This document shows, one piece after another, positions 1-64,000 of a DNA stretch of 64,000 nucleotides. The stretch is from IMG/VR virus record IMGVR_UViG_3300045988_080648; one strand, written 5' to 3'. The DNA is from a virus. The notes beneath the pieces are model-generated. The model had not been told where the DNA came from. It ran no database searches and saw nothing but the letters and a program-made list of their open reading frames with translations. Position numbers and translations under genes: made by a program. Numbering within the stretch: position 1 is the stretch's first letter; every line of letters starts with the position of its first letter.

Positions 1-9150: not shown

Positions 9151-11184
9151 ATGGAATACTTAGATTTTAGAAATCTTGTTACAGAAGCATGTAATAAGAT
9201 GATTAAAGAGAACAAGCATCTCTTTATTCTTGACACTCAAAAAGAGTTTTTATGGATGACTTATATGGAATCTTTCCCTGAAGGAGCCGTACGTCAAGAA
9301 TTTAACTGTGTAAATTGTAAACATTTCATTACTCGCTATGGAGCATTAGTCTCTGTGGATGAGAATTATAAAATACATTCTTATTGGGAGGATGTTCACG
9401 CTGAAGGAATGTTTGCTAAAGTTGTAGATAATATGTTACAAGTGCTTAAAAATACTAAAATTAGAAATGCATTTGTTACAGAAGAGACTACAATGGGTTG
9501 TAAATGTAATCAGCAGATACTACCTTCTAAAGAAATAATTACTTGGAACCATTTTTATGCTACTCCTACAAGTAATTTAATCATGGATAAGTCTCAGACT
9601 CCAACATTCCGTGCAGGTGCTAAATCTTCACATGATGTATGGTTAAGAACTTTATCTGAAATTAATTATGATTCTGTACAAACAGTATTAGACTTAATTG
9701 CAGATGATAATCTTTATAGAGGTGACACTTATCTGCGACAAGTAAGTGCTTTAAAGACTGCTCTTGATACAATAGAAAATAAGCACTTGGAAGGCTTTGA
9801 GTTGGATAATTATGCCTGGATATCTTCTTGTGTACTTCCTGATGCTGTAACACATATACTTAATAGTGCTATAGGTCAGCTTCTTAAAGATATAACTGAT
9901 ACTAACAATGTTGAAAGTTCAGTTAAGAAGTTTGAAGCTATGGTTGCTCCTTATAATTATAAGAGACCTAAGGGTATTATCACCAAAACTCAGGTAGAAA
10001 ATGCTTATAAAACTGTAGTAGAACTTGGCTATGAAGATTCTTTAGAGCGTCGTCATGCTAAAGTAGAAGATATATCTATTGAAGATGTTATCTTTGTAAA
10101 TAGAGAAACTCGTAAGAGAATGTTAGGAGGATTTGATTCTCTTATGAATGAAACTTCTAATACTAGTAAAACTGCTACAGATTTTGAGAAGACTGCTATC
10201 CCAACAACTATGGAAGAGTTTCTTAATAATATTGTTCCTAAGGCTAGTAAGCTTGAATTATTCTTTGACAATAAGTTAAATAATAATTTAGTAACTCTTA
10301 CTGCCCCAGTTAATAAAGAAGCTCCTTCTATGTTTAAATGGAATAATGGGTTTGCTTGGGCATATAATGGTAATATCTCTGATGCTATTAAGCAACGTGT
10401 CAAAGAGGTAGGAGGTAAGGTAGATGGTTATATGAGAATCTCTCTTCATTGGTATAATTACGATGATTTGGATTTACATATGATAAGTCCTTATGGACAT
10501 GTCTGCTATAGCAATAAACATGACTTACTTGATGTAGATATGAATGCTTGTGGAGGTAGTGCTTTAGAAGAACGTAATAATCCTAAGAAATATTCTCGTA
10601 ACGCTGTAGAAAATATCATTTTCTCAGGAATTCCTAAAGCAGGTACTTATAAAGTATTTGTTAACAACTTTGCTAAAGTTGAAAATATTGATTTAGGATT
10701 TGAAGTAGAAGTAGAGCTCAATGGAGTTATTCATACTTATGTGTATGATAAAGGCGTTCCTCATAAAAGAGATGTTTCAGTATTAGACTTTACTTCTAAT
10801 GGACATGAAGTTGTCTTTACTAAAGAGTATTTAGGTAGTACTACAGCATCTAAAGAAATTTGGGGAGTAAAGACTCAAAACTTTGTTGAAGTATCTGCTA
10901 TATGTTTATCTCCAAATTACTGGGGAAATAATAAAGTAGGTGCTAAGCACTATTTCTTTATGCTGAAGGATTGTAAGAATCCAGATGCTGTTCGTGGATA
11001 TTTTAATGAGTATCTTAAAGACGAACTCACTAAAAATCATAAGAGAGTATTTGAAGTATTAGCATCTAAAGCTTTGACTCCTTATGATGATAATCAGATG
11101 AGTGGTTTAGGATTTATAGCTACTTCTCGTAACCAAATTATGGTTAGAGTAGATTCAGGTAAAATTTATAAAGTAAATATTTAA
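9151..11184 (+). CDS. large hypothetical protein (677 aa). Cys-containing N-terminal region (CVNCKHF, GCKCNQQ) and a conserved-looking C-terminal domain. Function unknown.
   Basis: ORF track. Confidence 0.55.
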   Translation: MEYLDFRNLVTEACNKMIKENKHLFILDTQKEFLWMTYMESFPEGAVRQEFNCVNCKHFITRYGALVSVDENYKIHSYWEDVHAEGMFAKVVDNMLQVLKNTKIRNAFVTEETTMGCKCNQQILPSKEIITWNHFYATPTSNLIMDKSQTPTFRAGAKSSHDVWLRTLSEINYDSVQTVLDLIADDNLYRGDTYLRQVSALKTALDTIENKHLEGFELDNYAWISSCVLPDAVTHILNSAIGQLLKDITDTNNVESSVKKFEAMVAPYNYKRPKGIITKTQVENAYKTVVELGYEDSLERRHAKVEDISIEDVIFVNRETRKRMLGGFDSLMNETSNTSKTATDFEKTAIPTTMEEFLNNIVPKASKLELFFDNKLNNNLVTLTAPVNKEAPSMFKWNNGFAWAYNGNISDAIKQRVKEVGGKVDGYMRISLHWYNYDDLDLHMISPYGHVCYSNKHDLLDVDMNACGGSALEERNNPKKYSRNAVENIIFSGIPKAGTYKVFVNNFAKVENIDLGFEVEVELNGVIHTYVYDKGVPHKRDVSVLDFTSNGHEVVFTKEYLGSTTASKEIWGVKTQNFVEVSAICLSPNYWGNNKVGAKHYFFMLKDCKNPDAVRGYFNEYLKDELTKNHKRVFEVLASKALTPYDDNQMSGLGFIATSRNQIMVRVDSGKIYKVNI

Positions 11185-11196
11185 TAATTAACAACA

Positions 11197-11565
11197 ATGT
11201 ACAAAGAAGCATTACAGAAGAAATTACGTTTTAAGACAAACAAGGGTATGGTTACTACAGAAGATTTGTTCGACTTATCTCTGCAGAATCTTAATACTTT
11301 AGCTATTATGCTGGATAAGAAGATTAGTGAGGCTCCTAAGAAATCCTTCATTGAAGAGCTTCCAGCTGAAGAAAATGATGATGAACTTCGTTTCAGCATC
11401 GTAAAAGATGTAATTAATATTAAATTAAAGGCTCGTAAAGATAATATTGATAGAGCACAGATTGATGCTCGTAACAAACGTATTGCTGAGCTTATCGCAA
11501 AGAAAGAGGACGAAGCTCTTGAGAATAAATCTATTGAAGAGCTTCGTGCTATGATTCAGAATTAA
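11197..11565 (+). CDS. hypothetical protein (122 aa), charged/coiled-coil
   Basis: ORF track. Confidence 0.5.
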   Translation: MYKEALQKKLRFKTNKGMVTTEDLFDLSLQNLNTLAIMLDKKISEAPKKSFIEELPAEENDDELRFSIVKDVINIKLKARKDNIDRAQIDARNKRIAELIAKKEDEALENKSIEELRAMIQN

Positions 11566-11692
11566 AATTTTTAAGATTTTATTTTTAGAAAAAAAATTCA
11601 CAACTATAATAACCTCAGTAATAAGGAATACTTATTGAACGTTGTGAAACGTGAATTATAGTCGTGATAATTAAAAGGAAACTCAATCTTTT

Positions 11693-11722
11693 GAGGGGAC
11701 TCTATTTAGAGTTCCCTCTTTT
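11693..11722 (+). terminator. rho-independent terminator (GAGGGGACTCTA / TAGAGTTCCCTC hairpin, then TTTT)
   Basis: 12-bp stem with one G-U pair plus T-run. Confidence 0.7.
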
Positions 11723-11730
11723 GATTTATT

Positions 11731-11952
11731 ATGACTAGCAAATTTAAATTGTATGAAAGTATTGTCTTAGACAATATCAAATTTACAGTTAGTAATATTA
11801 GTGTAATTCCACAATGTGCTCAATATATAGATAATAAATTTGTCTATTTATTTGATTTTAATTACTCTTTAAGTTATGGGGATTACAAGATAGAACTCAC
11901 AGAAACAGAAATAAATAATTTAATTAAAAATAATAAAGTAAACAAAAATTAA
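11731..11952 (+). CDS. hypothetical protein (73 aa)
   Basis: ORF track. Confidence 0.4.
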   Translation: MTSKFKLYESIVLDNIKFTVSNISVIPQCAQYIDNKFVYLFDFNYSLSYGDYKIELTETEINNLIKNNKVNKN

Positions 11953-12113
11953 CTTTTATAATTCTTATAATTAAATTATATTTATACCACAAACGGGTTA
12001 GGACTGTTATAGTTACGAATTTCATGATTCCCAGATGTATATATCTATAAATATACTGACTTTTTTGAAGATTTCAACATGAAATTGGAAGGGTCGTACT
12101 TACCTTAGTACAC

Positions 12114-12146
12114 AGAACCGAGAATTGGGAAGTTCTCGGTTCATTT
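12114..12146 (+). terminator. rho-independent terminator (GAACCGAGAA loop TTCTCGGTTC, then ATTTTT). It may close a short non-coding transcript from about 11990-12113.
   Basis: Perfect 10-bp inverted repeat plus T-run. No ORF upstream for about 150 nt. Confidence 0.6.
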
Positions 12147-12223
12147 TTAAATTTTATTAAAATTATATTTTGAATAATAAAATTTAGATTTATAATAGTC
12201 AATACAATAAAAAAGAATAAAAA

Positions 12224-12379
12224 ATGAAGAAATTACTTGTACTTAGTGTATTATTTACACTCTTGAGTTGTTCTACTGGTTCAAATAATTCAGTAAATTC
12301 AACTTCAAATGATTCTGTTAATGTTGATACTACAGTAGTTGATACTACTGCTATTGATTCAACTGTATGTCCTGATTAA
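12224..12379 (+). CDS. small putative lipoprotein (51 aa; MKKLLVLSVLFTLLSCSTGSN, lipobox L-S-C)
   Basis: Hand translation. Signal peptide plus lipobox. Followed by the hairpin GTCCTGATTAATCAGGAC. Confidence 0.4.
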   Translation: MKKLLVLSVLFTLLSCSTGSNNSVNSTSNDSVNVDTTVVDTTAIDSTVCPD

Positions 12380-12390
12380 TCAGGACTTTC

Positions 12391-12471
12391 GTCTAGATAG
12401 CCAAGTGGTCAACGGCAGCAAGCTGTTAACTTGCCCCGAAAGGTTCCTAGGTTCGAATCCTAGTCTAGGCG
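12391..12471 (+). tRNA. tRNA with a type-II scaffold: long variable arm CCCGAAAGGTTC, Ser/Tyr-like D arm and T arm CTAGG-TTCGAAT-CCTAG. The anticodon loop CTGTTAA gives anticodon GTT (nominally Asn).
   Basis: Cloverleaf folded by hand. 7-bp acceptor stem GTCTAGA/TCTAGGC with one G-U pair. 3-bp D stem. Anticodon stem GCAAG/CTTGC. The variable arm is near-identical to the E. coli tRNA-Ser arm CGACCCGAAAGGGTTC. Confidence 0.5.
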
Positions 12472-12474
12472 CAT

Positions 12475-12545
12475 GGAGTATTAAGCCCTGTTGGTAAGGG
12501 AACTAGACTGTCACTCTAGTAAAACTAAGGGTCACTTATATTCCG
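12475..12545 (+). tRNA. degenerate tRNA-like element. Acceptor GGAGTAT/ATATTCC, D arm CCCT-GTTGGTA-AGGG and an anticodon arm CTAGA-CTGTCAC-TCTAG (GTC, Asp-like) are present. The T arm is vestigial.
   Basis: Hand folding. Three of the four arms are convincing; the T arm region AAAACTAAGGGTCACTT is not canonical. Confidence 0.2.
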
Positions 12546-12690
12546 CAAATAATGGAGAGCACCTAGCAGTTAACTAGGTAGTTGTTAGAGGTAGCGGTGG
12601 CGATCCACGAGTATGCCTGATAGCTCAATGTATTATTAGAATATGGTCATGATAGTTCGCCCGTCTAATGCCATATTCGCTTTTATTTAA

Positions 12691-12763
12691 GCTTCTATAG
12701 CACAATTGACAGTGCAGCATTTTTGTAAAATGCAGGTTATTGGTTTGAGTCCAATTAGAAGCT
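12691..12763 (+). tRNA. tRNA-Thr (anticodon TGT)
   Basis: Acceptor GCTTCTA/TAGAAGC (7 bp). D stem GCAC/GTGC. Anticodon stem GCATT/AATGC with loop TTTGTAA. T arm ATTGG-TTTGAGT-CCAAT, whose T loop is TTT rather than TTC. Confidence 0.6.
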
Positions 12764-12774
12764 CTTTATTTATA

Positions 12775-12841
12775 TTTGAGGTGAGTGAAACGGCTTACAC
12801 CTCGAACTAAACGGTCATTGGTTTGAATCCAATACCTACAA
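12775..12841 (+). tRNA. tRNA-like remnant. A 9-bp hairpin TTTGAGGTG...CACCTCGAA is followed by a canonical-looking T arm ATTGG-TTTGAAT-CCAAT. No acceptor pairing was found.
   Basis: Hand folding. Only the T arm is convincing. Confidence 0.15.
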
Positions 12842-12864
12842 CTAATTAAAAAAAAATAAATAAT

Positions 12865-13341
12865 ATGGAAAAAACTTTTAATTATCAATCTGACGCAAAT
12901 TTTTATGATAAAAAGGATTTTATTATAGCTGTATTAAAAAGAAAAATAAATAGTTTTAAAGAGTATGATGCTGAAAGAAAAAAGCATTATGCTGGACTAG
13001 AACAAAAAATCGGAGAATTAGAATCCTATATAGATGAATTAGAAGATGGACTTAATATAGACTCTTTAAATAATAAGATTCAATCTTTAGAAAAGAAAGT
13101 TGAAAAACAAAATCTTAAAATTAAAGAATTACAAGCTAAAGTTAATATATCTTTATTTGATGATACTAAGTCTTTTGAAGAATTAAAATCTATAGCAAAT
13201 AATTTAAAGAACTTTAATAGTATGAAATTGGCTGTTAAAGATCTTAGAAAACGGCTTAAAGATAATAAAAATACTATATCTGATTTAATATATAAATTAA
13301 CACAAGCTAAACTTAAAATAAAACAATTAACTGGAGAGTAA
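12865..13341 (+). CDS. coiled-coil protein (158 aa) embedded in the tRNA island
   Basis: ORF track. Heptad-rich E/K/L sequence. Confidence 0.5.
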   Translation: MEKTFNYQSDANFYDKKDFIIAVLKRKINSFKEYDAERKKHYAGLEQKIGELESYIDELEDGLNIDSLNNKIQSLEKKVEKQNLKIKELQAKVNISLFDDTKSFEELKSIANNLKNFNSMKLAVKDLRKRLKDNKNTISDLIYKLTQAKLKIKQLTGE

Positions 13342-13351
13342 TCTCCAATTT

Positions 13352-13425
13352 GGGGCGTCGGCTCAAGTGGTCAGCACCTGCTTTGCACGCAGGCATTCTT
13401 AGGAGTTCGAATCTCCTACGCTCCA
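13352..13425 (+). tRNA. tRNA-Ala (anticodon TGC)
   Basis: Acceptor GGGGCGT/ACGCTCC with the G3-U70 alanine identity pair. Anticodon arm CCTGC-TTTGCAC-GCAGG is identical to the E. coli tRNA-Ala arm. T arm AGGAG-TTCGAAT-CTCCT. Discriminator A. Confidence 0.75.
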
Positions 13426-13437
13426 CTATTAAACAAT

Positions 13438-13515
13438 GTGAGATTAGTGTAGTTGAAGGCGCACATCACACTTCCAATGTGAAGGCTTGCGTGGGTTTGA
13501 TTCCCACATCTCACA
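13438..13515 (+). tRNA. tRNA-Gly (anticodon TCC). 78 nt, slightly irregular, with extra nucleotides at the D/anticodon junction and in the variable region.
   Basis: Acceptor GTGAGAT/ATCTCAC (perfect 7 bp). Anticodon arm TCACA-CTTCCAA-TGTGA. T arm GTGGG-TTTGATT-CCCAC. Confidence 0.55.
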
Positions 13516-13914
13516 CTATGATAAAGCTCTAGAATACTAGTTACAGGAGCAACGTAACTTATAGGGTGCCTCTCAACGATGCATACTCGCCTATTAGGTG
13601 TCGTAGAACCTACGAACTGGAATGGTTTGATGTTTTTTGCATTCCTACAGAATCCTAAATAATAAAAATAGAGACCATGTCTCTGACAGGGACCATTCCT
13701 GGGATTCTTAATTTTTTAAACTCTCCTCCTAGATATTTTATAAGTTAAACTTTAAATTTGATTTATTATGATGAGAATTTTAAAAAGAACTTTAAAAGCA
13801 TTTAAGAAGGGTTGGATTTGGTATGTTACTCAGTATTCTAGATTATACATGCCTCCAATTATTTAATCTTATTATTTAATTTGTAAGTACCAAAGGGGTA
13901 CTTACTGATGTTCG

Positions 13915-13940
13915 GTCGGGCAGTGAGCTCGACTTTTTTT
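13915..13940 (+). terminator. rho-independent terminator (GTCGGGC loop AGTGA GCTCGAC, then TTTTTTT). It is preceded by a second hairpin GTAAGTACC...GGTACTTAC at 13883-13906.
   Basis: Inverted repeat plus T7 run. Confidence 0.7.
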
Positions 13941-13942
13941 GT

Positions 13943-14341
13943 TTGTATACATTTTTAAAAATTTTATATATTATGAGAATAATTAATACAGTTGAAACAA
14001 CATTAAATAATATTAATGGTGCTACCTGGATTAATAACGTTAAAATAGAAGGAGCACAAACCATTAGTATTAATAATGGTAAAATTTATGTAAATGGAAA
14101 TTTAAGAGAAGATCTTGAAAGTCCATCTATAGAAGTAAAAATAGAAGGTAATGTAGCTAGTGTACATACTGGCAGTGGTAATGTTTCAGTTACAGGAGAT
14201 GTCACAACTATTAATACAACTAGTGGTGATGTAACTTGTAAAGACGTTAAAGGTGGAGTATCAACAATGAGTGGTGATGTTACTTGTAATAATATTACAG
14301 GAAATGTTAGTACTATGAGTGGTGATATATATTATAACTAA
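13943..14341 (+). CDS. beta-strand repeat protein with about 9-10 aa periodic repeats (GNVASVHTGSGNVSVTGDVTTINTTSGDVTCKDVKGGVSTMSGDVTCNNITGNVSTMSGDI). Bactofilin-like or beta-helix fold is suspected. The likely true start is M at 13976 (MRIINTVE...).
   Basis: ORF track. Repeat pattern seen in the translation. Confidence 0.45.
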   Translation: MYTFLKILYIMRIINTVETTLNNINGATWINNVKIEGAQTISINNGKIYVNGNLREDLESPSIEVKIEGNVASVHTGSGNVSVTGDVTTINTTSGDVTCKDVKGGVSTMSGDVTCNNITGNVSTMSGDIYYN

Positions 14342-14355
14342 AAAGATTATTTATA

Positions 14356-14739
14356 ATGAGAAGATTTAAATTTATATTAATATTATTATGTTTATTATGC
14401 ACTAAAAGTATTGCTCAAACAATAACTCATGTAACTCTTACTTGTTATCAACCAGTAAAGAGTCAGTGTGACAGTAAACCATTAATTACAGCTGATGGTT
14501 CTAAAATTAATTTACATCATTTAAAACATAATAAAATCAAGTGGTGTGCTGTATCTCGTGATTTACTTTATTTATTTCCAAAGAATAAACCTAAAAAAGT
14601 ATTTATAGAAGGCTTTGGAATATATGAAGTTAGGGATGTCATGCATAAAAGACATAAACATCGTATTGATATATTAATACATCCAAAAAATTCTAAACGA
14701 ATTAGTATTAAGAACGTAAAAGTTAAAATTCTTAAATAA
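14356..14739 (+). CDS. secreted 3D-domain (MltA/YuiC-like) peptidoglycan hydrolase. It has a signal peptide and the conserved pattern T.Y...AVS.D......IEGFGIYEVRDVM...HRIDIL.
   Basis: ORF track. 3D-domain signature residues read from the translation. Confidence 0.55.
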   Translation: MRRFKFILILLCLLCTKSIAQTITHVTLTCYQPVKSQCDSKPLITADGSKINLHHLKHNKIKWCAVSRDLLYLFPKNKPKKVFIEGFGIYEVRDVMHKRHKHRIDILIHPKNSKRISIKNVKVKILK

Positions 14740-14931
14740 TATGTTATAAATATAACTATTATGCAAGTAATACTTTATAATTATTAAAAACTTTAAAAAA
14801 TGAATTTTTTAACTATATGATGACATTAAAAGAAGCTGTAGAAGCCTTTGATGGCAAGAAGAAAGGGACTAGTAGGTTTATCTTATTAGTCCCTATTTTT
14901 GTATTAGCATTACTAATATTTATTAATTTAA

Positions 14932-15132
14932 ATGGTTAAGTATAAAAAGTGTGGAGCACTACGAATTAGAATAGATGGTAATAAATGTATTGTAGTAAAT
15001 CTTAAATTACCTTCTATTACTAGTCGTAGTACTTCGTATTTAGATTTTTTAAGAGAAACTATTATAGATAGTAATAAGCAAGAGTTTAATAATGCTGTAG
15101 AAACAATTTGTACTAGAATTAAATCTTTATAG
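14932..15132 (+). CDS. hypothetical small protein
   Basis: ORF track. Confidence 0.35.
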   Translation: MVKYKKCGALRIRIDGNKCIVVNLKLPSITSRSTSYLDFLRETIIDSNKQEFNNAVETICTRIKSL

Positions 15133-15193
15133 TATTATCTTACTTATCATAACGCAGATGATTATTAGTAGAAAATTATTAATATGATTAAAT

Positions 15194-15376
15194 GTGTTTA
15201 TTGATTTAACATTAGACGATGACAATATTAATAGAAGATATTTAATAGCCGTAGATGATATTTCCTTAGTAGAAGAAGTTGGTGAAAGCTCTTACATTAT
15301 GTTAAAGAGTGGAGGCTGCTTATCTGTGAAGGAATCTATTGATTATATAAAATCTCTATTAGACAATGTCAAATGA
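15194..15376 (+). CDS. hypothetical small protein
   Basis: ORF track. Confidence 0.35.
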   Translation: MFIDLTLDDDNINRRYLIAVDDISLVEEVGESSYIMLKSGGCLSVKESIDYIKSLLDNVK

Positions 15377-15590
15377 TAAGGTAAAAATAGATTTAGGGTG
15401 TGGAACTTCACTTATCCCAGGATCTTTCCTGATTTTATTGATAGCTAAAGTTATTCTACACTCAGATATTTCTTGGTTAGTTGTTTTTAGTCCACTCTTA
15501 ATAGGAATAGGACTTATAATTATACTTTGTATTATATGGATAATTTTATATTGTATATCTAATGGAAGATCTAACAGATATTATAAGTGA
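15366..15590 (+). CDS. small membrane protein with two TM helices. Possible holin-like protein (speculative).
   Basis: ORF track. Two hydrophobic helices. Confidence 0.3.
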   Translation: MSNDKVKIDLGCGTSLIPGSFLILLIAKVILHSDISWLVVFSPLLIGIGLIIILCIIWIILYCISNGRSNRYYK

Positions 15591-15626
15591 TCTAGATGAT
15601 TATTGGAATGATCTAGAAGCGGACTA

Positions 15627-15809
15627 TTGGAATTCTTTAGAAAAAGAAGGACTATGAATTCAGATACTTATGAAATAAAAGCAAATAAAGCTTGGAAAAC
15701 ATTAATTACAAAGTCTCCTTATCTATTAATGTCTAGTAAAGAATTAGAAAAATGTAAAGGCTTTTTTATTCTAGGATATTATACAGCAATTAGAGATTTT
15801 CACTTATGA
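15627..15809 (+). CDS. hypothetical small protein
   Basis: ORF track. Confidence 0.3.
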   Translation: MEFFRKRRTMNSDTYEIKANKAWKTLITKSPYLLMSSKELEKCKGFFILGYYTAIRDFHL

Positions 15810-16033
15810 AGTATCAAAAAGCTAGTCAAGTATCTTTATTAGTAGAATTAATTAAATCTTCTGAAATAGTGTCTAAAGAATACTCTGAAGCACGTATATC
15901 AGAAGATTTAATTTCTAATATAAAGATATTGTGTATGAAAGATAATAGTTTTAGAAGAAGTTTCTATAGTATAATGCAGAAACTTGGAAAGAAATATTTA
16001 GATATTTATATAAATAAATTATCAGAGTTATGA
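15806..16033 (+). CDS. hypothetical small protein
   Basis: ORF track. Confidence 0.35.
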   Translation: MKYQKASQVSLLVELIKSSEIVSKEYSEARISEDLISNIKILCMKDNSFRRSFYSIMQKLGKKYLDIYINKLSEL

Positions 16034-16115
16034 TAAAAATCAATGGAGTAGTTTATCCTATGCTTCAAGAACTTTTTGCTAATGATTCAACAATAACTAT
16101 TTATATTTATAAATT

Positions 16116-16925
16116 ATGCAACAATTAAATTTAGTACGTCTAGAAGATAGTGATATTAAGTATTCTATCTCTAGATTTCCAGATGGGGAAGTACAAATTT
16201 CCTTAGGAGAATTCAGTCATAAGGAGCAAGTATTAGTAAAATGTAGAGTTACTAATGCTGAAGACTTATTTATACTTATGCAAGTTTTAGATATTCTTGA
16301 TAGACATGAAGTTCTATATAAATTAAATATCTATTACTTAATGAGTATGAGAATGGATCGAATAATGGATTTCAATAGACCATTCACTTTAAAAATAGTT
16401 TTAAATATATTAAAAAATTGTAATGCAGAGACTATTGAAATTCTAGAACCTCATTCTGATGTTTATTATGATCCTAGATTTGGAGTTAAATTCATGCCTC
16501 TTTATAGCGAAAAGAATCCGTCTAATAATACTTGGGCAGAATTTCAATTAGTTTTTCCAGATGCCGGAGCTGTAAAGAGAAATGAATTCAGATATAATCG
16601 CGTAGGAATTACTTGTAGTAAAATTCGAGATTTAACTACTGGAATAATCTTAGAGATTAAAATAGATAATCCTGAAAATATACAGGATAAACCTCTGTTA
16701 ATTCTTGATGATTTATGTGATGGTGGTGGAACCTTCTGTGGTATTGCTAAAGCATTTAATGCTTTAGGTATTCCTAAAGAGCGTTTAAATATTGCAGTTA
16801 CTCATATGGTAAATCCTAAGGGTATAAAGAATTTATCAGAAAACTTTAATCACGTATGGTTTACTAACTCTTATAAAGACTGGGATAATCTTCCTGAGAA
16901 TGTTACAATGTTTAAGGTTATTTAA
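16116..16925 (+). CDS. prs: ribose-phosphate pyrophosphokinase-like protein (PRPP synthetase / phosphoribosyltransferase fold)
   Basis: ORF track. PRPP-binding motif LLILDDLCDGGGTF, matching the PRTase hhhhDDhh.TGGT signature. N-terminal FPDGE box. Confidence 0.65.
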   Translation: MQQLNLVRLEDSDIKYSISRFPDGEVQISLGEFSHKEQVLVKCRVTNAEDLFILMQVLDILDRHEVLYKLNIYYLMSMRMDRIMDFNRPFTLKIVLNILKNCNAETIEILEPHSDVYYDPRFGVKFMPLYSEKNPSNNTWAEFQLVFPDAGAVKRNEFRYNRVGITCSKIRDLTTGIILEIKIDNPENIQDKPLLILDDLCDGGGTFCGIAKAFNALGIPKERLNIAVTHMVNPKGIKNLSENFNHVWFTNSYKDWDNLPENVTMFKVI

Positions 16926-17066
16926 TGTATATTTTAGGACTTATTATAACTATTATTTTGGTAATAATTATAATTGATCCAAAATTAGATATTACAGATA
17001 ATCAATGTATATTGTGGTATTCAAATTTAGAAGGAGAACGTTGTTATTTAATACTTTGGAATAAAA

Positions 17067-17393
17067 ATGATCGTTATAAATAAAAATGAATTAGATCCTA
17101 ACTTAATTCATGATATTAATTTAGAGTTAGAAGCATTATTTACAGATAATAGAACTTGGGAAATTAGTTCTAGTACTGGAGATTTAGATGATGCTTCAGA
17201 TGTACGAATTGTTATTAAAGGTGAGGGACATTGTTATATTTCCACAATAAGTGATACTGAAAAGTACATTAAGGATTTATTAGATGGTTATAGAAAAGCT
17301 CATAATTTTGATACTTTTTGTATGTCTACAACGTATTTTGATCCTGAAAAGAACGGAATAGTATTTGAATATGCAGATTACATATCTTTATAA
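17067..17393 (+). CDS. hypothetical protein (108 aa)
   Basis: ORF track. Confidence 0.45.
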   Translation: MIVINKNELDPNLIHDINLELEALFTDNRTWEISSSTGDLDDASDVRIVIKGEGHCYISTISDTEKYIKDLLDGYRKAHNFDTFCMSTTYFDPEKNGIVFEYADYISL

Positions 17394-17395
17394 TT

Positions 17396-17809
17396 ATGTT
17401 ACAGATTTATACTGATGGTGCTTATAAATCTTCTATTGACCAGGGAGGTATTGGAATAGTATGGATGAAGAATAATGAAGTATTTAAAAAGTACTCTAAA
17501 GGCTTTAAACATACTACTAATAATAAAATGGAATTAATTGCTATGCTATGTGCTTTTAAGTCTATTAAAACTCCAATGGATGAAGTAGAATTTATAAGTG
17601 ATAGTCAATATGTACTAGGATGTCTTACTATGGGTTGGAAGAAAAAGAAGAATGTAGAACTCTGGAATATTTTAGATAAAGAATATGAAAGAGTTAAATC
17701 TTTAATAAAAAATATCAAATTTACTCATGTTAGAGGACATCAAGATTGTTTTGGTAATAACTTAGCGGATGAGTTAGCTAGTAACGCTAGCTTAGAATTA
17801 CTAGAATAA
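17396..17809 (+). CDS. rnhA: ribonuclease H (RNase HI family)
   Basis: ORF track. Motifs YTDGA, MELIAM, SDSQYV and VRGHQDxxGNNLADELA match the RNase H catalytic core. Confidence 0.7.
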   Translation: MLQIYTDGAYKSSIDQGGIGIVWMKNNEVFKKYSKGFKHTTNNKMELIAMLCAFKSIKTPMDEVEFISDSQYVLGCLTMGWKKKKNVELWNILDKEYERVKSLIKNIKFTHVRGHQDCFGNNLADELASNASLELLE

Positions 17810-18024
17810 TGTGTTTAATTCTACTAATAATAATTGTTTTTGCAGGTGCAGCTATTTATATTGGATCTGCATTTTCTGTTATACATAAATGGGATGAAAA
17901 TAATGTTCCCTTTAATATAATGTCAATGCTAATATTAATATGTCCAATTATAAATACATTATTAGCGCTGTATTACCTATATCCTGAGTTAACAGAAACT
18001 TTAAGTAAAATTTTTAAAAAATAA
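17809..18024 (+). CDS. small membrane protein (2 TM)
   Basis: ORF track. Confidence 0.4.
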   Translation: MCLILLIIIVFAGAAIYIGSAFSVIHKWDENNVPFNIMSMLILICPIINTLLALYYLYPELTETLSKIFKK

Positions 18025-18029
18025 TTAAT

Positions 18030-18209
18030 TATGGCTAAAGAAATTGTAAAAGTAACAGTAGACACTATTACTACTTATCGTACTACTGGTGGTAAAATTG
18101 CGGTAAAACGTAGTGACAGATTAAAACCAAGTAGATATTTTGATAATATCAAAGATGCTCGTAAGTATACTGAGGAGCACTTTGAAGGTAATGTCTCAGA
18201 GTCTCTCTA
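18030..18209 (+). CDS. small ORF (59 aa, MAKEIVKVTVDTITTYRTTGGKIAVKRSDRLK...), followed by a hairpin plus T-run
   Basis: Hand translation. Hairpin AATGTCT...AGACATT then TTT at about 18190-18222. Confidence 0.35.
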
Positions 18210-18487
18210 AGACATTTTCATTTCTAGAGTGATAAATTGTTCATGATTATAAATTTAGAAGTTTGTAGGCTATTCTAGACGTGTCTATGACTAAATTATG
18301 GTATTTTACCTAGATAATTTTAATATTACACAGATGACTAATTTTCTTTTAATTTTCAATTCTAGTTAAAATGAAGTATAAGGCAAAACTTGAAAGACTT
18401 CGTCAGAAGCAGGTATGGTGGGATAAGCTCCCTCAGTTAGTAAAAAATGCAACAACAAGACCTGGTGGTATTGGATCAAAGTAATCT

Positions 18488-18805
18488 ATGATAATTAAAG
18501 AGTCTGATTTTGAATTAAGATCTTCAACAAATGATGAAAGTTGTCCTCATTGGGATTTATATATTATGAAAACCATTAATGCCAAATCTAAAACTAGAGA
18601 GGCTAGAGAGGAACTTACTTTAGCAGGATATGGATTAACCTTATCTGGAGCTATGGCATCAATTGCTAGATATAGAGTAGCTAGAGCTAATCCTGAAAAG
18701 GCTTTTACTATGCAACAATATTTAGATTCCTATACAAAAGAACTTCATAGATTATATGATATTGTGGGAGAAACTCCTAACAATACTACTTTGATGGAGG
18801 AATGA
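18488..18805 (+). CDS. hypothetical protein (105 aa)
   Basis: ORF track. Confidence 0.45.
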   Translation: MIIKESDFELRSSTNDESCPHWDLYIMKTINAKSKTREAREELTLAGYGLTLSGAMASIARYRVARANPEKAFTMQQYLDSYTKELHRLYDIVGETPNNTTLMEE

Positions 18806-19071
18806 TTAAGTCTATTCCTATAACTACTTGGAGAGATGAACATCATAGAGATATTACAGTTTCTAAAATGTTTGTCTATGAACTTACAGCATATGCTCAC
18901 TATAAAGATAGAGAGGAATTGCTAGGTAGTAAGTTTATATCTTCAAGTAAACCTCTTAAAGAGAGGATACAAGTTACTAAAAAGATTGGATATAGAATTA
19001 TAAAATCCATTGACTTAGTATCGGCTCCTCTAGATTATATTATTAATAATTCCAAATTTAAAAAATTATGA
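18802..19071 (+). CDS. hypothetical protein (89 aa)
   Basis: ORF track. Confidence 0.45.
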   Translation: MIKSIPITTWRDEHHRDITVSKMFVYELTAYAHYKDREELLGSKFISSSKPLKERIQVTKKIGYRIIKSIDLVSAPLDYIINNSKFKKL

Positions 19072-19490
19072 CAAATACTAAGCAGAAATTTGTAGATTAC
19101 AGAGAAGGTAGTTTTGTAGACTTTGAAGGTAAAGATCATTACTTTGTAGTATGTACTGTTCTTAGAGAAAGTGCTATGTTTGAAAATCCTACTAGAATTC
19201 TTAGTTTTGGAGTATCTTTCTGTAATCCAGTAGATAAACACAACAATGAACTTGGTAAGAAAATTGCTTATGGTAAGAGTATTAGTAATAGAAATACCAA
19301 TGTACTATTAGGTAGAGCAGGACTTCTTAATATTGAGACTGTAAAATACATACTCGATAATGAAGTTAATCACGTAAAACAATATCCTGAGCAGTATAGT
19401 GTAGCATATGCTAAAGCTAAAGATAAATATGAAAAATCTAAAGCTTTAGCTGAAAAAGCAGCTTTATATAATAAGGCAGTAGCAGATTAA
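19068..19490 (+). CDS. hypothetical protein (140 aa)
   Basis: ORF track. Confidence 0.5.
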   Translation: MTNTKQKFVDYREGSFVDFEGKDHYFVVCTVLRESAMFENPTRILSFGVSFCNPVDKHNNELGKKIAYGKSISNRNTNVLLGRAGLLNIETVKYILDNEVNHVKQYPEQYSVAYAKAKDKYEKSKALAEKAALYNKAVAD

Positions 19491-19822
19491 TGAAACTTTT
19501 AGATAGATTAATTTTAATATTAATTTTTATTACTATTATAGGGGCTACTATCTTTTTATATAGAGGATTTAAATCTACTACTGTAATACTTACAGATACC
19601 TTAGAAAGAAAAATAGATTCGTTAAATAGTAAGAAAAATTCTATTAAAGTTGATATCAATAAGTGTGATACTGCTATCTACTATAATAAAACTATCTATG
19701 TTAAAGAGAAGGACAATATTATTAAGCAGTCTCCTGATAGCGACATGCAGTTTTTCACAAACTACATTCAAGAAGTCGGGAGAAAACTTCTTATTGACAC
19801 CGTATCAATTAAAAATAACTAA
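19490..19822 (+). CDS. membrane-anchored hypothetical protein (N-terminal TM)
   Basis: ORF track. Confidence 0.45.
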   Translation: MKLLDRLILILIFITIIGATIFLYRGFKSTTVILTDTLERKIDSLNSKKNSIKVDINKCDTAIYYNKTIYVKEKDNIIKQSPDSDMQFFTNYIQEVGRKLLIDTVSIKNN

Positions 19823-20271
19823 TCTTATTTTTAATGAGCATAAATATTTACTAGTAAATGATAGTCTACAAAAAATTCAAATAAATAACTACAAATCTTT
19901 AGTAAATACAATGGATAGTACACTAACATACAAAGATTATCAAATAAAGACTCAATCTGATAAAAATAATGAATTGTATATACAAAATAAAAAATTATCA
20001 AAATTGAATTATTTATTTGGAGGTATAAGTATATTATCTATAATATGTGCTCTAATACATTAGATACTTACATAAAGGATACTGATGGTAAAAAATTTAA
20101 ATTTCCAGATAGAGATTGTAAGAATTGTAAAAGATATAAATGCTTAGTAAATATGGACATGTTAAAATGTAATTTTGCTAAGTATGGATGCAGAAATTAT
20201 AATCCTAGATAACTAAAATTACTAAAAATTGATAAATAATATTTACGCCTTGAAAAAGGATTACCATATTA

Positions 20272-20610
20272 TTGCGGAAATTTATTTATCAATTAATGGT
20301 TGTTTATAGTAAATTACTTGAGAAATTTAATGATAGCTTAGGCTATGTAATATATGTATTTGAATTGTTAGATAATGAGGATAAACTTAGAGAAAAAACT
20401 AAATATCTTATGTGCACTCAGCCTCCTAATTGGAACGCTGCTACTATAAATTATGGGGATATTGGTTATCTCGAAGTGAAACCCGTAATAGCAGGAATAG
20501 ATGAATGGTACGATGGAGACATACAACAGAAATACAGATATAATAATATCTGGTTTATTAAGTTTGTCCCTCAAAGACCTAAAAACGTAGATGATATAAT
20601 AATACAATAA
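20272..20610 (+). CDS. hypothetical protein (112 aa)
   Basis: ORF track. Confidence 0.45.
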   Translation: MRKFIYQLMVVYSKLLEKFNDSLGYVIYVFELLDNEDKLREKTKYLMCTQPPNWNAATINYGDIGYLEVKPVIAGIDEWYDGDIQQKYRYNNIWFIKFVPQRPKNVDDIIIQ

Positions 20611-20626
20611 ATAATCTTTAAGATTT

Positions 20627-21613
20627 ATGACAACAGTTTTAGGTGATAAACTCAATCAAGCTTTAGAAGCTAAGAATAATGATGTAGAAACATTTCTCTG
20701 GAAAGGTTCCAGAGAAATTGTAAATGGTGAACGCGTTCAGTCTTCCATAAAAATGGTAGATATGACTGAAGAAGAATTACGTAAGGCATATAAACATTGT
20801 GAATCAATGCTTTATAGTGATAACTATGAAAATCCTGGACGACGAGTTTTATTAGAACAGATTGAAGACCAAAGAACTCGCTGTAACGCTGAGTTGTTCT
20901 TAATTTGGTTATTATACCCAGGTGAAGGTAGTACTAGACAAGGTATTGTAAGAACTAGTTTCTTTAATATGCTTAATCAGCAGATTACTTCTCAGGCAGA
21001 ACAGTTTGCTAAAGATAATGCAGAAAGAGGTGAAGGAGAGACAAATGCTAGTGCTATTGCAGAGACTCTCTTTAAAGAATGGACTCTTAATGATATTATG
21101 AATAGTGATGAAGATTCATTTACTATGTTTGCTTCATTGCCATTATATATCGTTAGAGAAGCTTGTTTGTCTGCTTTAGGTAAATGTATTCGTAAACATA
21201 TTACTCTTACATTCATTACTGAGCTTGGATTGTGGTTTACACGTTCTGAATTATTGGAATTAAACAAGAAAAACGAGAATGGTCGTTTAGTAAATAGAAT
21301 TAAGCAAGTTGCTGAACTTCTAAATATTAAATTGAGAGACCCTAAGAATCCTGAAGACAAGAAAGGTCTTGTTTTAAAAATTGATGATAGAAAAGGCTTA
21401 ACTCTAAAAGAGTTTAGCGCAATGCTTACCTTCCGTAAGGATAAATATGATAAGCGTTATAATGATCTGACTAAAGTACAATTGGAAACCTTAAGAGATA
21501 AAGTTTTACTTCATCTTGAAAATAAGGTTAGATGGCAAGCTTCAGAGTGGGAGAAGCGTATTAAACAAATTAAAGCAGTAGCTGCTTACAATGGCTACAA
21601 GCTCTCTGATTGA
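20627..21613 (+). CDS. hypothetical protein (328 aa)
   Basis: ORF track. Confidence 0.5.
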   Translation: MTTVLGDKLNQALEAKNNDVETFLWKGSREIVNGERVQSSIKMVDMTEEELRKAYKHCESMLYSDNYENPGRRVLLEQIEDQRTRCNAELFLIWLLYPGEGSTRQGIVRTSFFNMLNQQITSQAEQFAKDNAERGEGETNASAIAETLFKEWTLNDIMNSDEDSFTMFASLPLYIVREACLSALGKCIRKHITLTFITELGLWFTRSELLELNKKNENGRLVNRIKQVAELLNIKLRDPKNPEDKKGLVLKIDDRKGLTLKEFSAMLTFRKDKYDKRYNDLTKVQLETLRDKVLLHLENKVRWQASEWEKRIKQIKAVAAYNGYKLSD

Positions 21614-21722
21614 AGGAGAATTATTTCATAAAATCACTAGAGATGAACGACAAGAAGAGTGTCGTAGAAAATGGATAAAAAATCGTTGTGTTGGGACAAT
21701 AGTCGCGTCCACTGGCTTTGGT
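21591..21722 (+). CDS. SF2 (DEAH-type) helicase, exon 1. It ends inside Walker A: ...VASTGFG then the intron.
   Basis: The translation ends ...NRCVGTIVASTGFG and then runs into non-protein-like sequence. Motif I resumes in exon 2. Confidence 0.55.
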
Positions 21723-22036
21723 ACTGTAAAAGCGGGTAATATATCTGTTAATTACAATGCCGTTCTGTTCAGGAATGGGCAGAATTATCATCGAGCAAAA
21801 TCGGTGAAAGCCCTATAGAGGGTAATACCGAGGTAATAGAAGAAATTAAAGAATCTTCTACACCGTACAGCATAGAGAATGAAACTAATAAATAGTTGAA
21901 CTAGATTATTTTCATTAGAATATAAATTCTCCACGAGTGTTCGATACCCCAACTGAAATAAGTGGGTAAAAATTTATGCGGGGCTTATTAGTAATAGTAA
22001 GAAGTATAGATAAAAAGCTATACGATAACAAGACCG
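21723..22036 (+). mobile_element. ORF-less group I-type intron (about 314 nt) interrupting the helicase Walker A codon boundary G|K. The 5' exon ends in T and the intron ends in G (omega-G) at 22036.
   Basis: Splicing in silico joins ASTGFG to KSRIGLNCIKTVLKHFPQYRVLIIVPTETLQKQW, giving GFGKS plus motif Ia. The 3' part of the intron shares blocks CACGAGTG(T/C)(T/C)CGA(T/C)AC and ATAGATAAAAAGCT(A/G)TA(C/T)GATAACAA with the introns at 45780-45909 and 48510-48625. Confidence 0.55.
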
Positions 22037-23194
22037 AAATCCAGAATAGGACTAAATTGTATTAAAACAGTGCTAAAACACTTTCCACAATATCGAGTAC
22101 TAATAATTGTGCCAACAGAAACTTTACAAAAACAATGGTGTGGTTATATAGATTCTAATGGACTAGGATTAAATTGTGATGTACAAATAATAAACACTGT
22201 AATAAAACATCCTGCCAAATATGATCTTTTAGTACTGGATGAAGCGCATAGATATGCAGCTGAGACTTTTGTAAGATTATTTGAAGTAGTAAAATACCAA
22301 TTTATCTTAGGTCTTACAGCTACTTTTGAGCGTCTTGATGGAAGAGATAAAATATTAGCAAAATACTGTCCAGTAATTGATACTATTGATATTAATACTT
22401 GTCTTGAAAATGGTTGGGTTAGCCCATATAAAGAATATCTAGTCTTAGTAAATGTTGATGATTTAGAAGAATATGAAAAAATAAATAAAGAATTCATTTC
22501 TCATTTTGAATTCTTCGGATTCTCTTGGGAGTTAGTTAATAAATTAGCTGGTCCTATGGGTTGGCGAAATAAATTGCTCCTAAGAGATTCTATGTGTAGT
22601 GACCCTGACAAGAAATCTGAAGTACTACAAAATATAAATTATCATGCTATCAGATTTTGGGCTACTATGCATGAGAAAAAAGCTTTTATTAATAATCATC
22701 CAAAGAAAATTGAAATAGTAAAGAAAATTATAGAAGCTAGAAAGGATAAAAAAATAATAACTTTTGCTAATAATATTAAAATGGCAGAAAAAATTCCTAA
22801 TGCTACTGTATATTCTAGTAGAACTTCTAAGAAAAGAAGTGCTACAGCTATTGAAGATTTTAACTCTGGAAAGATAACTTTATTATCTACAGTAAAAAAA
22901 GCTGATGAAGGACTTGATGTAAAAGGTCTTTCTGTAGCTATTATATTTGGATTAGATAGTTCAATTACTAGAGCTTGTCAACGGAGAGGAAGATCAATCC
23001 GATTTGAAAAAGGTAAGACAGCAGAGATATTCAATATAGTATTAAATAGGACTCAAGAAACTAAGTGGTTTTATGATTCTCATAAAGGAGATTCTTTTAT
23101 AACTATAGACGAATCAGAATTGGATAAAGTATTACAAGGTAAAGACTTTACTCCAGGTGAAAAGATAGTTCCTAAATTTGATTTTAGATTCTGA
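22037..23194 (+). CDS. SF2 helicase, exon 2. Motifs Ia IIVPTETL, II VLDEAHRY, III GLTATFER and VI QRRGRSIR.
   Basis: ORF track 22070-23194 extended 5' to the in-frame splice acceptor at 22037. Confidence 0.65.
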   Translation, partial: KSRIGLNCIKTVLKHFPQYRVLIIVPTETLQKQWCGYIDSNGLGLNCDVQIINTVIKHPAKYDLLVLDEAHRYAAETFVRLFEVVKYQFILGLTATFERLDGRDKILAKYCPVIDTIDINTCLENGWVSPYKEYLVLVNVDDLEEYEKINKEFISHFEFFGFSWELVNKLAGPMGWRNKLLLRDSMCSDPDKKSEVLQNINYHAIRFWATMHEKKAFINNHPKKIEIVKKIIEARKDKKIITFANNIKMAEKIPNATVYSSRTSKKRSATAIEDFNSGKITLLSTVKKADEGLDVKGLSVAIIFGLDSSITRACQRRGRSIRFEKGKTAEIFNIVLNRTQETKWFYDSHKGDSFITIDESELDKVLQGKDFTPGEKIVPKFDFRF

Positions 23195-23272
23195 ATCTAT
23201 GTATTAATATAGCTCTGAGAAGAGATTAACTTAATTACAGTATGGAAGACTTTTAATTATCTGAATTACTGT

Positions 23273-23884
23273 ATGTTTGATTTAAACATTGATGAAGAAA
23301 TAACAATTTTAGAAAAATATAATATTACTCCTACTGAATTGTTTGTTGTTAAAGCTATAAATGCTTATATAGAAGATTATTCAGAAGATTATCTTCGTAG
23401 ATATTTAGCTATTGATAAAAAGTATGTAGGAAGTTTTATAGATGTACTCAAATCTTTACAAGATAAAGGTCTTATCCTTAAAAGTTATAAAATTATTCCA
23501 GGAATGAAACTAGTTCCTGAAGAAATACCATTTAATAAAAACTTCTTAAAATGTTTAGCTAAGAGTTCTTTTGAAATGGGAAAAGAACTTAGAGAACATT
23601 ATCCTAGATTTAGAAATATTAATGGATGCTTAACTAGTATGCTAGGTGTTTCTAAAAAGTTTAATAGTCTTGAAGATGCTTATAGAACTTATGGAAAGAA
23701 AATTCATTGGAATGAAGAACTTCATAAAAAGATTATTGATTTACTAGATTGGGAAGCTAATACTGATAATGGTATTATTAATTATAGCTTAGCTACATTT
23801 ATTGTAGATGAAAAATGGGAAGATCTTGAAGCTTTAAAAAATGGAGATTCAGGTATGAATTATAATTCAATCACCACTCTGTGA
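23273..23884 (+). CDS. hypothetical protein (203 aa)
   Basis: ORF track. Confidence 0.5.
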   Translation: MFDLNIDEEITILEKYNITPTELFVVKAINAYIEDYSEDYLRRYLAIDKKYVGSFIDVLKSLQDKGLILKSYKIIPGMKLVPEEIPFNKNFLKCLAKSSFEMGKELREHYPRFRNINGCLTSMLGVSKKFNSLEDAYRTYGKKIHWNEELHKKIIDLLDWEANTDNGIINYSLATFIVDEKWEDLEALKNGDSGMNYNSITTL

Positions 23885-24963
23885 GTTTAGAAAGTTTTAA
23901 ACGTTCGGTAGAGCTTGGTAGACAAGGATTTAATCAAGGATTTAGTATGGGTCTTCCTAAATTGGAAGAATTAATAGGAGGTATTACTAAAAGTACCATG
24001 ACTCTCTTATTTGCGAGTTCAGGACAAGGTAAAAGTTCATGCGTATTATATTCTTATATATATGCTCCTTTAAAAGAGCATTTAGAAGATAATAAATTAA
24101 AAATTATTTTCTTTGCTCTTGAGATGAAAGAAGACTTTATTATAGCTAAATTATTAAGTACTTATTTATATGATATCTATCATATTGTTGTAACTGCTAA
24201 ACAAATATTATCTATAGGTAAAGATTATATTTTACCTGACGATTTATATAAGTATGTACAACTAGGATATGATTGGCTAGAAAAAGTATATAAAGTACTA
24301 ACTATATACGAAGGCTCTTTTAATTCTGATAGGCTCATAAAAGTTACAATGGAAGAGCTTAAAAAAGAAGGAGAATTTATAGAGAATAAATATATTCCGA
24401 AAGACCCTGAAAAAGTAATACTTTCAGTAACTGACCATGTTGGATTGATTCAGCCATCTAATGGAAGGAATAGAAAAGGAGAAATTGATGATTATACTAA
24501 TAAATTAGTTATTATTAGAAATAAAACAGGATTATCTCCAATTATTGTTATGCAATCCAATAGAGCAGTGGCTAACATGGAAAGAAAAAAGAATGAAGCT
24601 TTCATGGAGCCAATGGTTGAGGATATTAAGGAAACGTCCACTGTTTCAGAGAATTCTGAGATTATTTTAGCTGTATATAATCCTCAAGTTGATAAAAGAA
24701 CAACTTATAGAGGTTATCAAGTTAAAGAAATGGGTTATAGATTTCGAAGTATTCTTGTACTAAAGTCAAGATATGGAGAAAATCAAGTAGCTGATTGCTG
24801 TTTCTTTGACGGAGCAGTAAATAAGTGGATGGAAATGCCTAAGCCAGAAGAAATCTTTGATTATTCTAGATATCGAGCTACAAATAACAGTTCAACAGAT
24901 AATATAATAAAGAATGAAGATAAAGATGGAAAAGTGAAAAATAAATTAGACTATAGTTTATGA
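23881..24963 (+). CDS. DnaB-like replicative helicase, RecA-like C-terminal domain (Walker A ASSGQGKSS, H1a IFFALEM)
   Basis: ORF track. Motif spacing typical of DnaB-family C-terminal domains. Confidence 0.6.
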   Translation: MSLESFKRSVELGRQGFNQGFSMGLPKLEELIGGITKSTMTLLFASSGQGKSSCVLYSYIYAPLKEHLEDNKLKIIFFALEMKEDFIIAKLLSTYLYDIYHIVVTAKQILSIGKDYILPDDLYKYVQLGYDWLEKVYKVLTIYEGSFNSDRLIKVTMEELKKEGEFIENKYIPKDPEKVILSVTDHVGLIQPSNGRNRKGEIDDYTNKLVIIRNKTGLSPIIVMQSNRAVANMERKKNEAFMEPMVEDIKETSTVSENSEIILAVYNPQVDKRTTYRGYQVKEMGYRFRSILVLKSRYGENQVADCCFFDGAVNKWMEMPKPEEIFDYSRYRATNNSSTDNIIKNEDKDGKVKNKLDYSL

Positions 24964-25712
24964 TTATTGGTTTAGCAGGTTTGAGTGGCACCGGAAAAAG
25001 CACTTCTTTACGTTATTTAGATTATAAATCAACATTTATTATTAGTTGTACTAATAAGCAACTTCAAATTCCTGGATTTAGACGTAAGTACAAGAAAGTT
25101 GAAGTTATAAATAAGAAGCCAGTTGGAAATTGGCTTGTATCTAATGATTATACTACTATTGGTAAGTGGTTAAAGATTATTGATAAATTACGTTCTGATA
25201 TTAAGACAGTAGTTATAGATGATGCTAACTATTGTCTTTCAAATAATATAATGGATTCTGCCCTTGAAAAAGGTTGGGATAAGCACGTTGTGTTTGCTAA
25301 AAATTATTATGATTTAATCATGGAAGCTAGTGAACTGCGTGAAGATCTTAATGTAGTATTCATTAGTCATATTATTAACGCTGGTACTGATCTTGATGAA
25401 CATTGGCAATTATATTCTAGTGGTAAAATGTTGGATAGAACCGTAAATATTGATGGTTTATTTTCTTATATTTTATATACTGAACGCCAGGTTGATGATG
25501 ATGGCAATATTAGTTATTTCTTTAGAACTAAAACCAACGGTAATGATACTTGTCGTAGTGTTGATGGATGTTTTAAAGATAAATTGATTGAACCTAATAT
25601 GCAGAAGGTTTTAGATACTATCCATAACTTTGAATATGGTGAGGAAGAAGAAATCGCAGATGACAATAATGAAACCAATAATGATGACAATATTTTAAAT
25701 GAAGCTAATTAA
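24960..25712 (+). CDS. P-loop ATPase (Walker A GLSGTGKST, Walker B VVIDDANY). Possibly a Sak4/RecA-like recombination or loader ATPase.
   Basis: ORF track. Motifs read from the translation. Confidence 0.5.
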   Translation: MIIGLAGLSGTGKSTSLRYLDYKSTFIISCTNKQLQIPGFRRKYKKVEVINKKPVGNWLVSNDYTTIGKWLKIIDKLRSDIKTVVIDDANYCLSNNIMDSALEKGWDKHVVFAKNYYDLIMEASELREDLNVVFISHIINAGTDLDEHWQLYSSGKMLDRTVNIDGLFSYILYTERQVDDDGNISYFFRTKTNGNDTCRSVDGCFKDKLIEPNMQKVLDTIHNFEYGEEEEIADDNNETNNDDNILNEAN

Positions 25713-26304
25713 AATGACAATTAAGTCCGAGTGGCTTAATGAAGAAACTGGAGAAATTTTTACTGACACACGTGAATTGAAGGATGATTCTGTAAAGAAG
25801 CCGTCTGCTCGCAAGTCTTCTTCTAAAAAGAAAGACCCAGAAGTAGATGATACAAATCCTAATCCACTATTAATTCTTGAGGAAAATAAGTATATTCTTA
25901 ATAAAGCTGCTGTTGAGGCTCTTGGTGTAGAACCAGGAGATAAGGTAGATATTAAACAGCAGAAACTTAATAAGAAAGAGTGCTTAGTTATCGGAGCTGC
26001 TGAAACATTTGGTACGCAGTCAGGTAATAAATTAACTCAGAAGAATGCAGTTTCATATAGAGGAAAGAATAATCAGAACCTTGCTGAGCATGGTAATGAG
26101 TTTACTTTCACTCCACATCCTAAAATTGATGGATTGTTTATATTAACAGGTAATCGAGAACCTGAGATTAAAGAAGATGTAGTTCCTGAAGCAGAGGATA
26201 TTGCATCAGAAGATGAATTAGATGACGAAATGGCTAGTCTTATTGACGGCAACGCAGATGATACAGAAATCTCAGATAATGATTTTAATTTCGATAATCT
26301 TTAA
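25699..26304 (+). CDS. hypothetical acidic protein (201 aa)
   Basis: ORF track. Confidence 0.45.
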   Translation: MKLIKMTIKSEWLNEETGEIFTDTRELKDDSVKKPSARKSSSKKKDPEVDDTNPNPLLILEENKYILNKAAVEALGVEPGDKVDIKQQKLNKKECLVIGAAETFGTQSGNKLTQKNAVSYRGKNNQNLAEHGNEFTFTPHPKIDGLFILTGNREPEIKEDVVPEAEDIASEDELDDEMASLIDGNADDTEISDNDFNFDNL

Positions 26305-26316
26305 TAATATAGCAAT

Positions 26317-27087
26317 ATGAATTTAAATTTTGGTGGTCTTGGTGATATTAATCCTACAAGTAAGAAAGGTCTTCGTCCTTATGGAATTTATCTCGTTCAG
26401 TTAAAAAGTGTAGAAACTAAGGAGGGTCAAGGTAAGCAAGATCCTAGTACAACTTGGAAATCTCTGGTACTTCATTTTGAAGGAGAGCAAGGAACTTATC
26501 AAGAATCATTGTTTTATCCTAATGAAAGTTCTGCTAAAAGATATGAGGGTAAAAGAAAGGATTCTAATGGTGTAGAATTCCCATATGTACTTCCTTCAGC
26601 ATTTGAGCAGCTTAAGGGTTTTATGTTGCATATCATAACAGTAGTAGGTGGTGATAAAGCTAAAGAATTGTTTATAACTAAAGCTCCTACTTGTAAGAGT
26701 ACTGACCAATTCATGCAGCTTTTCCAAGCAGTATTGACTAAGTATTGTATGAATAAAAACTTTTATTTAAAGCTTAGTGGTCGTAAGGAAAAGAAAAAGG
26801 ATGAAAAGGGAATTTCAAAGGAAACTGGTAATGTATTTGCTAAGATTCCTGATATTGGAGCTATTAATAGTGATGGACAGTTCTATATCCGTGATAATTT
26901 TGCTAGCTTAGAGGAAGATAAATTGTCATTCTCTAGTTATGAAATTAAGCAGAAAGAGGATATGGAAAAGCGTAAGCCTACTGCTCCTATGCCAGCAGCT
27001 GATTCAGAAGAAGCTAAATCTATTGATTCTACTGAAGGCAAGGAGGCTCAAGATGAAGACTTCGACGCTATGCTGGCAGATATGTAG
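26317..27087 (+). CDS. putative single-stranded DNA-binding protein. Acidic C-terminal tail ...QDEDFDAMLADM, located inside the replication module.
   Basis: ORF track. The acidic C-terminal tail is typical of phage SSBs (inference). Confidence 0.4.
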   Translation: MNLNFGGLGDINPTSKKGLRPYGIYLVQLKSVETKEGQGKQDPSTTWKSLVLHFEGEQGTYQESLFYPNESSAKRYEGKRKDSNGVEFPYVLPSAFEQLKGFMLHIITVVGGDKAKELFITKAPTCKSTDQFMQLFQAVLTKYCMNKNFYLKLSGRKEKKKDEKGISKETGNVFAKIPDIGAINSDGQFYIRDNFASLEEDKLSFSSYEIKQKEDMEKRKPTAPMPAADSEEAKSIDSTEGKEAQDEDFDAMLADM

Positions 27088-27110
27088 TAATTATAAAGTA
27101 AGTAGTTTTT

Positions 27111-28121
27111 ATGGAATTAGATTTTTCTTATAAGCCAGATATTACTAAGGACTACTTACTTAAATATAACACAGAGGAAGCCTATATGGAGTATTATCTT
27201 GGCGTAAAAGTTTCAAAAAAATTAATTTGTAATCCTTTACGTAAAGATAAAAATCCTACGGCTTCCTTTTTTCGTAATTCTAAAGGAGAACTTATATTCC
27301 ATGATTTTAATGGAAGCTTTTATGGAAACTTTATATCTGTAGTTATGACTAAATATGCTTGTAAATACCATCAAGCATTAGACATTATAGCTAAAGATTT
27401 TGGATTATTAAAAGGACAAAATAATTATCATTCTGTAATACAATCAAGTACTTCTTTTGTTAAAACAAATGAACCAGCAGATATACGAGTAGAAATAAAA
27501 GATTTCTCAGAAGACGAATTAAAATGGTGGGGTAAACAAGGAGTTTCTTTAGAATTACTAAATAAATATAAAGTATATTCTTGTCGTACTGTATTTTTAA
27601 ATGGTAATATTCAAACTATAAAGACTAAAGATAACTTTATCTTCGGATATTATGGTGGAACAATGCAAAGTAAAGAGTTGTGGAGAATTTACTATCCTAA
27701 ACGCAAGGAATATAGATTTCTAACAAATTGGCCCTCTAAAAAGGTTCAGGGTTATAGTCAGTTACCTAAAAAAGGTAATTTATTAGTTATAACTAAAAGT
27801 ATGAAAGATACTATGTGTTTAAGGGGTTTAGGTGTAACAGCTTGTGCTCCAAATAGTGAAACACAATGGTTATCTGAAAATATGTTAAATGATCTAAAAA
27901 AAAGATTTACTTATATAGTAACTTTTTATGATAATGATAGACCTGGAATGTTTAATATGGCTAAAATAAGAAGAAATCATCCAGAATTACTTTATTTCTT
28001 TATACCTCATAAATTCAAAGTAAAAGATATAAGTGATTTTTATAAAAAATATGGTCGACAGAATACTTTAAAGTTTATAAAGTATTATATAAAAAAATTA
28101 AGTAACTATGTCAAAAAGTAA
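27111..28121 (+). CDS. DnaG-like primase (TOPRIM-like LLVITKSMKDTMCL ... FYDNDRPG; degenerate CHC2-like N-terminus CNPLRKDKNPTASFF)
   Basis: ORF track. Motif resemblance only. Confidence 0.45.
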   Translation: MELDFSYKPDITKDYLLKYNTEEAYMEYYLGVKVSKKLICNPLRKDKNPTASFFRNSKGELIFHDFNGSFYGNFISVVMTKYACKYHQALDIIAKDFGLLKGQNNYHSVIQSSTSFVKTNEPADIRVEIKDFSEDELKWWGKQGVSLELLNKYKVYSCRTVFLNGNIQTIKTKDNFIFGYYGGTMQSKELWRIYYPKRKEYRFLTNWPSKKVQGYSQLPKKGNLLVITKSMKDTMCLRGLGVTACAPNSETQWLSENMLNDLKKRFTYIVTFYDNDRPGMFNMAKIRRNHPELLYFFIPHKFKVKDISDFYKKYGRQNTLKFIKYYIKKLSNYVKK

Positions 28122-28167
28122 TTAGAATCTGAACACTGCTATTAGAATAACATATAAAAACGGCGAT

Positions 28168-28677
28168 GTGCACGATTATTCATCTATAGAAGAATGTTCT
28201 GAGAAAACTAAAATAAGTCAAGCAGCTCTTAAAATTAGATGTAATAAATCTGGAAAAATGGCTGATGGCACTTTATATGAATGGATAGATAGCCATACTA
28301 AGAAGAGTTATCAAGCTAAAAAATCTAGAAATAAAGGAAGTGCATGGGAAGCAGATATAATTCATCATCTTAGAGATATGGGGTATACTGAGTGTGTAAG
28401 TGCTAGAGGAGAAAGTAAGTTTACAGATAATAATAAAGTTGATATAATTGATAAGTCTGGAAAATTACCTATAAATATTCAAGCAAAACATACTGCTAAT
28501 ACTCCAGCATATTTTAAGATAGAAAATTCTTGCCCATACAAGGACAAGTCATTCGTACTATGCTGGAAGAAGGCTCCAACAGAAGGCAGTGTTAGTCCAG
28601 GAGCAATAGCAATGGTTCCTATGGATTTCTTCTATACTTTATTAGAATGTTATTCTAAAAGTAATAATTTAATATGA
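28168..28677 (+). CDS. hypothetical protein (169 aa)
   Basis: ORF track. Confidence 0.45.
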   Translation: MHDYSSIEECSEKTKISQAALKIRCNKSGKMADGTLYEWIDSHTKKSYQAKKSRNKGSAWEADIIHHLRDMGYTECVSARGESKFTDNNKVDIIDKSGKLPINIQAKHTANTPAYFKIENSCPYKDKSFVLCWKKAPTEGSVSPGAIAMVPMDFFYTLLECYSKSNNLI

Positions 28678-28862
28678 GGGAATTATTAATCTTAGGAGTA
28701 ATAGATTTTATAATAAGTATAATATTAATTTTACTTAAGATCTTTGGAATATTATTATGGAGTTGGATAACATTAGCAGTGGTAATATTTTTATCACTTC
28801 CAATTACCATAATGATATTATTTATTATTATAATGATAATTATATATAACAATACCAAATGA
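28674..28862 (+). CDS. small membrane protein
   Basis: ORF track. Hydrophobic. Confidence 0.35.
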   Translation: MRELLILGVIDFIISIILILLKIFGILLWSWITLAVVIFLSLPITIMILFIIIMIIIYNNTK

Positions 28863-29104
28863 ATAATTATATTTTTGCAATTTGTCAGAGTAATAAAAAT
28901 AAACTTCATAAGTTAACTGCATCTTCATATGAGGAAGCTGTTGAAAAGGCTAAAGAAGAAATTGATAAGTACTTAAATTTAGACGATGATACATATGCTA
29001 TTCTTGATAACAATGATAGCTGGATAAATATCAGAGCTGAACTGGCTAAGAAAGGTATTGGGGTAACATATATAAGAGATATTGAGGAATTATTTAATCT
29101 ATGA
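28859..29104 (+). CDS. hypothetical protein (81 aa)
   Basis: ORF track. Confidence 0.45.
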   Translation: MNNYIFAICQSNKNKLHKLTASSYEEAVEKAKEEIDKYLNLDDDTYAILDNNDSWINIRAELAKKGIGVTYIRDIEELFNL

Positions 29105-29637
29105 AATTAAGAATTGGTTTAGATTTAGATGATACATTAAATGAGTTTATGAATCCATATTTAAAAAGATTTGGATATCCTAAGTCTGATGGAGAAATAA
29201 CAAAAAATGTACAACAAGTTTTAATAAAAGACAGAGAATGGTGGATAAATCTTCCAGTAAAAAATAAAATAAACTTTATACCTGAATTATATTGTACTAA
29301 AAGAGTATGCAATAAAGACTATAGTAAAACATGGTTAAAGAATAATGGTTATCCTAGTAAACCTGTTTATCAAGTCTTGTGTCAGCGTGCTAATAAAGCT
29401 AGGTATATAAAAGGTAGAGTTGATATTTTTATTGATGATTCTGTTAATAATTTTATTCAGATGAATCTAGCAGGGTTGCCTTGCTTATTAATAGCTTCTG
29501 AATCTAATGAAAAATGGGGTCCTTATGGTAAGATTTATAGTTTAGATAAAGAAGAGATAGAATATGGATATGAATGTATAAAAGAGTCGGAAGACTTTAA
29601 TAATTATTTACGTGAAATTAAGTCAAATTTCTATTAA
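29101..29637 (+). CDS. HAD-superfamily 5'(3')-deoxyribonucleotidase-like protein (motif I GLDLDDTL, motif III-IV FIDDSVNN)
   Basis: ORF track. HAD DxDxT motif. Confidence 0.55.
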   Translation: MKLRIGLDLDDTLNEFMNPYLKRFGYPKSDGEITKNVQQVLIKDREWWINLPVKNKINFIPELYCTKRVCNKDYSKTWLKNNGYPSKPVYQVLCQRANKARYIKGRVDIFIDDSVNNFIQMNLAGLPCLLIASESNEKWGPYGKIYSLDKEEIEYGYECIKESEDFNNYLREIKSNFY

Positions 29638-30658
29638 ACCTCTGATAGAGACTTTAAGAGTTGAAGATATTGATGATAATACTTATTTCTCAGAAAAGTA
29701 TAATAATTATATCTCAAACTCTAGATTATCTAAGATAAATCCAGATCAAGATGGTTCTCCAACAGAGTTCTTTGATAATTGGGGTAAGACTAAATTAAAT
29801 ACAACTAGCCTGGAATTTGGTAGTTGGTTACATACTTTAGTTTTACAACCTAATGACTTCTTTTTAACAGACGTTAGCAGACCTACTGCTAAAATGGGAT
29901 CAATGGCAGATTATATTTATAAGAAAACACAAGGTATCAATGTTACTAATGATATTATATTAGAAGCATCTGATAAATGTGATTACTATAAAGATAAAAT
30001 GTCAGATAAAAAGATAGAAAAAGTATTAGCAGACTGCATTCAATACTGGTGTGATAGAAAAGCTTTTGAAAAAGAAAATAATGATACTAGAACACCAATA
30101 TTCACAGACCCTAAGAATCATGCTAAACTAAAAATCTGTCTAGAATCTTTAAATAGTGATACACAAATTCAATCTCTACTAAATCCTGAAGGATTACTAG
30201 AACAACCAATTATTGGTAATGAGATAGCTTTTCTTATAGATGTTTTAGTAGAGGCTCCAGAGCATAAACCTTTTATACTAAAAATTAAGTCTAAACTTGA
30301 TAATTATAGTATAAATAAAGAAGAAGGAGTAATCACTGTAAATGATTTAAAAACCACAGGAGATTTAATAAATAACTTTGCTAAAGGAGCTCTTATTAAA
30401 TATCACTATTATAGAGAAATGGCTTTATATAGTTGGTTATTAACTATGGCTGCTAAGAAGAATTATAACATTGAGAATCCTAAAATTAGAAGTAATTTCT
30501 TAGTAGTAGAAACTATTCCAAATTTTAATACTAAAGTAGTTCCTATGACTAGAGAACTTTTTAATAAAGGATTTAAAGAGTTTACTCACCTTCTTAAATT
30601 AGTAGCATTTTATTGTATGCATGGTTATGAGGGATTCGGAATTACTCAAGAGACCTAA
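29612..30658 (+). CDS. hypothetical protein (348 aa). Possibly a PD-(D/E)xK-type nuclease (weak: DLKTTGD ... KYHYYREMALY).
   Basis: ORF track. Weak motif resemblance only. Confidence 0.45.
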   Translation: MKLSQISIKPLIETLRVEDIDDNTYFSEKYNNYISNSRLSKINPDQDGSPTEFFDNWGKTKLNTTSLEFGSWLHTLVLQPNDFFLTDVSRPTAKMGSMADYIYKKTQGINVTNDIILEASDKCDYYKDKMSDKKIEKVLADCIQYWCDRKAFEKENNDTRTPIFTDPKNHAKLKICLESLNSDTQIQSLLNPEGLLEQPIIGNEIAFLIDVLVEAPEHKPFILKIKSKLDNYSINKEEGVITVNDLKTTGDLINNFAKGALIKYHYYREMALYSWLLTMAAKKNYNIENPKIRSNFLVVETIPNFNTKVVPMTRELFNKGFKEFTHLLKLVAFYCMHGYEGFGITQET

Positions 30659-31072
30659 TTATACTAAACTTTCCGATTTATATCGTAAATACTTTAGTTT
30701 AGGGTCTTTAGGGAAAAATATAAATTTAAAATTTGCACTTATATCGTTACTTGGATATATGGTAAATTCTATGAAGAAGAAAAAACCTGGAGTTACTTAT
30801 TATGAAGTAACTGCTAAACTAGCAGAAAAAACAGGTCTTGATGAAGATACAATACAAGCTATTGCTATCATCACTGAGGATTTTTCATATGGATGTACCG
30901 ATTTTCCAACATTTGGCGTGCAACCAAAAGATATGCCAACAAAAATAAGAGAATTAATGGGAAAATTTCTCCCATTCTAAAAAAATTAATTTTTTTATAA
31001 TTTTCTTTTTGGAGGCAAAAAATATAGATTATATTAGCATTACAAAGATAAAGAAAAAACATCGCAGATGAT

Positions 31073-31753
31073 TTGATAATAAGAATTAATGTTAATATAT
31101 TTTTGAAAATGAGTGAAATTTTTAATTTTAAGAGTTTTGAAGTAAGTGCAGAAACAAAGGAAGCAGCAGTAGCACAGGTAGAGAAAGAGAATTTCCATAT
31201 TAATGGTGATGCAACACAGGCATGGAAGAAGTTCCATGAGAAGAATGCTAAAGTAACTTCTAATGATGAGAAGGAATTTAAGCTGGAGTATTTGAAGAAA
31301 AAGACTAAGAATGCTCCTGGTAGTGGTTTTATTGTAACTCTTTCTAGTGCTGTTGTAAGTACACGTGAGCGTCCTTGGAAGGTTGTTGATATTAAGACTG
31401 AGGGTAAGCGTGATACTCAGAAGAAGTTTGATTTGGTAGACCACGATACAAAGGAAGTACTGAAGACTTTGAAGTCTGAGCGTGTAAAGAACGAGAAGGC
31501 TGGTAAGCCAATTCTTGATAAGGATGGTAACGATACTGGTCGTGTTGAGCCAGATACAAAGGTTATTCGTCCTACTAAGACCGCAGCTAAGGAAATGGCT
31601 AAAGAGCTTATTAAGAAGGGCTTTAAGGGTCAGATCGATATCGTTCAGGGTAAGGAGTCTATTGGTGCTGACCCAGTAGTAGCTACCGTAACTTATACTC
31701 CATCTAAGAGTGCTAAGAATGGTCGCTTCATGTTCTTTGGTTTGGAATTTTAA
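31073..31753 (+). CDS. lysine-rich hypothetical protein with distinct, GC-richer codon usage. The true start is probably M at 31111 (MSEIFNF).
   Basis: ORF track. Codon bias resembles the flotillin gene. Followed by a terminator-like hairpin. Confidence 0.5.
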   Translation: MIIRINVNIFLKMSEIFNFKSFEVSAETKEAAVAQVEKENFHINGDATQAWKKFHEKNAKVTSNDEKEFKLEYLKKKTKNAPGSGFIVTLSSAVVSTRERPWKVVDIKTEGKRDTQKKFDLVDHDTKEVLKTLKSERVKNEKAGKPILDKDGNDTGRVEPDTKVIRPTKTAAKEMAKELIKKGFKGQIDIVQGKESIGADPVVATVTYTPSKSAKNGRFMFFGLEF

Positions 31754-31776
31754 TTTAACAATATAATTAGTAAGTA

Positions 31777-31809
31777 AGGCAGGTGCTCGTGAGAGTATCT
31801 GCCTTTTTT
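31777..31809 (+). terminator. terminator-like hairpin (AGGCAG...CTGCCT, then TTTTT)
   Basis: Inverted repeat plus T5 run. Confidence 0.5.
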
Positions 31810-31883
31810 AATTTAGATACCTTTTATTTTACTAGATACTTTTATTTATAAAGGCGTAACAGCTATCTAATTTTTAAAAAAGT

Positions 31884-33410
31884 ATGAAACAAGCAACAAA
31901 ATCTTCTTATATTAAGTTATTTAATGATGCAATTAATAATAATCGTTCTTTAAAAGTTCAGTGTGTTATATCAGGAAAAAATGTAAACACTGTATATATG
32001 ACAATAAGAAATCTTAGAAAGAAAGAAAATAAAGATGACGATGATAAGAAGATATTGGAATTATATGACAGACTAAAGAATATTAAGAAAAAAGAAGTAA
32101 AAAAAGATACAGATGATGCTTCTAATACTTGGGAAATAAGAGACGAAGAAACTGGTAAAATTACTGGATATAAGTTTGAGATTTTCAGAAGAAATAAGCC
32201 CGCAATCACAGGAGTCTTTACTAGAAACGAAATGAATAGTGTATATAGAATGTATACCTATTACGGTTCTGGTTTAACCCAGCAGATTGTCAGCAGATAT
32301 TTCCCAGACTATTCTCTTATTGACTTTAAAAGAATTTTACGAGCTTTTAATATTACTAAAGCATCCTCTCCATTTGCTCCTCATATGTATGAAGAATATA
32401 CTGAGGATGAATTAAAAGAAATGCATCTTAGAGAAAAAGAGAATGATTTCTTAAAAAGAATAGAGAAAGATGAAGTAAAAGATTTACGAGCTTTAGTTAC
32501 TAAGTTAACTAAGGAAACTTCTAAGTCTTTAAATAAGGAGTTTATAGAAACTACTATTAAAAATACAGTAAAGGATTATAAAGAACTTCCAGTAAATATT
32601 AATAATAAAGAAGCGAAATATCCTGATTTAATTATATGGTTATCTGATTTACATATCGGAGCTTATAATGCTAAGTATAGTAGTTTTGTACAGTTACCTT
32701 CTTATGATGTTCCAGAAATTAAATCTAGATTATCTAGAATTGTAGAATCTTTTGTAGGACAAGAATATCATTCTGTATATGTAGTTAATCTTGGAGATTC
32801 TATTGATGGATTTAATAAAGAAACTACTAGAGGAGGTCATGAACTTCCTGAGATTCTTGATAATAAAGAAATTAGTGAAGCATTTATAGAGTGTATGATG
32901 GAGTTCTTTGCTACTCTTACAGTAAAAGTAAAAAGTGAAGATTTTAATTATCTCTCTATAGGAGAATCTAATCATGGTGGTGATTTTGAATGGTTAAATC
33001 AAAAACTTTTAGCGGCGTATTTAACTAAATATAATGTTAAAAGTTATATTAGTAACTATCCTATTGATAATTTTATTATTGGAGATCATCAATTCCTGTA
33101 TGTTCACGGAAAAGACTCGGGAAATCAAACTAGACAATTTCCTCTTACTTTAAATCCTCAGACTGAATTATTCTTTGCTAATTATATAGCAGAAAAAGGT
33201 ATATGTAGTCCTCATATTTATGTAGTAAAAGGCGATTTACATAATTATGCTTATACTACTGGTAAGCAGTTTGACTATATATCAGTAGGTAGTATGTATG
33301 GTAGTAGTAATTATATTACTGCTAACTTTGGACATACTAAGTGGAGTATTAATTATACTATTGTAAAAAATAAAGATATTTTGATGGGAACTATTAAAGG
33401 AAATAATTAA
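31884..33410 (+). CDS. calcineurin-like metallophosphoesterase with an N-terminal extension (motifs SDLHIG, LGDSIDG, SNHGGDFEW)
   Basis: ORF track. MPE motifs I-III. Confidence 0.5.
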   Translation: MKQATKSSYIKLFNDAINNNRSLKVQCVISGKNVNTVYMTIRNLRKKENKDDDDKKILELYDRLKNIKKKEVKKDTDDASNTWEIRDEETGKITGYKFEIFRRNKPAITGVFTRNEMNSVYRMYTYYGSGLTQQIVSRYFPDYSLIDFKRILRAFNITKASSPFAPHMYEEYTEDELKEMHLREKENDFLKRIEKDEVKDLRALVTKLTKETSKSLNKEFIETTIKNTVKDYKELPVNINNKEAKYPDLIIWLSDLHIGAYNAKYSSFVQLPSYDVPEIKSRLSRIVESFVGQEYHSVYVVNLGDSIDGFNKETTRGGHELPEILDNKEISEAFIECMMEFFATLTVKVKSEDFNYLSIGESNHGGDFEWLNQKLLAAYLTKYNVKSYISNYPIDNFIIGDHQFLYVHGKDSGNQTRQFPLTLNPQTELFFANYIAEKGICSPHIYVVKGDLHNYAYTTGKQFDYISVGSMYGSSNYITANFGHTKWSINYTIVKNKDILMGTIKGNN

Positions 33411-33676
33411 TGAGGGACATAAGACTTCCGGAAACATCCGATAAATCTATAGACATCTCTGCTATAGATACAAATACTGAAGGTATTATTTTAGCATACA
33501 AAGGTAATAAACCAATAGGATTTATTGGATATGACGATGATAATAATGAATGGGTATACTTAGATGATATTACTATAAACTGTAGTTACAAACGAGATGA
33601 AAATTTATTAGCTTTACTAAGAAACGTAATAGCTAGTAATCATGCCGATAGTTTTAAATTAGTTGATTTTAAATAA
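33410..33676 (+). CDS. small protein, member of a 3-gene paralog family (with 33676 and 34567)
   Basis: ORF track. Shared pattern (I/L)IAYK.....G.I.Y.....W.Y.D.I. Confidence 0.45.
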   Translation: MRDIRLPETSDKSIDISAIDTNTEGIILAYKGNKPIGFIGYDDDNNEWVYLDDITINCSYKRDENLLALLRNVIASNHADSFKLVDFK

Positions 33677-33960
33677 TGAAATATATTATTATTCCTAAAA
33701 GTAGTGATACTACTATAGATTTAGCAGCTATTACTAATAATTATAAAGGTATAATTATCGCTTATAAAGAAGGTATGGCTGTAGGAAGCATTTCATATTG
33801 TTCAGATACTAAAATGTGGTATTTTTGCGATAATATAGATGATGCTCAAATTGATACATTTAAAGATACATTATTAGAATTAATCAATGAGTTAGTAGAT
33901 ATTAAACATATAGCAGATAATTTTAGATTATTAGAATTTTATACTAACAACGATGATTAG
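33676..33960 (+). CDS. small protein, paralog of 33410
   Basis: ORF track. Confidence 0.45.
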   Translation: MKYIIIPKSSDTTIDLAAITNNYKGIIIAYKEGMAVGSISYCSDTKMWYFCDNIDDAQIDTFKDTLLELINELVDIKHIADNFRLLEFYTNNDD

Positions 33961-34573
33961 TAGAGAAGACGTTTTACAGGAAGCTTTACATAAGTGTTTT
34001 GTAGAAATGTATAGATGGGCTCAGCCTTCTATAGATTTGGATGAGCTTATTAAGAATGGATTTAAAGATAGTGAGAAAGATCCTTTATATGCTAGACATT
34101 ATTTATCTCAAGATAATTTTAACTATATAAGAGATACTTATATGTATGCATATGGTATTAAGGATACTTGGGATGATACTTTTGAAATATTAATTAAGCA
34201 ACTCTTAGAAGGAGGTGTAGAAGATGACTATAAAGAAGCTACTCCTGATAAACCTGCTTATAGAGATTATAAAAAAGTTCTCCCACTAAAAGAAGTTCTT
34301 ACTTGTCCAGGAGAAGTTAATACTATTATTGACTATATAAAGAAATGTCAAAACTTTTATAAAGGGCATTGCTATGAAACTAATAAATTTTCTTGTAGTA
34401 TTGCATTAGGTCCTAGTCCTAATTGTAATGCAAAACATGTTACAGAATATTGGCATAGCCATGGTAAACCAGAGTTTAAAATAGTAGAATATAATATCTC
34501 AGATGTTATTTACGGAGATGGAGACTTTGAAGAAGTATCTGATGAAGAATTTCTCGCTACATTAAAATGGTAA
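33953..34573 (+). CDS. hypothetical protein (206 aa)
   Basis: ORF track. Confidence 0.5.
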   Translation: MISREDVLQEALHKCFVEMYRWAQPSIDLDELIKNGFKDSEKDPLYARHYLSQDNFNYIRDTYMYAYGIKDTWDDTFEILIKQLLEGGVEDDYKEATPDKPAYRDYKKVLPLKEVLTCPGEVNTIIDYIKKCQNFYKGHCYETNKFSCSIALGPSPNCNAKHVTEYWHSHGKPEFKIVEYNISDVIYGDGDFEEVSDEEFLATLKW

Positions 34574-34791
34574 CTAATGAAATTACTAAAGATAACAAAA
34601 CACTACTTATCTGCTATAAAAATTCATATCCCTGTGGACAAATATTATACAACGGGAGTAAGTGGATATATATTACTAGTGTAGATATAAATAAAGTTAA
34701 TTATGCGGAAGATACTCCTCATAATTTAGTACAAAAATTATTAGATAAAGAAATTATTGATAATATAATGTTTTTTACATATAATGGATAG
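34567..34791 (+). CDS. small protein, third paralog of the 33410 family
   Basis: ORF track. Confidence 0.4.
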   Translation: MVTNEITKDNKTLLICYKNSYPCGQILYNGSKWIYITSVDINKVNYAEDTPHNLVQKLLDKEIIDNIMFFTYNG

Positions 34792-35578
34792 AATGTCAAC
34801 TGAATTTACTTTAGAAGAAGTATTAAAAGGAAAAGCTACTAGTATTAAAGGTAAAGATTATCTTCCTACTAGAGGATATGTTGAGCCTTTTCTAGAAAGA
34901 GTTCAAAAATTAACTTCTGATATTAGAGTACATGTAAAATTACCTGATCAAATCACTTATAATAAAAATGGTGATATAGATACTGCTGATTTAACTTTTA
35001 ATAGAGTATTGTTGGAAGCAGTATTGCCAAATGAATATCAATATGCTAATCATCAGCAAGTAATTGGTATGGTATATGGTCTAGATACTAGAAAAGCTGT
35101 TGTAAAAATGTTCTCAGGTGCCATAAATTCTGCTTGCACTAACCTTTGTGTGTTTAATCCAGACAGTTTAGTAGTTAATGAGATAGAACCAGAGACTCCG
35201 ATTAACTTTAAACCAATTACAAGACTTGTAGAGCAAACCACAGAGATAGGAGTTACTCTCAGACGTTTTGCAGACACAGATTTTGATTATACCAATAAAA
35301 GTTTTGTAAATGAATGTTTAGGTAGATGGGTTCGTAACTGTATGTCTGAATCTATTGATAATGGTTTTGGTAAAGTGAAATTAGCCACATCAACTCCTAT
35401 TGATGCTTATAAATTATTGTTTGATAAAAAAGATAGCCCATATCTTATATCAGATAATAACGCAAATATGTTTACTGTATATAATGCATTCACTCAAATT
35501 ATAACTGACTCTATGAAAAAGGATATTATGAATCAGGTTGAGAAAACTTTACTAGTAAACAGCATTTTAACTTTGTAA
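34784..35578 (+). CDS. hypothetical protein (264 aa)
   Basis: ORF track. Confidence 0.5.
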   Translation: MDRMSTEFTLEEVLKGKATSIKGKDYLPTRGYVEPFLERVQKLTSDIRVHVKLPDQITYNKNGDIDTADLTFNRVLLEAVLPNEYQYANHQQVIGMVYGLDTRKAVVKMFSGAINSACTNLCVFNPDSLVVNEIEPETPINFKPITRLVEQTTEIGVTLRRFADTDFDYTNKSFVNECLGRWVRNCMSESIDNGFGKVKLATSTPIDAYKLLFDKKDSPYLISDNNANMFTVYNAFTQIITDSMKKDIMNQVEKTLLVNSILTL

Positions 35579-35675
35579 ATAATATTTTGAAATAACTATA
35601 TAAGCACTATATTATTAGTTCAGTACTAGTATTATAGTGCTTATTTCGTAGATGATTTAAAATGTTAATTTATAA

Positions 35676-37445
35676 ATGTTATTTATGGTAATAAAGAGAG
35701 ACGGAAGTAAAGAAGAATTTAACAGAAACAAAATTAGAGATGCTGTACTAAAGGCTTTTGGAGTTACTCAAAACTCTAGTAAGACAATGGATGAAGATAT
35801 TTACAGAGCAGTTACTGAGATAACTAATTCTGTAGTAGAGACTGAAGATCAATCTATTGAGGATATTCAAGATCAAATTGAAGAACTCTTAATGGATTTA
35901 GGATATTATAGCGTGGCTAAAAAATATATTCTATATCGTAAAGAACGTGAAGATATTAGAAATCATGCTACTAGGGATATTGAATTTATTCATAATTTTG
36001 TAAAATCTGATAATACTGCTAATGCTACTATTGATGATAATAGTAATGTAGGAACTAAAGGTATTGGAGTATTAAACGCTGAAATACATAAAGTCGATAA
36101 TAAACTTACTAATACAGAATGGTGGGAAAGTTTTGTAAAGAAGAGAGATCCTAACTTTAATATAAAAGTTATGAGGAATGACTTTAAAACTATTTTGTAT
36201 CCTCATGACTCATCTTCTCAAGTAGGAGAACCATATTGTATGGCAGCTTCTATGTATCCTTTCTTATTGTCTGGATTAGAGAAATTAGGAGGTAAATCAG
36301 CCGTCCCAAAGAACCTTGATTCATTCTGTGGTATTTATGTAAATCTAAATTTTGCATTAGCCTCTGAAATTAAAGGAGCAGTAGCTACTCCTGAGTTTCT
36401 GATGTATATGGATTATTTCTGTAGAAAAGAATGGGGAAATAATTATTATCTCAAACCAAGTGTAAAAATAACTACAGACTATTGTATAAAACAGAAAACT
36501 ATTGGTAGTCAAATTGATCAGTATTTCCAACAGGTAACCTATTCCATTAATCAAATAGCGGGATCTAGAGGAATGCAGTCTCCATTTACAAATTTTTCAT
36601 TCTTCGATAAATATTTCTTTGAAGGTATGTTTGGAGAATTTGTATTTCCAGACGGGACAAAGCCAGAGTGGAATTCTACTAATTGGTTACAAAAGCGTTA
36701 TTTACATTGGTTAAATCAAGAAAGATTAAAATGTATCTTAACATTTCCTGTATGTAGCTATGCTTGCTTAACAGATGAGGAAGGTAATTTTAAAGATTTA
36801 GATACTTTCAATTTTATATGCAGTGAATATGCTCAAGGAAATTCTTTCTTTACTTATCTATCTCGTAGTGTAGATAGCTTAAGTTCATGTTGCCGTTTAC
36901 AAAATGCAGTACAAGAAAATACATTTAATACTACTAATGGTCAAATAGGTGTAATGACTGGTAGTAAGAATGTAATCACTCTTAATTTAAATAGAATTAT
37001 TCAGGATTGGCAGCATACTTGGTCTGATTATAAAGACCATATTGATGTTAACACCAATAAGTGTTGTTTCCCAGTAGATTGGATTACACATAAAGACTTC
37101 CAAGAAGGAATTAAGAAATATCTAGAAAATATTCTTGAAAGAGTTTATTTGTATCAGTATGCTTATAACGACTTAATGCATTGGTGCAAAGACCATCATT
37201 TATATGCTGCTTATGATGCTGGTTTTATTAATCTTGATAAACAGTATTTAACTATTGGAATTAATGGCTTAAATCAAGCTGCTGAATACTTAGGAATGGA
37301 ATGTAATAATAATATTTATTATAAGACATTCTGTAGATTGATATTCAGCACTATAAAAGAACAGAATAAGAAACATAAAACTAAAACAGCTCAATTTAAT
37401 ACTGAACAAGTGCCTAGACGTGTGGGCACTATAAATCTCTTTTAA
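35676..37445 (+). CDS. nrdD: anaerobic ribonucleoside-triphosphate reductase NrdD, exon 1. It has an ATP-cone at the N-terminus (VIKRDGSKEEFNRNKIRDAVLKAFG). The 3' boundary is uncertain because the ORF reads into intron 1 until the TAA at 37443-37445.
   Basis: ORF track. ATP-cone signature. The continuation with a Zn-ribbon is in exons 2 and 3. Confidence 0.7.
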   Translation: MLFMVIKRDGSKEEFNRNKIRDAVLKAFGVTQNSSKTMDEDIYRAVTEITNSVVETEDQSIEDIQDQIEELLMDLGYYSVAKKYILYRKEREDIRNHATRDIEFIHNFVKSDNTANATIDDNSNVGTKGIGVLNAEIHKVDNKLTNTEWWESFVKKRDPNFNIKVMRNDFKTILYPHDSSSQVGEPYCMAASMYPFLLSGLEKLGGKSAVPKNLDSFCGIYVNLNFALASEIKGAVATPEFLMYMDYFCRKEWGNNYYLKPSVKITTDYCIKQKTIGSQIDQYFQQVTYSINQIAGSRGMQSPFTNFSFFDKYFFEGMFGEFVFPDGTKPEWNSTNWLQKRYLHWLNQERLKCILTFPVCSYACLTDEEGNFKDLDTFNFICSEYAQGNSFFTYLSRSVDSLSSCCRLQNAVQENTFNTTNGQIGVMTGSKNVITLNLNRIIQDWQHTWSDYKDHIDVNTNKCCFPVDWITHKDFQEGIKKYLENILERVYLYQYAYNDLMHWCKDHHLYAAYDAGFINLDKQYLTIGINGLNQAAEYLGMECNNNIYYKTFCRLIFSTIKEQNKKHKTKTAQFNTEQVPRRVGTINLF

Positions 37446-37753
37446 TTGACTCGAAACTCCTTAAATTAAGGACAACGAGGGGCAAGCAATAATTATTATA
37501 ATTATGGGCAGCCTGAGAGACTAAATAAAGAGAATTTTAAATAAATTTATTTAAAATATGCAATAGTCCGAACTCTATGGTAACATAGAGAGAGAAAATC
37601 GAAGAATTTTCTCCGTTAATAATATAATATACAAAATAATTTTGATTCCTAAGAATTATTTTACAAATATAGTTCATAAAGATTTATATTATATTATTAA
37701 TCATCCTTCGCCAATAGAGGAATTAAATAAAATATTAGAAATTCCTTCTATAG
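37431..37753 (+). mobile_element. ORF-less group I-type intron 1 in nrdD. Boundaries are approximate (plus or minus 40 nt). The proposed omega-G is the G of TAG at 37753.
   Basis: The coding potential is lost for about 320 nt between two nrdD reading-frame segments. It contains AGTCCGAAC / TATGGTAACATAGAG blocks that also occur in the polA introns at 57517 and 58843. Confidence 0.45.
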
Positions 37754-38159
37754 AAGGAGCGTAACAGAATGGCAGAAAGCGCTTCAGTAAAACTTTATAA
37801 TAGAGATAAAGCTGATGGTTATTGGATTCCTACAGATACTAATCTGTATGCTAGTTATATATTTAAACCTAATGATACACATATAAGTATACTTGATAAA
37901 ATTATACTTCATAGTTCTGAGTTCGCTGCTGATGAATTAGATGGAGGTTCTGCTTGTCATCTTAATTTATCTGAACATTTAAGTCAGAAACAATATGAGT
38001 ATTTACTTAAATTTATGGCTAAAGTAGGTTGTAAATATGTTACTTTTAATATTCCTAATTGTGAATGTGATGAGTGTCATTTTATAGCAAAACAGCCATT
38101 TAGTAAATGTCCTAAATGTGGTAGTACTCATGTAAGTCTATGGGATAGGATTATTGGGT
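37754..38159 (+). CDS. nrdD: NrdD exon 2 (Zn-ribbon CECDEC...CPKCG; ends ...LWDRIIG plus the first T of the glycyl-radical Tyr codon)
   Basis: ORF track 37769-38161, with the frame open from 37754. Splicing at 38159 and 39215 restores RIIGY. Confidence 0.6.
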
Positions 38160-39214
38160 GAATATAAACGCCCCACATAATAGTAATATTATGTAGTAAA
38201 CGCAGAATATGCTGGAAACCCCTTAGAGCCTAAGTATACTTGAAATATTTTCAAGGATGAACAAGTCTTAGGATTGGGCAATCAGCAGACATATAAATTG
38301 TTAATTTATGTTAAAGTGTTAAGATTTATACAAGTCTTGTATATACTTAACATATATAAAATTTATGGGTCTCAGAGACTACCAATGCGCAACCTATGGG
38401 TTGATAGTATAGTCCACTCCCTTATTATTAACATAATTATTTAACAATATGAGAAAAATAACAGAAGAACGCTTTTGTGAAGTATGTGGAGTATCATCAA
38501 AATTTAAAAAAGTTAGTTTTAATAAACTTTCTGGAAAAATACTATGTGAAAAACATAGGGAACAATTTAGAAGATTTGGGGAATTTAAAGATACTAATTC
38601 AAGAGGAGTATTTGATGATAATGAAATTAGATTAAAAGATAATTTTGCGGAAATAGATACTTATGATTCCCATGGAAATATTATGGAAACATTTATTCTA
38701 GATATAGATGATGTTCCAAAATTAAAGGGTCATAAATGGAGAACTGTTTATAAAAATAATAAACCTTATTTATTTACAGGAAACCAGAAAAAAGAACGTA
38801 TCTATTTTCATAGGTTGGTACTTCCTACTGATAAACAAGTTGACCATATTAGTGGAGATACTCATGATAATAGAAAATGTAATCTTAGAGAAGTAACTAT
38901 TCAAGAAAATATGTTAAACCTACAAAAGAAATCTAATAATACTTCGGGTATTCGAGGTGTATCTTTTGATAAAAAACGGAATAGGTGGAAAACTGATTTT
39001 ACTTTTCAGAAACAACGTTATTATTTAATGAATAGAGACTTAAAAGAAGAAGCCGTTTATCAAAGGTATCTTTGTGAGAAATTAGTATTAAAAAATTTTC
39101 GGAATGATGCTCTATATAATTCTTATATTGATAAAATTTCAGAGGAACGTAAAGCTGAAATAAAAGAATATGTTATTAATAAATTAAATATCTCGAAAGA
39201 GAGGGTATAAAAGG
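38160..39214 (+). mobile_element. group I-type intron 2 in nrdD (about 1055 nt) carrying an HNH-AP2 homing endonuclease gene. The 5' exon ends in T and the intron ends in G.
   Basis: A GC-richer structured 5' part (AAACGCCCCACATAA...) is followed by the HEG. The exon 2 / exon 3 junction reconstitutes the glycyl-radical motif RIIGY. Confidence 0.55.
38449..39210 (+). CDS. intron-encoded HNH homing endonuclease with a C-terminal AP2 DNA-binding domain
   Basis: ORF track. HNH motif VDHISGDTHDNRKCNLREVTIQENM. AP2-like SGIRGVSFDKKRNRWKTDFTFQKQRYY. Confidence 0.7.
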   Translation: MRKITEERFCEVCGVSSKFKKVSFNKLSGKILCEKHREQFRRFGEFKDTNSRGVFDDNEIRLKDNFAEIDTYDSHGNIMETFILDIDDVPKLKGHKWRTVYKNNKPYLFTGNQKKERIYFHRLVLPTDKQVDHISGDTHDNRKCNLREVTIQENMLNLQKKSNNTSGIRGVSFDKKRNRWKTDFTFQKQRYYLMNRDLKEEAVYQRYLCEKLVLKNFRNDALYNSYIDKISEERKAEIKEYVINKLNISKERV

Positions 39215-39315
39215 ATTTAACTAAGATTTCTAACTGGAGTGCTGCCAGACAACTAGAAGGTAGTACTAGAAGTAGAAAAAATGAATTAGAAATTAGTATA
39301 GAATTAGCACAATGA
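39215..39315 (+). CDS. nrdD: NrdD exon 3 (short C-terminal exon -YLTKISNWSAARQLEGSTRSRKNELEISIELAQ, carrying the glycyl-radical region). The stop TGA overlaps the trx ATG.
   Basis: Hand translation in the frame set by the splice junction. Loose similarity to NrdD C-termini (GYL.....N...RQ.E). Confidence 0.4.
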
Positions 39316-39575
39316 AAAGAATATTAAAATTTGAAGCAGAATGGTGTGGACAATGTAAAGCTTTAGCACCTATTTTAAAAAGAGTATTAGAAAATCATAC
39401 TGATATTACTTTAACTACAGTAGATATAGAAACAGAGGAAGAGACTACTCTTAAATATAATATTAGAAATCTTCCAACTCTTGTATTTATAAAAGATGAT
39501 ATAGAAGTAGGAAGAACTTCTGGAGTTTTAACTGCCGATATGCTTGAGAATAAAATTAAAGAGTTCTATGCTTAA
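39312..39575 (+). CDS. thioredoxin/glutaredoxin-like protein (active site WCGQC)
   Basis: ORF track. CxxC redox motif. Adjacent to nrdD and nrdG. Confidence 0.65.
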   Translation: MKRILKFEAEWCGQCKALAPILKRVLENHTDITLTTVDIETEEETTLKYNIRNLPTLVFIKDDIEVGRTSGVLTADMLENKIKEFYA

Positions 39576-40044
39576 ATATGTTGATACAGCTGTTACTTTT
39601 GCAGAATTTCCTAATGAAATTTCTCTATGTATTAATATTAGTAACTGCAATTGTTTCTGTAATGGTTGCCACTCACCTTATTTGTCAAAAGATATTGGAG
39701 AAATACTATCATTGGAACGACTCCAAGGATTAATTGAATCTAATAAAGGAATTACATTAGTAGGATTTATGGGAGGAGATTCTGATCCAAAAGAAGTAAA
39801 TAAATTAGCTAAATGGGTTAGAGAAAATTATCCTGAATTACATGTAGGATGGTATAGTGGTAAGCAAGAATTAGCTGATAGTGTTATAGATATTAATAAT
39901 TTTGATTTTATTAAACTGGGTTCTTATATGAAACAATTTGGACCATTAAATAATCCGAATACTAATCAAAAATTTTATAAGATAGATAGAAATGCTCATA
40001 CAATGATATGGTGTACTAATATATTTTGGAAGGAGGCTGAATAA
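39544..40044 (+). CDS. nrdG: anaerobic RNR activating enzyme NrdG, radical-SAM (Cys cluster NCNCFCNGC). The likely start is M at about 39567 (MLKYVDTAV...).
   Basis: ORF track. Cysteine motif and size. Follows nrdD. Confidence 0.65.
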   Translation: MRIKLKSSMLKYVDTAVTFAEFPNEISLCINISNCNCFCNGCHSPYLSKDIGEILSLERLQGLIESNKGITLVGFMGGDSDPKEVNKLAKWVRENYPELHVGWYSGKQELADSVIDINNFDFIKLGSYMKQFGPLNNPNTNQKFYKIDRNAHTMIWCTNIFWKEAE

Positions 40045-40056
40045 GCCTCCTTTTTT
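40032..40056 (+). terminator. rho-independent terminator (GGAGGCT loop GAATA AGCCTCC, then TTTTTT)
   Basis: Perfect 7-bp inverted repeat plus T6, directly after the nrdG stop. Confidence 0.75.
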
Positions 40057-40218
40057 GTTTTATGGAGTGTGCAATTTTAAATTATGGTGTAGGAAGTGTT
40101 GATTTAATAACAGTTCCAGATGATATTAATGATGTAGAAGTTTATTTATGTGATGTTCTTGGTTACAGAGAAGATGAAATAGAATTTATGATTAAAGAGG
40201 GTAAAATTAATGTAGAAG

Positions 40219-40614
40219 ATGATAGAGACTAAACGAATAAATAATTTAGAATTTAGGGTCGCTACCTATCTTTTAAAAAATCCTCCTGAAATTAAAGCCT
40301 ATCATATAAATAGATATATGCCTAATTGTTATTATGGTCATGAGTCTGATTTTATAAAAATAGATAATGATTGGTACAGAGACCCAAACTTTTCTTGGCA
40401 TAAAATACATAAAAGCTGCTTTAAAAATTCTGAAACTTGTTATGCTATAGCAAGTTTTGAGTATAATAAACATGAAGGAGTTTATGAGTTTATATGGATA
40501 GGTGAAAGACCTTTAGATTTAACAGAACAAGAAGAAAAAGATTTTAAAGAATTAATTATTTATGGTTTTAATAAATTAAATCATGGAAGTAACGAAGGTA
40601 AGTCAGATTACTGA
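40219..40614 (+). CDS. hypothetical protein (131 aa)
   Basis: ORF track. Confidence 0.45.
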   Translation: MIETKRINNLEFRVATYLLKNPPEIKAYHINRYMPNCYYGHESDFIKIDNDWYRDPNFSWHKIHKSCFKNSETCYAIASFEYNKHEGVYEFIWIGERPLDLTEQEEKDFKELIIYGFNKLNHGSNEGKSDY

Positions 40615-40798
40615 TAGTCTTAAAAAATACACATATAGTGGTAAAGACTCTGACTATATAACTCTTACGGAATGGACTAATGGAGAAGGGTATGACATTG
40701 ATATTAATGGTAAATTAATAACTTTATCTTATGATGAACTAGAAGCCATTAACTATTTAGTTCTAGTAATGCGCTTCGAAAACAAAAATAATGGATGA
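40583..40798 (+). CDS. hypothetical protein (71 aa)
   Basis: ORF track. Confidence 0.35.
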   Translation: MEVTKVSQITDSLKKYTYSGKDSDYITLTEWTNGEGYDIDINGKLITLSYDELEAINYLVLVMRFENKNNG

Positions 40799-40950
40799 CA
40801 TAATCGTGTTAGATTATTCCAATGGTAAAGTTTATATTTATACTTTACCTAGATTAAATATGTATGATAGTGAGATAGAAGATTGGTTAGATTCTATGAG
40901 TTTTGATCTAAGCAATATAAATTGGATGGTTAATAAAAATATCACAATTA

Positions 40951-41409
40951 ATGATGAAAGAAAGTAAAATAGAATCAGAAAATAGAACTGAGTTAGAGCA
41001 GAATATTGATGAAATTATTGAGAAGGCTAGAAAAACTTCTAATACTTTTATTTTAGATACTGCAAAATTAATTAAATCTGAATTATCTCGCAATAAGTAT
41101 TCTGAGAAACCAATTTCTGAATTGGAGGTTCTACAACAAATGGCTAAGACACGTGCAAAAACTATAGCTATATATGATAAAGCAGGTCGTTATGATTTAA
41201 GAGATAAAGACGCCGCAGAATTGGGTTTTATTCAAGAATTTATACCTAAAGAACCTTCAGAGCAGGAGATTGAAGAACTTATTGCTGAATTAATGGAAGC
41301 AACAACTCTTACTATTAAAGATACTAAAGGTGTTATTGAAGATGTTCAGAGTGCATTTCCTACTGCTCAGAAAAGTACTATTGTTAAAATATTTAAATCT
41401 TTACTGTAA
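40951..41409 (+). CDS. GatB/YqeY-domain protein
   Basis: ORF track. C-terminal region resembles the YqeY/GatB C-terminal domain. Confidence 0.5.
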   Translation: MMKESKIESENRTELEQNIDEIIEKARKTSNTFILDTAKLIKSELSRNKYSEKPISELEVLQQMAKTRAKTIAIYDKAGRYDLRDKDAAELGFIQEFIPKEPSEQEIEELIAELMEATTLTIKDTKGVIEDVQSAFPTAQKSTIVKIFKSLL

Positions 41410-41723
41410 TGAAGTTATACGGAAAATTTGATGGTGAGGCTATTACTAATATCTCTTATAATTTGAAAGCTTTTGAAGAGTATAATGATGTTTACTATAC
41501 TATTAAAGAAGCTGTATCAATATATGATATTTACATACCTTTTGAAGAAAACTTAGATGCAGATTGGCTTCCTTATAATTGTACTATCGTAGAAGATGAA
41601 ATATTTTTAAAAGATGGTGAATACTATTATGAAGGAGAGGAGCCTGATGATTCAGTAAGAGGAAAACGAACATTTGAATATAAAGAAGGTAAGTTAGTAA
41701 AACAAGAGTTTAAGCCATATTAA
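41409..41723 (+). CDS. hypothetical protein (104 aa)
   Basis: ORF track. Confidence 0.45.
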   Translation: MKLYGKFDGEAITNISYNLKAFEEYNDVYYTIKEAVSIYDIYIPFEENLDADWLPYNCTIVEDEIFLKDGEYYYEGEEPDDSVRGKRTFEYKEGKLVKQEFKPY

Positions 41724-41724
41724 T

Positions 41725-42060
41725 ATGTATTTTATATATCAAAAGAATATAAATGTAGCTAGTGAATATAGTTATAATATAGACTCTATAGTTGAATGGT
41801 TAAAAGATTATATCGATCTAGATGATATTATAGAGGCACATGGAGGAGTAGGAGAAGTCACTGCTAAAGATATAGTAGACGATATTTTCTATGAATCCGA
41901 TTCTTGGTATAATGATTTTATACAAAAATTTGATATAGAATCAGATGTTGTAGAGAATATGTGTTCTGATGATATTGCTGAACAGATAAAAGAAGTAGCA
42001 GAAGATAAATTAATAGATTACTATACTAAATATTTAGAAAAACTAAAATTTAAAGAATGA
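41725..42060 (+). CDS. hypothetical acidic protein (111 aa)
   Basis: ORF track. Confidence 0.45.
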   Translation: MYFIYQKNINVASEYSYNIDSIVEWLKDYIDLDDIIEAHGGVGEVTAKDIVDDIFYESDSWYNDFIQKFDIESDVVENMCSDDIAEQIKEVAEDKLIDYYTKYLEKLKFKE

Positions 42061-43037
42061 TAGACTTAACATGGAGTGAAATTCGACAAGTATCTGTTGA
42101 TGAAGGTACCCTTTATTCAGCTTTACTTTATGTATATCGTACTTATATAGGAGATGAAGACGATGGTATAGATGAGACTATTGATGGAATACGAGATTAC
42201 ATAGAAGATTATATAGAAGAGTTAATTGAAGAAGCTTCTCCTTATGATTATTCTAAGGGAGATATAGATGCTGAAGATATTACAGAATTAGTTACCAAAG
42301 ATGAATTCTTAGAAAAGTTTAAAAGTGGTATTTGGGTGAGTAAAATATTAGTAATTCCGGATACGCATGGTCGTAGTTTTTGGAAAGAACCATGCAATAA
42401 TTGGGAAGGTAAAATTATATTCTTAGGAGATTATCATGACCCTTATGGAGAATATATAGTAGGAGAACCTGATAAAGAAGAATCTTTAATCAATCTTAGA
42501 GAATTAGTTGCTTTTGTAGAGAATAGACGTAAGATTTCTGATGTTATATGTTTATTAGGTAACCACGATCTGGTTTATTTCAATGGAGTTGGAAAGTGTC
42601 GTTTTGATTCTCATAAACAAATTGAAGTAAGGTTTTTAATTAGAACTTTAAATCCCCAAGTATATTACATATATGAAGATTTAACTACTAAAGAGCCTAA
42701 TAAATATTTATTCTCTCATGCAGGTATTACTAAAGATTGGATGGATTATAATTATATGGAGTTAGAGGATTTAAATGATGTAAATTTAAATAATCTTAGT
42801 GCTCTTGATCATATTCCTTACTCTAGAGGAGGTTATAATAAATATGGTTCTTGTATTTGGAATGATTTAGAAGATTTTCAAGTACAAACTCCATATAAAG
42901 ATTATTACCAAATATTTGGACACTCTTGGGGAGGTAGAACTGAACCTGTAATCACAGATAAATATGCTATGTTAGATTGTTGTAAACCATTTATATTAAA
43001 TACAGAAACTAAACAAATTGTACCATGGATATTATAA
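42057..43037 (+). CDS. Ser/Thr protein-phosphatase-like metallophosphoesterase (motifs IPDTHG, GDYHD, LLGNHD)
   Basis: ORF track. PPP-family motifs. Confidence 0.6.
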   Translation: MIDLTWSEIRQVSVDEGTLYSALLYVYRTYIGDEDDGIDETIDGIRDYIEDYIEELIEEASPYDYSKGDIDAEDITELVTKDEFLEKFKSGIWVSKILVIPDTHGRSFWKEPCNNWEGKIIFLGDYHDPYGEYIVGEPDKEESLINLRELVAFVENRRKISDVICLLGNHDLVYFNGVGKCRFDSHKQIEVRFLIRTLNPQVYYIYEDLTTKEPNKYLFSHAGITKDWMDYNYMELEDLNDVNLNNLSALDHIPYSRGGYNKYGSCIWNDLEDFQVQTPYKDYYQIFGHSWGGRTEPVITDKYAMLDCCKPFILNTETKQIVPWIL

Positions 43038-43276
43038 AACTTCCATACACTTCTTATCTTGAACTTAGTGTAAAAGATTTTTCAGAGTTTATACAAAATG
43101 AACTCTTAGAAGAAAATGTTCCTAGAGATAATTGGCATGATGATATAGGTGATAATATTTATTATTACTTAGAAAGATACTTTATAAAAAAAGATATAAA
43201 ATATGATGAGCATATTAATGAAGAATTGCTAGATTTATTATGTGAAAGTATTTGGGAATATTTAAAGTTACTTTAA
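43025..43276 (+). CDS. hypothetical protein (83 aa)
   Basis: ORF track. Confidence 0.4.
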   Translation: MDIIKLPYTSYLELSVKDFSEFIQNELLEENVPRDNWHDDIGDNIYYYLERYFIKKDIKYDEHINEELLDLLCESIWEYLKLL

Positions 43277-43522
43277 TGAAAATTAAATTCATAGAAACTT
43301 TAGAGATAAGTACTTCTGAATATTGGAATTGGATTAAGAGTTTATTTCCTTCAACATTATCTAATAAAGAAAGTATTTGATAAATGGATGCCAAAAAGCT
43401 AATGTTTATACTTATAGATTTTTAAAATTACGAGGTTATAAAAACAATAATCCTTTAGATTTTAGTCTAAGAGAAGTTATAAACGACGTAGCACAATACA
43501 TAATTAAATTATCTTTAAAATT

Positions 43523-43792
43523 ATGAAAATTTCATACCAATATCTTACAACAGATGAATTAGATGTAAGTATTAAAGATATATTTGATTATATAAAATTC
43601 TTACATACTGATTCAGATATGTCTATTAAGTCTCCTCTATCTTATGTGGAAGAATGGGAGTTAAATAAAGAAGAAATTATCCAAGCTTTATATGGTACTC
43701 AAGTATATGAGGAAGTTTGTCCACGTTTTTATAGAACACTAGAAGAAAAGTTATTACCTTATTTAAAACGTGCTGATGGAGAACCCTCTTAG
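43523..43792 (+). CDS. hypothetical protein (89 aa)
   Basis: ORF track. Confidence 0.4.
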   Translation: MKISYQYLTTDELDVSIKDIFDYIKFLHTDSDMSIKSPLSYVEEWELNKEEIIQALYGTQVYEEVCPRFYRTLEEKLLPYLKRADGEPS

Positions 43793-44186
43793 AACATGGT
43801 GGAAGGTTAGGAAATGGTTTAAAATTCCTAAACCTTCCATTTATTTTGGACACATAATATCAGGGCTACCTTGTAGACTTCCTAATAAATGGATTAAGTT
43901 ATATAGTTATGACGTTACTTGGAAAGATAAATATGATAGTCCTAGATTTGAATTTGTTCCTCAAATAAATTTAGAATTATTTAAGATATATCAGTTATTA
44001 TTAACTTTTCAAACTAATAATAATGATATATATTGGGAGACAATCTTAGATATAATTTATTATAATAAATCTCTTAAAGAAGCTATAAATAAAAATACTT
44101 GGGAGAATTATAATAAAGAAAAAATAAACGCTTTTACTAAGGGATTTCTTACTCCTAAAGGAGAAAGATTATATTTATATGAGTAA
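43770..44186 (+). CDS. hypothetical protein (138 aa)
   Basis: ORF track. Confidence 0.45.
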   Translation: MLMENPLRTWWKVRKWFKIPKPSIYFGHIISGLPCRLPNKWIKLYSYDVTWKDKYDSPRFEFVPQINLELFKIYQLLLTFQTNNNDIYWETILDIIYYNKSLKEAINKNTWENYNKEKINAFTKGFLTPKGERLYLYE

Positions 44187-44418
44187 TGAATTAAATTATA
44201 TAGATAATTTCGATGGGTCTCCAGAAAGACCTAATATGATAGATAATCCTTTTGTAAAAGGAAATAATTGGTTAAGATTTATTGAAGAAGAGAAACAGAT
44301 AACATTAGGAGAGGAGCAATTACAAGTATTGCATGATATAGTTGATATTATATTAAATAATTTCAAACAAAAGGACTTTTTAAATCCTATAAATTTAGGA
44401 GGAGCTGCTGGTTGTGGT
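44179..44418 (+). CDS. Dda/RecD-like SF1 helicase, exon 1. It ends inside Walker A: ...INLGGAAGCG then the intron.
   Basis: ORF track 44179-44424. Walker A is completed by exon 2 (GCG|KS). Confidence 0.55.
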
Positions 44419-45909
44419 AATTAATAAAAATACTCTATTATAAAATATCTTTTAAAAAATTTTGATTTATAGGTGGGCATATATAATAGCTATACATAAA
44501 ATGTATAGTAAAATGAGTAAAATTACAGTACCTGAATCAGATTTAATTCTTATAAAAAAATATTATGAGGAAGATAATAAAAAAGTATCAGAGATAGTAA
44601 GATTATTAAATAATAAATATTCTTCCGGAGTAATTATTACTAGATTAAAAAATCTAGGAATATATCAAAGTACTAGAGGTAAAATACCAGATAATATTGG
44701 TAATAATATTATAGCAGAATATAATAAGGGCAATAGTATAGTAAGTTTGTCTAAACAATTTGGATATTCTACTACTAAAATATCTACATATTTAAAAAAT
44801 AATGATATTATTGTTATAAATAGACAAAATATTATAAATTATGATTTGGATAAAGATATTATACCCTTATATAATCAAGGATATAGCCTTACTAAATTAG
44901 CCGAGATATTTCATACTAATAGAAATAATTTAGCTAAAAAATTAAAAGCTAGAGGAATTGAAATAATCAATCATCAAAATGAAACTAAATTTAATGAACA
45001 TATCTTCGATGTTATAGATACAGAAGATAAGGCTTATTGGTTAGGTTTTATATTTGCTGATGGTTATATTGACAGTAGTCCTTTAGAAAAAAATAAAAAA
45101 TCTAGATACGGTTTTGAAATATCTTTAAAAGGTTCTGATGCTGAGCATCTACATAAATTTAATGAATTTATGGGTCATAATAAAGATAATGTAAAAATTG
45201 GTTATGTAAATTGTAATGGTAAACGTTGTGTTAGATGTAGATGGTATGTAGCGAATAAACACTTATGGAATACCTTAAATAGTCTAGGATGTACTCCTAG
45301 AAAAAGTTTAACACTAAAATTTCCAGAAAAAAGAATTTTTCAAGATATTTCTCTTATAAGACATTTTATTAGAGGATACTTTGATGGTGATGGATGTTTA
45401 AGTTATTGTAAAAGTATTAAAACTTTTTCTCCAATTTGTACATTTTTAGGTACTAAAGAATTTTTATAGGTACTATGTAGTTATTGTGAATTACTAACAG
45501 ATAGAACTATAAATCATAAAAGTAATGAAAATGTATATGAGGTATCTTGTACTCACAATATAGCCAGTAAATTATTACATTATTTATATGATGATGCAAA
45601 TATTTATTTACAAAGAAAATATAATAGAGCAATATTTTTATGGAATGGTTGCCGGTCACTTGAGAAATTAAGTGAATTTTTACAAACCAATATCGGTGAA
45701 GGCTGTGATGCTAATACCGAGATAACTACAGAAACTAAAGAGTCTGTAGCATCGTAGAGCGTAGAACTTGAACCTGAGAAATCAGAATAAAATAGTTCCA
45801 AGAGTGGTTTGCCCTCAGCACATAAAGGTGGAGGTGAATATGTACGCCGAGCTATAGCAAATAAGAAACTATAGAAATACAGATAAAAAGCTGTATGATA
45901 ACAAAACTG
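44419..45909 (+). mobile_element. group I-type intron (about 1.49 kb) in the Dda-like helicase, carrying a LAGLIDADG homing endonuclease gene. The 5' exon ends in T and the intron ends in G (45909).
   Basis: Splicing joins LGGAAGCG to KSLCTSFLLEWINTKGFPVKLCAPTHKAA (Walker A plus motif Ia). The 3' intron blocks are shared with the introns at 21921-22036 and 48510-48625. Confidence 0.6.
44462..45469 (+). CDS. intron-encoded LAGLIDADG homing endonuclease (two LAGLIDADG motifs: LGFIFADGYI and GYFDGDGCL). It ends at an in-frame TAG, and the same frame stays open to 45757 with homologous C-terminal sequence. It may therefore be decaying or need read-through.
   Basis: ORF track. The post-TAG continuation VLCSYCELLTDRTINHKSNENVYEVSCTHNIASKLLHYLYDDANIYLQRKYNRAIF... 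aligns with the C-terminus of the LAGLIDADG protein at 56423. Confidence 0.6.
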   Translation: MIYRWAYIIAIHKMYSKMSKITVPESDLILIKKYYEEDNKKVSEIVRLLNNKYSSGVIITRLKNLGIYQSTRGKIPDNIGNNIIAEYNKGNSIVSLSKQFGYSTTKISTYLKNNDIIVINRQNIINYDLDKDIIPLYNQGYSLTKLAEIFHTNRNNLAKKLKARGIEIINHQNETKFNEHIFDVIDTEDKAYWLGFIFADGYIDSSPLEKNKKSRYGFEISLKGSDAEHLHKFNEFMGHNKDNVKIGYVNCNGKRCVRCRWYVANKHLWNTLNSLGCTPRKSLTLKFPEKRIFQDISLIRHFIRGYFDGDGCLSYCKSIKTFSPICTFLGTKEFL

Positions 45910-47139
45910 AAGTCGCTTTGCACTAGCTTCCTTTTAGAGTGGATAAATACCAAAGGCTTCCCAGTTAAGTTATGTGCTCCTACTCATAAAGCAGCTTTAG
46001 TACTTAAAAAGTATAATAATTACGATGCAACTACTCTTCATAGTATGTTAGCATTATCTCCTAAAGTAGATATTCTTAAACTGGATATCAGAGAATTAAG
46101 ATTCTTTGCTACTAATGATAAAAAAATGTCTATACCATATGATGGAATTGTCATTTGTGATGAAGCATCTATGGTAAGTAGTGATTTATATGATTTATTA
46201 GTAGAAAAATGTAGCTTAATGGGTACTATGATTATCTTTTGTGATGATTATGCTCAGTTAAACCCAGTGAAAGAAGATGAACAATCAAAAGTCTTTAGAT
46301 GTAAACATCAATTTAGATTGACTAAAATATACAGACAATCTGAAAAAAGTGGTCTTAAAGGCATTTTACAGACGCTTAGAGAGTCTCCAATACAACAGTG
46401 GGATAACTGTGAAGGTGAGGATGGAAGTCTCTTTGTAGAGTCTAAATTAGAAAATTTTTGTAGAAAAGCAGTTTCGGAATTTAAATACGAGATAGAAGCT
46501 AAGGATATATTACATACTAAAATTCTAGCTTATACTAATGCTCGTGTAAATAACTATAATAAAGCTATTCATAAACTTTTATGGAATGATAATAATTTTC
46601 TTCATAAAGGAGAAATTTTAATGGCTTATGAGAATTTCAAAAAAGATGGTTATGAAATAACTAATTCTATGGATTATATAGTAGAGGAATTTACTCCTAC
46701 TATTATTGATGTTCCATATTATACTAAGTGTAAAGGATACTTAGTTAAACTATATGATGAATATAATAACATATCTTTTGAAATTCCACTATTAGCTCCA
46801 GAAGAATGTAATGAAGATTTAGCTATAGTTATAGAAACTATAAGAACTGAAGCAATAAATTCTCAAGGATACGATAGAAAAAAGAAGTGGGGAATATATT
46901 ATGCTTTAATGGGAAGTTTTTGTACATCTAAAGATCTATTTACTGATGGTAGATGTATAAGAAAAGCTACTTTTAAATACGGATATGCTATTACTACTCA
47001 TCGTTCTCAAGGGTCTTCTTATGATAATGTATTTATAGATATGAAAGATATCTTTAGAGCTAAAGATAAAGAGACTCTTAGGCAATTACAATATGTAAGT
47101 ATGTCTAGAACTAGAAGCGATATAACTATGCTATTATGA
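45910..47139 (+). CDS. Dda/RecD-like SF1 helicase, exon 2 (motif Ia LCAPTHKAA, Walker B IVICDEASMV, C-terminal motif TTHRSQGSSYDNVFID)
   Basis: ORF track 45895-47139, trimmed to the splice acceptor. Confidence 0.65.
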   Translation, partial: KSLCTSFLLEWINTKGFPVKLCAPTHKAALVLKKYNNYDATTLHSMLALSPKVDILKLDIRELRFFATNDKKMSIPYDGIVICDEASMVSSDLYDLLVEKCSLMGTMIIFCDDYAQLNPVKEDEQSKVFRCKHQFRLTKIYRQSEKSGLKGILQTLRESPIQQWDNCEGEDGSLFVESKLENFCRKAVSEFKYEIEAKDILHTKILAYTNARVNNYNKAIHKLLWNDNNFLHKGEILMAYENFKKDGYEITNSMDYIVEEFTPTIIDVPYYTKCKGYLVKLYDEYNNISFEIPLLAPEECNEDLAIVIETIRTEAINSQGYDRKKKWGIYYALMGSFCTSKDLFTDGRCIRKATFKYGYAITTHRSQGSSYDNVFIDMKDIFRAKDKETLRQLQYVSMSRTRSDITMLL

Positions 47140-47405
47140 TTGATGTATTATTGATTCATAATAATCCAGCATTAGTAGAATTGTTTAAAAACTCCTATAA
47201 TGGAGAAGCTTTTTTACAATTCTTAGATAGAGGTTCTAAAGTAGAACGTAGTAAAGCTTATAAGATACAGCAAGAATGGGGTAGTAGTCAAACCCCATTT
47301 GCACTAGTGAAAAAAGATGATAAGGTTATTAAAGCCTTTTATGCAGAAGATAAAAACAATGTAATTTCTAAATTAATATCTTATTTAAATGAGCACAATT
47401 ATTAA
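47136..47405 (+). CDS. hypothetical protein (89 aa)
   Basis: ORF track. Confidence 0.45.
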
Positions 47406-47691
47406 TGTTCCAGTAATTAACAATTCTAAAAATCCACTTCCTAAGTATGAAACAACTGAAGCTGCTGGTATGGATTTACGAGCTAGTTTAACTAATCTTT
47501 CCCCTAAATTTTTATTTAATGCTTATATAGAAAGTGGTAAAGTAATCATTGAGCCTAGAGGTAGAGCATTAATTCCTACAGATTTACATATGTCTATCCC
47601 AGAAGGTTATGAACTACAGATTAGACCAAGAAGTGGACTGGCATTAAAATATGGTATTACAGTATTGAATACTCCTGGAACTATTGACGCT
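47389..47691 (+). CDS. dut: dUTPase, exon 1 (ends ...LNTPGTIDA inside motif III)
   Basis: ORF track 47389-47706. dUTPase motifs AAGMDLRA and [10 protein letters not shown]. Confidence 0.65.
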
Positions 47692-48625
47692 GAAAAATAT
47701 TTTTAAAATTCCTTGGGACAATCGATAAAATAGCTATATTATAAAATATAATTATCAGATAATTTTATTAATTAATAATTATAATATAGTTATGAGTGAA
47801 TGTAAATATTGTAAAAAAGAATTTATTCCAAATGAGTCTGCTAGACAATTTCCTAAAACATTTTGTTCTTATTCTTGTTATGAACATTGGTTGAAAGAAA
47901 ATAAAGAACCAAATTGTGTATGTGCTTATTGTAAAATTCCTATGTATAGAAAGCCTTCCCAAATTAAAAGAGCTGTGCATGGAGTAACTTGCTCTAAAGA
48001 GTGTGCTAATAAATTAAAAGCTATTTATTATTCTGGAAAAGGTAATCCTCAATATGGATTAATAGGAGATAAAAATGCTTCATTTAAAGGTATAGAAATA
48101 CTAAGTAATTATGGGTATATTCTTGAGTATGCCCCAAATCATCCTTTTCCTCATAATAAAAGCGTAAAGGGTACTAGAGTGCTTCAACATAGATTAATAA
48201 TAGAGCGAAATGCTGATAAATTTGATGATAAGTATTTCATAATCATAAATAATAAGAAATATTTAAAATTAGAATATGAAGTACATCATAAAAACGAAAT
48301 TAAAACAGATAATCGCTTAGAAAATTTACAAATAGTAACAGCTAATGAACATAGGAAAATTCATAATAATACTAAGAAAATTATAAGAGATGAAAAAGGT
48401 CAAATAATCGGCGTCAAAAAATCGGACAAAATCGGGGAAGGCTGTGATGCTAATCCCGAGCTAACTAATTAAATTACGAAAGGTTAATTAGTAGTGTAAC
48501 GCATAGTAGTTGAATAAATATAATACTACCACGAGTGCCCGACACTTATGTGAAAAGATATGCTGAACTATAGCAAATAAGAAGCTATAGAACTATAGGA
48601 TAAAAAGCCTATAGGGTAACAAATG
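47692..48625 (+). mobile_element. group I-type intron in dut (about 930 nt) carrying an HNH endonuclease gene. The 5' exon ends in T and the intron ends in G.
   Basis: Splicing restores motif III as [15 protein letters not shown]. Confidence 0.6.
47792..48472 (+). CDS. intron-encoded HNH endonuclease (Cys-rich Zn-binding N-terminus; HNH motif EVHHKNEIKTDNRLENLQIVTANEHRKIH)
   Basis: ORF track. HNH motif. Confidence 0.65.
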   Translation: MSECKYCKKEFIPNESARQFPKTFCSYSCYEHWLKENKEPNCVCAYCKIPMYRKPSQIKRAVHGVTCSKECANKLKAIYYSGKGNPQYGLIGDKNASFKGIEILSNYGYILEYAPNHPFPHNKSVKGTRVLQHRLIIERNADKFDDKYFIIINNKKYLKLEYEVHHKNEIKTDNRLENLQIVTANEHRKIHNNTKKIIRDEKGQIIGVKKSDKIGEGCDANPELTN

Positions 48626-48811
48626 GATTATACAGGAAATATAGGAATTATTCTCATAAATCATGGAGAAAAACCGTTTATGGTAGAAAATGGAGACAGA
48701 ATTGCACAAGGAGTATTTGCTAAAATAGTTAATGCTGAATTTCAGTCAGTAGATTCTTTAGAAAAAACTGAAAGAGGTGATGGAGGTTTTGGACATACTG
48801 ATGTAAAATGA
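48626..48811 (+). CDS. dut: dUTPase, exon 2 ([28 protein letters not shown]...)
   Basis: ORF track 48623-48811 minus the ATG that belongs to the intron 3' end. Confidence 0.6.
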
Positions 48812-49263
48812 TAAGTAAAAAATCTTTTTTAGAGAAATTAAGAGTATTAGGTAATCAATACGCTAATAACATAGTACTTAATTCTAAGAATAAAGATGCT
48901 AAAGATATTATAATATCTGATTACTTACAAGGAGCATCAGATTCTTATGCTACTTTCAGAACTTATGATAAAAAAAGATTTTGTGATTCCTTAAGAGATA
49001 TTTTACATTATCAGAGAGAACTAAATAAACTCGAAGATACCTTAGGTTGTGAAATATGTGAATCATCTATATGTGAGTCTGTAACTTTTATTATAACTAG
49101 TTTAATAAGAGCTTTAGCTAATGATGATTCTGAAACTAGGGATGATATTGAATGGTGGCTATATGAAGATGTAGAAAAAGAATGGGTTATAGATGGAGAA
49201 CTTGTAAAAGTAGAAACTCCTGAACAATTTTATGATGCTTTAAAGAAATTGAATCGTGTCTGA
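48808..49263 (+). CDS. hypothetical protein (151 aa)
   Basis: ORF track. Confidence 0.45.
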
Positions 49264-50497
49264 CTTATTTGAAAAAGAATTTCAAACAAATGCTTATTTA
49301 GTATCTAAAGATGCTAAAGGTAAAGTTAGATGTGTAAGACTATGGTATGAGTGGAGTGATTCCGCTCATGCCTATCTTATTAAAAGACAGTCTTGGCAAT
49401 TAAATGGTAAAAGACTGGACCATCCAGATATTCCTATAAAGAAAGGATTAGTCAGTAGAACTCTTAGGGAACAAACTCAACTTCAGTTTAACTCTAAACT
49501 TAAAGAATATAAGGATAAAGGTTATAAAGAAGTTGAAGAAGATCCTGATAATAAAGATGAGAAAATAATTTTAAACTTTCTTCCTGAGTATAATACTGAT
49601 TCTTATAACCATATTAAACCTATGTTGGCTAAACAGGAGAAAAAAGTTATTAAACGAGAAATATTTGATAATGAATGGTTAGCTAGTAGGAAAATTAATG
49701 GATTAAGATGTTGTTTTTATTGGGATGGTAAACATATTAAAACTTACTCAAGAGGTGGGGAAAATTATGATTTATCTACCCAACATTTAACTAAACATCC
49801 AATTTTAATAGAAATTTTTAAAAAATTTCCAACATTAGTATTAGATTCAGAATTATATAAACACGGAAAATCTTTGCAACAAATATCTGGAGCAGCTAGA
49901 TTAGAAAGAAATGCAGTGGATTGTGATTGGTTAGAAATTTATTGTTATGATTGTTTCTTTACTAATAAAATGGGAGTTCCTGCAAAACAACGTGAATTAT
50001 TTCTTATAAAGCTATTTAAAAGTTATAACATATATGGATTTAATCCTATTAGAGAATGGCAACAAGGAGAACTTCAAATACAATTAGTACCCCAAGTAAA
50101 AGTATCAGGTTGGGAAAACATTGAAAAATTACATAATAAATATGTTTCTGAAGGATTTGAGGGTGTTGTATTAAGAGATCCTGATAAGCCTTATAAGCCA
50201 AACTCTAGGGGTAATCAAATGATAAAAGTAAAACATTACTTAGATGCTACTTATAAAGTTATCGACTATGAATTAGGGTTACGAGGTTCAGAGGATATGA
50301 CTTTTATTTTACAAATGCCTAATGGTCAAACTTTTAAAGCAAGTCCAATGGGAGATAGAGCTACAAAAGCTGATTATGTCGAAAATTTTGACAAAAAATA
50401 TAAAAATCATTTAGGGGATTGTAAATATTTTGAAATATCCGATAGTGGAATTCCTTGTCAACCAAAATTCACAGTATTTCGGTTTGATTTAGAGTAA
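49256..50497 (+). CDS. ATP-dependent polynucleotide ligase (nucleotidyltransferase motifs I KINGLR, III LDSELY, IV FEGVVLRD, V MIKVK). Unusually, motif I has Asn in place of the Asp of the KxDGxR consensus.
   Basis: ORF track. Ligase/capping-enzyme superfamily motifs in the canonical order. Confidence 0.6.
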   Translation: MSDLFEKEFQTNAYLVSKDAKGKVRCVRLWYEWSDSAHAYLIKRQSWQLNGKRLDHPDIPIKKGLVSRTLREQTQLQFNSKLKEYKDKGYKEVEEDPDNKDEKIILNFLPEYNTDSYNHIKPMLAKQEKKVIKREIFDNEWLASRKINGLRCCFYWDGKHIKTYSRGGENYDLSTQHLTKHPILIEIFKKFPTLVLDSELYKHGKSLQQISGAARLERNAVDCDWLEIYCYDCFFTNKMGVPAKQRELFLIKLFKSYNIYGFNPIREWQQGELQIQLVPQVKVSGWENIEKLHNKYVSEGFEGVVLRDPDKPYKPNSRGNQMIKVKHYLDATYKVIDYELGLRGSEDMTFILQMPNGQTFKASPMGDRATKADYVENFDKKYKNHLGDCKYFEISDSGIPCQPKFTVFRFDLE

Positions 50498-50586
50498 TAC
50501 TAAAATTTTACTAAAAATATCTAGACTAATTATTTTTAATAGACTATATTGATACTATTAATTAAAATGTTAAAATATTTTTAGTA

Positions 50587-51795
50587 ATGACAAAAAAGGA
50601 AAAATTTATTACTCAATCAATTGAAAAATTTGGTGACAAATTTGATTATTCTAAAGTAACAGATATTAATAATAAAGAAATAGATAAAATTACAATTATA
50701 TGTCCTATACATGGTGAATTTGAGACTACTCCTAAATCATTTTTAATATCTAAATATGGTTGTAAAAAATGTGCTAACCAACAAAAAGGAAAACATTATC
50801 GAACAGATAAAAATAATTTAAGTTCTGTTGATACACATATCCCACATATAGAAAATCCTATTATATCAAAATCTTTAGTTGTGGGTACTGTATACTGTTT
50901 TATTAATAGTATTAATGGTAAAAAATATATTGGAGAAACAGTAAAGAAAGATTATACTGTTAGATTTAATGAACATAGAAGTAAAAGTGAAAGAGGAGTA
51001 GTAACTTATTTCTATAATGCTATCCGAAAATATGGATGGGATGCTTTTAATAAATATATCATATATCAAACTGAACCATATGAAGATACTGAGGAGAATA
51101 GAAAAAAATTAAATGATATTGTAAATAAAAAAGAAATTGAGTTTATTAATAAATACAATACTACAAATCCTAATTTTGGCTATAATTTAACAAAAGGAGG
51201 AGACGGAGTTTTAGGTTACCATTTTTCTAAAGAAACCAAAGAAAAAATGAGTAAATCTCATCAAGGAGAAAAACATTGGAATTATGGTAAAAGAAATGAA
51301 GGTAAATCTAGAGCAATTTTACAATTTGATTTAGATGGAAATTATATAGCAGAGTTCCCATCTATGGCAGAAATTACACGACAATTAGGATATAAAGCTA
51401 ATAATGTATGCAGATGTTGTGATAATTTAATAGGTTCTTATATGGGATATATTTGGGTACGAAAAGATGATTATTATGAAGGCTATATTCAAAAATACAA
51501 ATCAAGAGTAAAATGTAAATCTAATGATAAGGAAGTTTTACAATATACTTTTTTAGGAGATTATGTAGCTTCCTATATAAGCTGTGCAGAAGCAAAAAGA
51601 ACTTTAAAAATGGGATATAGCCCTTCAGGAGCTGCCTCTGGAACTGATTTTTCAGCAGGAGGTTATATATGGATATATAAAAAAGATTTTACAGAAGATT
51701 TATTAAAAGAAAAATTAGAGCTTGTAAAAAGTAGTCGTAATTATAAAAAAATTGTGAGTAATCTTAGACAGGCAGCTTTAATTAATCGTAATTAA
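50587..51795 (+). CDS. free-standing GIY-YIG homing endonuclease (GIY-YIG core VYCFINSINGKKYIGET ... YFYNAIRKYG; NUMOD3-like repeats KEKMSKSHQGEKHW)
   Basis: ORF track. GIY-YIG and NUMOD motifs. Confidence 0.65.
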   Translation: MTKKEKFITQSIEKFGDKFDYSKVTDINNKEIDKITIICPIHGEFETTPKSFLISKYGCKKCANQQKGKHYRTDKNNLSSVDTHIPHIENPIISKSLVVGTVYCFINSINGKKYIGETVKKDYTVRFNEHRSKSERGVVTYFYNAIRKYGWDAFNKYIIYQTEPYEDTEENRKKLNDIVNKKEIEFINKYNTTNPNFGYNLTKGGDGVLGYHFSKETKEKMSKSHQGEKHWNYGKRNEGKSRAILQFDLDGNYIAEFPSMAEITRQLGYKANNVCRCCDNLIGSYMGYIWVRKDDYYEGYIQKYKSRVKCKSNDKEVLQYTFLGDYVASYISCAEAKRTLKMGYSPSGAASGTDFSAGGYIWIYKKDFTEDLLKEKLELVKSSRNYKKIVSNLRQAALINRN

Positions 51796-51807
51796 ACAAT
51801 TATATTA

Positions 51808-52122
51808 ATGAGTTCTACAGCTGATAGAAGTAATGGTAAAATACTTAGGAATTATATATATGCTAATATATCTTTACATAAATTAGCTAAAATTCTTATA
51901 GAAGATTGGCAAATAGCAGATAGACAAAGATTTCCTAGTATTTATAAATTATTTTCACTTAATTGCCCCCGATATGGAGCTCAAATAAACGCTTTTATAG
52001 ATATTTTGGATATTAAATATTATTGGTATATTTTATATCCTATTATAAAAGAAATAAATTCAGAAGTATTAAGTGAATATGATGAGCATTTGTATAATGA
52101 AATAAAAAATTCTTTATTATAA
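51808..52122 (+). CDS. hypothetical protein (104 aa)
   Basis: ORF track. Confidence 0.4.
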   Translation: MSSTADRSNGKILRNYIYANISLHKLAKILIEDWQIADRQRFPSIYKLFSLNCPRYGAQINAFIDILDIKYYWYILYPIIKEINSEVLSEYDEHLYNEIKNSLL

Positions 52123-52811
52123 TGGCTAAAATTTGCGTACTAAGTGACCTACATGGTCATCTACCAAGAATTGAACCTTGTGAGTTAGTATTAATAGCAG
52201 GAGATATAGTTCCTTTAAATATTCAATTTGATAATGCTGAATCTACTTTATGGTTTTTAGATGAATTTACAAAATGGATTGATTCTCTTCCTTGTGATGA
52301 AGTTATTATGGTTGCAGGTAATCACGATAAGCTTATAGAAAGAGCCTCTTTCATAATTCATGCAGTAGAATCTAAAACTGATTTTAAACTTACATATTTG
52401 TCAGGAACTACTTATGAATATATAGCTAGGAATCTTAAACATTATAAAATATACGGCTCTCCTTTCTGTCATAAGTTTGGTAACTGGTCATTTATGCAAA
52501 GTGAGGAATGGTTAAAAGATTATTATAATAATATTCCAGAAGATACTGATATAATTTTAACTCACGATACTCCAATGTTAGGTGATTTAGATTTATTACC
52601 TCCTAATCAATGGAATCCAAAAGCTGTTCACGCTGGAGGTAAATCTTTAGCAGATGCTATTTGTAGAGTACAACCTAGATATGTATTTTGTGGGCATTTA
52701 CATACTTGCAAAGACAAATATTTAAAATTAAATAATACTGAAATATATAACGTATCTATATTAGATAATAATTATAAAGAGATTTATAAACCATTATACT
52801 TGGATATTTAA
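52122..52811 (+). CDS. metallophosphoesterase (motifs SDLHGH, AGDIV, AGNHD)
   Basis: ORF track. MPE motifs. Confidence 0.6.
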   Translation: MAKICVLSDLHGHLPRIEPCELVLIAGDIVPLNIQFDNAESTLWFLDEFTKWIDSLPCDEVIMVAGNHDKLIERASFIIHAVESKTDFKLTYLSGTTYEYIARNLKHYKIYGSPFCHKFGNWSFMQSEEWLKDYYNNIPEDTDIILTHDTPMLGDLDLLPPNQWNPKAVHAGGKSLADAICRVQPRYVFCGHLHTCKDKYLKLNNTEIYNVSILDNNYKEIYKPLYLDI

Positions 52812-52812
52812 A

Positions 52813-53148
52813 ATGAAAGACGTAGTAGCTAATGAAAAATTACCATACATTCCGGAGACCTTTACTCTCGGATGTCACACCTTCAAAGTACAATTATACG
52901 AAGAATTATACGATGGCAACGACCCATTATATGGACAATTCGATTATGATGAGCAGGTCATTAGACTTAGAATATTTAAAGATAATGGTGAGCCTTTATC
53001 AAGGGAATGTGTTCTTAACACATATTATCATGAGCTTTTCCACGCCTTTAACTATTTGTGGAATACTGGAGGCGATGAATCGCTTGCTAGTACTTTTGCA
53101 ATGTTAATGTGCGAGTACGAAACATCTAGAAAATATGCCAAAGAATAA
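52813..53148 (+). CDS. hypothetical protein (111 aa)
   Basis: ORF track. Confidence 0.45.
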   Translation: MKDVVANEKLPYIPETFTLGCHTFKVQLYEELYDGNDPLYGQFDYDEQVIRLRIFKDNGEPLSRECVLNTYYHELFHAFNYLWNTGGDESLASTFAMLMCEYETSRKYAKE

Positions 53149-53449
53149 AATAAAAGTTCCGAAAGTATTAATAGAAAAGAAACCTAAAGTTAAATATGTT
53201 TCTCCTATTAAAGATTATTCAGTATCTTATGATGCAGTTATTAAGATTAGACAAACAAGTCTTCAACCAGTAATACCTGCTAAAATTAGAACTGATAAAA
53301 GAAACTTCGTTGGAAAACTTCCTGAAGAAGTTCTTAATCAATTATCTAAAATTATATCAGAAGCTATTAAATCATCGTGCTCTTTCTGCACAGAAGTAGT
53401 TTCTGTAGATAATATAAAATTTGATCAAACTTTAATAAAAGAAGACTAA
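53135..53449 (+). CDS. hypothetical protein (104 aa)
   Basis: ORF track. Confidence 0.45.
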   Translation: MPKNKIKVPKVLIEKKPKVKYVSPIKDYSVSYDAVIKIRQTSLQPVIPAKIRTDKRNFVGKLPEEVLNQLSKIISEAIKSSCSFCTEVVSVDNIKFDQTLIKED

Positions 53450-53793
53450 TGATTTATTTTATTATAGAGGATTCTCATTTTGGCTCTCATGTAGAACAAA
53501 TATCTACTGACTTTAATAAATTACGGGAAAATTTTCCTGATAAAGTAATCTATACTACAGATTATATGAATGTAGATGATACTTTATATAATATAGTAGA
53601 TTATTCTAATATGCCGTATAAACCTTATGATGGTACTGAAATAACTAATTGTTACTTATATCGTAATAATTTTTATGAGTGTGATGAAGATTTGCCAGAA
53701 GAATTAGATCCAGATGAATATATGTGTACCTATTATAGAACTTACACAAAAGGTTCTCTAACTTCAACATGGCATAAAGATGGCTGGGAATAA
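53449..53793 (+). CDS. hypothetical protein (114 aa)
   Basis: ORF track. Confidence 0.45.
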   Translation: MIYFIIEDSHFGSHVEQISTDFNKLRENFPDKVIYTTDYMNVDDTLYNIVDYSNMPYKPYDGTEITNCYLYRNNFYECDEDLPEELDPDEYMCTYYRTYTKGSLTSTWHKDGWE

Positions 53794-54604
53794 TTTAATT
53801 ACAGACGATAGTGAAGCACTACAAGCTTATCTAAATAACATTACTTATTCTACCCCATTATCTTTAGAGGAAGAGAAAGAATGTGCTGATACTGGAAATT
53901 GGGAGAAATTAGTAAATGCTAATTTAAAGTTTGTAGTAACTGTAGCTAAAAAGTTTCAGAATAAAGGATTACCTTTATCTGATTTAATAGCTGAAGGAAA
54001 TATAGGTCTTATTCATGCTAGCCATTTATATAAAAGTGAGTATAATGTTAAATTTATAACTTATGCTGTATGGCATATAAGTGAAGCTATTCGTAGAGCT
54101 ATTCATTATAAAGCAGATACTGTTAGAGTTCCTGTAAGTCAAAAGCTTACTTATAATAAGGCTGCTAAAGTTATAAATAAATACTGGCAAACTGAAGATA
54201 GACCTCCATCAGATGATGAATTAGAGGAAGCTACTGGTAAAACCATGAAACAAATTAATGGAGCTATAAATGCTAAAAAAATATGTATGTCTTTAGATAC
54301 TCCATTAGGTAGTAATGGTGATGATGATGATTCTACTTTAGTAGATATTGTTAAAAATAATAATAGTCCTCTAGCAGATAATAATATAGAACAAGCTTAT
54401 AAGACTAATGTCATTAACAAAGTTTTAAATGGACTTTCTAATAAAGAACATGACATAATAATTTTATGCTATGGATTTACTGGGCAAGAATACACTCCTG
54501 AACTTATATCTCCTTTATTTGGATGTACGCCAGAACGTATTAGACAAATTAGGAAAGAAGCAATCAAAAAACTTAGAAAAAGAAAAATTCTTAAAAACAT
54601 TTAA
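53780..54604 (+). CDS. sigma-70 family RNA polymerase sigma factor (region 2 LVNANLKFVVTVAKKF...DLIAEGNIGLIHA; region 4 near the C-terminus)
   Basis: ORF track. Conserved sigma-70 region 2.1-2.4 pattern. Confidence 0.65.
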   Translation: MAGNNLITDDSEALQAYLNNITYSTPLSLEEEKECADTGNWEKLVNANLKFVVTVAKKFQNKGLPLSDLIAEGNIGLIHASHLYKSEYNVKFITYAVWHISEAIRRAIHYKADTVRVPVSQKLTYNKAAKVINKYWQTEDRPPSDDELEEATGKTMKQINGAINAKKICMSLDTPLGSNGDDDDSTLVDIVKNNNSPLADNNIEQAYKTNVINKVLNGLSNKEHDIIILCYGFTGQEYTPELISPLFGCTPERIRQIRKEAIKKLRKRKILKNI

Positions 54605-55825
54605 ATGATTTATTTAGTTACCAAGGTTAAAGCTTTATTCAAATCTTCTAAATATGAATGTATTTCTGTAGAAAAAAGTAAAGAAATTATTAATTCTATG
54701 AAAAAAATTAGAGGATTAGATACTGAGACTATGGGATTAAATCCTCATACTAAAGCATTATTAACAGTTCAGATAGGTACTAAAGAAAATCAAGTAGTAA
54801 TTGATTGCACTACTATAAATATTTGGGAATATAAAGATATATTAGAAGATTCCAATATTTTATATATCTTAGCTAATGCTAAATTTGATATCCAATTCTT
54901 CTTTAAACATAACATTATATTATCTAAAGTATGGGATGTAATGTTAGCTGAAAAGATTAGATATTTAGGATATCCTAAAGGTAGTTTCCATGCTGACTTA
55001 AAGACCCTTGAATACAAATACCTTAATAAATATATGGATAAAACTGTTCGAGGTAAAATTACTAAAGTTGGTCTAACTGAAGAAGTAATAGTTTATGCAG
55101 CTAATGATGTAGTAGATTTGGAAGATTTAATGAATGCCCAAATAAAAGCTTTAGAAAAAGAAGAGTTGGTAAAGGCAGTACAATTAGAGAATAGATTTGT
55201 TATTCCATTAGCTTATATGGAATGGTGTGGAGTAAAATTAGACGTAAAAAAATGGAAAGCTAAAATGGTAAAAGATGCTAAACGTTTAAAGATTGCTCTA
55301 ACTAAATTAAATGATTGGGTAGTAAAACATTATGGAAAAGACTCTAGATTTACTAAAGTAGATTTACAAGGAGATTTATTTTTAGGATTTAATACTGACC
55401 CACAGTGTGCTATAAATTGGAATAGTGCAGCTCAAGTAATTCCATTATTCAAAGCTATTGGAATAAATACTTCTACTATAGATAGTAAAACAAGGAAATT
55501 AAAAGATTCTGTAGATGCTAAATTATTAGAGCCTCAGGCTAAGGATTTTGAAATTCTTCCTATTTATCTAGATTATAAAGAAGCTCAAAAAGTATGCTCT
55601 ACTTATGGACAAAACTGGCTAGACCAAATAAATCCTGAAACTGGTAGAATATATACTAAATTTAATCAGTTAGGCACTAATACTGCCAGAATATCTAGTG
55701 GTGGAAAAGATAAAAATGCTCAAATAGAATATGTAAATTTTCTTAATCTTCCAGCAGATCCAGAAACTAGAAGTTGTTTTATCGCAGAGAAAGGTAACTC
55801 TTGGATTTCCATAGACTACTCGGGT
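54605..55825 (+). CDS. polA: family-A DNA polymerase, exon 1 (3'-5' exonuclease motifs LDTETMGL, ANAKFDIQFF, YAANDV; polymerase motif TGRIYTKFNQLGTNTARISS; ends in motif A ...ISIDYSG)
   Basis: ORF track 54605-55834, trimmed to the inferred splice donor. Confidence 0.65.
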
Positions 55826-56146
55826 AAAAAATAAACATATAAACTATAACATTTTTATAGTATATTTTGAATAATCTATCCGTAAATAAATCAGAGGATG
55901 TGTTAAAAATGTTTTATAGTTTATATCATAATGCTCATTATTTTCTAAAAAGAAAATATGAAAAATTTGGCCCCCTTGTAAGGAAACTTACAGGTGAAAA
56001 CCTCGTAAATTCAGTTAATGAACGGGCATTATCAAAGACTGAGCCAAGCCTTATAATAAAGGAAGGTGCAGAGACTAGAAACGAGGAGCCTAAAATAAAT
56101 GATTAAATTTATCATGGCTGAGGTATAGTCCAGCGTGTTTACGTAG
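55826..56146 (+). mobile_element. group I-type intron 1 in polA (about 320 nt). It contains only a 79-aa ORF (55867-56106) with no recognisable endonuclease motif. The 5' exon ends in T and the intron ends in G (the G of TAG).
   Basis: Splicing joins DYSG to QESFIMASISNDKALIHELMEGSGDLHSLTA, which is motif A and its continuation. Confidence 0.5.
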
Positions 56147-56343
56147 CAAGAAAGTTTCATTATGGCTTCTATCTCTAATGATAAAGCTTTAATACATGAA
56201 TTAATGGAAGGAAGTGGAGATCTACATTCTCTAACTGCCTATATGAGTTATCCTGATCAAATACCTAGAGATACAAAAATAACAGAAATTAAAGAAAAGT
56301 ATCACCATCTTAGACAAGAAGCCAAAGGAATAGAATTTGCCAT
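56147..56343 (+). CDS. polA: polA exon 2 (motif B region ...RQEAKGIEFAI)
   Basis: ORF track 56162-56353, with boundaries re-set from the splice-site reasoning. Confidence 0.5.
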
Positions 56344-57606
56344 TAATCCTTAAATTATTGCAATTTTTATTTTGATATAATTCGCTATAAACTATATTAC
56401 TATTAATAAATATTTTAGTAATATGGATATAGAAAAAGAATTAAAAATCAAAAGCTTGTATGAAAAAGATACAAAGATTAGTGAAATTTTAAAGATTTGT
56501 AAATGTAGTAGTGCTACAGTAAATAAAGTAAGAGAAAAATATAATTTACCTAAAAGAAGGAATTCCCCCTCAAAGATTCCTATAAATGAATCTTTAGTAG
56601 TAAAATTATATACCGAAGGAGTAATATTAACTGAAATTACAAAAACTTGTCATTGCAGTACCAACACTGTCTCAGCAATACTAGATAAATATAATATTCC
56701 AAAACGTTCTCAGAGAATAAATAAAAAACCTAATAAGGATTTAAGTAAATTTATGGATTTAACTTCTCCAGAAACTCAATATTGGATAGGATTTATATGT
56801 GCCGATGGCAATATAAATTATAATCCAGAAAAAAGAGCTTATAAAGTTTCTCTATTTAGTAAGGATGAAGAAGTCATAATTAAATTTATAAAATATTTTG
56901 GAGAAAATACAGTTTGTAGAAGTGACAGACCTACAGGTATAAAAGAAGCCTATATATGCTCTAAAGAACTTTGTGAATATTTTATTAATGTATTAAATAT
57001 TACTCCTAATAAGTCTCTTACATTAAATCCTAATATTGAGTATACTAACAATTTTATTTTAGGCTATTTTGATGGAGACGGAAGCATTAGAAACAGTTCA
57101 GAAAAACAAATTAGATACGAGTGTAATATTACTTGTGCTAGTAAAATATTTTTGGATAAAATAAAAACTATACTTGATAAAAATGGTATTTATTCTATTA
57201 TTTATCAACATACTGATTGTAATGCTTACAAAATTAGAATAGATAGAAAAAGTGAATCTGAAAAATTTTATCATTTTTTATACAAAGATGCAGTAGTTTG
57301 TTTATCAAGAAAATTGAAAAACTTTGTGGCACTCTATGGAAACATAGAGAATGAAAAATTGGGTGAATTGCAGGAACTTAAGGAAAATCTGCAGCCAAGC
57401 CAACCTTTAACAAAGTTGGAAGGTTCAACGACTAACTCTTGAAACTTCGTAAGAAGAATATAATAGAGACACGAGTGCCCAACACCTAAACTATAAAGCA
57501 AGGTGATGAAATAGTCTAGCCTATATGGTAACATATAGAGTCTCAGATAAAGAGCTGAGAGTTAATACAAGCGAAATTATGGTGGTGATTTTAACACTAT
57601 TCATCG
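56344..57606 (+). mobile_element. group I-type intron 2 in polA (about 1.26 kb) carrying a LAGLIDADG endonuclease gene. The 5' exon ends in T and the intron ends in G (57606).
   Basis: Splicing yields EFAINKGISIEEAKKIYENYMSGFSGLAKYQEY, the canonical motif B plus downstream helix. The 3' part contains ACACGAGTGCCCAACAC and TATGGTAACATATAGAG blocks shared with other introns. Confidence 0.5.
56423..57442 (+). CDS. intron-encoded LAGLIDADG homing endonuclease (motifs IGFICADGNI and GYFDGDGSI)
   Basis: ORF track. Confidence 0.7.
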   Translation: MDIEKELKIKSLYEKDTKISEILKICKCSSATVNKVREKYNLPKRRNSPSKIPINESLVVKLYTEGVILTEITKTCHCSTNTVSAILDKYNIPKRSQRINKKPNKDLSKFMDLTSPETQYWIGFICADGNINYNPEKRAYKVSLFSKDEEVIIKFIKYFGENTVCRSDRPTGIKEAYICSKELCEYFINVLNITPNKSLTLNPNIEYTNNFILGYFDGDGSIRNSSEKQIRYECNITCASKIFLDKIKTILDKNGIYSIIYQHTDCNAYKIRIDRKSESEKFYHFLYKDAVVCLSRKLKNFVALYGNIENEKLGELQELKENLQPSQPLTKLEGSTTNS

Positions 57607-58042
57607 AAACAAAGGTATCTCTATAGAAGAAGCTAAAAAAATATATGAAAATTATATGTCTGGTTTTTCAGGATTAGCTAAATATCAAGAGTATTGTAGA
57701 AAGATAGTGATGGAAAAAGGCTATATACTTTTAAATCCTATAAGCAAATATAGAGCACATATATATGACTTTGAATCTCTACGTTCAATGCAAGAAAAAA
57801 TGCAAGATAGGGAATTTTGGAAGTATTATAGAGAAATGAAACGAGAATCTCCTAACTGTGATACAGTACAAGAAGTACGAGATTTCTTTAAGAAAAAAGG
57901 TGAATGTGAAAGGAATAGTATAAATTATAGAATACAACACACTGGAGCTTTATGTTATAAAGTAAGTATGATTTATTTCTTTAAATGGATAGTAGAAAAT
58001 AATCTTTTTAATAAGGTTTTAATTACTATTACTCCCTACGAT
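57607..58042 (+). CDS. polA: polA exon 3 (GYILLNP...ERNSINYRIQHTGA...; ends ...ITITPYD immediately before the Glu of motif C)
   Basis: ORF track 57656-58048, with the frame open from 57590. Confidence 0.5.
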
Positions 58043-58898
58043 AAATAATCTTGTCGTAGTAAAACGATGTTAATTGCTTGGAACTCCTAAAGATTTAATT
58101 ACTAAATTATTGAAATAATAAACTAGTAAAAATATTAAATATGATTTTACCTCAGTTAAAAGAAATGGACAATAAGCAGCTTTATAATTTTACAAGAGAA
58201 CAAACTCAAGTATTTTTAACAGGATTGCTAGGTGATGGATGTATATCCACTACAAATAGTGGTAGTTATATTTATACCACAAATTGTAAACATCTTGAAT
58301 ATTTAGAATTTAAAAAGAAATTATTAGGTAAAGGAAATATTAAACTTCAAAAAAGAAATGGCTATCCTATATATACTATGTATGGAGGAGCTTACCCAGA
58401 ATTATATGAGTTTAAAGAATTTACTGTTCAAGATGTTATTGAAAACTTAGATTTACTTGGGTTAGCATTATGGTTTTATGATGATGGCAGCCTTCATAAA
58501 AGAGATTTATATTATAATTTAAATACTCAAAAGTTCCCAAAATATATACAAGAAGGAATTTTTATTCCATGGTTTAATTCCTTAGGCATTAAAGCTAATT
58601 TAAGACATGATACAAAAAGAGGAAAAGAATTGTATTATTTAGGAATTAATAAATATGAAGGAGCTAATATTATTAGTGAAATACTATCACGTTATCCATT
58701 AGATTGTTACTCTTATAAATTATGGAGTTCAGAGACTATCCTTAAATGGAGTAAGCTGCAAGAGCAGGTGAAAAGCATCGATGAAAATCTTACTAATAGG
58801 CAGTTAGCTTATAAGTGGAGATTTTTATAAGATATAGTCCGAACCTATATGAAAGTATAGGAGAATATATGGAATCGATATATTCGTAACAATATATG
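58043..58898 (+). mobile_element. group I-type intron 3 in polA (about 856 nt) carrying a LAGLIDADG endonuclease gene. The 5' exon ends in T and the intron ends in the G of ATG (58898).
   Basis: Splicing yields ...VLITITPYDEINCEVPIEIAEKV..., which aligns to motif C LLQVHDELVLEVP with Tyr in place of His. It contains the ATAGTCCGAACCTATATGAAAGTATAGG block. Confidence 0.5.
58141..58830 (+). CDS. intron-encoded LAGLIDADG homing endonuclease (motifs LTGLLGDGCIS and LWFYDDGSL)
   Basis: ORF track. Confidence 0.65.
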   Translation: MILPQLKEMDNKQLYNFTREQTQVFLTGLLGDGCISTTNSGSYIYTTNCKHLEYLEFKKKLLGKGNIKLQKRNGYPIYTMYGGAYPELYEFKEFTVQDVIENLDLLGLALWFYDDGSLHKRDLYYNLNTQKFPKYIQEGIFIPWFNSLGIKANLRHDTKRGKELYYLGINKYEGANIISEILSRYPLDCYSYKLWSSETILKWSKLQEQVKSIDENLTNRQLAYKWRFL

Positions 58899-59060
58899 GA
58901 GATTAATTGCGAAGTACCTATAGAAATAGCTGAAAAAGTGGCTACTAGACTTCATGCTATTATGGTTAGAGCAGGAGAAATATTTTGTACTAGATGTAAG
59001 TTGGATGCAGATATTTCTAGATGTAAAGATGGAACATTACCTAATTATTGGATTCATTAA
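58899..59060 (+). CDS. polA: polA exon 4 (EINCEVPIEIAEKVATRLHAIMVRAGEIFCTRCKLDADISRCKDGTLPNYWIH; C-terminal pol-A tail)
   Basis: Hand translation. It aligns to the family-A polymerase C-terminus (EVP...VPL.VD...G.NW..H). Confidence 0.5.
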   Translation, partial: EINCEVPIEIAEKVATRLHAIMVRAGEIFCTRCKLDADISRCKDGTLPNYWIH

Positions 59061-59061
59061 A

Positions 59062-59295
59062 ATGGAAATAACTTACATTTGTAACGACTATTCACTATAT
59101 ATCGACGGCAAAGAATTCGTTGATATAGATTACGACAAACAGAAAGAAATTTGTCATAAATTAGTAGATAAAGTTTCCGAAGGAATTTTACAAAGATTTA
59201 TAGAAGTTGCTTGCATTGGAATGGGCGAGTATGAACAAGTAGATTATTGTGAAACTCATGGAGATTTTGTTGATAAATACGTAATAAATATATGA
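59062..59295 (+). CDS. hypothetical protein (77 aa, MEITYICNDYSLYIDGKEF...). The track's ORF 58954-59295 is this gene with a spurious 5' extension in the polA exon 4 region.
   Basis: TAAAATGG junction after the polA stop. Confidence 0.45.
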   Translation: MEITYICNDYSLYIDGKEFVDIDYDKQKEICHKLVDKVSEGILQRFIEVACIGMGEYEQVDYCETHGDFVDKYVINI

Positions 59296-59437
59296 TTTTT
59301 ATTATAACTAATAAAGATGGTTCTAGAACTCAGTATTCTAACCATTATGACGAAGATGACGAAATGGAAGTAGATGCTGCATGGGATGATGTATATGCAA
59401 AATTCCCTGAAGCTGATTATATTGAGCGATTTTAATT

Positions 59438-59656
59438 ATGGCTAGTAATTCACCAACGTTAATGCAATCTGAAGAGAGATTTTTAGATAATCTTAACACA
59501 GATATTCCTTTGAAAGAAGAAGATTATACAATATGTTTTTGTATAAGTAAACAAATTTCTACAACTAATATTGAAGATGTTTGTAAATCTTTGCAAAATC
59601 GTTTTTTAAGTGAAGGATGGAGCATTGATGATTTTGATTCAGAAAAGAATGAGTAA
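59438..59656 (+). CDS. hypothetical protein (72 aa)
   Basis: ORF track. Confidence 0.4.
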   Translation: MASNSPTLMQSEERFLDNLNTDIPLKEEDYTICFCISKQISTTNIEDVCKSLQNRFLSEGWSIDDFDSEKNE

Positions 59657-60083
59657 ATTAATTATAACAAGGGGTATACCTTCATCGGGTAAAACCTTTT
59701 GGGCTAAGCAATGGGTTCTTGAAGACCCTGAACATAGAGTTAGAATTAATCAAGATGATATTCGACTTATGCTTGGTAAATATTGGGTTCCAAGTAGAGA
59801 GAAATTAGTACAAGAAATACAATTCGATGCAATGATTGAAGCATTAAATAGAGAATTTGATGTAGTTATTGATAATACTAATTTAAATAAAAAAGTCTTA
59901 GAAGGATTTGACCGTTTAATTAAAACTTTTGAAGATTGCGAAATAGAATATAAAGATTTTTTCGACACTCCTTTATCTGTATGTATCGAACGTGATAAAA
60001 ATAGAGATTTGCAGGTTACAGAGAAAGTTATTAGAAATTTTTATAACAATTATAAAGATATATATCCTTTAAATGGTAGATAA
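59649..60083 (+). CDS. polynucleotide 5'-kinase, P-loop kinase domain only (Walker A ITRGIPSSGKT; similar to the T4 Pnk N-terminal domain). Likely start MSKLIITRG...
   Basis: ORF track 59610-60083. P-loop plus downstream RINQDDIR pattern typical of Pnk/adenylate-kinase-like folds. Confidence 0.55.
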   Translation: MSKLIITRGIPSSGKTFWAKQWVLEDPEHRVRINQDDIRLMLGKYWVPSREKLVQEIQFDAMIEALNREFDVVIDNTNLNKKVLEGFDRLIKTFEDCEIEYKDFFDTPLSVCIERDKNRDLQVTEKVIRNFYNNYKDIYPLNGR

Positions 60084-60681
60084 TTTTAATATATTTACTC
60101 CTTGGTTTGATAATCTCTCAGACCAAGGAGATTTTTACTTTGTACAAGTAATACAAAGAAAAAAAGAATGTAATATAGGTAGTAATAATAATGTAATTAA
60201 AGATTATCATTTCTTTGATAAGAAATCTTTTTTAAATAAAAAAGAAGAAATAGTTACATTATGTAAAACTTTTAATGCTCGGGCATATTTTTGGGTAAAT
60301 CCCAGAAATTGTAAACAAGTACAATACGAGATAATTAGAGAAGCTCTAGAAGCTATAGAATGTAATTCTAAGAAGTTATTTAAATGTGTCTCTAAAGCAA
60401 TAGGTCAAAGAAGAAATACTAATTATAAATCTAAATGGGTATTAGATTTTGATACTAAAGATTGGAGTCTTATAAATAAATATTTAGATTTAGTTAGGAA
60501 ATGTAGACCTAATGTAAATAAAATATTATACTATGTTCCTACAGTAAATGGCATTCATGTAATTACTCTAGGATTTGATTTAGGGCAATTTAAGCAAAAG
60601 GTAGCTATAGCTAAATTAGATAATATAGATATACACAAAGATAATCCATCAGTACTTTATTATGATGCTTTTAATAATTGA
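60073..60681 (+). CDS. hypothetical protein (202 aa)
   Basis: ORF track. Confidence 0.5.
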   Translation: MVDNFNIFTPWFDNLSDQGDFYFVQVIQRKKECNIGSNNNVIKDYHFFDKKSFLNKKEEIVTLCKTFNARAYFWVNPRNCKQVQYEIIREALEAIECNSKKLFKCVSKAIGQRRNTNYKSKWVLDFDTKDWSLINKYLDLVRKCRPNVNKILYYVPTVNGIHVITLGFDLGQFKQKVAIAKLDNIDIHKDNPSVLYYDAFNN

Positions 60682-60857
60682 TATAATTATTGTAATTATC
60701 TATGGCATAGCTTTAATAGCTATGCTAATTACAAAAGCTTCTTCAGATGAAATTATAGCAACTACTGCAATATATTGTATAGCAGCTACTATAGTGAATG
60801 GAATAATACATCTATATCCTTAGATAAATTGTTTTTATAATTTTAATAATATTTGTT

Positions 60858-61064
60858 ATGTTTTTTAATAAAACTTTTACTGACGAACTTTCTAGTATTA
60901 AATCTACTCACGATAAAACTACTTCCCTTATAGAGAGAATGAATACTAAAATCACATCTAAAGAAAGTTCTATTAAAGAATTACAGAATGAAATTAAGGA
61001 TATTGAAAATATTAAAGCTCAAGCAGATAATTTCGTAGTTAATCTTAAAAATATTCTTGCTTAA
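60858..61064 (+). CDS. hypothetical coiled-coil protein (68 aa)
   Basis: ORF track. Confidence 0.4.
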   Translation: MFFNKTFTDELSSIKSTHDKTTSLIERMNTKITSKESSIKELQNEIKDIENIKAQADNFVVNLKNILA

Positions 61065-61429
61065 TGTATAAAATAAAAGAAACTTTTGAGTATCTTGTAA
61101 ACGATCCAAATAACTTTTGCTCAGTACATGATGCCTTAGAAATGGATACAAGTATACCTTGCCCTTGTTGGGAGGGAAGTAAAGTTCCTGTAAATGAAAA
61201 AGGAGAAGTAGAGTATATTCCGTGGGGTAATAGTAAAGTATCTATTACTGATATAGATAATACTGTAAAAATTGATAAGGACACTCTTTTAAAGCTAATT
61301 AGAAACTCTGAAAAATTATTAACATTAGAAGAGAATGGAGTGGATAATTGGATAAATTATGGTGAAGCCATGCAATATTTAGATGATTCATCTGATGAAG
61401 TATTACTTAAACAATATTTAGATGATTAA
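61064..61429 (+). CDS. hypothetical protein (121 aa)
   Basis: ORF track. Confidence 0.45.
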   Translation: MYKIKETFEYLVNDPNNFCSVHDALEMDTSIPCPCWEGSKVPVNEKGEVEYIPWGNSKVSITDIDNTVKIDKDTLLKLIRNSEKLLTLEENGVDNWINYGEAMQYLDDSSDEVLLKQYLDD

Positions 61430-62306
61430 TTTTGAAAATAAAAAAGTACTGTTCATTGATTTAGACGGTACTTTAATTAAGACTATTTCAGGTAAAACAT
61501 TTCCTGAAGACATTACTGATTTTAGAGTACAACTTCCTGTATTGGATAAAATTAAAGAGAAGATGCCTAATCTTAGGCATTTCTATATAGTATCTAATCA
61601 AGGTGGTATAGGTAAATTTATATCTGAGGCGGATTTTAAGACTAAAATAGGAGCCATTAGTGATTTATGTTTTTACTATTTAAATAAACGTAAATTACTT
61701 ATGTATTATGATTATATATATTGTGCTTCTAATGATAAGAATGACCCTAATAGAAAGCCTAATACTGGAATGCTAGAGAAGTTATGTTATGATCATAATC
61801 TTTCTTACAATAAACAAGAAATGATTATGATAGGAGATGCTTCTGGTAAACCTGGAGATTTTTCAGATTCAGATAAAAAATGTGCTGAGAATTTTGGCAT
61901 AGATTATATTGACGTTAGAGACTTTTTAAAAATGAAATTAAGACTAGACGAATATTATTATATACTTAATGAAAATTATGGATTGGAAGAAATAGAAGAC
62001 TATATGCCTGAGGATATGGCAGACAAATATTTAGAATTTTGTAAATCCCATAACTCAGATGAAGTAGATGATTATTTAAAAAGATTATATTCGTATATAG
62101 AGGTAGTAAACCTTGAATATACTATTCTTGATATTGACTTAGAAAAAGGTTATGCTGAATATAAGGCGATTATAAAAGTTAATAATAAGTATTATTCTTT
62201 TGATTATTATCAAAGTCCATATTGGGGTTTTAAAGACAGAGTAGATGAAGATATAGATTTAACAGAAATATTTCCAAAAGAGATAACTACAGTTATATAT
62301 GTATAA
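61422..62306 (+). CDS. HAD-superfamily polynucleotide 3'-phosphatase-like protein (motif I FIDLDGTLI, motif II SNQ, motif III-IV GDASGKPGDFSDSD) with a C-terminal extension
   Basis: ORF track. HAD motifs in the order typical of the Pnk phosphatase domain. Confidence 0.55.
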   Translation: MINFENKKVLFIDLDGTLIKTISGKTFPEDITDFRVQLPVLDKIKEKMPNLRHFYIVSNQGGIGKFISEADFKTKIGAISDLCFYYLNKRKLLMYYDYIYCASNDKNDPNRKPNTGMLEKLCYDHNLSYNKQEMIMIGDASGKPGDFSDSDKKCAENFGIDYIDVRDFLKMKLRLDEYYYILNENYGLEEIEDYMPEDMADKYLEFCKSHNSDEVDDYLKRLYSYIEVVNLEYTILDIDLEKGYAEYKAIIKVNNKYYSFDYYQSPYWGFKDRVDEDIDLTEIFPKEITTVIYV

Positions 62307-62320
62307 ATAATTAAGTAATA

Positions 62321-62436
62321 TGAAATTAATTAAACAGTCATTTGAATTTATTAATCAAACAGATTTCTCTTTAGTAGGAATCAAGAAGCATATTGAAAGA
62401 TGTGCACGAGTTATAGATAAAAAATATAATTATTAA
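62321..62436 (+). pseudogene. 38-codon duplicated and diverged copy of the thyX 5' end (MKLIKQSFEFINQTDFSLVGIKKHIERCARVIDKKYNY*)
   Basis: Hand translation. About 60% identical to the N-terminus of the ORF starting at 63062 (MKLIKQSFQFVNQKGFTLKDIYKHIEYCARISYKSQDKI). Confidence 0.5.
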
Positions 62437-62448
62437 ACTAAAACTAAG

Positions 62449-63076
62449 TTGAAGTATTGTTGTGTATGTAATAGTTCTAATAAGGTTTGTAATACCCCTA
62501 TAGGTCTATTATGTGGAAAACATTATATGCAATATCGAAGATATGGCAAGGTATTAAATAGAACTAAATATGATCCTAATGAAATTATATTAGAATCGGA
62601 TATGGCTAAAATAGTTCTATACAATAAAAATGGAGATAAAATTGCAGAAGCTTTAATAGATACTAAAGATATAGGAAAAATATCTTCAAACAAATGGTGT
62701 ATAGATAAAAATAACTATGTAAAAAATTCAAAACAAGAATATTTACATAGAGTTATTGGGAGCACCTAAAGATATGTGTGTAGACCATATTAATGGAAAT
62801 ACCCTAGATAACAGGAAAAATAATCTTAGAATTTGTACAAATAGAGAAAATATAAGTAATAGAACTAAATTAGGAACTAATAATACTTCAGGAATATTAG
62901 GAGTAAGGTTTGATAATAGAAGAAATAAATGGTATGCAGATATTCAGTATAAAGGTAAATGTATATTTCTTGGATATTTTAATATAAAGGAAGATGCTAT
63001 AAAAGCTAGAATAGATGCTGAGAAATTATATTTTAAGGAATTTAAATCAAAAATATTAAACAATGAAATTAATTAA
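62449..63076 (+). pseudogene. free-standing HNH-AP2 homing endonuclease gene split by a frameshift into two overlapping ORFs (62449-62769 and 62756-63076)
   Basis: The first ORF ends ...EYLHRVIGST. The second starts MGAPKDMCVDHINGNTLDNRKNNLRICTNRENISN (HNH) followed by an AP2 domain. The intact homolog at 38449 shows these are one protein. Confidence 0.55.
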
Positions 63077-64000
63077 ACAAAGTTTTCAATTTGTAAATCA
63101 GAAAGGATTCACTTTAAAAGATATTTATAAACATATTGAGTATTGTGCCCGTATTAGTTACAAAAGTCAAGATAAAATTACAGATACCTCTTATGAGAAG
63201 TTTGTAAATATGCTAGAATCTAGGGGGCATAATAGACCTCTTGAATTTGGTACTGTTTACCTTACATTACGTGGAGATGATAAAAATGCATTACGTAATA
63301 TTTTCACATATACAGAAAATCCTTGGACTAAAATACGTAAACAAGTTATTAAAGCAGAATATGATCCTAATACACGTGTTATATTGAATCATATTACCAC
63401 TAATTATAGGGTTATAGTAGAAAATCATTTAGAAGAAGATTTAAAGTATCTTTGTGAGCCTACTGAATATCATTATAAAAGATACACAATTCACATGATT
63501 CTCGATCGCGGAGTTATGGACGAGTTCAGAACTCATGTAGGATTGTCCCATTTAGCCGAAAGCACAAGATTCGTGAATTATTCTAAGGAAAAATTTGGTA
63601 GTGAGATTACTTTTATTAAGCCATGTTGGCTAGATGTACCAGAAGGAAAGTATAACCACTGTATTATGGTTAGCAAAAATTCTCCAGATATTAGAGTGGA
63701 ATGTGTAGGAAGTGATGAAATAGGTAAATACTATAATATAGAGGAAGAGGAAGGTTTATTTCTAAATAGTCTAGTTCAATCAGAACTAACTTATTTGAAT
63801 TTAATTAATAATAAAAAATGGACACCTCAGCAGGCTCGTTCTGTACTTCCTTTAGGTATTAAATCTGAACTTATCTCTTGCGGATTTGAAGATTCCTGGG
63901 AAAACTTTTTTTATCGTAGAGATGCTTCTGATGCACACCCAATGGCACAAGAAATAGCTAAACCAATGCATCAAAAATTTATTGAATTAACTGAAATGAA
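63062..64000 (+). CDS. thyX: flavin-dependent thymidylate synthase ThyX-like protein, 3' end truncated by the window edge (RTH....S...ES.RF region instead of a perfect RHR motif)
   Basis: Hand translation to the window end. Overall ThyX-like pattern and neighbourhood of nucleotide-metabolism genes. Confidence 0.45.

Follow-up and report, generated by a model that had tools for sequence, protein, structure and literature searches.

Mobile group I introns are a familiar type of selfish element. In family-A DNA polymerase genes (polA) of phages, introns of subgroup IA2 have been described at site 674 in SPO1, SP82, Bastille and Pf-WMP3, and further sites are 676 in phiL7 and 881 in the T7-like phages PhiI and W31 (E. 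coli Pol I numbering; PMC3428280). Core genes of crAss-like phages have also been found to contain group I introns, as well as inteins (Yutin et al. 2021, PMC7886860). These introns were identified by the LAGLIDADG and other endonuclease domains they encode; that study describes no polA introns, nor their exact junctions, RNA structures or insertion sites.

The window considered here is a 64,000-nt stretch of DNA from a human-gut phage. On its plus strand, positions 54605–59060 bear four collinear polymerase pieces with three stop-filled inserts between them (Table 1). With high probability, this region is a single family-A DNA polymerase gene composed of four exons and three mobile group I introns, with a product of 682 aa. 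The predicted spliced product matches PF00476 (168 bits) and PF01612 (71 bits). A preliminary description of the region had already proposed a four-exon family-A polymerase with three group I introns, two of which harbor LAGLIDADG endonuclease genes, and this architecture is upheld by Pfam (PF14528 and PF03161 in the case of the endonucleases), intron-less alleles and Rfam. The polymerase, an essential enzyme with a 3′–5′ exonuclease domain, clusters in sequence comparison with those of crAss-like phages (Steigviridae).

Each of the catalytic motifs A, B and C is split by one intron. Exon 1 covers the exonuclease domain, continues into the N-terminal portion of the polymerase domain and terminates with ...WISIDYSG, the first half of motif A, its final base being U55825. 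Exon 2 extends from the second half of motif A (QESFIMASIS...) to the middle of motif B (...RQEAKGIEFA plus AU), and its last base, U56343, lies within the Ile codon that corresponds to residue ~764 of E. coli Pol I. Exon 3 runs from (I)NYGGDFNTIHRNKGISIEEAKK... to ...VLITITPYD and ends with U58042, right after the Asp codon of motif C; exon 4 (EINCEVPIEIAEK...LPNYWIH and the stop codon) completes motif C and supplies the C-terminus. Numbered as in E. coli Pol I, the insertion sites correspond to ~708/709 (DYSG/QE, motif A), ~764 (the Ile codon of FAI-NYG, motif B) and 882/883 (PYD/E, motif C).

Like the polA introns of SPO1 and the other phages named above, those described here appear to be of the self-splicing type, are associated with homing endonuclease genes and interrupt a phage polA at its most conserved codons, which are critical for function (PMC3428280). 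Site 881 of PhiI and W31 is within one or two codons of intron 3, which also shares the P7.1/P7.2 hairpins typical of subgroup IA. However, the motif A and motif B sites lie outside the three sites listed in PMC3428280, three introns reside in one polA gene, and the endonucleases are of the LAGLIDADG rather than the HNH type. Moreover, the endonuclease ORF is not in P6a: introns 1 and 2 have it in the P1 loop, and in intron 3 it lies upstream of J6/7 and extends into the core. The locus resembles those in PMC7886860 in its origin from a gut phage, its Crassvirales-related polymerase and the splitting of core replication genes by group I introns; a high intron density is common to those phages and the window.

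The polymerases of crAss001 (gp64, YP_009910804) and IAS virus (YP_009981771) show ~60% identity over the C-terminal 208 residues (tblastn), with the same domain order, motifs A and B, and the PYDEINCE version of motif C. Their genes are uninterrupted and lack all three introns.

Table 1. Predicted features of the split polA gene; positions refer to the 64,000-nt window.
Feature	Position	Strand	Basis
Exon 1	54605..55825	+	ORF; colinear with intron-less L001 and P0001; PF01612, PF00476
Intron 1, group I, 321 nt	55826..56146	+	Rfam RF00028; absent from L001, P0001
79-aa ORF in intron 1, endonuclease remnant	55867..56106	+	similarity to L057 endonuclease
Intron 1 internal guide sequence UUUG-GCCC	55966..55973	+	read from sequence
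Exon 2	56147..56343	+	alignment to L001, P0001, P0002
Intron 2, group I, 1230 nt	56344..57573	+	Rfam RF00028; absent from L001, P0001
Intron 2 homing endonuclease gene, 339 aa	56423..57442	+	PF14528 58.5 bits, E 8e-16; PF13384 30.1 bits; PF00961
Intron 2 internal guide sequence UUU-GUGGCA	57323..57331	+	read from sequence; conserved in L006
Intron 2 catalytic core, P3 to P9.1, and 3′ tail	57359..57573	+	Rfam alignment
Exon 3	57574..58042	+	alignment to L001, P0001, P0002, crAss001, IAS virus
TAC (Tyr628), replaces the usual motif C His	58037..58039	+	PDB alignment, homologs, P1 pairing
Intron 3, group I, 856 nt	58043..58898	+	Rfam; absent from crAss001, IAS virus, P0001, P0002
Intron 3 internal guide sequence AAUCUU-GUCGUAG	58047..58059	+	read with 13 sequence variants
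Intron 3 P3 5′ strand (CGAUG)	58065–58069		
Intron 3 homing endonuclease gene, 229 aa, LAGLIDADG_2 type	58141..58830	+	PF03161 34.8 bits, E 2e-8
Intron 3 3′ core	58728..58885	+	coordinates from sequence; RNAalifold
Intron 3 J6/7-P7	58728–58738		
Intron 3 P7.1	58739–58750		
Intron 3 P7.2	58755–58768		
Intron 3 P3′ (CAUCG)	58777–58781		
Intron 3 P8	58783–58826		
Intron 3 J8/7-P7′	58829–58840		
Intron 3 P9	58844–58861		
Intron 3 P9.1	58863–58885		
Exon 4	58899..59060	+	colinear with crAss001 gp64, IAS virus, P0001

The junctions were fixed by intron-less alleles: the 682-aa protein P0001 (97% identical over 100% of the spliced product, from a cluster of 2573 members), crAss001 gp64, the IAS virus polymerase and, for sites 1 and 2, the relative L001, whose DNA is 96% identical and uninterrupted across both sites. 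Junctions 1 (U55825 to G56146) and 3 (U58042 to G58898) agree with the uninterrupted homologs, exactly as proposed earlier (DYSG/QE and PYD/E); crAss001 gp64 and the IAS virus polymerase run across junction 3 without a break and read TPYDEINCEAP. All three junctions have U at position −1 and a terminal G. Junction 2 can slide by up to 4 nt and junction 1 by 1 nt with the protein unchanged, so that the exact splice nucleotide at these two rests on the U/terminal-G rule and the P1/P10 pairings. The preliminary description had also placed the terminal G within an in-frame TAG or ATG in two of the three introns. This is true of intron 1 (TAG) and intron 3 (ATG) but finds no support in relatives, whose introns end in CTG, TTG, GTG, CAG or AAG, and the two triplets are therefore a coincidence. 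Truncated database ORFs flag other intron carriers: DYSGKK followed by a stop (P0031, 770 members) for intron 1, ...AINSLKLLQFYF followed by a stop (P0015) for intron 2, and TPYDK followed by a stop (P0006, P0007) for intron 3.

Judged by sequence, all three inserts are group I introns: every one has a U•G pair in P1, a terminal G, an Rfam group I match and compensatory changes in diverged relatives. Rfam scans of the whole window missed all three, while scans of small pieces matched each; with a gathering score of 50 bits for RF00028, only the intron 2 match (57293–57538, 79.5 bits) lies above it, and those of intron 1 (55950–56146, 40 bits, E 5.9e-9, with G56146 as its last position) and intron 3 (58720–58861, 31.1 bits, E 2.4e-5) lie below. 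P7 is invariant in all three intron families, and covariation is therefore uninformative for this helix. The endonuclease ORF extends into the ribozyme core in every one of the introns.

Intron 1 is missing in L001 and P0001 and has been found in L011 at 97% identity; 23 of the 52 pairs predicted in its family show compensatory changes. In P1, GCCC pairs with GGGU of exon 1, with U•G at the splice site, a pairing read by hand and not taken from the minimum-free-energy fold, and in P10, UUG pairs with CAA of exon 2. The intron is devoid of an intact endonuclease gene. Its 79-aa ORF, which has no Pfam match on its own, is 57% identical (E 1e-21) to residues 280–351 of the full-length 352-aa endonuclease that L057 encodes in a homologous intron, likewise at this polA site. 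By this alignment, it is the C-terminal remnant (~75 codons) of an HTH-LAGLIDADG homing endonuclease. The ORF overlaps the guide sequence through P3′, and in L011 its frame is broken by a 1-nt indel. The preliminary description had overlooked this third-endonuclease remnant.

Intron 2, likewise missing in L001 and P0001, occupies the same site in L006 (87% identity). Its endonuclease has two N-terminal helix-turn-helix repeats and a double-motif LAGLIDADG domain (the L006 ortholog is 326 aa long), and its gene sits between the 5′ splice site and the guide sequence, i.e., in the P1 loop, with the final ~40 codons overlapping the guide sequence and P2–P7. GUGGCA pairs with UGCCAU of exon 2 in P1 (6 bp, U•G at the splice site), while UUU pairs with AAA of exon 3 in P10. 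P7 is formed by GACUA (57430–57434) and UAGUC (57512–57516). RNAalifold with five family members recovers P6, P7, P7.1/7.2, P8, P9 and P9.1; 16 of 41 pairs are compensatory, and the predicted pairs include the long-range P7 helix.

Intron 3, with its IA-like extra hairpins P7.1 and P7.2, is carried by L001, L011, L005 (cr128_1) and L007–L009, and by IMG/VR contigs with its 18-nt core motif (39 in all), at the same D/E site in all carriers whose exon flanks could be compared. P1 consists of GUCGUAG paired with CUACGAU of exon 3 (7 bp, the Tyr codon included), and P10 of AAUCUU paired with GAGAUU of exon 4; L005 has a compensatory change in P10. All seven P1 pairs are present in 13 of 13 sequence variants, tracking UAC, CAC and CAU, and so are all five P3 pairs, despite seven different 5′-strand sequences. 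Within the family, 27 of 56 pairs are compensatory (RNAalifold, eight variants). Helices could be assigned for P1, P3, P10 and the stretch from J6/7 to P9.1, but not for P4–P6. Orthologs of the endonuclease (229–256 aa) occur in eight family members, and its C-terminal ~35 codons (WSSETILKWSKLQEQVKS...) overlap J6/7, P7, P7.1, P7.2, P3′ and P8.

It might be supposed that the inserts are not spliced at all, the locus being a decaying pseudogene or a source of separate polypeptides, and the endonuclease ORFs free-standing insertions. Exon 4 can indeed be read as an ATG-initiated ORF of its own (58896–59060), and the public annotation of cr128_1 gives the pieces as separate CDS. However, this ATG is not conserved among relatives, the exons keep exactly the reading frame of intron-less orthologs, free of frameshifts and with an amino-acid identity of 97%, and each of motifs A, B and C would be halved; the conserved ribozyme cores, many compensatory changes and guide sequences that track the flanking exons further make this explanation very unlikely. 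Even less probable, practically to the point of dismissal, is that the inserts are inteins or group II introns. Inteins also contain LAGLIDADG endonuclease domains, and phages have been reported with inteins (PMC7886860) and, more recently, with group II introns (PMC12350094). But stops appear one to three codons past each exon, and the endonuclease ORFs have starts of their own in different frames; therefore, in-frame protein splicing is impossible. The inserts have neither a reverse transcriptase/maturase ORF nor a group II match in Rfam scans, in which RF00028 was the only family with significant E-values (7.5e-20 to 2.4e-5). The endonuclease Pfam matches in introns 2 and 3 exceed the curated cut-offs.

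Within the group I reading, the 3′ end of intron 2 and the motif C tyrosine deserve separate consideration. The preliminary description began exon 3 at ~57607 (EFAI/NKGISIEEAKK), which gives a polymerase of ~671 aa. That site has G before and AAA after it, and therefore obeys the terminal-G rule by chance and allows the same 3-bp P10. Still, it has hardly any likelihood of being the true one: uninterrupted alleles read ...EF(A/G)(I/F)NYGGDFNTIHRN(K/L)GISIEEAKK, and since they read through NYGGDFNTIHRN, the 3′ splice site is between G57573 and A57574. The earlier site is 33 nt too far downstream and deletes 11 residues, NYGG(D)(F/Y/A)NTI(H)(R/Q/K), that all uninterrupted alleles (L001, P0001–P0005, P0008, crAss001, IAS virus) keep and that contain the Y-G of motif B (RxxAKxxxFxxxYG); exon 3 from 57574 retains them as NYGGDFNTIHR. 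The intron 2 carrier L006 shares the 3′ end ...UCG/AAAUUAUGG, and the 682 aa of the intron-less homolog match the 57574 splice model exactly. As to motif C, PYDE with TAC had been read correctly, and the possibility of a sequencing error or a wrong junction had been raised; on such a reading, to which an assembly error may be added, the true enzyme would have HDE. Tyr628 is equivalent to Klenow His881 and Taq His784 (the aligned Taq chain reads ...VHDE...), and among family-A enzymes His is near-universal here: the 67 PDB matches all belong to that family, and His occurs in 106 of 113 representative relatives. Nevertheless, an artefact has next to no probability, because PYDE is present in 115 of 115 close homologs having motif C, from many independent assemblies, among them cultured crAss001 and IAS virus, in both of which the gene is contiguous and intron-less. 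Moreover, the guide GUCGUAG is Watson–Crick complementary to CUACGAU with its UAC codon, whereas relatives with CAC or CAU carry the matching guides GUCGUGU, GUUGUGC or GUCAUGG, and HDE is reachable from no alternative junction, as no CAY-GAY occurs near either splice site. On these comparisons, the tyrosine is a fixed trait of this phage polymerase lineage, which presumably retains polymerase activity with it.

Once transcribed, each intron would fold into a ribozyme whose internal guide sequence would pair with both neighbouring exons, in P1 with the last 4–7 nt upstream of the intron (U•G at the splice site) and in P10 with the first 3–6 nt downstream of it. Guanosine-initiated transesterification and subsequent attack at the terminal G would remove the intron and restore the reading frame. 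The apparently intact LAGLIDADG endonucleases of introns 2 and 3 presumably cut intron-less alleles in co-infection, after which the intron and flanking exon sequence would be copied into the cut allele; intron 1, with its endonuclease gene reduced to the ~75 last codons, could only be inherited or rescued in trans. Each intron is polymorphic, being present in some relatives and absent from others. Relative to L001, exon mismatches number 11 in the 30 nt to either side of junction 1 and 17 in the corresponding stretch around junction 2, against a background of 0.048 per nt (for ±60 nt at junction 2, binomial P is 7e-8); junction 3, whose intron both genomes possess, shows no such excess. Such clustering in the alignment is as expected from homing, though selection favouring target sites that resist the endonuclease, and not co-conversion, might also account for it.

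Finally, intron 2 appears related to introns in thyX, a different host gene (annotated as two CDS), of the cultured Crassvirales cr111_1, Kehishuvirus ‘tikkala’ and Kolpuevirus ‘frurule’. Their P6–P7 cores are 90–92% identical to that of intron 2 over 61–89 nt, and they align with it across the whole of P6–P9.1, with compensatory changes. At the same time, the thyX intron ORFs are within P5 or P7.1/7.2 and not in the P1 loop as in intron 2, and the endonuclease types differ. Several additional endonuclease ORFs adjoin split genes elsewhere in the window.

Four collinear ORF pieces on the + strand at 54605–59060 make up, when joined, a single family-A DNA polymerase (PF00476, 168.1 bits against a cut-off of 34.3 in a Pfam profile search), which also carries an N-terminal 3′–5′ exonuclease domain (PF01612, 71.1 bits, cut-off 23.6, found by Pfam in the same spliced product). 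Taq, Klenow, and Bst Pol I are the top PDB matches of the spliced polymerase, and the Arg equivalent to Klenow R668 is kept in the stretch NTARISS in the PDB alignment. The pieces are separated by three inserts, in each of which the exon frame runs into a stop after one to three codons; the window as a whole is AT-rich (G+C about 28%). The splitting of polA is real and far beyond chance. Directly upstream, a 274-aa sigma-70-like ORF (53780–54604, +), in which Pfam recognises regions 2, 3, and 4, extends to the polA start codon, and the same sigma–polA pairing is kept in related loci (L006–L011).

The exon coordinates and the product length are fixed by alleles without introns. The closest DNA match of the window, the unannotated human-gut phage scaffold MT835492.1 (96% identity; here L001), is without the first two inserts and reads contiguously ...WISIDYSGQESFIMASIS... 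and ...RQLAKKIEFGFNYGGDFNTIHRNLGISIEEAKK... at these positions. In a protein-database search, the cluster representative P0001 (682 aa; 2573 cluster members) showed 97% identity to the spliced model over 100% of the query, and it is a full-length ORF uninterrupted at all three sites. The polymerases of crAss001 (gp64) and IAS virus are uninterrupted too (...VLI(T/C)VTPYDEINCEAP...). The exons thus sum to 2049 nt, i.e., 682 codons plus a stop, and the 682-aa product contains motif A (DYSxxE) as DYSGQE, motif B (RxxAKxxxFxxxYG) as RQEAKGIEFAINYG, and the motif C carboxylates (DE) as YDE. With the exact junctions in place, the polymerase of this phage lineage can be annotated correctly.

The preliminary description of four exons and three introns was right in kind, and its junctions in motifs A and C agree with the uninterrupted alleles. 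Its motif B junction (EFAI/NKG..., a slash marking the splice point here and below) disagrees with them, as the 3′ site was placed about 33 nt too far downstream; this would remove NYGGDFNTIHR and with it the Tyr-Gly of motif B, and the product length of 671 aa has to be corrected accordingly. Moving the splice point by a few nucleotides at this junction leaves the protein unchanged. The requirements for a 5′-exon U and a terminal intron G are both satisfied only by ...GCCAU/...GCG/AAAUUAUGG, and the same solution is found in the independent carrier L006. The predicted ligated exons are ...UCGGGU/CAAGAA..., ...GCCAU/AAAUUAUGG..., and ...UACGAU/GAGAUU.... The omega-G of introns 1, 2, and 3 is G56146, G57573, and G58898, respectively; this terminal G is conserved in all relatives, and the bases before it vary. 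The intron-less target sequence is LAKKIEFGFNYGG in the P0001/L001 type and EAKGIEFAINYGG in the window type.

Exons, guide sequences (slash between the P10 and P1 portions), and endonuclease ORFs of the split polA gene, with the thyX splits of three Crassvirales genomes in their own coordinates
Feature	Coordinates	Strand	Details
Exon 1	54605–55825	+	from intron-less alleles
Exon 2	56147–56343	+	from intron-less alleles
Exon 3	57574–58042	+	from intron-less alleles
Exon 4	58899–59060	+	from intron-less alleles
Intron 1 guide sequence UUUG/GCCC	55966–55973	+	P1 partner GGGU; P10 partner CAA
Intron 2 guide sequence UUU/GUGGCA	57323–57331	+	P1 partner UGCCAU; P10 partner AAA
Intron 3 guide sequence AAUCUU/GUCGUAG	58047–58059	+	P1 partner CUACGAU; P10 partner GAGAUU
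Intron 2 LAGLIDADG ORF, 339 aa	56423–57442	+	PF14528, 58.5 bits (cut-off 22.5), E 8e-16
Intron 3 LAGLIDADG ORF, 229 aa	58141–58830	+	PF03161, 34.8 bits (cut-off 25), E 2e-8
thyX split, cr111_1 (L012)	1682–2678		gap holds group I core homologous to intron 2
thyX split, Kehishuvirus 'tikkala' (L013)	2436–2821		gap holds group I core homologous to intron 2
thyX split, Kolpuevirus 'frurule' (L014)	2433–2824		gap holds group I core homologous to intron 2

Judged by their sequence, all three inserts are group I introns for which self-splicing is predicted. Intron 2 matches the Rfam model RF00028 at 57293–57538 with 79.5 bits, above the gathering score of 50 bits, when the window is scanned in small pieces. 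The matches of intron 1 (55950–56146, 40 bits, E 5.9e-9) and intron 3 (58720–58861, 31.1 bits, E 2.4e-5) lie below that score, and the former stops exactly on G56146. In all three introns, the last U of the 5′ exon pairs as a U•G wobble with the guide sequence. Readings of the inserts as an intein, a group II intron, or a sign of a pseudogene were considered and rejected. Detection by Rfam succeeded only with pieces of 0.4–3.3 kb: whole-window scans, in both gathering and E-value modes, returned four tRNAs and none of the three introns, because of speed filters. Even the 79.5-bit match was lost at 64 kb, and pieces no longer than about 3 kb were needed to recover it. With default settings, surveys for introns in AT-rich phage genomes will under-count them.

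Comparative data support the RNA structure of each intron. A copy of intron 2 with 87% identity occupies the same site in L006, and its core is homologous to the putative introns splitting thyX in cr111_1, 'tikkala', and 'frurule'; for this family of five members, RNAalifold recovers P6, the long-range P7, P7.1/7.2, P8, P9, and P9.1, with compensatory changes in 16 of 41 pairs. An 18-nt core motif of intron 3 was found in 39 IMG/VR contigs, and in all contigs whose flanking sequence was covered it interrupts polA motif C after the Asp codon and before the Glu codon. Eight diverged variants of intron 3 give 27/56 compensatory pairs, its P10 shows a compensatory change in cr128_1 (L005), and its P1 is paired 7/7 in 13/13 variants, again with compensatory changes. 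P1 and P3 of intron 3 were counted by an anchored script, as MAFFT misregistered the 5′ exon of three relatives of the His type. P7 is invariant, and covariation therefore cannot test it. In an attempt to assign P4–P6 of intron 3 by hand, a 7-bp GAACUCC/GGAGUUC helix (slash between strands) that would enclose the ORF found no support in L005, L007, and L016. A second motif scan revealed diverged relatives of intron 1 in polA and other genes, and 23 of 52 pairs in this family are compensatory. The 155-kb viral contig IMGVR_UViG_3300045988_075347 (L038) has two introns of the intron 1 family separated by about 640 nt, one at the polA DYSG/QE site and the other in a different sequence context; the motif C intron is present on this contig as well.

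Introns 2 and 3 encode apparently intact LAGLIDADG endonucleases. That of intron 2 bears two N-terminal helix-turn-helix repeats and the LAGLIDADG motifs WIGFICADGNI and ILGYFDGDGSI; the motifs of the intron 3 enzyme are LTGLLGDGCI and ALWFYDDGSL. Intron 1 lacks an intact endonuclease gene: its 79-aa ORF (55867–56106) amounts to no more than a C-terminal stub. This stub shares 57% identity (E 1e-21) with the final ~75 residues of an HTH-LAGLIDADG endonuclease of 352 aa, which is encoded in the homologous intron that the related locus L057 carries at this polA position and is distantly related to the intron 2 enzyme (25% identity). By this match of its ORF, intron 1 is a deletion derivative. 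In introns 1 and 2, the ORF is placed in the P1 loop, between the 5′ splice site and the guide sequence, and in all three introns the C-terminal ORF codons overlap ribozyme core helices. The endonuclease peptide WSSETI(Q/L)KWSKLQE is encoded by J6/7-P7-P7.1-P7.2 (58728–58830 and homologs L005–L053), a stretch constrained both as RNA and as protein, whose DNA is nearly invariant across diverged copies.

Each of the three introns is present in some relatives and absent from others. Among the protein-database representatives, P0031 (770 cluster members) ends in DYSGKK and a stop, as in carriers of intron 1, P0015 ends just after FAIN (intron 2), and P0006 and P0007 end in TPYDK and a stop (intron 3). 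One population shows all stages of the life cycle of such elements, i.e., the intact endonuclease, the endonuclease-deleted intron, and the empty site. The gene is a clean natural case in which each of the three catalytic motifs of a single enzyme, and with them active-site codons, has been a target of homing elements. The 99 exon mismatches between the window and L001 are unevenly spread: against a background of 0.048 per nt, 11 lie no more than 30 nt to either side of junction 1 and 17 no more than 30 nt to either side of junction 2 (binomial P 7e-8 for ±60 nt around junction 2), and no excess is seen at junction 3, where both genomes contain intron 3. Such clustering is the pattern expected of co-conversion during endonuclease-initiated homing, the alternative being that it arose because target sites resistant to the endonuclease were selected. 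Together with the presence/absence polymorphism, it counts as indirect evidence for homing and for cleavage of the intron-less allele.

Group I introns with homing endonucleases have long been known in phage polA genes, at site 674 in SPO1, SP82, Bastille, and Pf-WMP3, at 676 in phiL7, and at 881 in the T7-like phages PhiI and W31 (E. coli numbering; PMC3428280). Intron 3 of the window (882/883) adjoins the PhiI/W31 site and encodes a LAGLIDADG rather than an HNH endonuclease. Neither the motif A site (~708/709) nor the motif B site (~764) is one of the three described there. Core genes of crAss-like phages (MCP, PolB, primase, and others) are rich in group I introns, which were recognised by endonuclease domains (Yutin et al. 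2021, PMC7886860); polA introns and the RNA anatomy are not described in that work. The weaker DNA matches of the window are Crassvirales of the family Steigviridae, the link consisting of the polymerase and the intron cores only; the window holds a replication module, and its closest record, MT835492.1, is unclassified. The polA introns fit a known kind; they would not surprise a specialist, and the current understanding is unchanged.

The conserved family-A His preceding the motif C Asp is replaced in the window polymerase by Tyr628 (TAC, 58037–58039), which aligns with Taq His784, i.e., Klenow His881. The preliminary description raised the possibilities that TAC is a sequencing error and that homologs would show the His with another junction. 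No alternative junction yields HDE, and PYDE is genuine and lineage-wide, being present in 115/115 close homologs covering motif C. The Tyr codon is part of the intron 3 P1, the guide GUCGUAG being complementary to CUACGAU, while the guides of His relatives are GUCGUGU, GUCGUGA, or GUUGUGC for CAC and GUCAUGG for CAU. A sequencing error is excluded because the guide sequences track the His/Tyr codon through a P1 in which every pair is kept in each of the 13 variants. In a set of 113 50%-cluster representatives at a greater distance, His is present in 106 and Tyr in seven (PYDE in three, IYDE in two, and VYDE in two), so that the substitution is spread over several clusters within this group of polymerases. 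His881 belongs to a conserved Arg-His-Asp network of family-A polymerases, and its mutation in Klenow lowers kcat about 10-fold, compared with about 400-fold for Asp882 (PMC11122685). As this His is conserved but not catalytic, the family-A membership stands despite the Tyr, and by these kinetics a functional Tyr variant is plausible. A literature search on Tyr in motif C gave nothing relevant, the His881 kinetics alone being citable. PYDE is fixed in the clade to which the cultured model phage crAss001 belongs, and the Tyr provides a biochemically testable natural experiment on the Arg-His-Asp network.

It may be asked whether the motif C intron, rather than neutral drift, drove the change from His to Tyr in the catalytic loop, an idea that we regard as improbable. 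The H/Y codon is 4–6 nt from the insertion site of intron 3 and is almost certainly part of the sequence recognised by the LAGLIDADG enzyme. Owing to this proximity, its position within P1, and the probable recognition sequence, a CAC-to-TAC change could have spread by either of two routes: as a target allele resistant to the endonuclease, or by hitch-hiking with the intron through co-conversion, in which case the guide sequence would have re-adapted afterwards. Intron carriers in His lineages keep His and have adapted guides, and direct support was found neither for hitch-hiking nor for a driving role of the intron or its endonuclease in general. Were the intron indeed responsible, an essential replicase would have been changed at a near-invariant position of its active site through the action of a selfish element, and a similar change would have recurred in the other lineages reading IYDE or VYDE.

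Public annotations overlook introns of the same kind. In the RefSeq record of cr128_1 (NC_055885.1), the 'DNA polymerase I' CDS (2501–4471) ends early with ...TPYDK because intron 3 is unannotated; the LAGLIDADG gene is entered as the 'hypothetical protein' at 4564–5262, and exon 4 seems to be located immediately ahead of the next CDS (5393–5647) or at its start. Likewise, three genomes of Crassvirales, two of them from isolates and one (cr111_1) assembled from a metagenome, list thyX as a pair of CDS flanking another ORF, and the gaps in cr111_1, 'tikkala', and 'frurule' are likely to be unannotated introns, judging by the cores that they contain.

Further endonuclease-type ORFs are scattered over the replication module of the window (44462–45469, 45895–47139, 47792–48472, the 48626 region, and 50587–51795), including a weak LAGLIDADG-like ORF right before an SF1 helicase fragment, an HNH ORF beside dUTPase-like sequence, and a NUMOD1/NUMOD3 ORF after DNA ligase. 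These ORFs point to additional introns or free-standing homing genes; an Rfam scan of 43600–48900 revealed no group I core. A large reductase-like gene, which from a reading of its translation we take to be an anaerobic ribonucleotide reductase, also appears to be split into at least two ORFs; the stretches concerned, together with the elements described next, are 35676–37445, 37769–38161, 38373–38420, and 38449–39210. An Rfam scan of 37700–38800 found nothing; strings resembling group I P7 and J8/7 are present at 38373–38420 (CAGAGACUA ... GUAUAGUCC) and are followed by a 253-aa ORF that resembles an HNH-type endonuclease. Four tRNA genes, none of them a suppressor, are located at 12391–13516 (Asn-GTT, Thr-TGT, Ala-TGC, and Gly-TCC).
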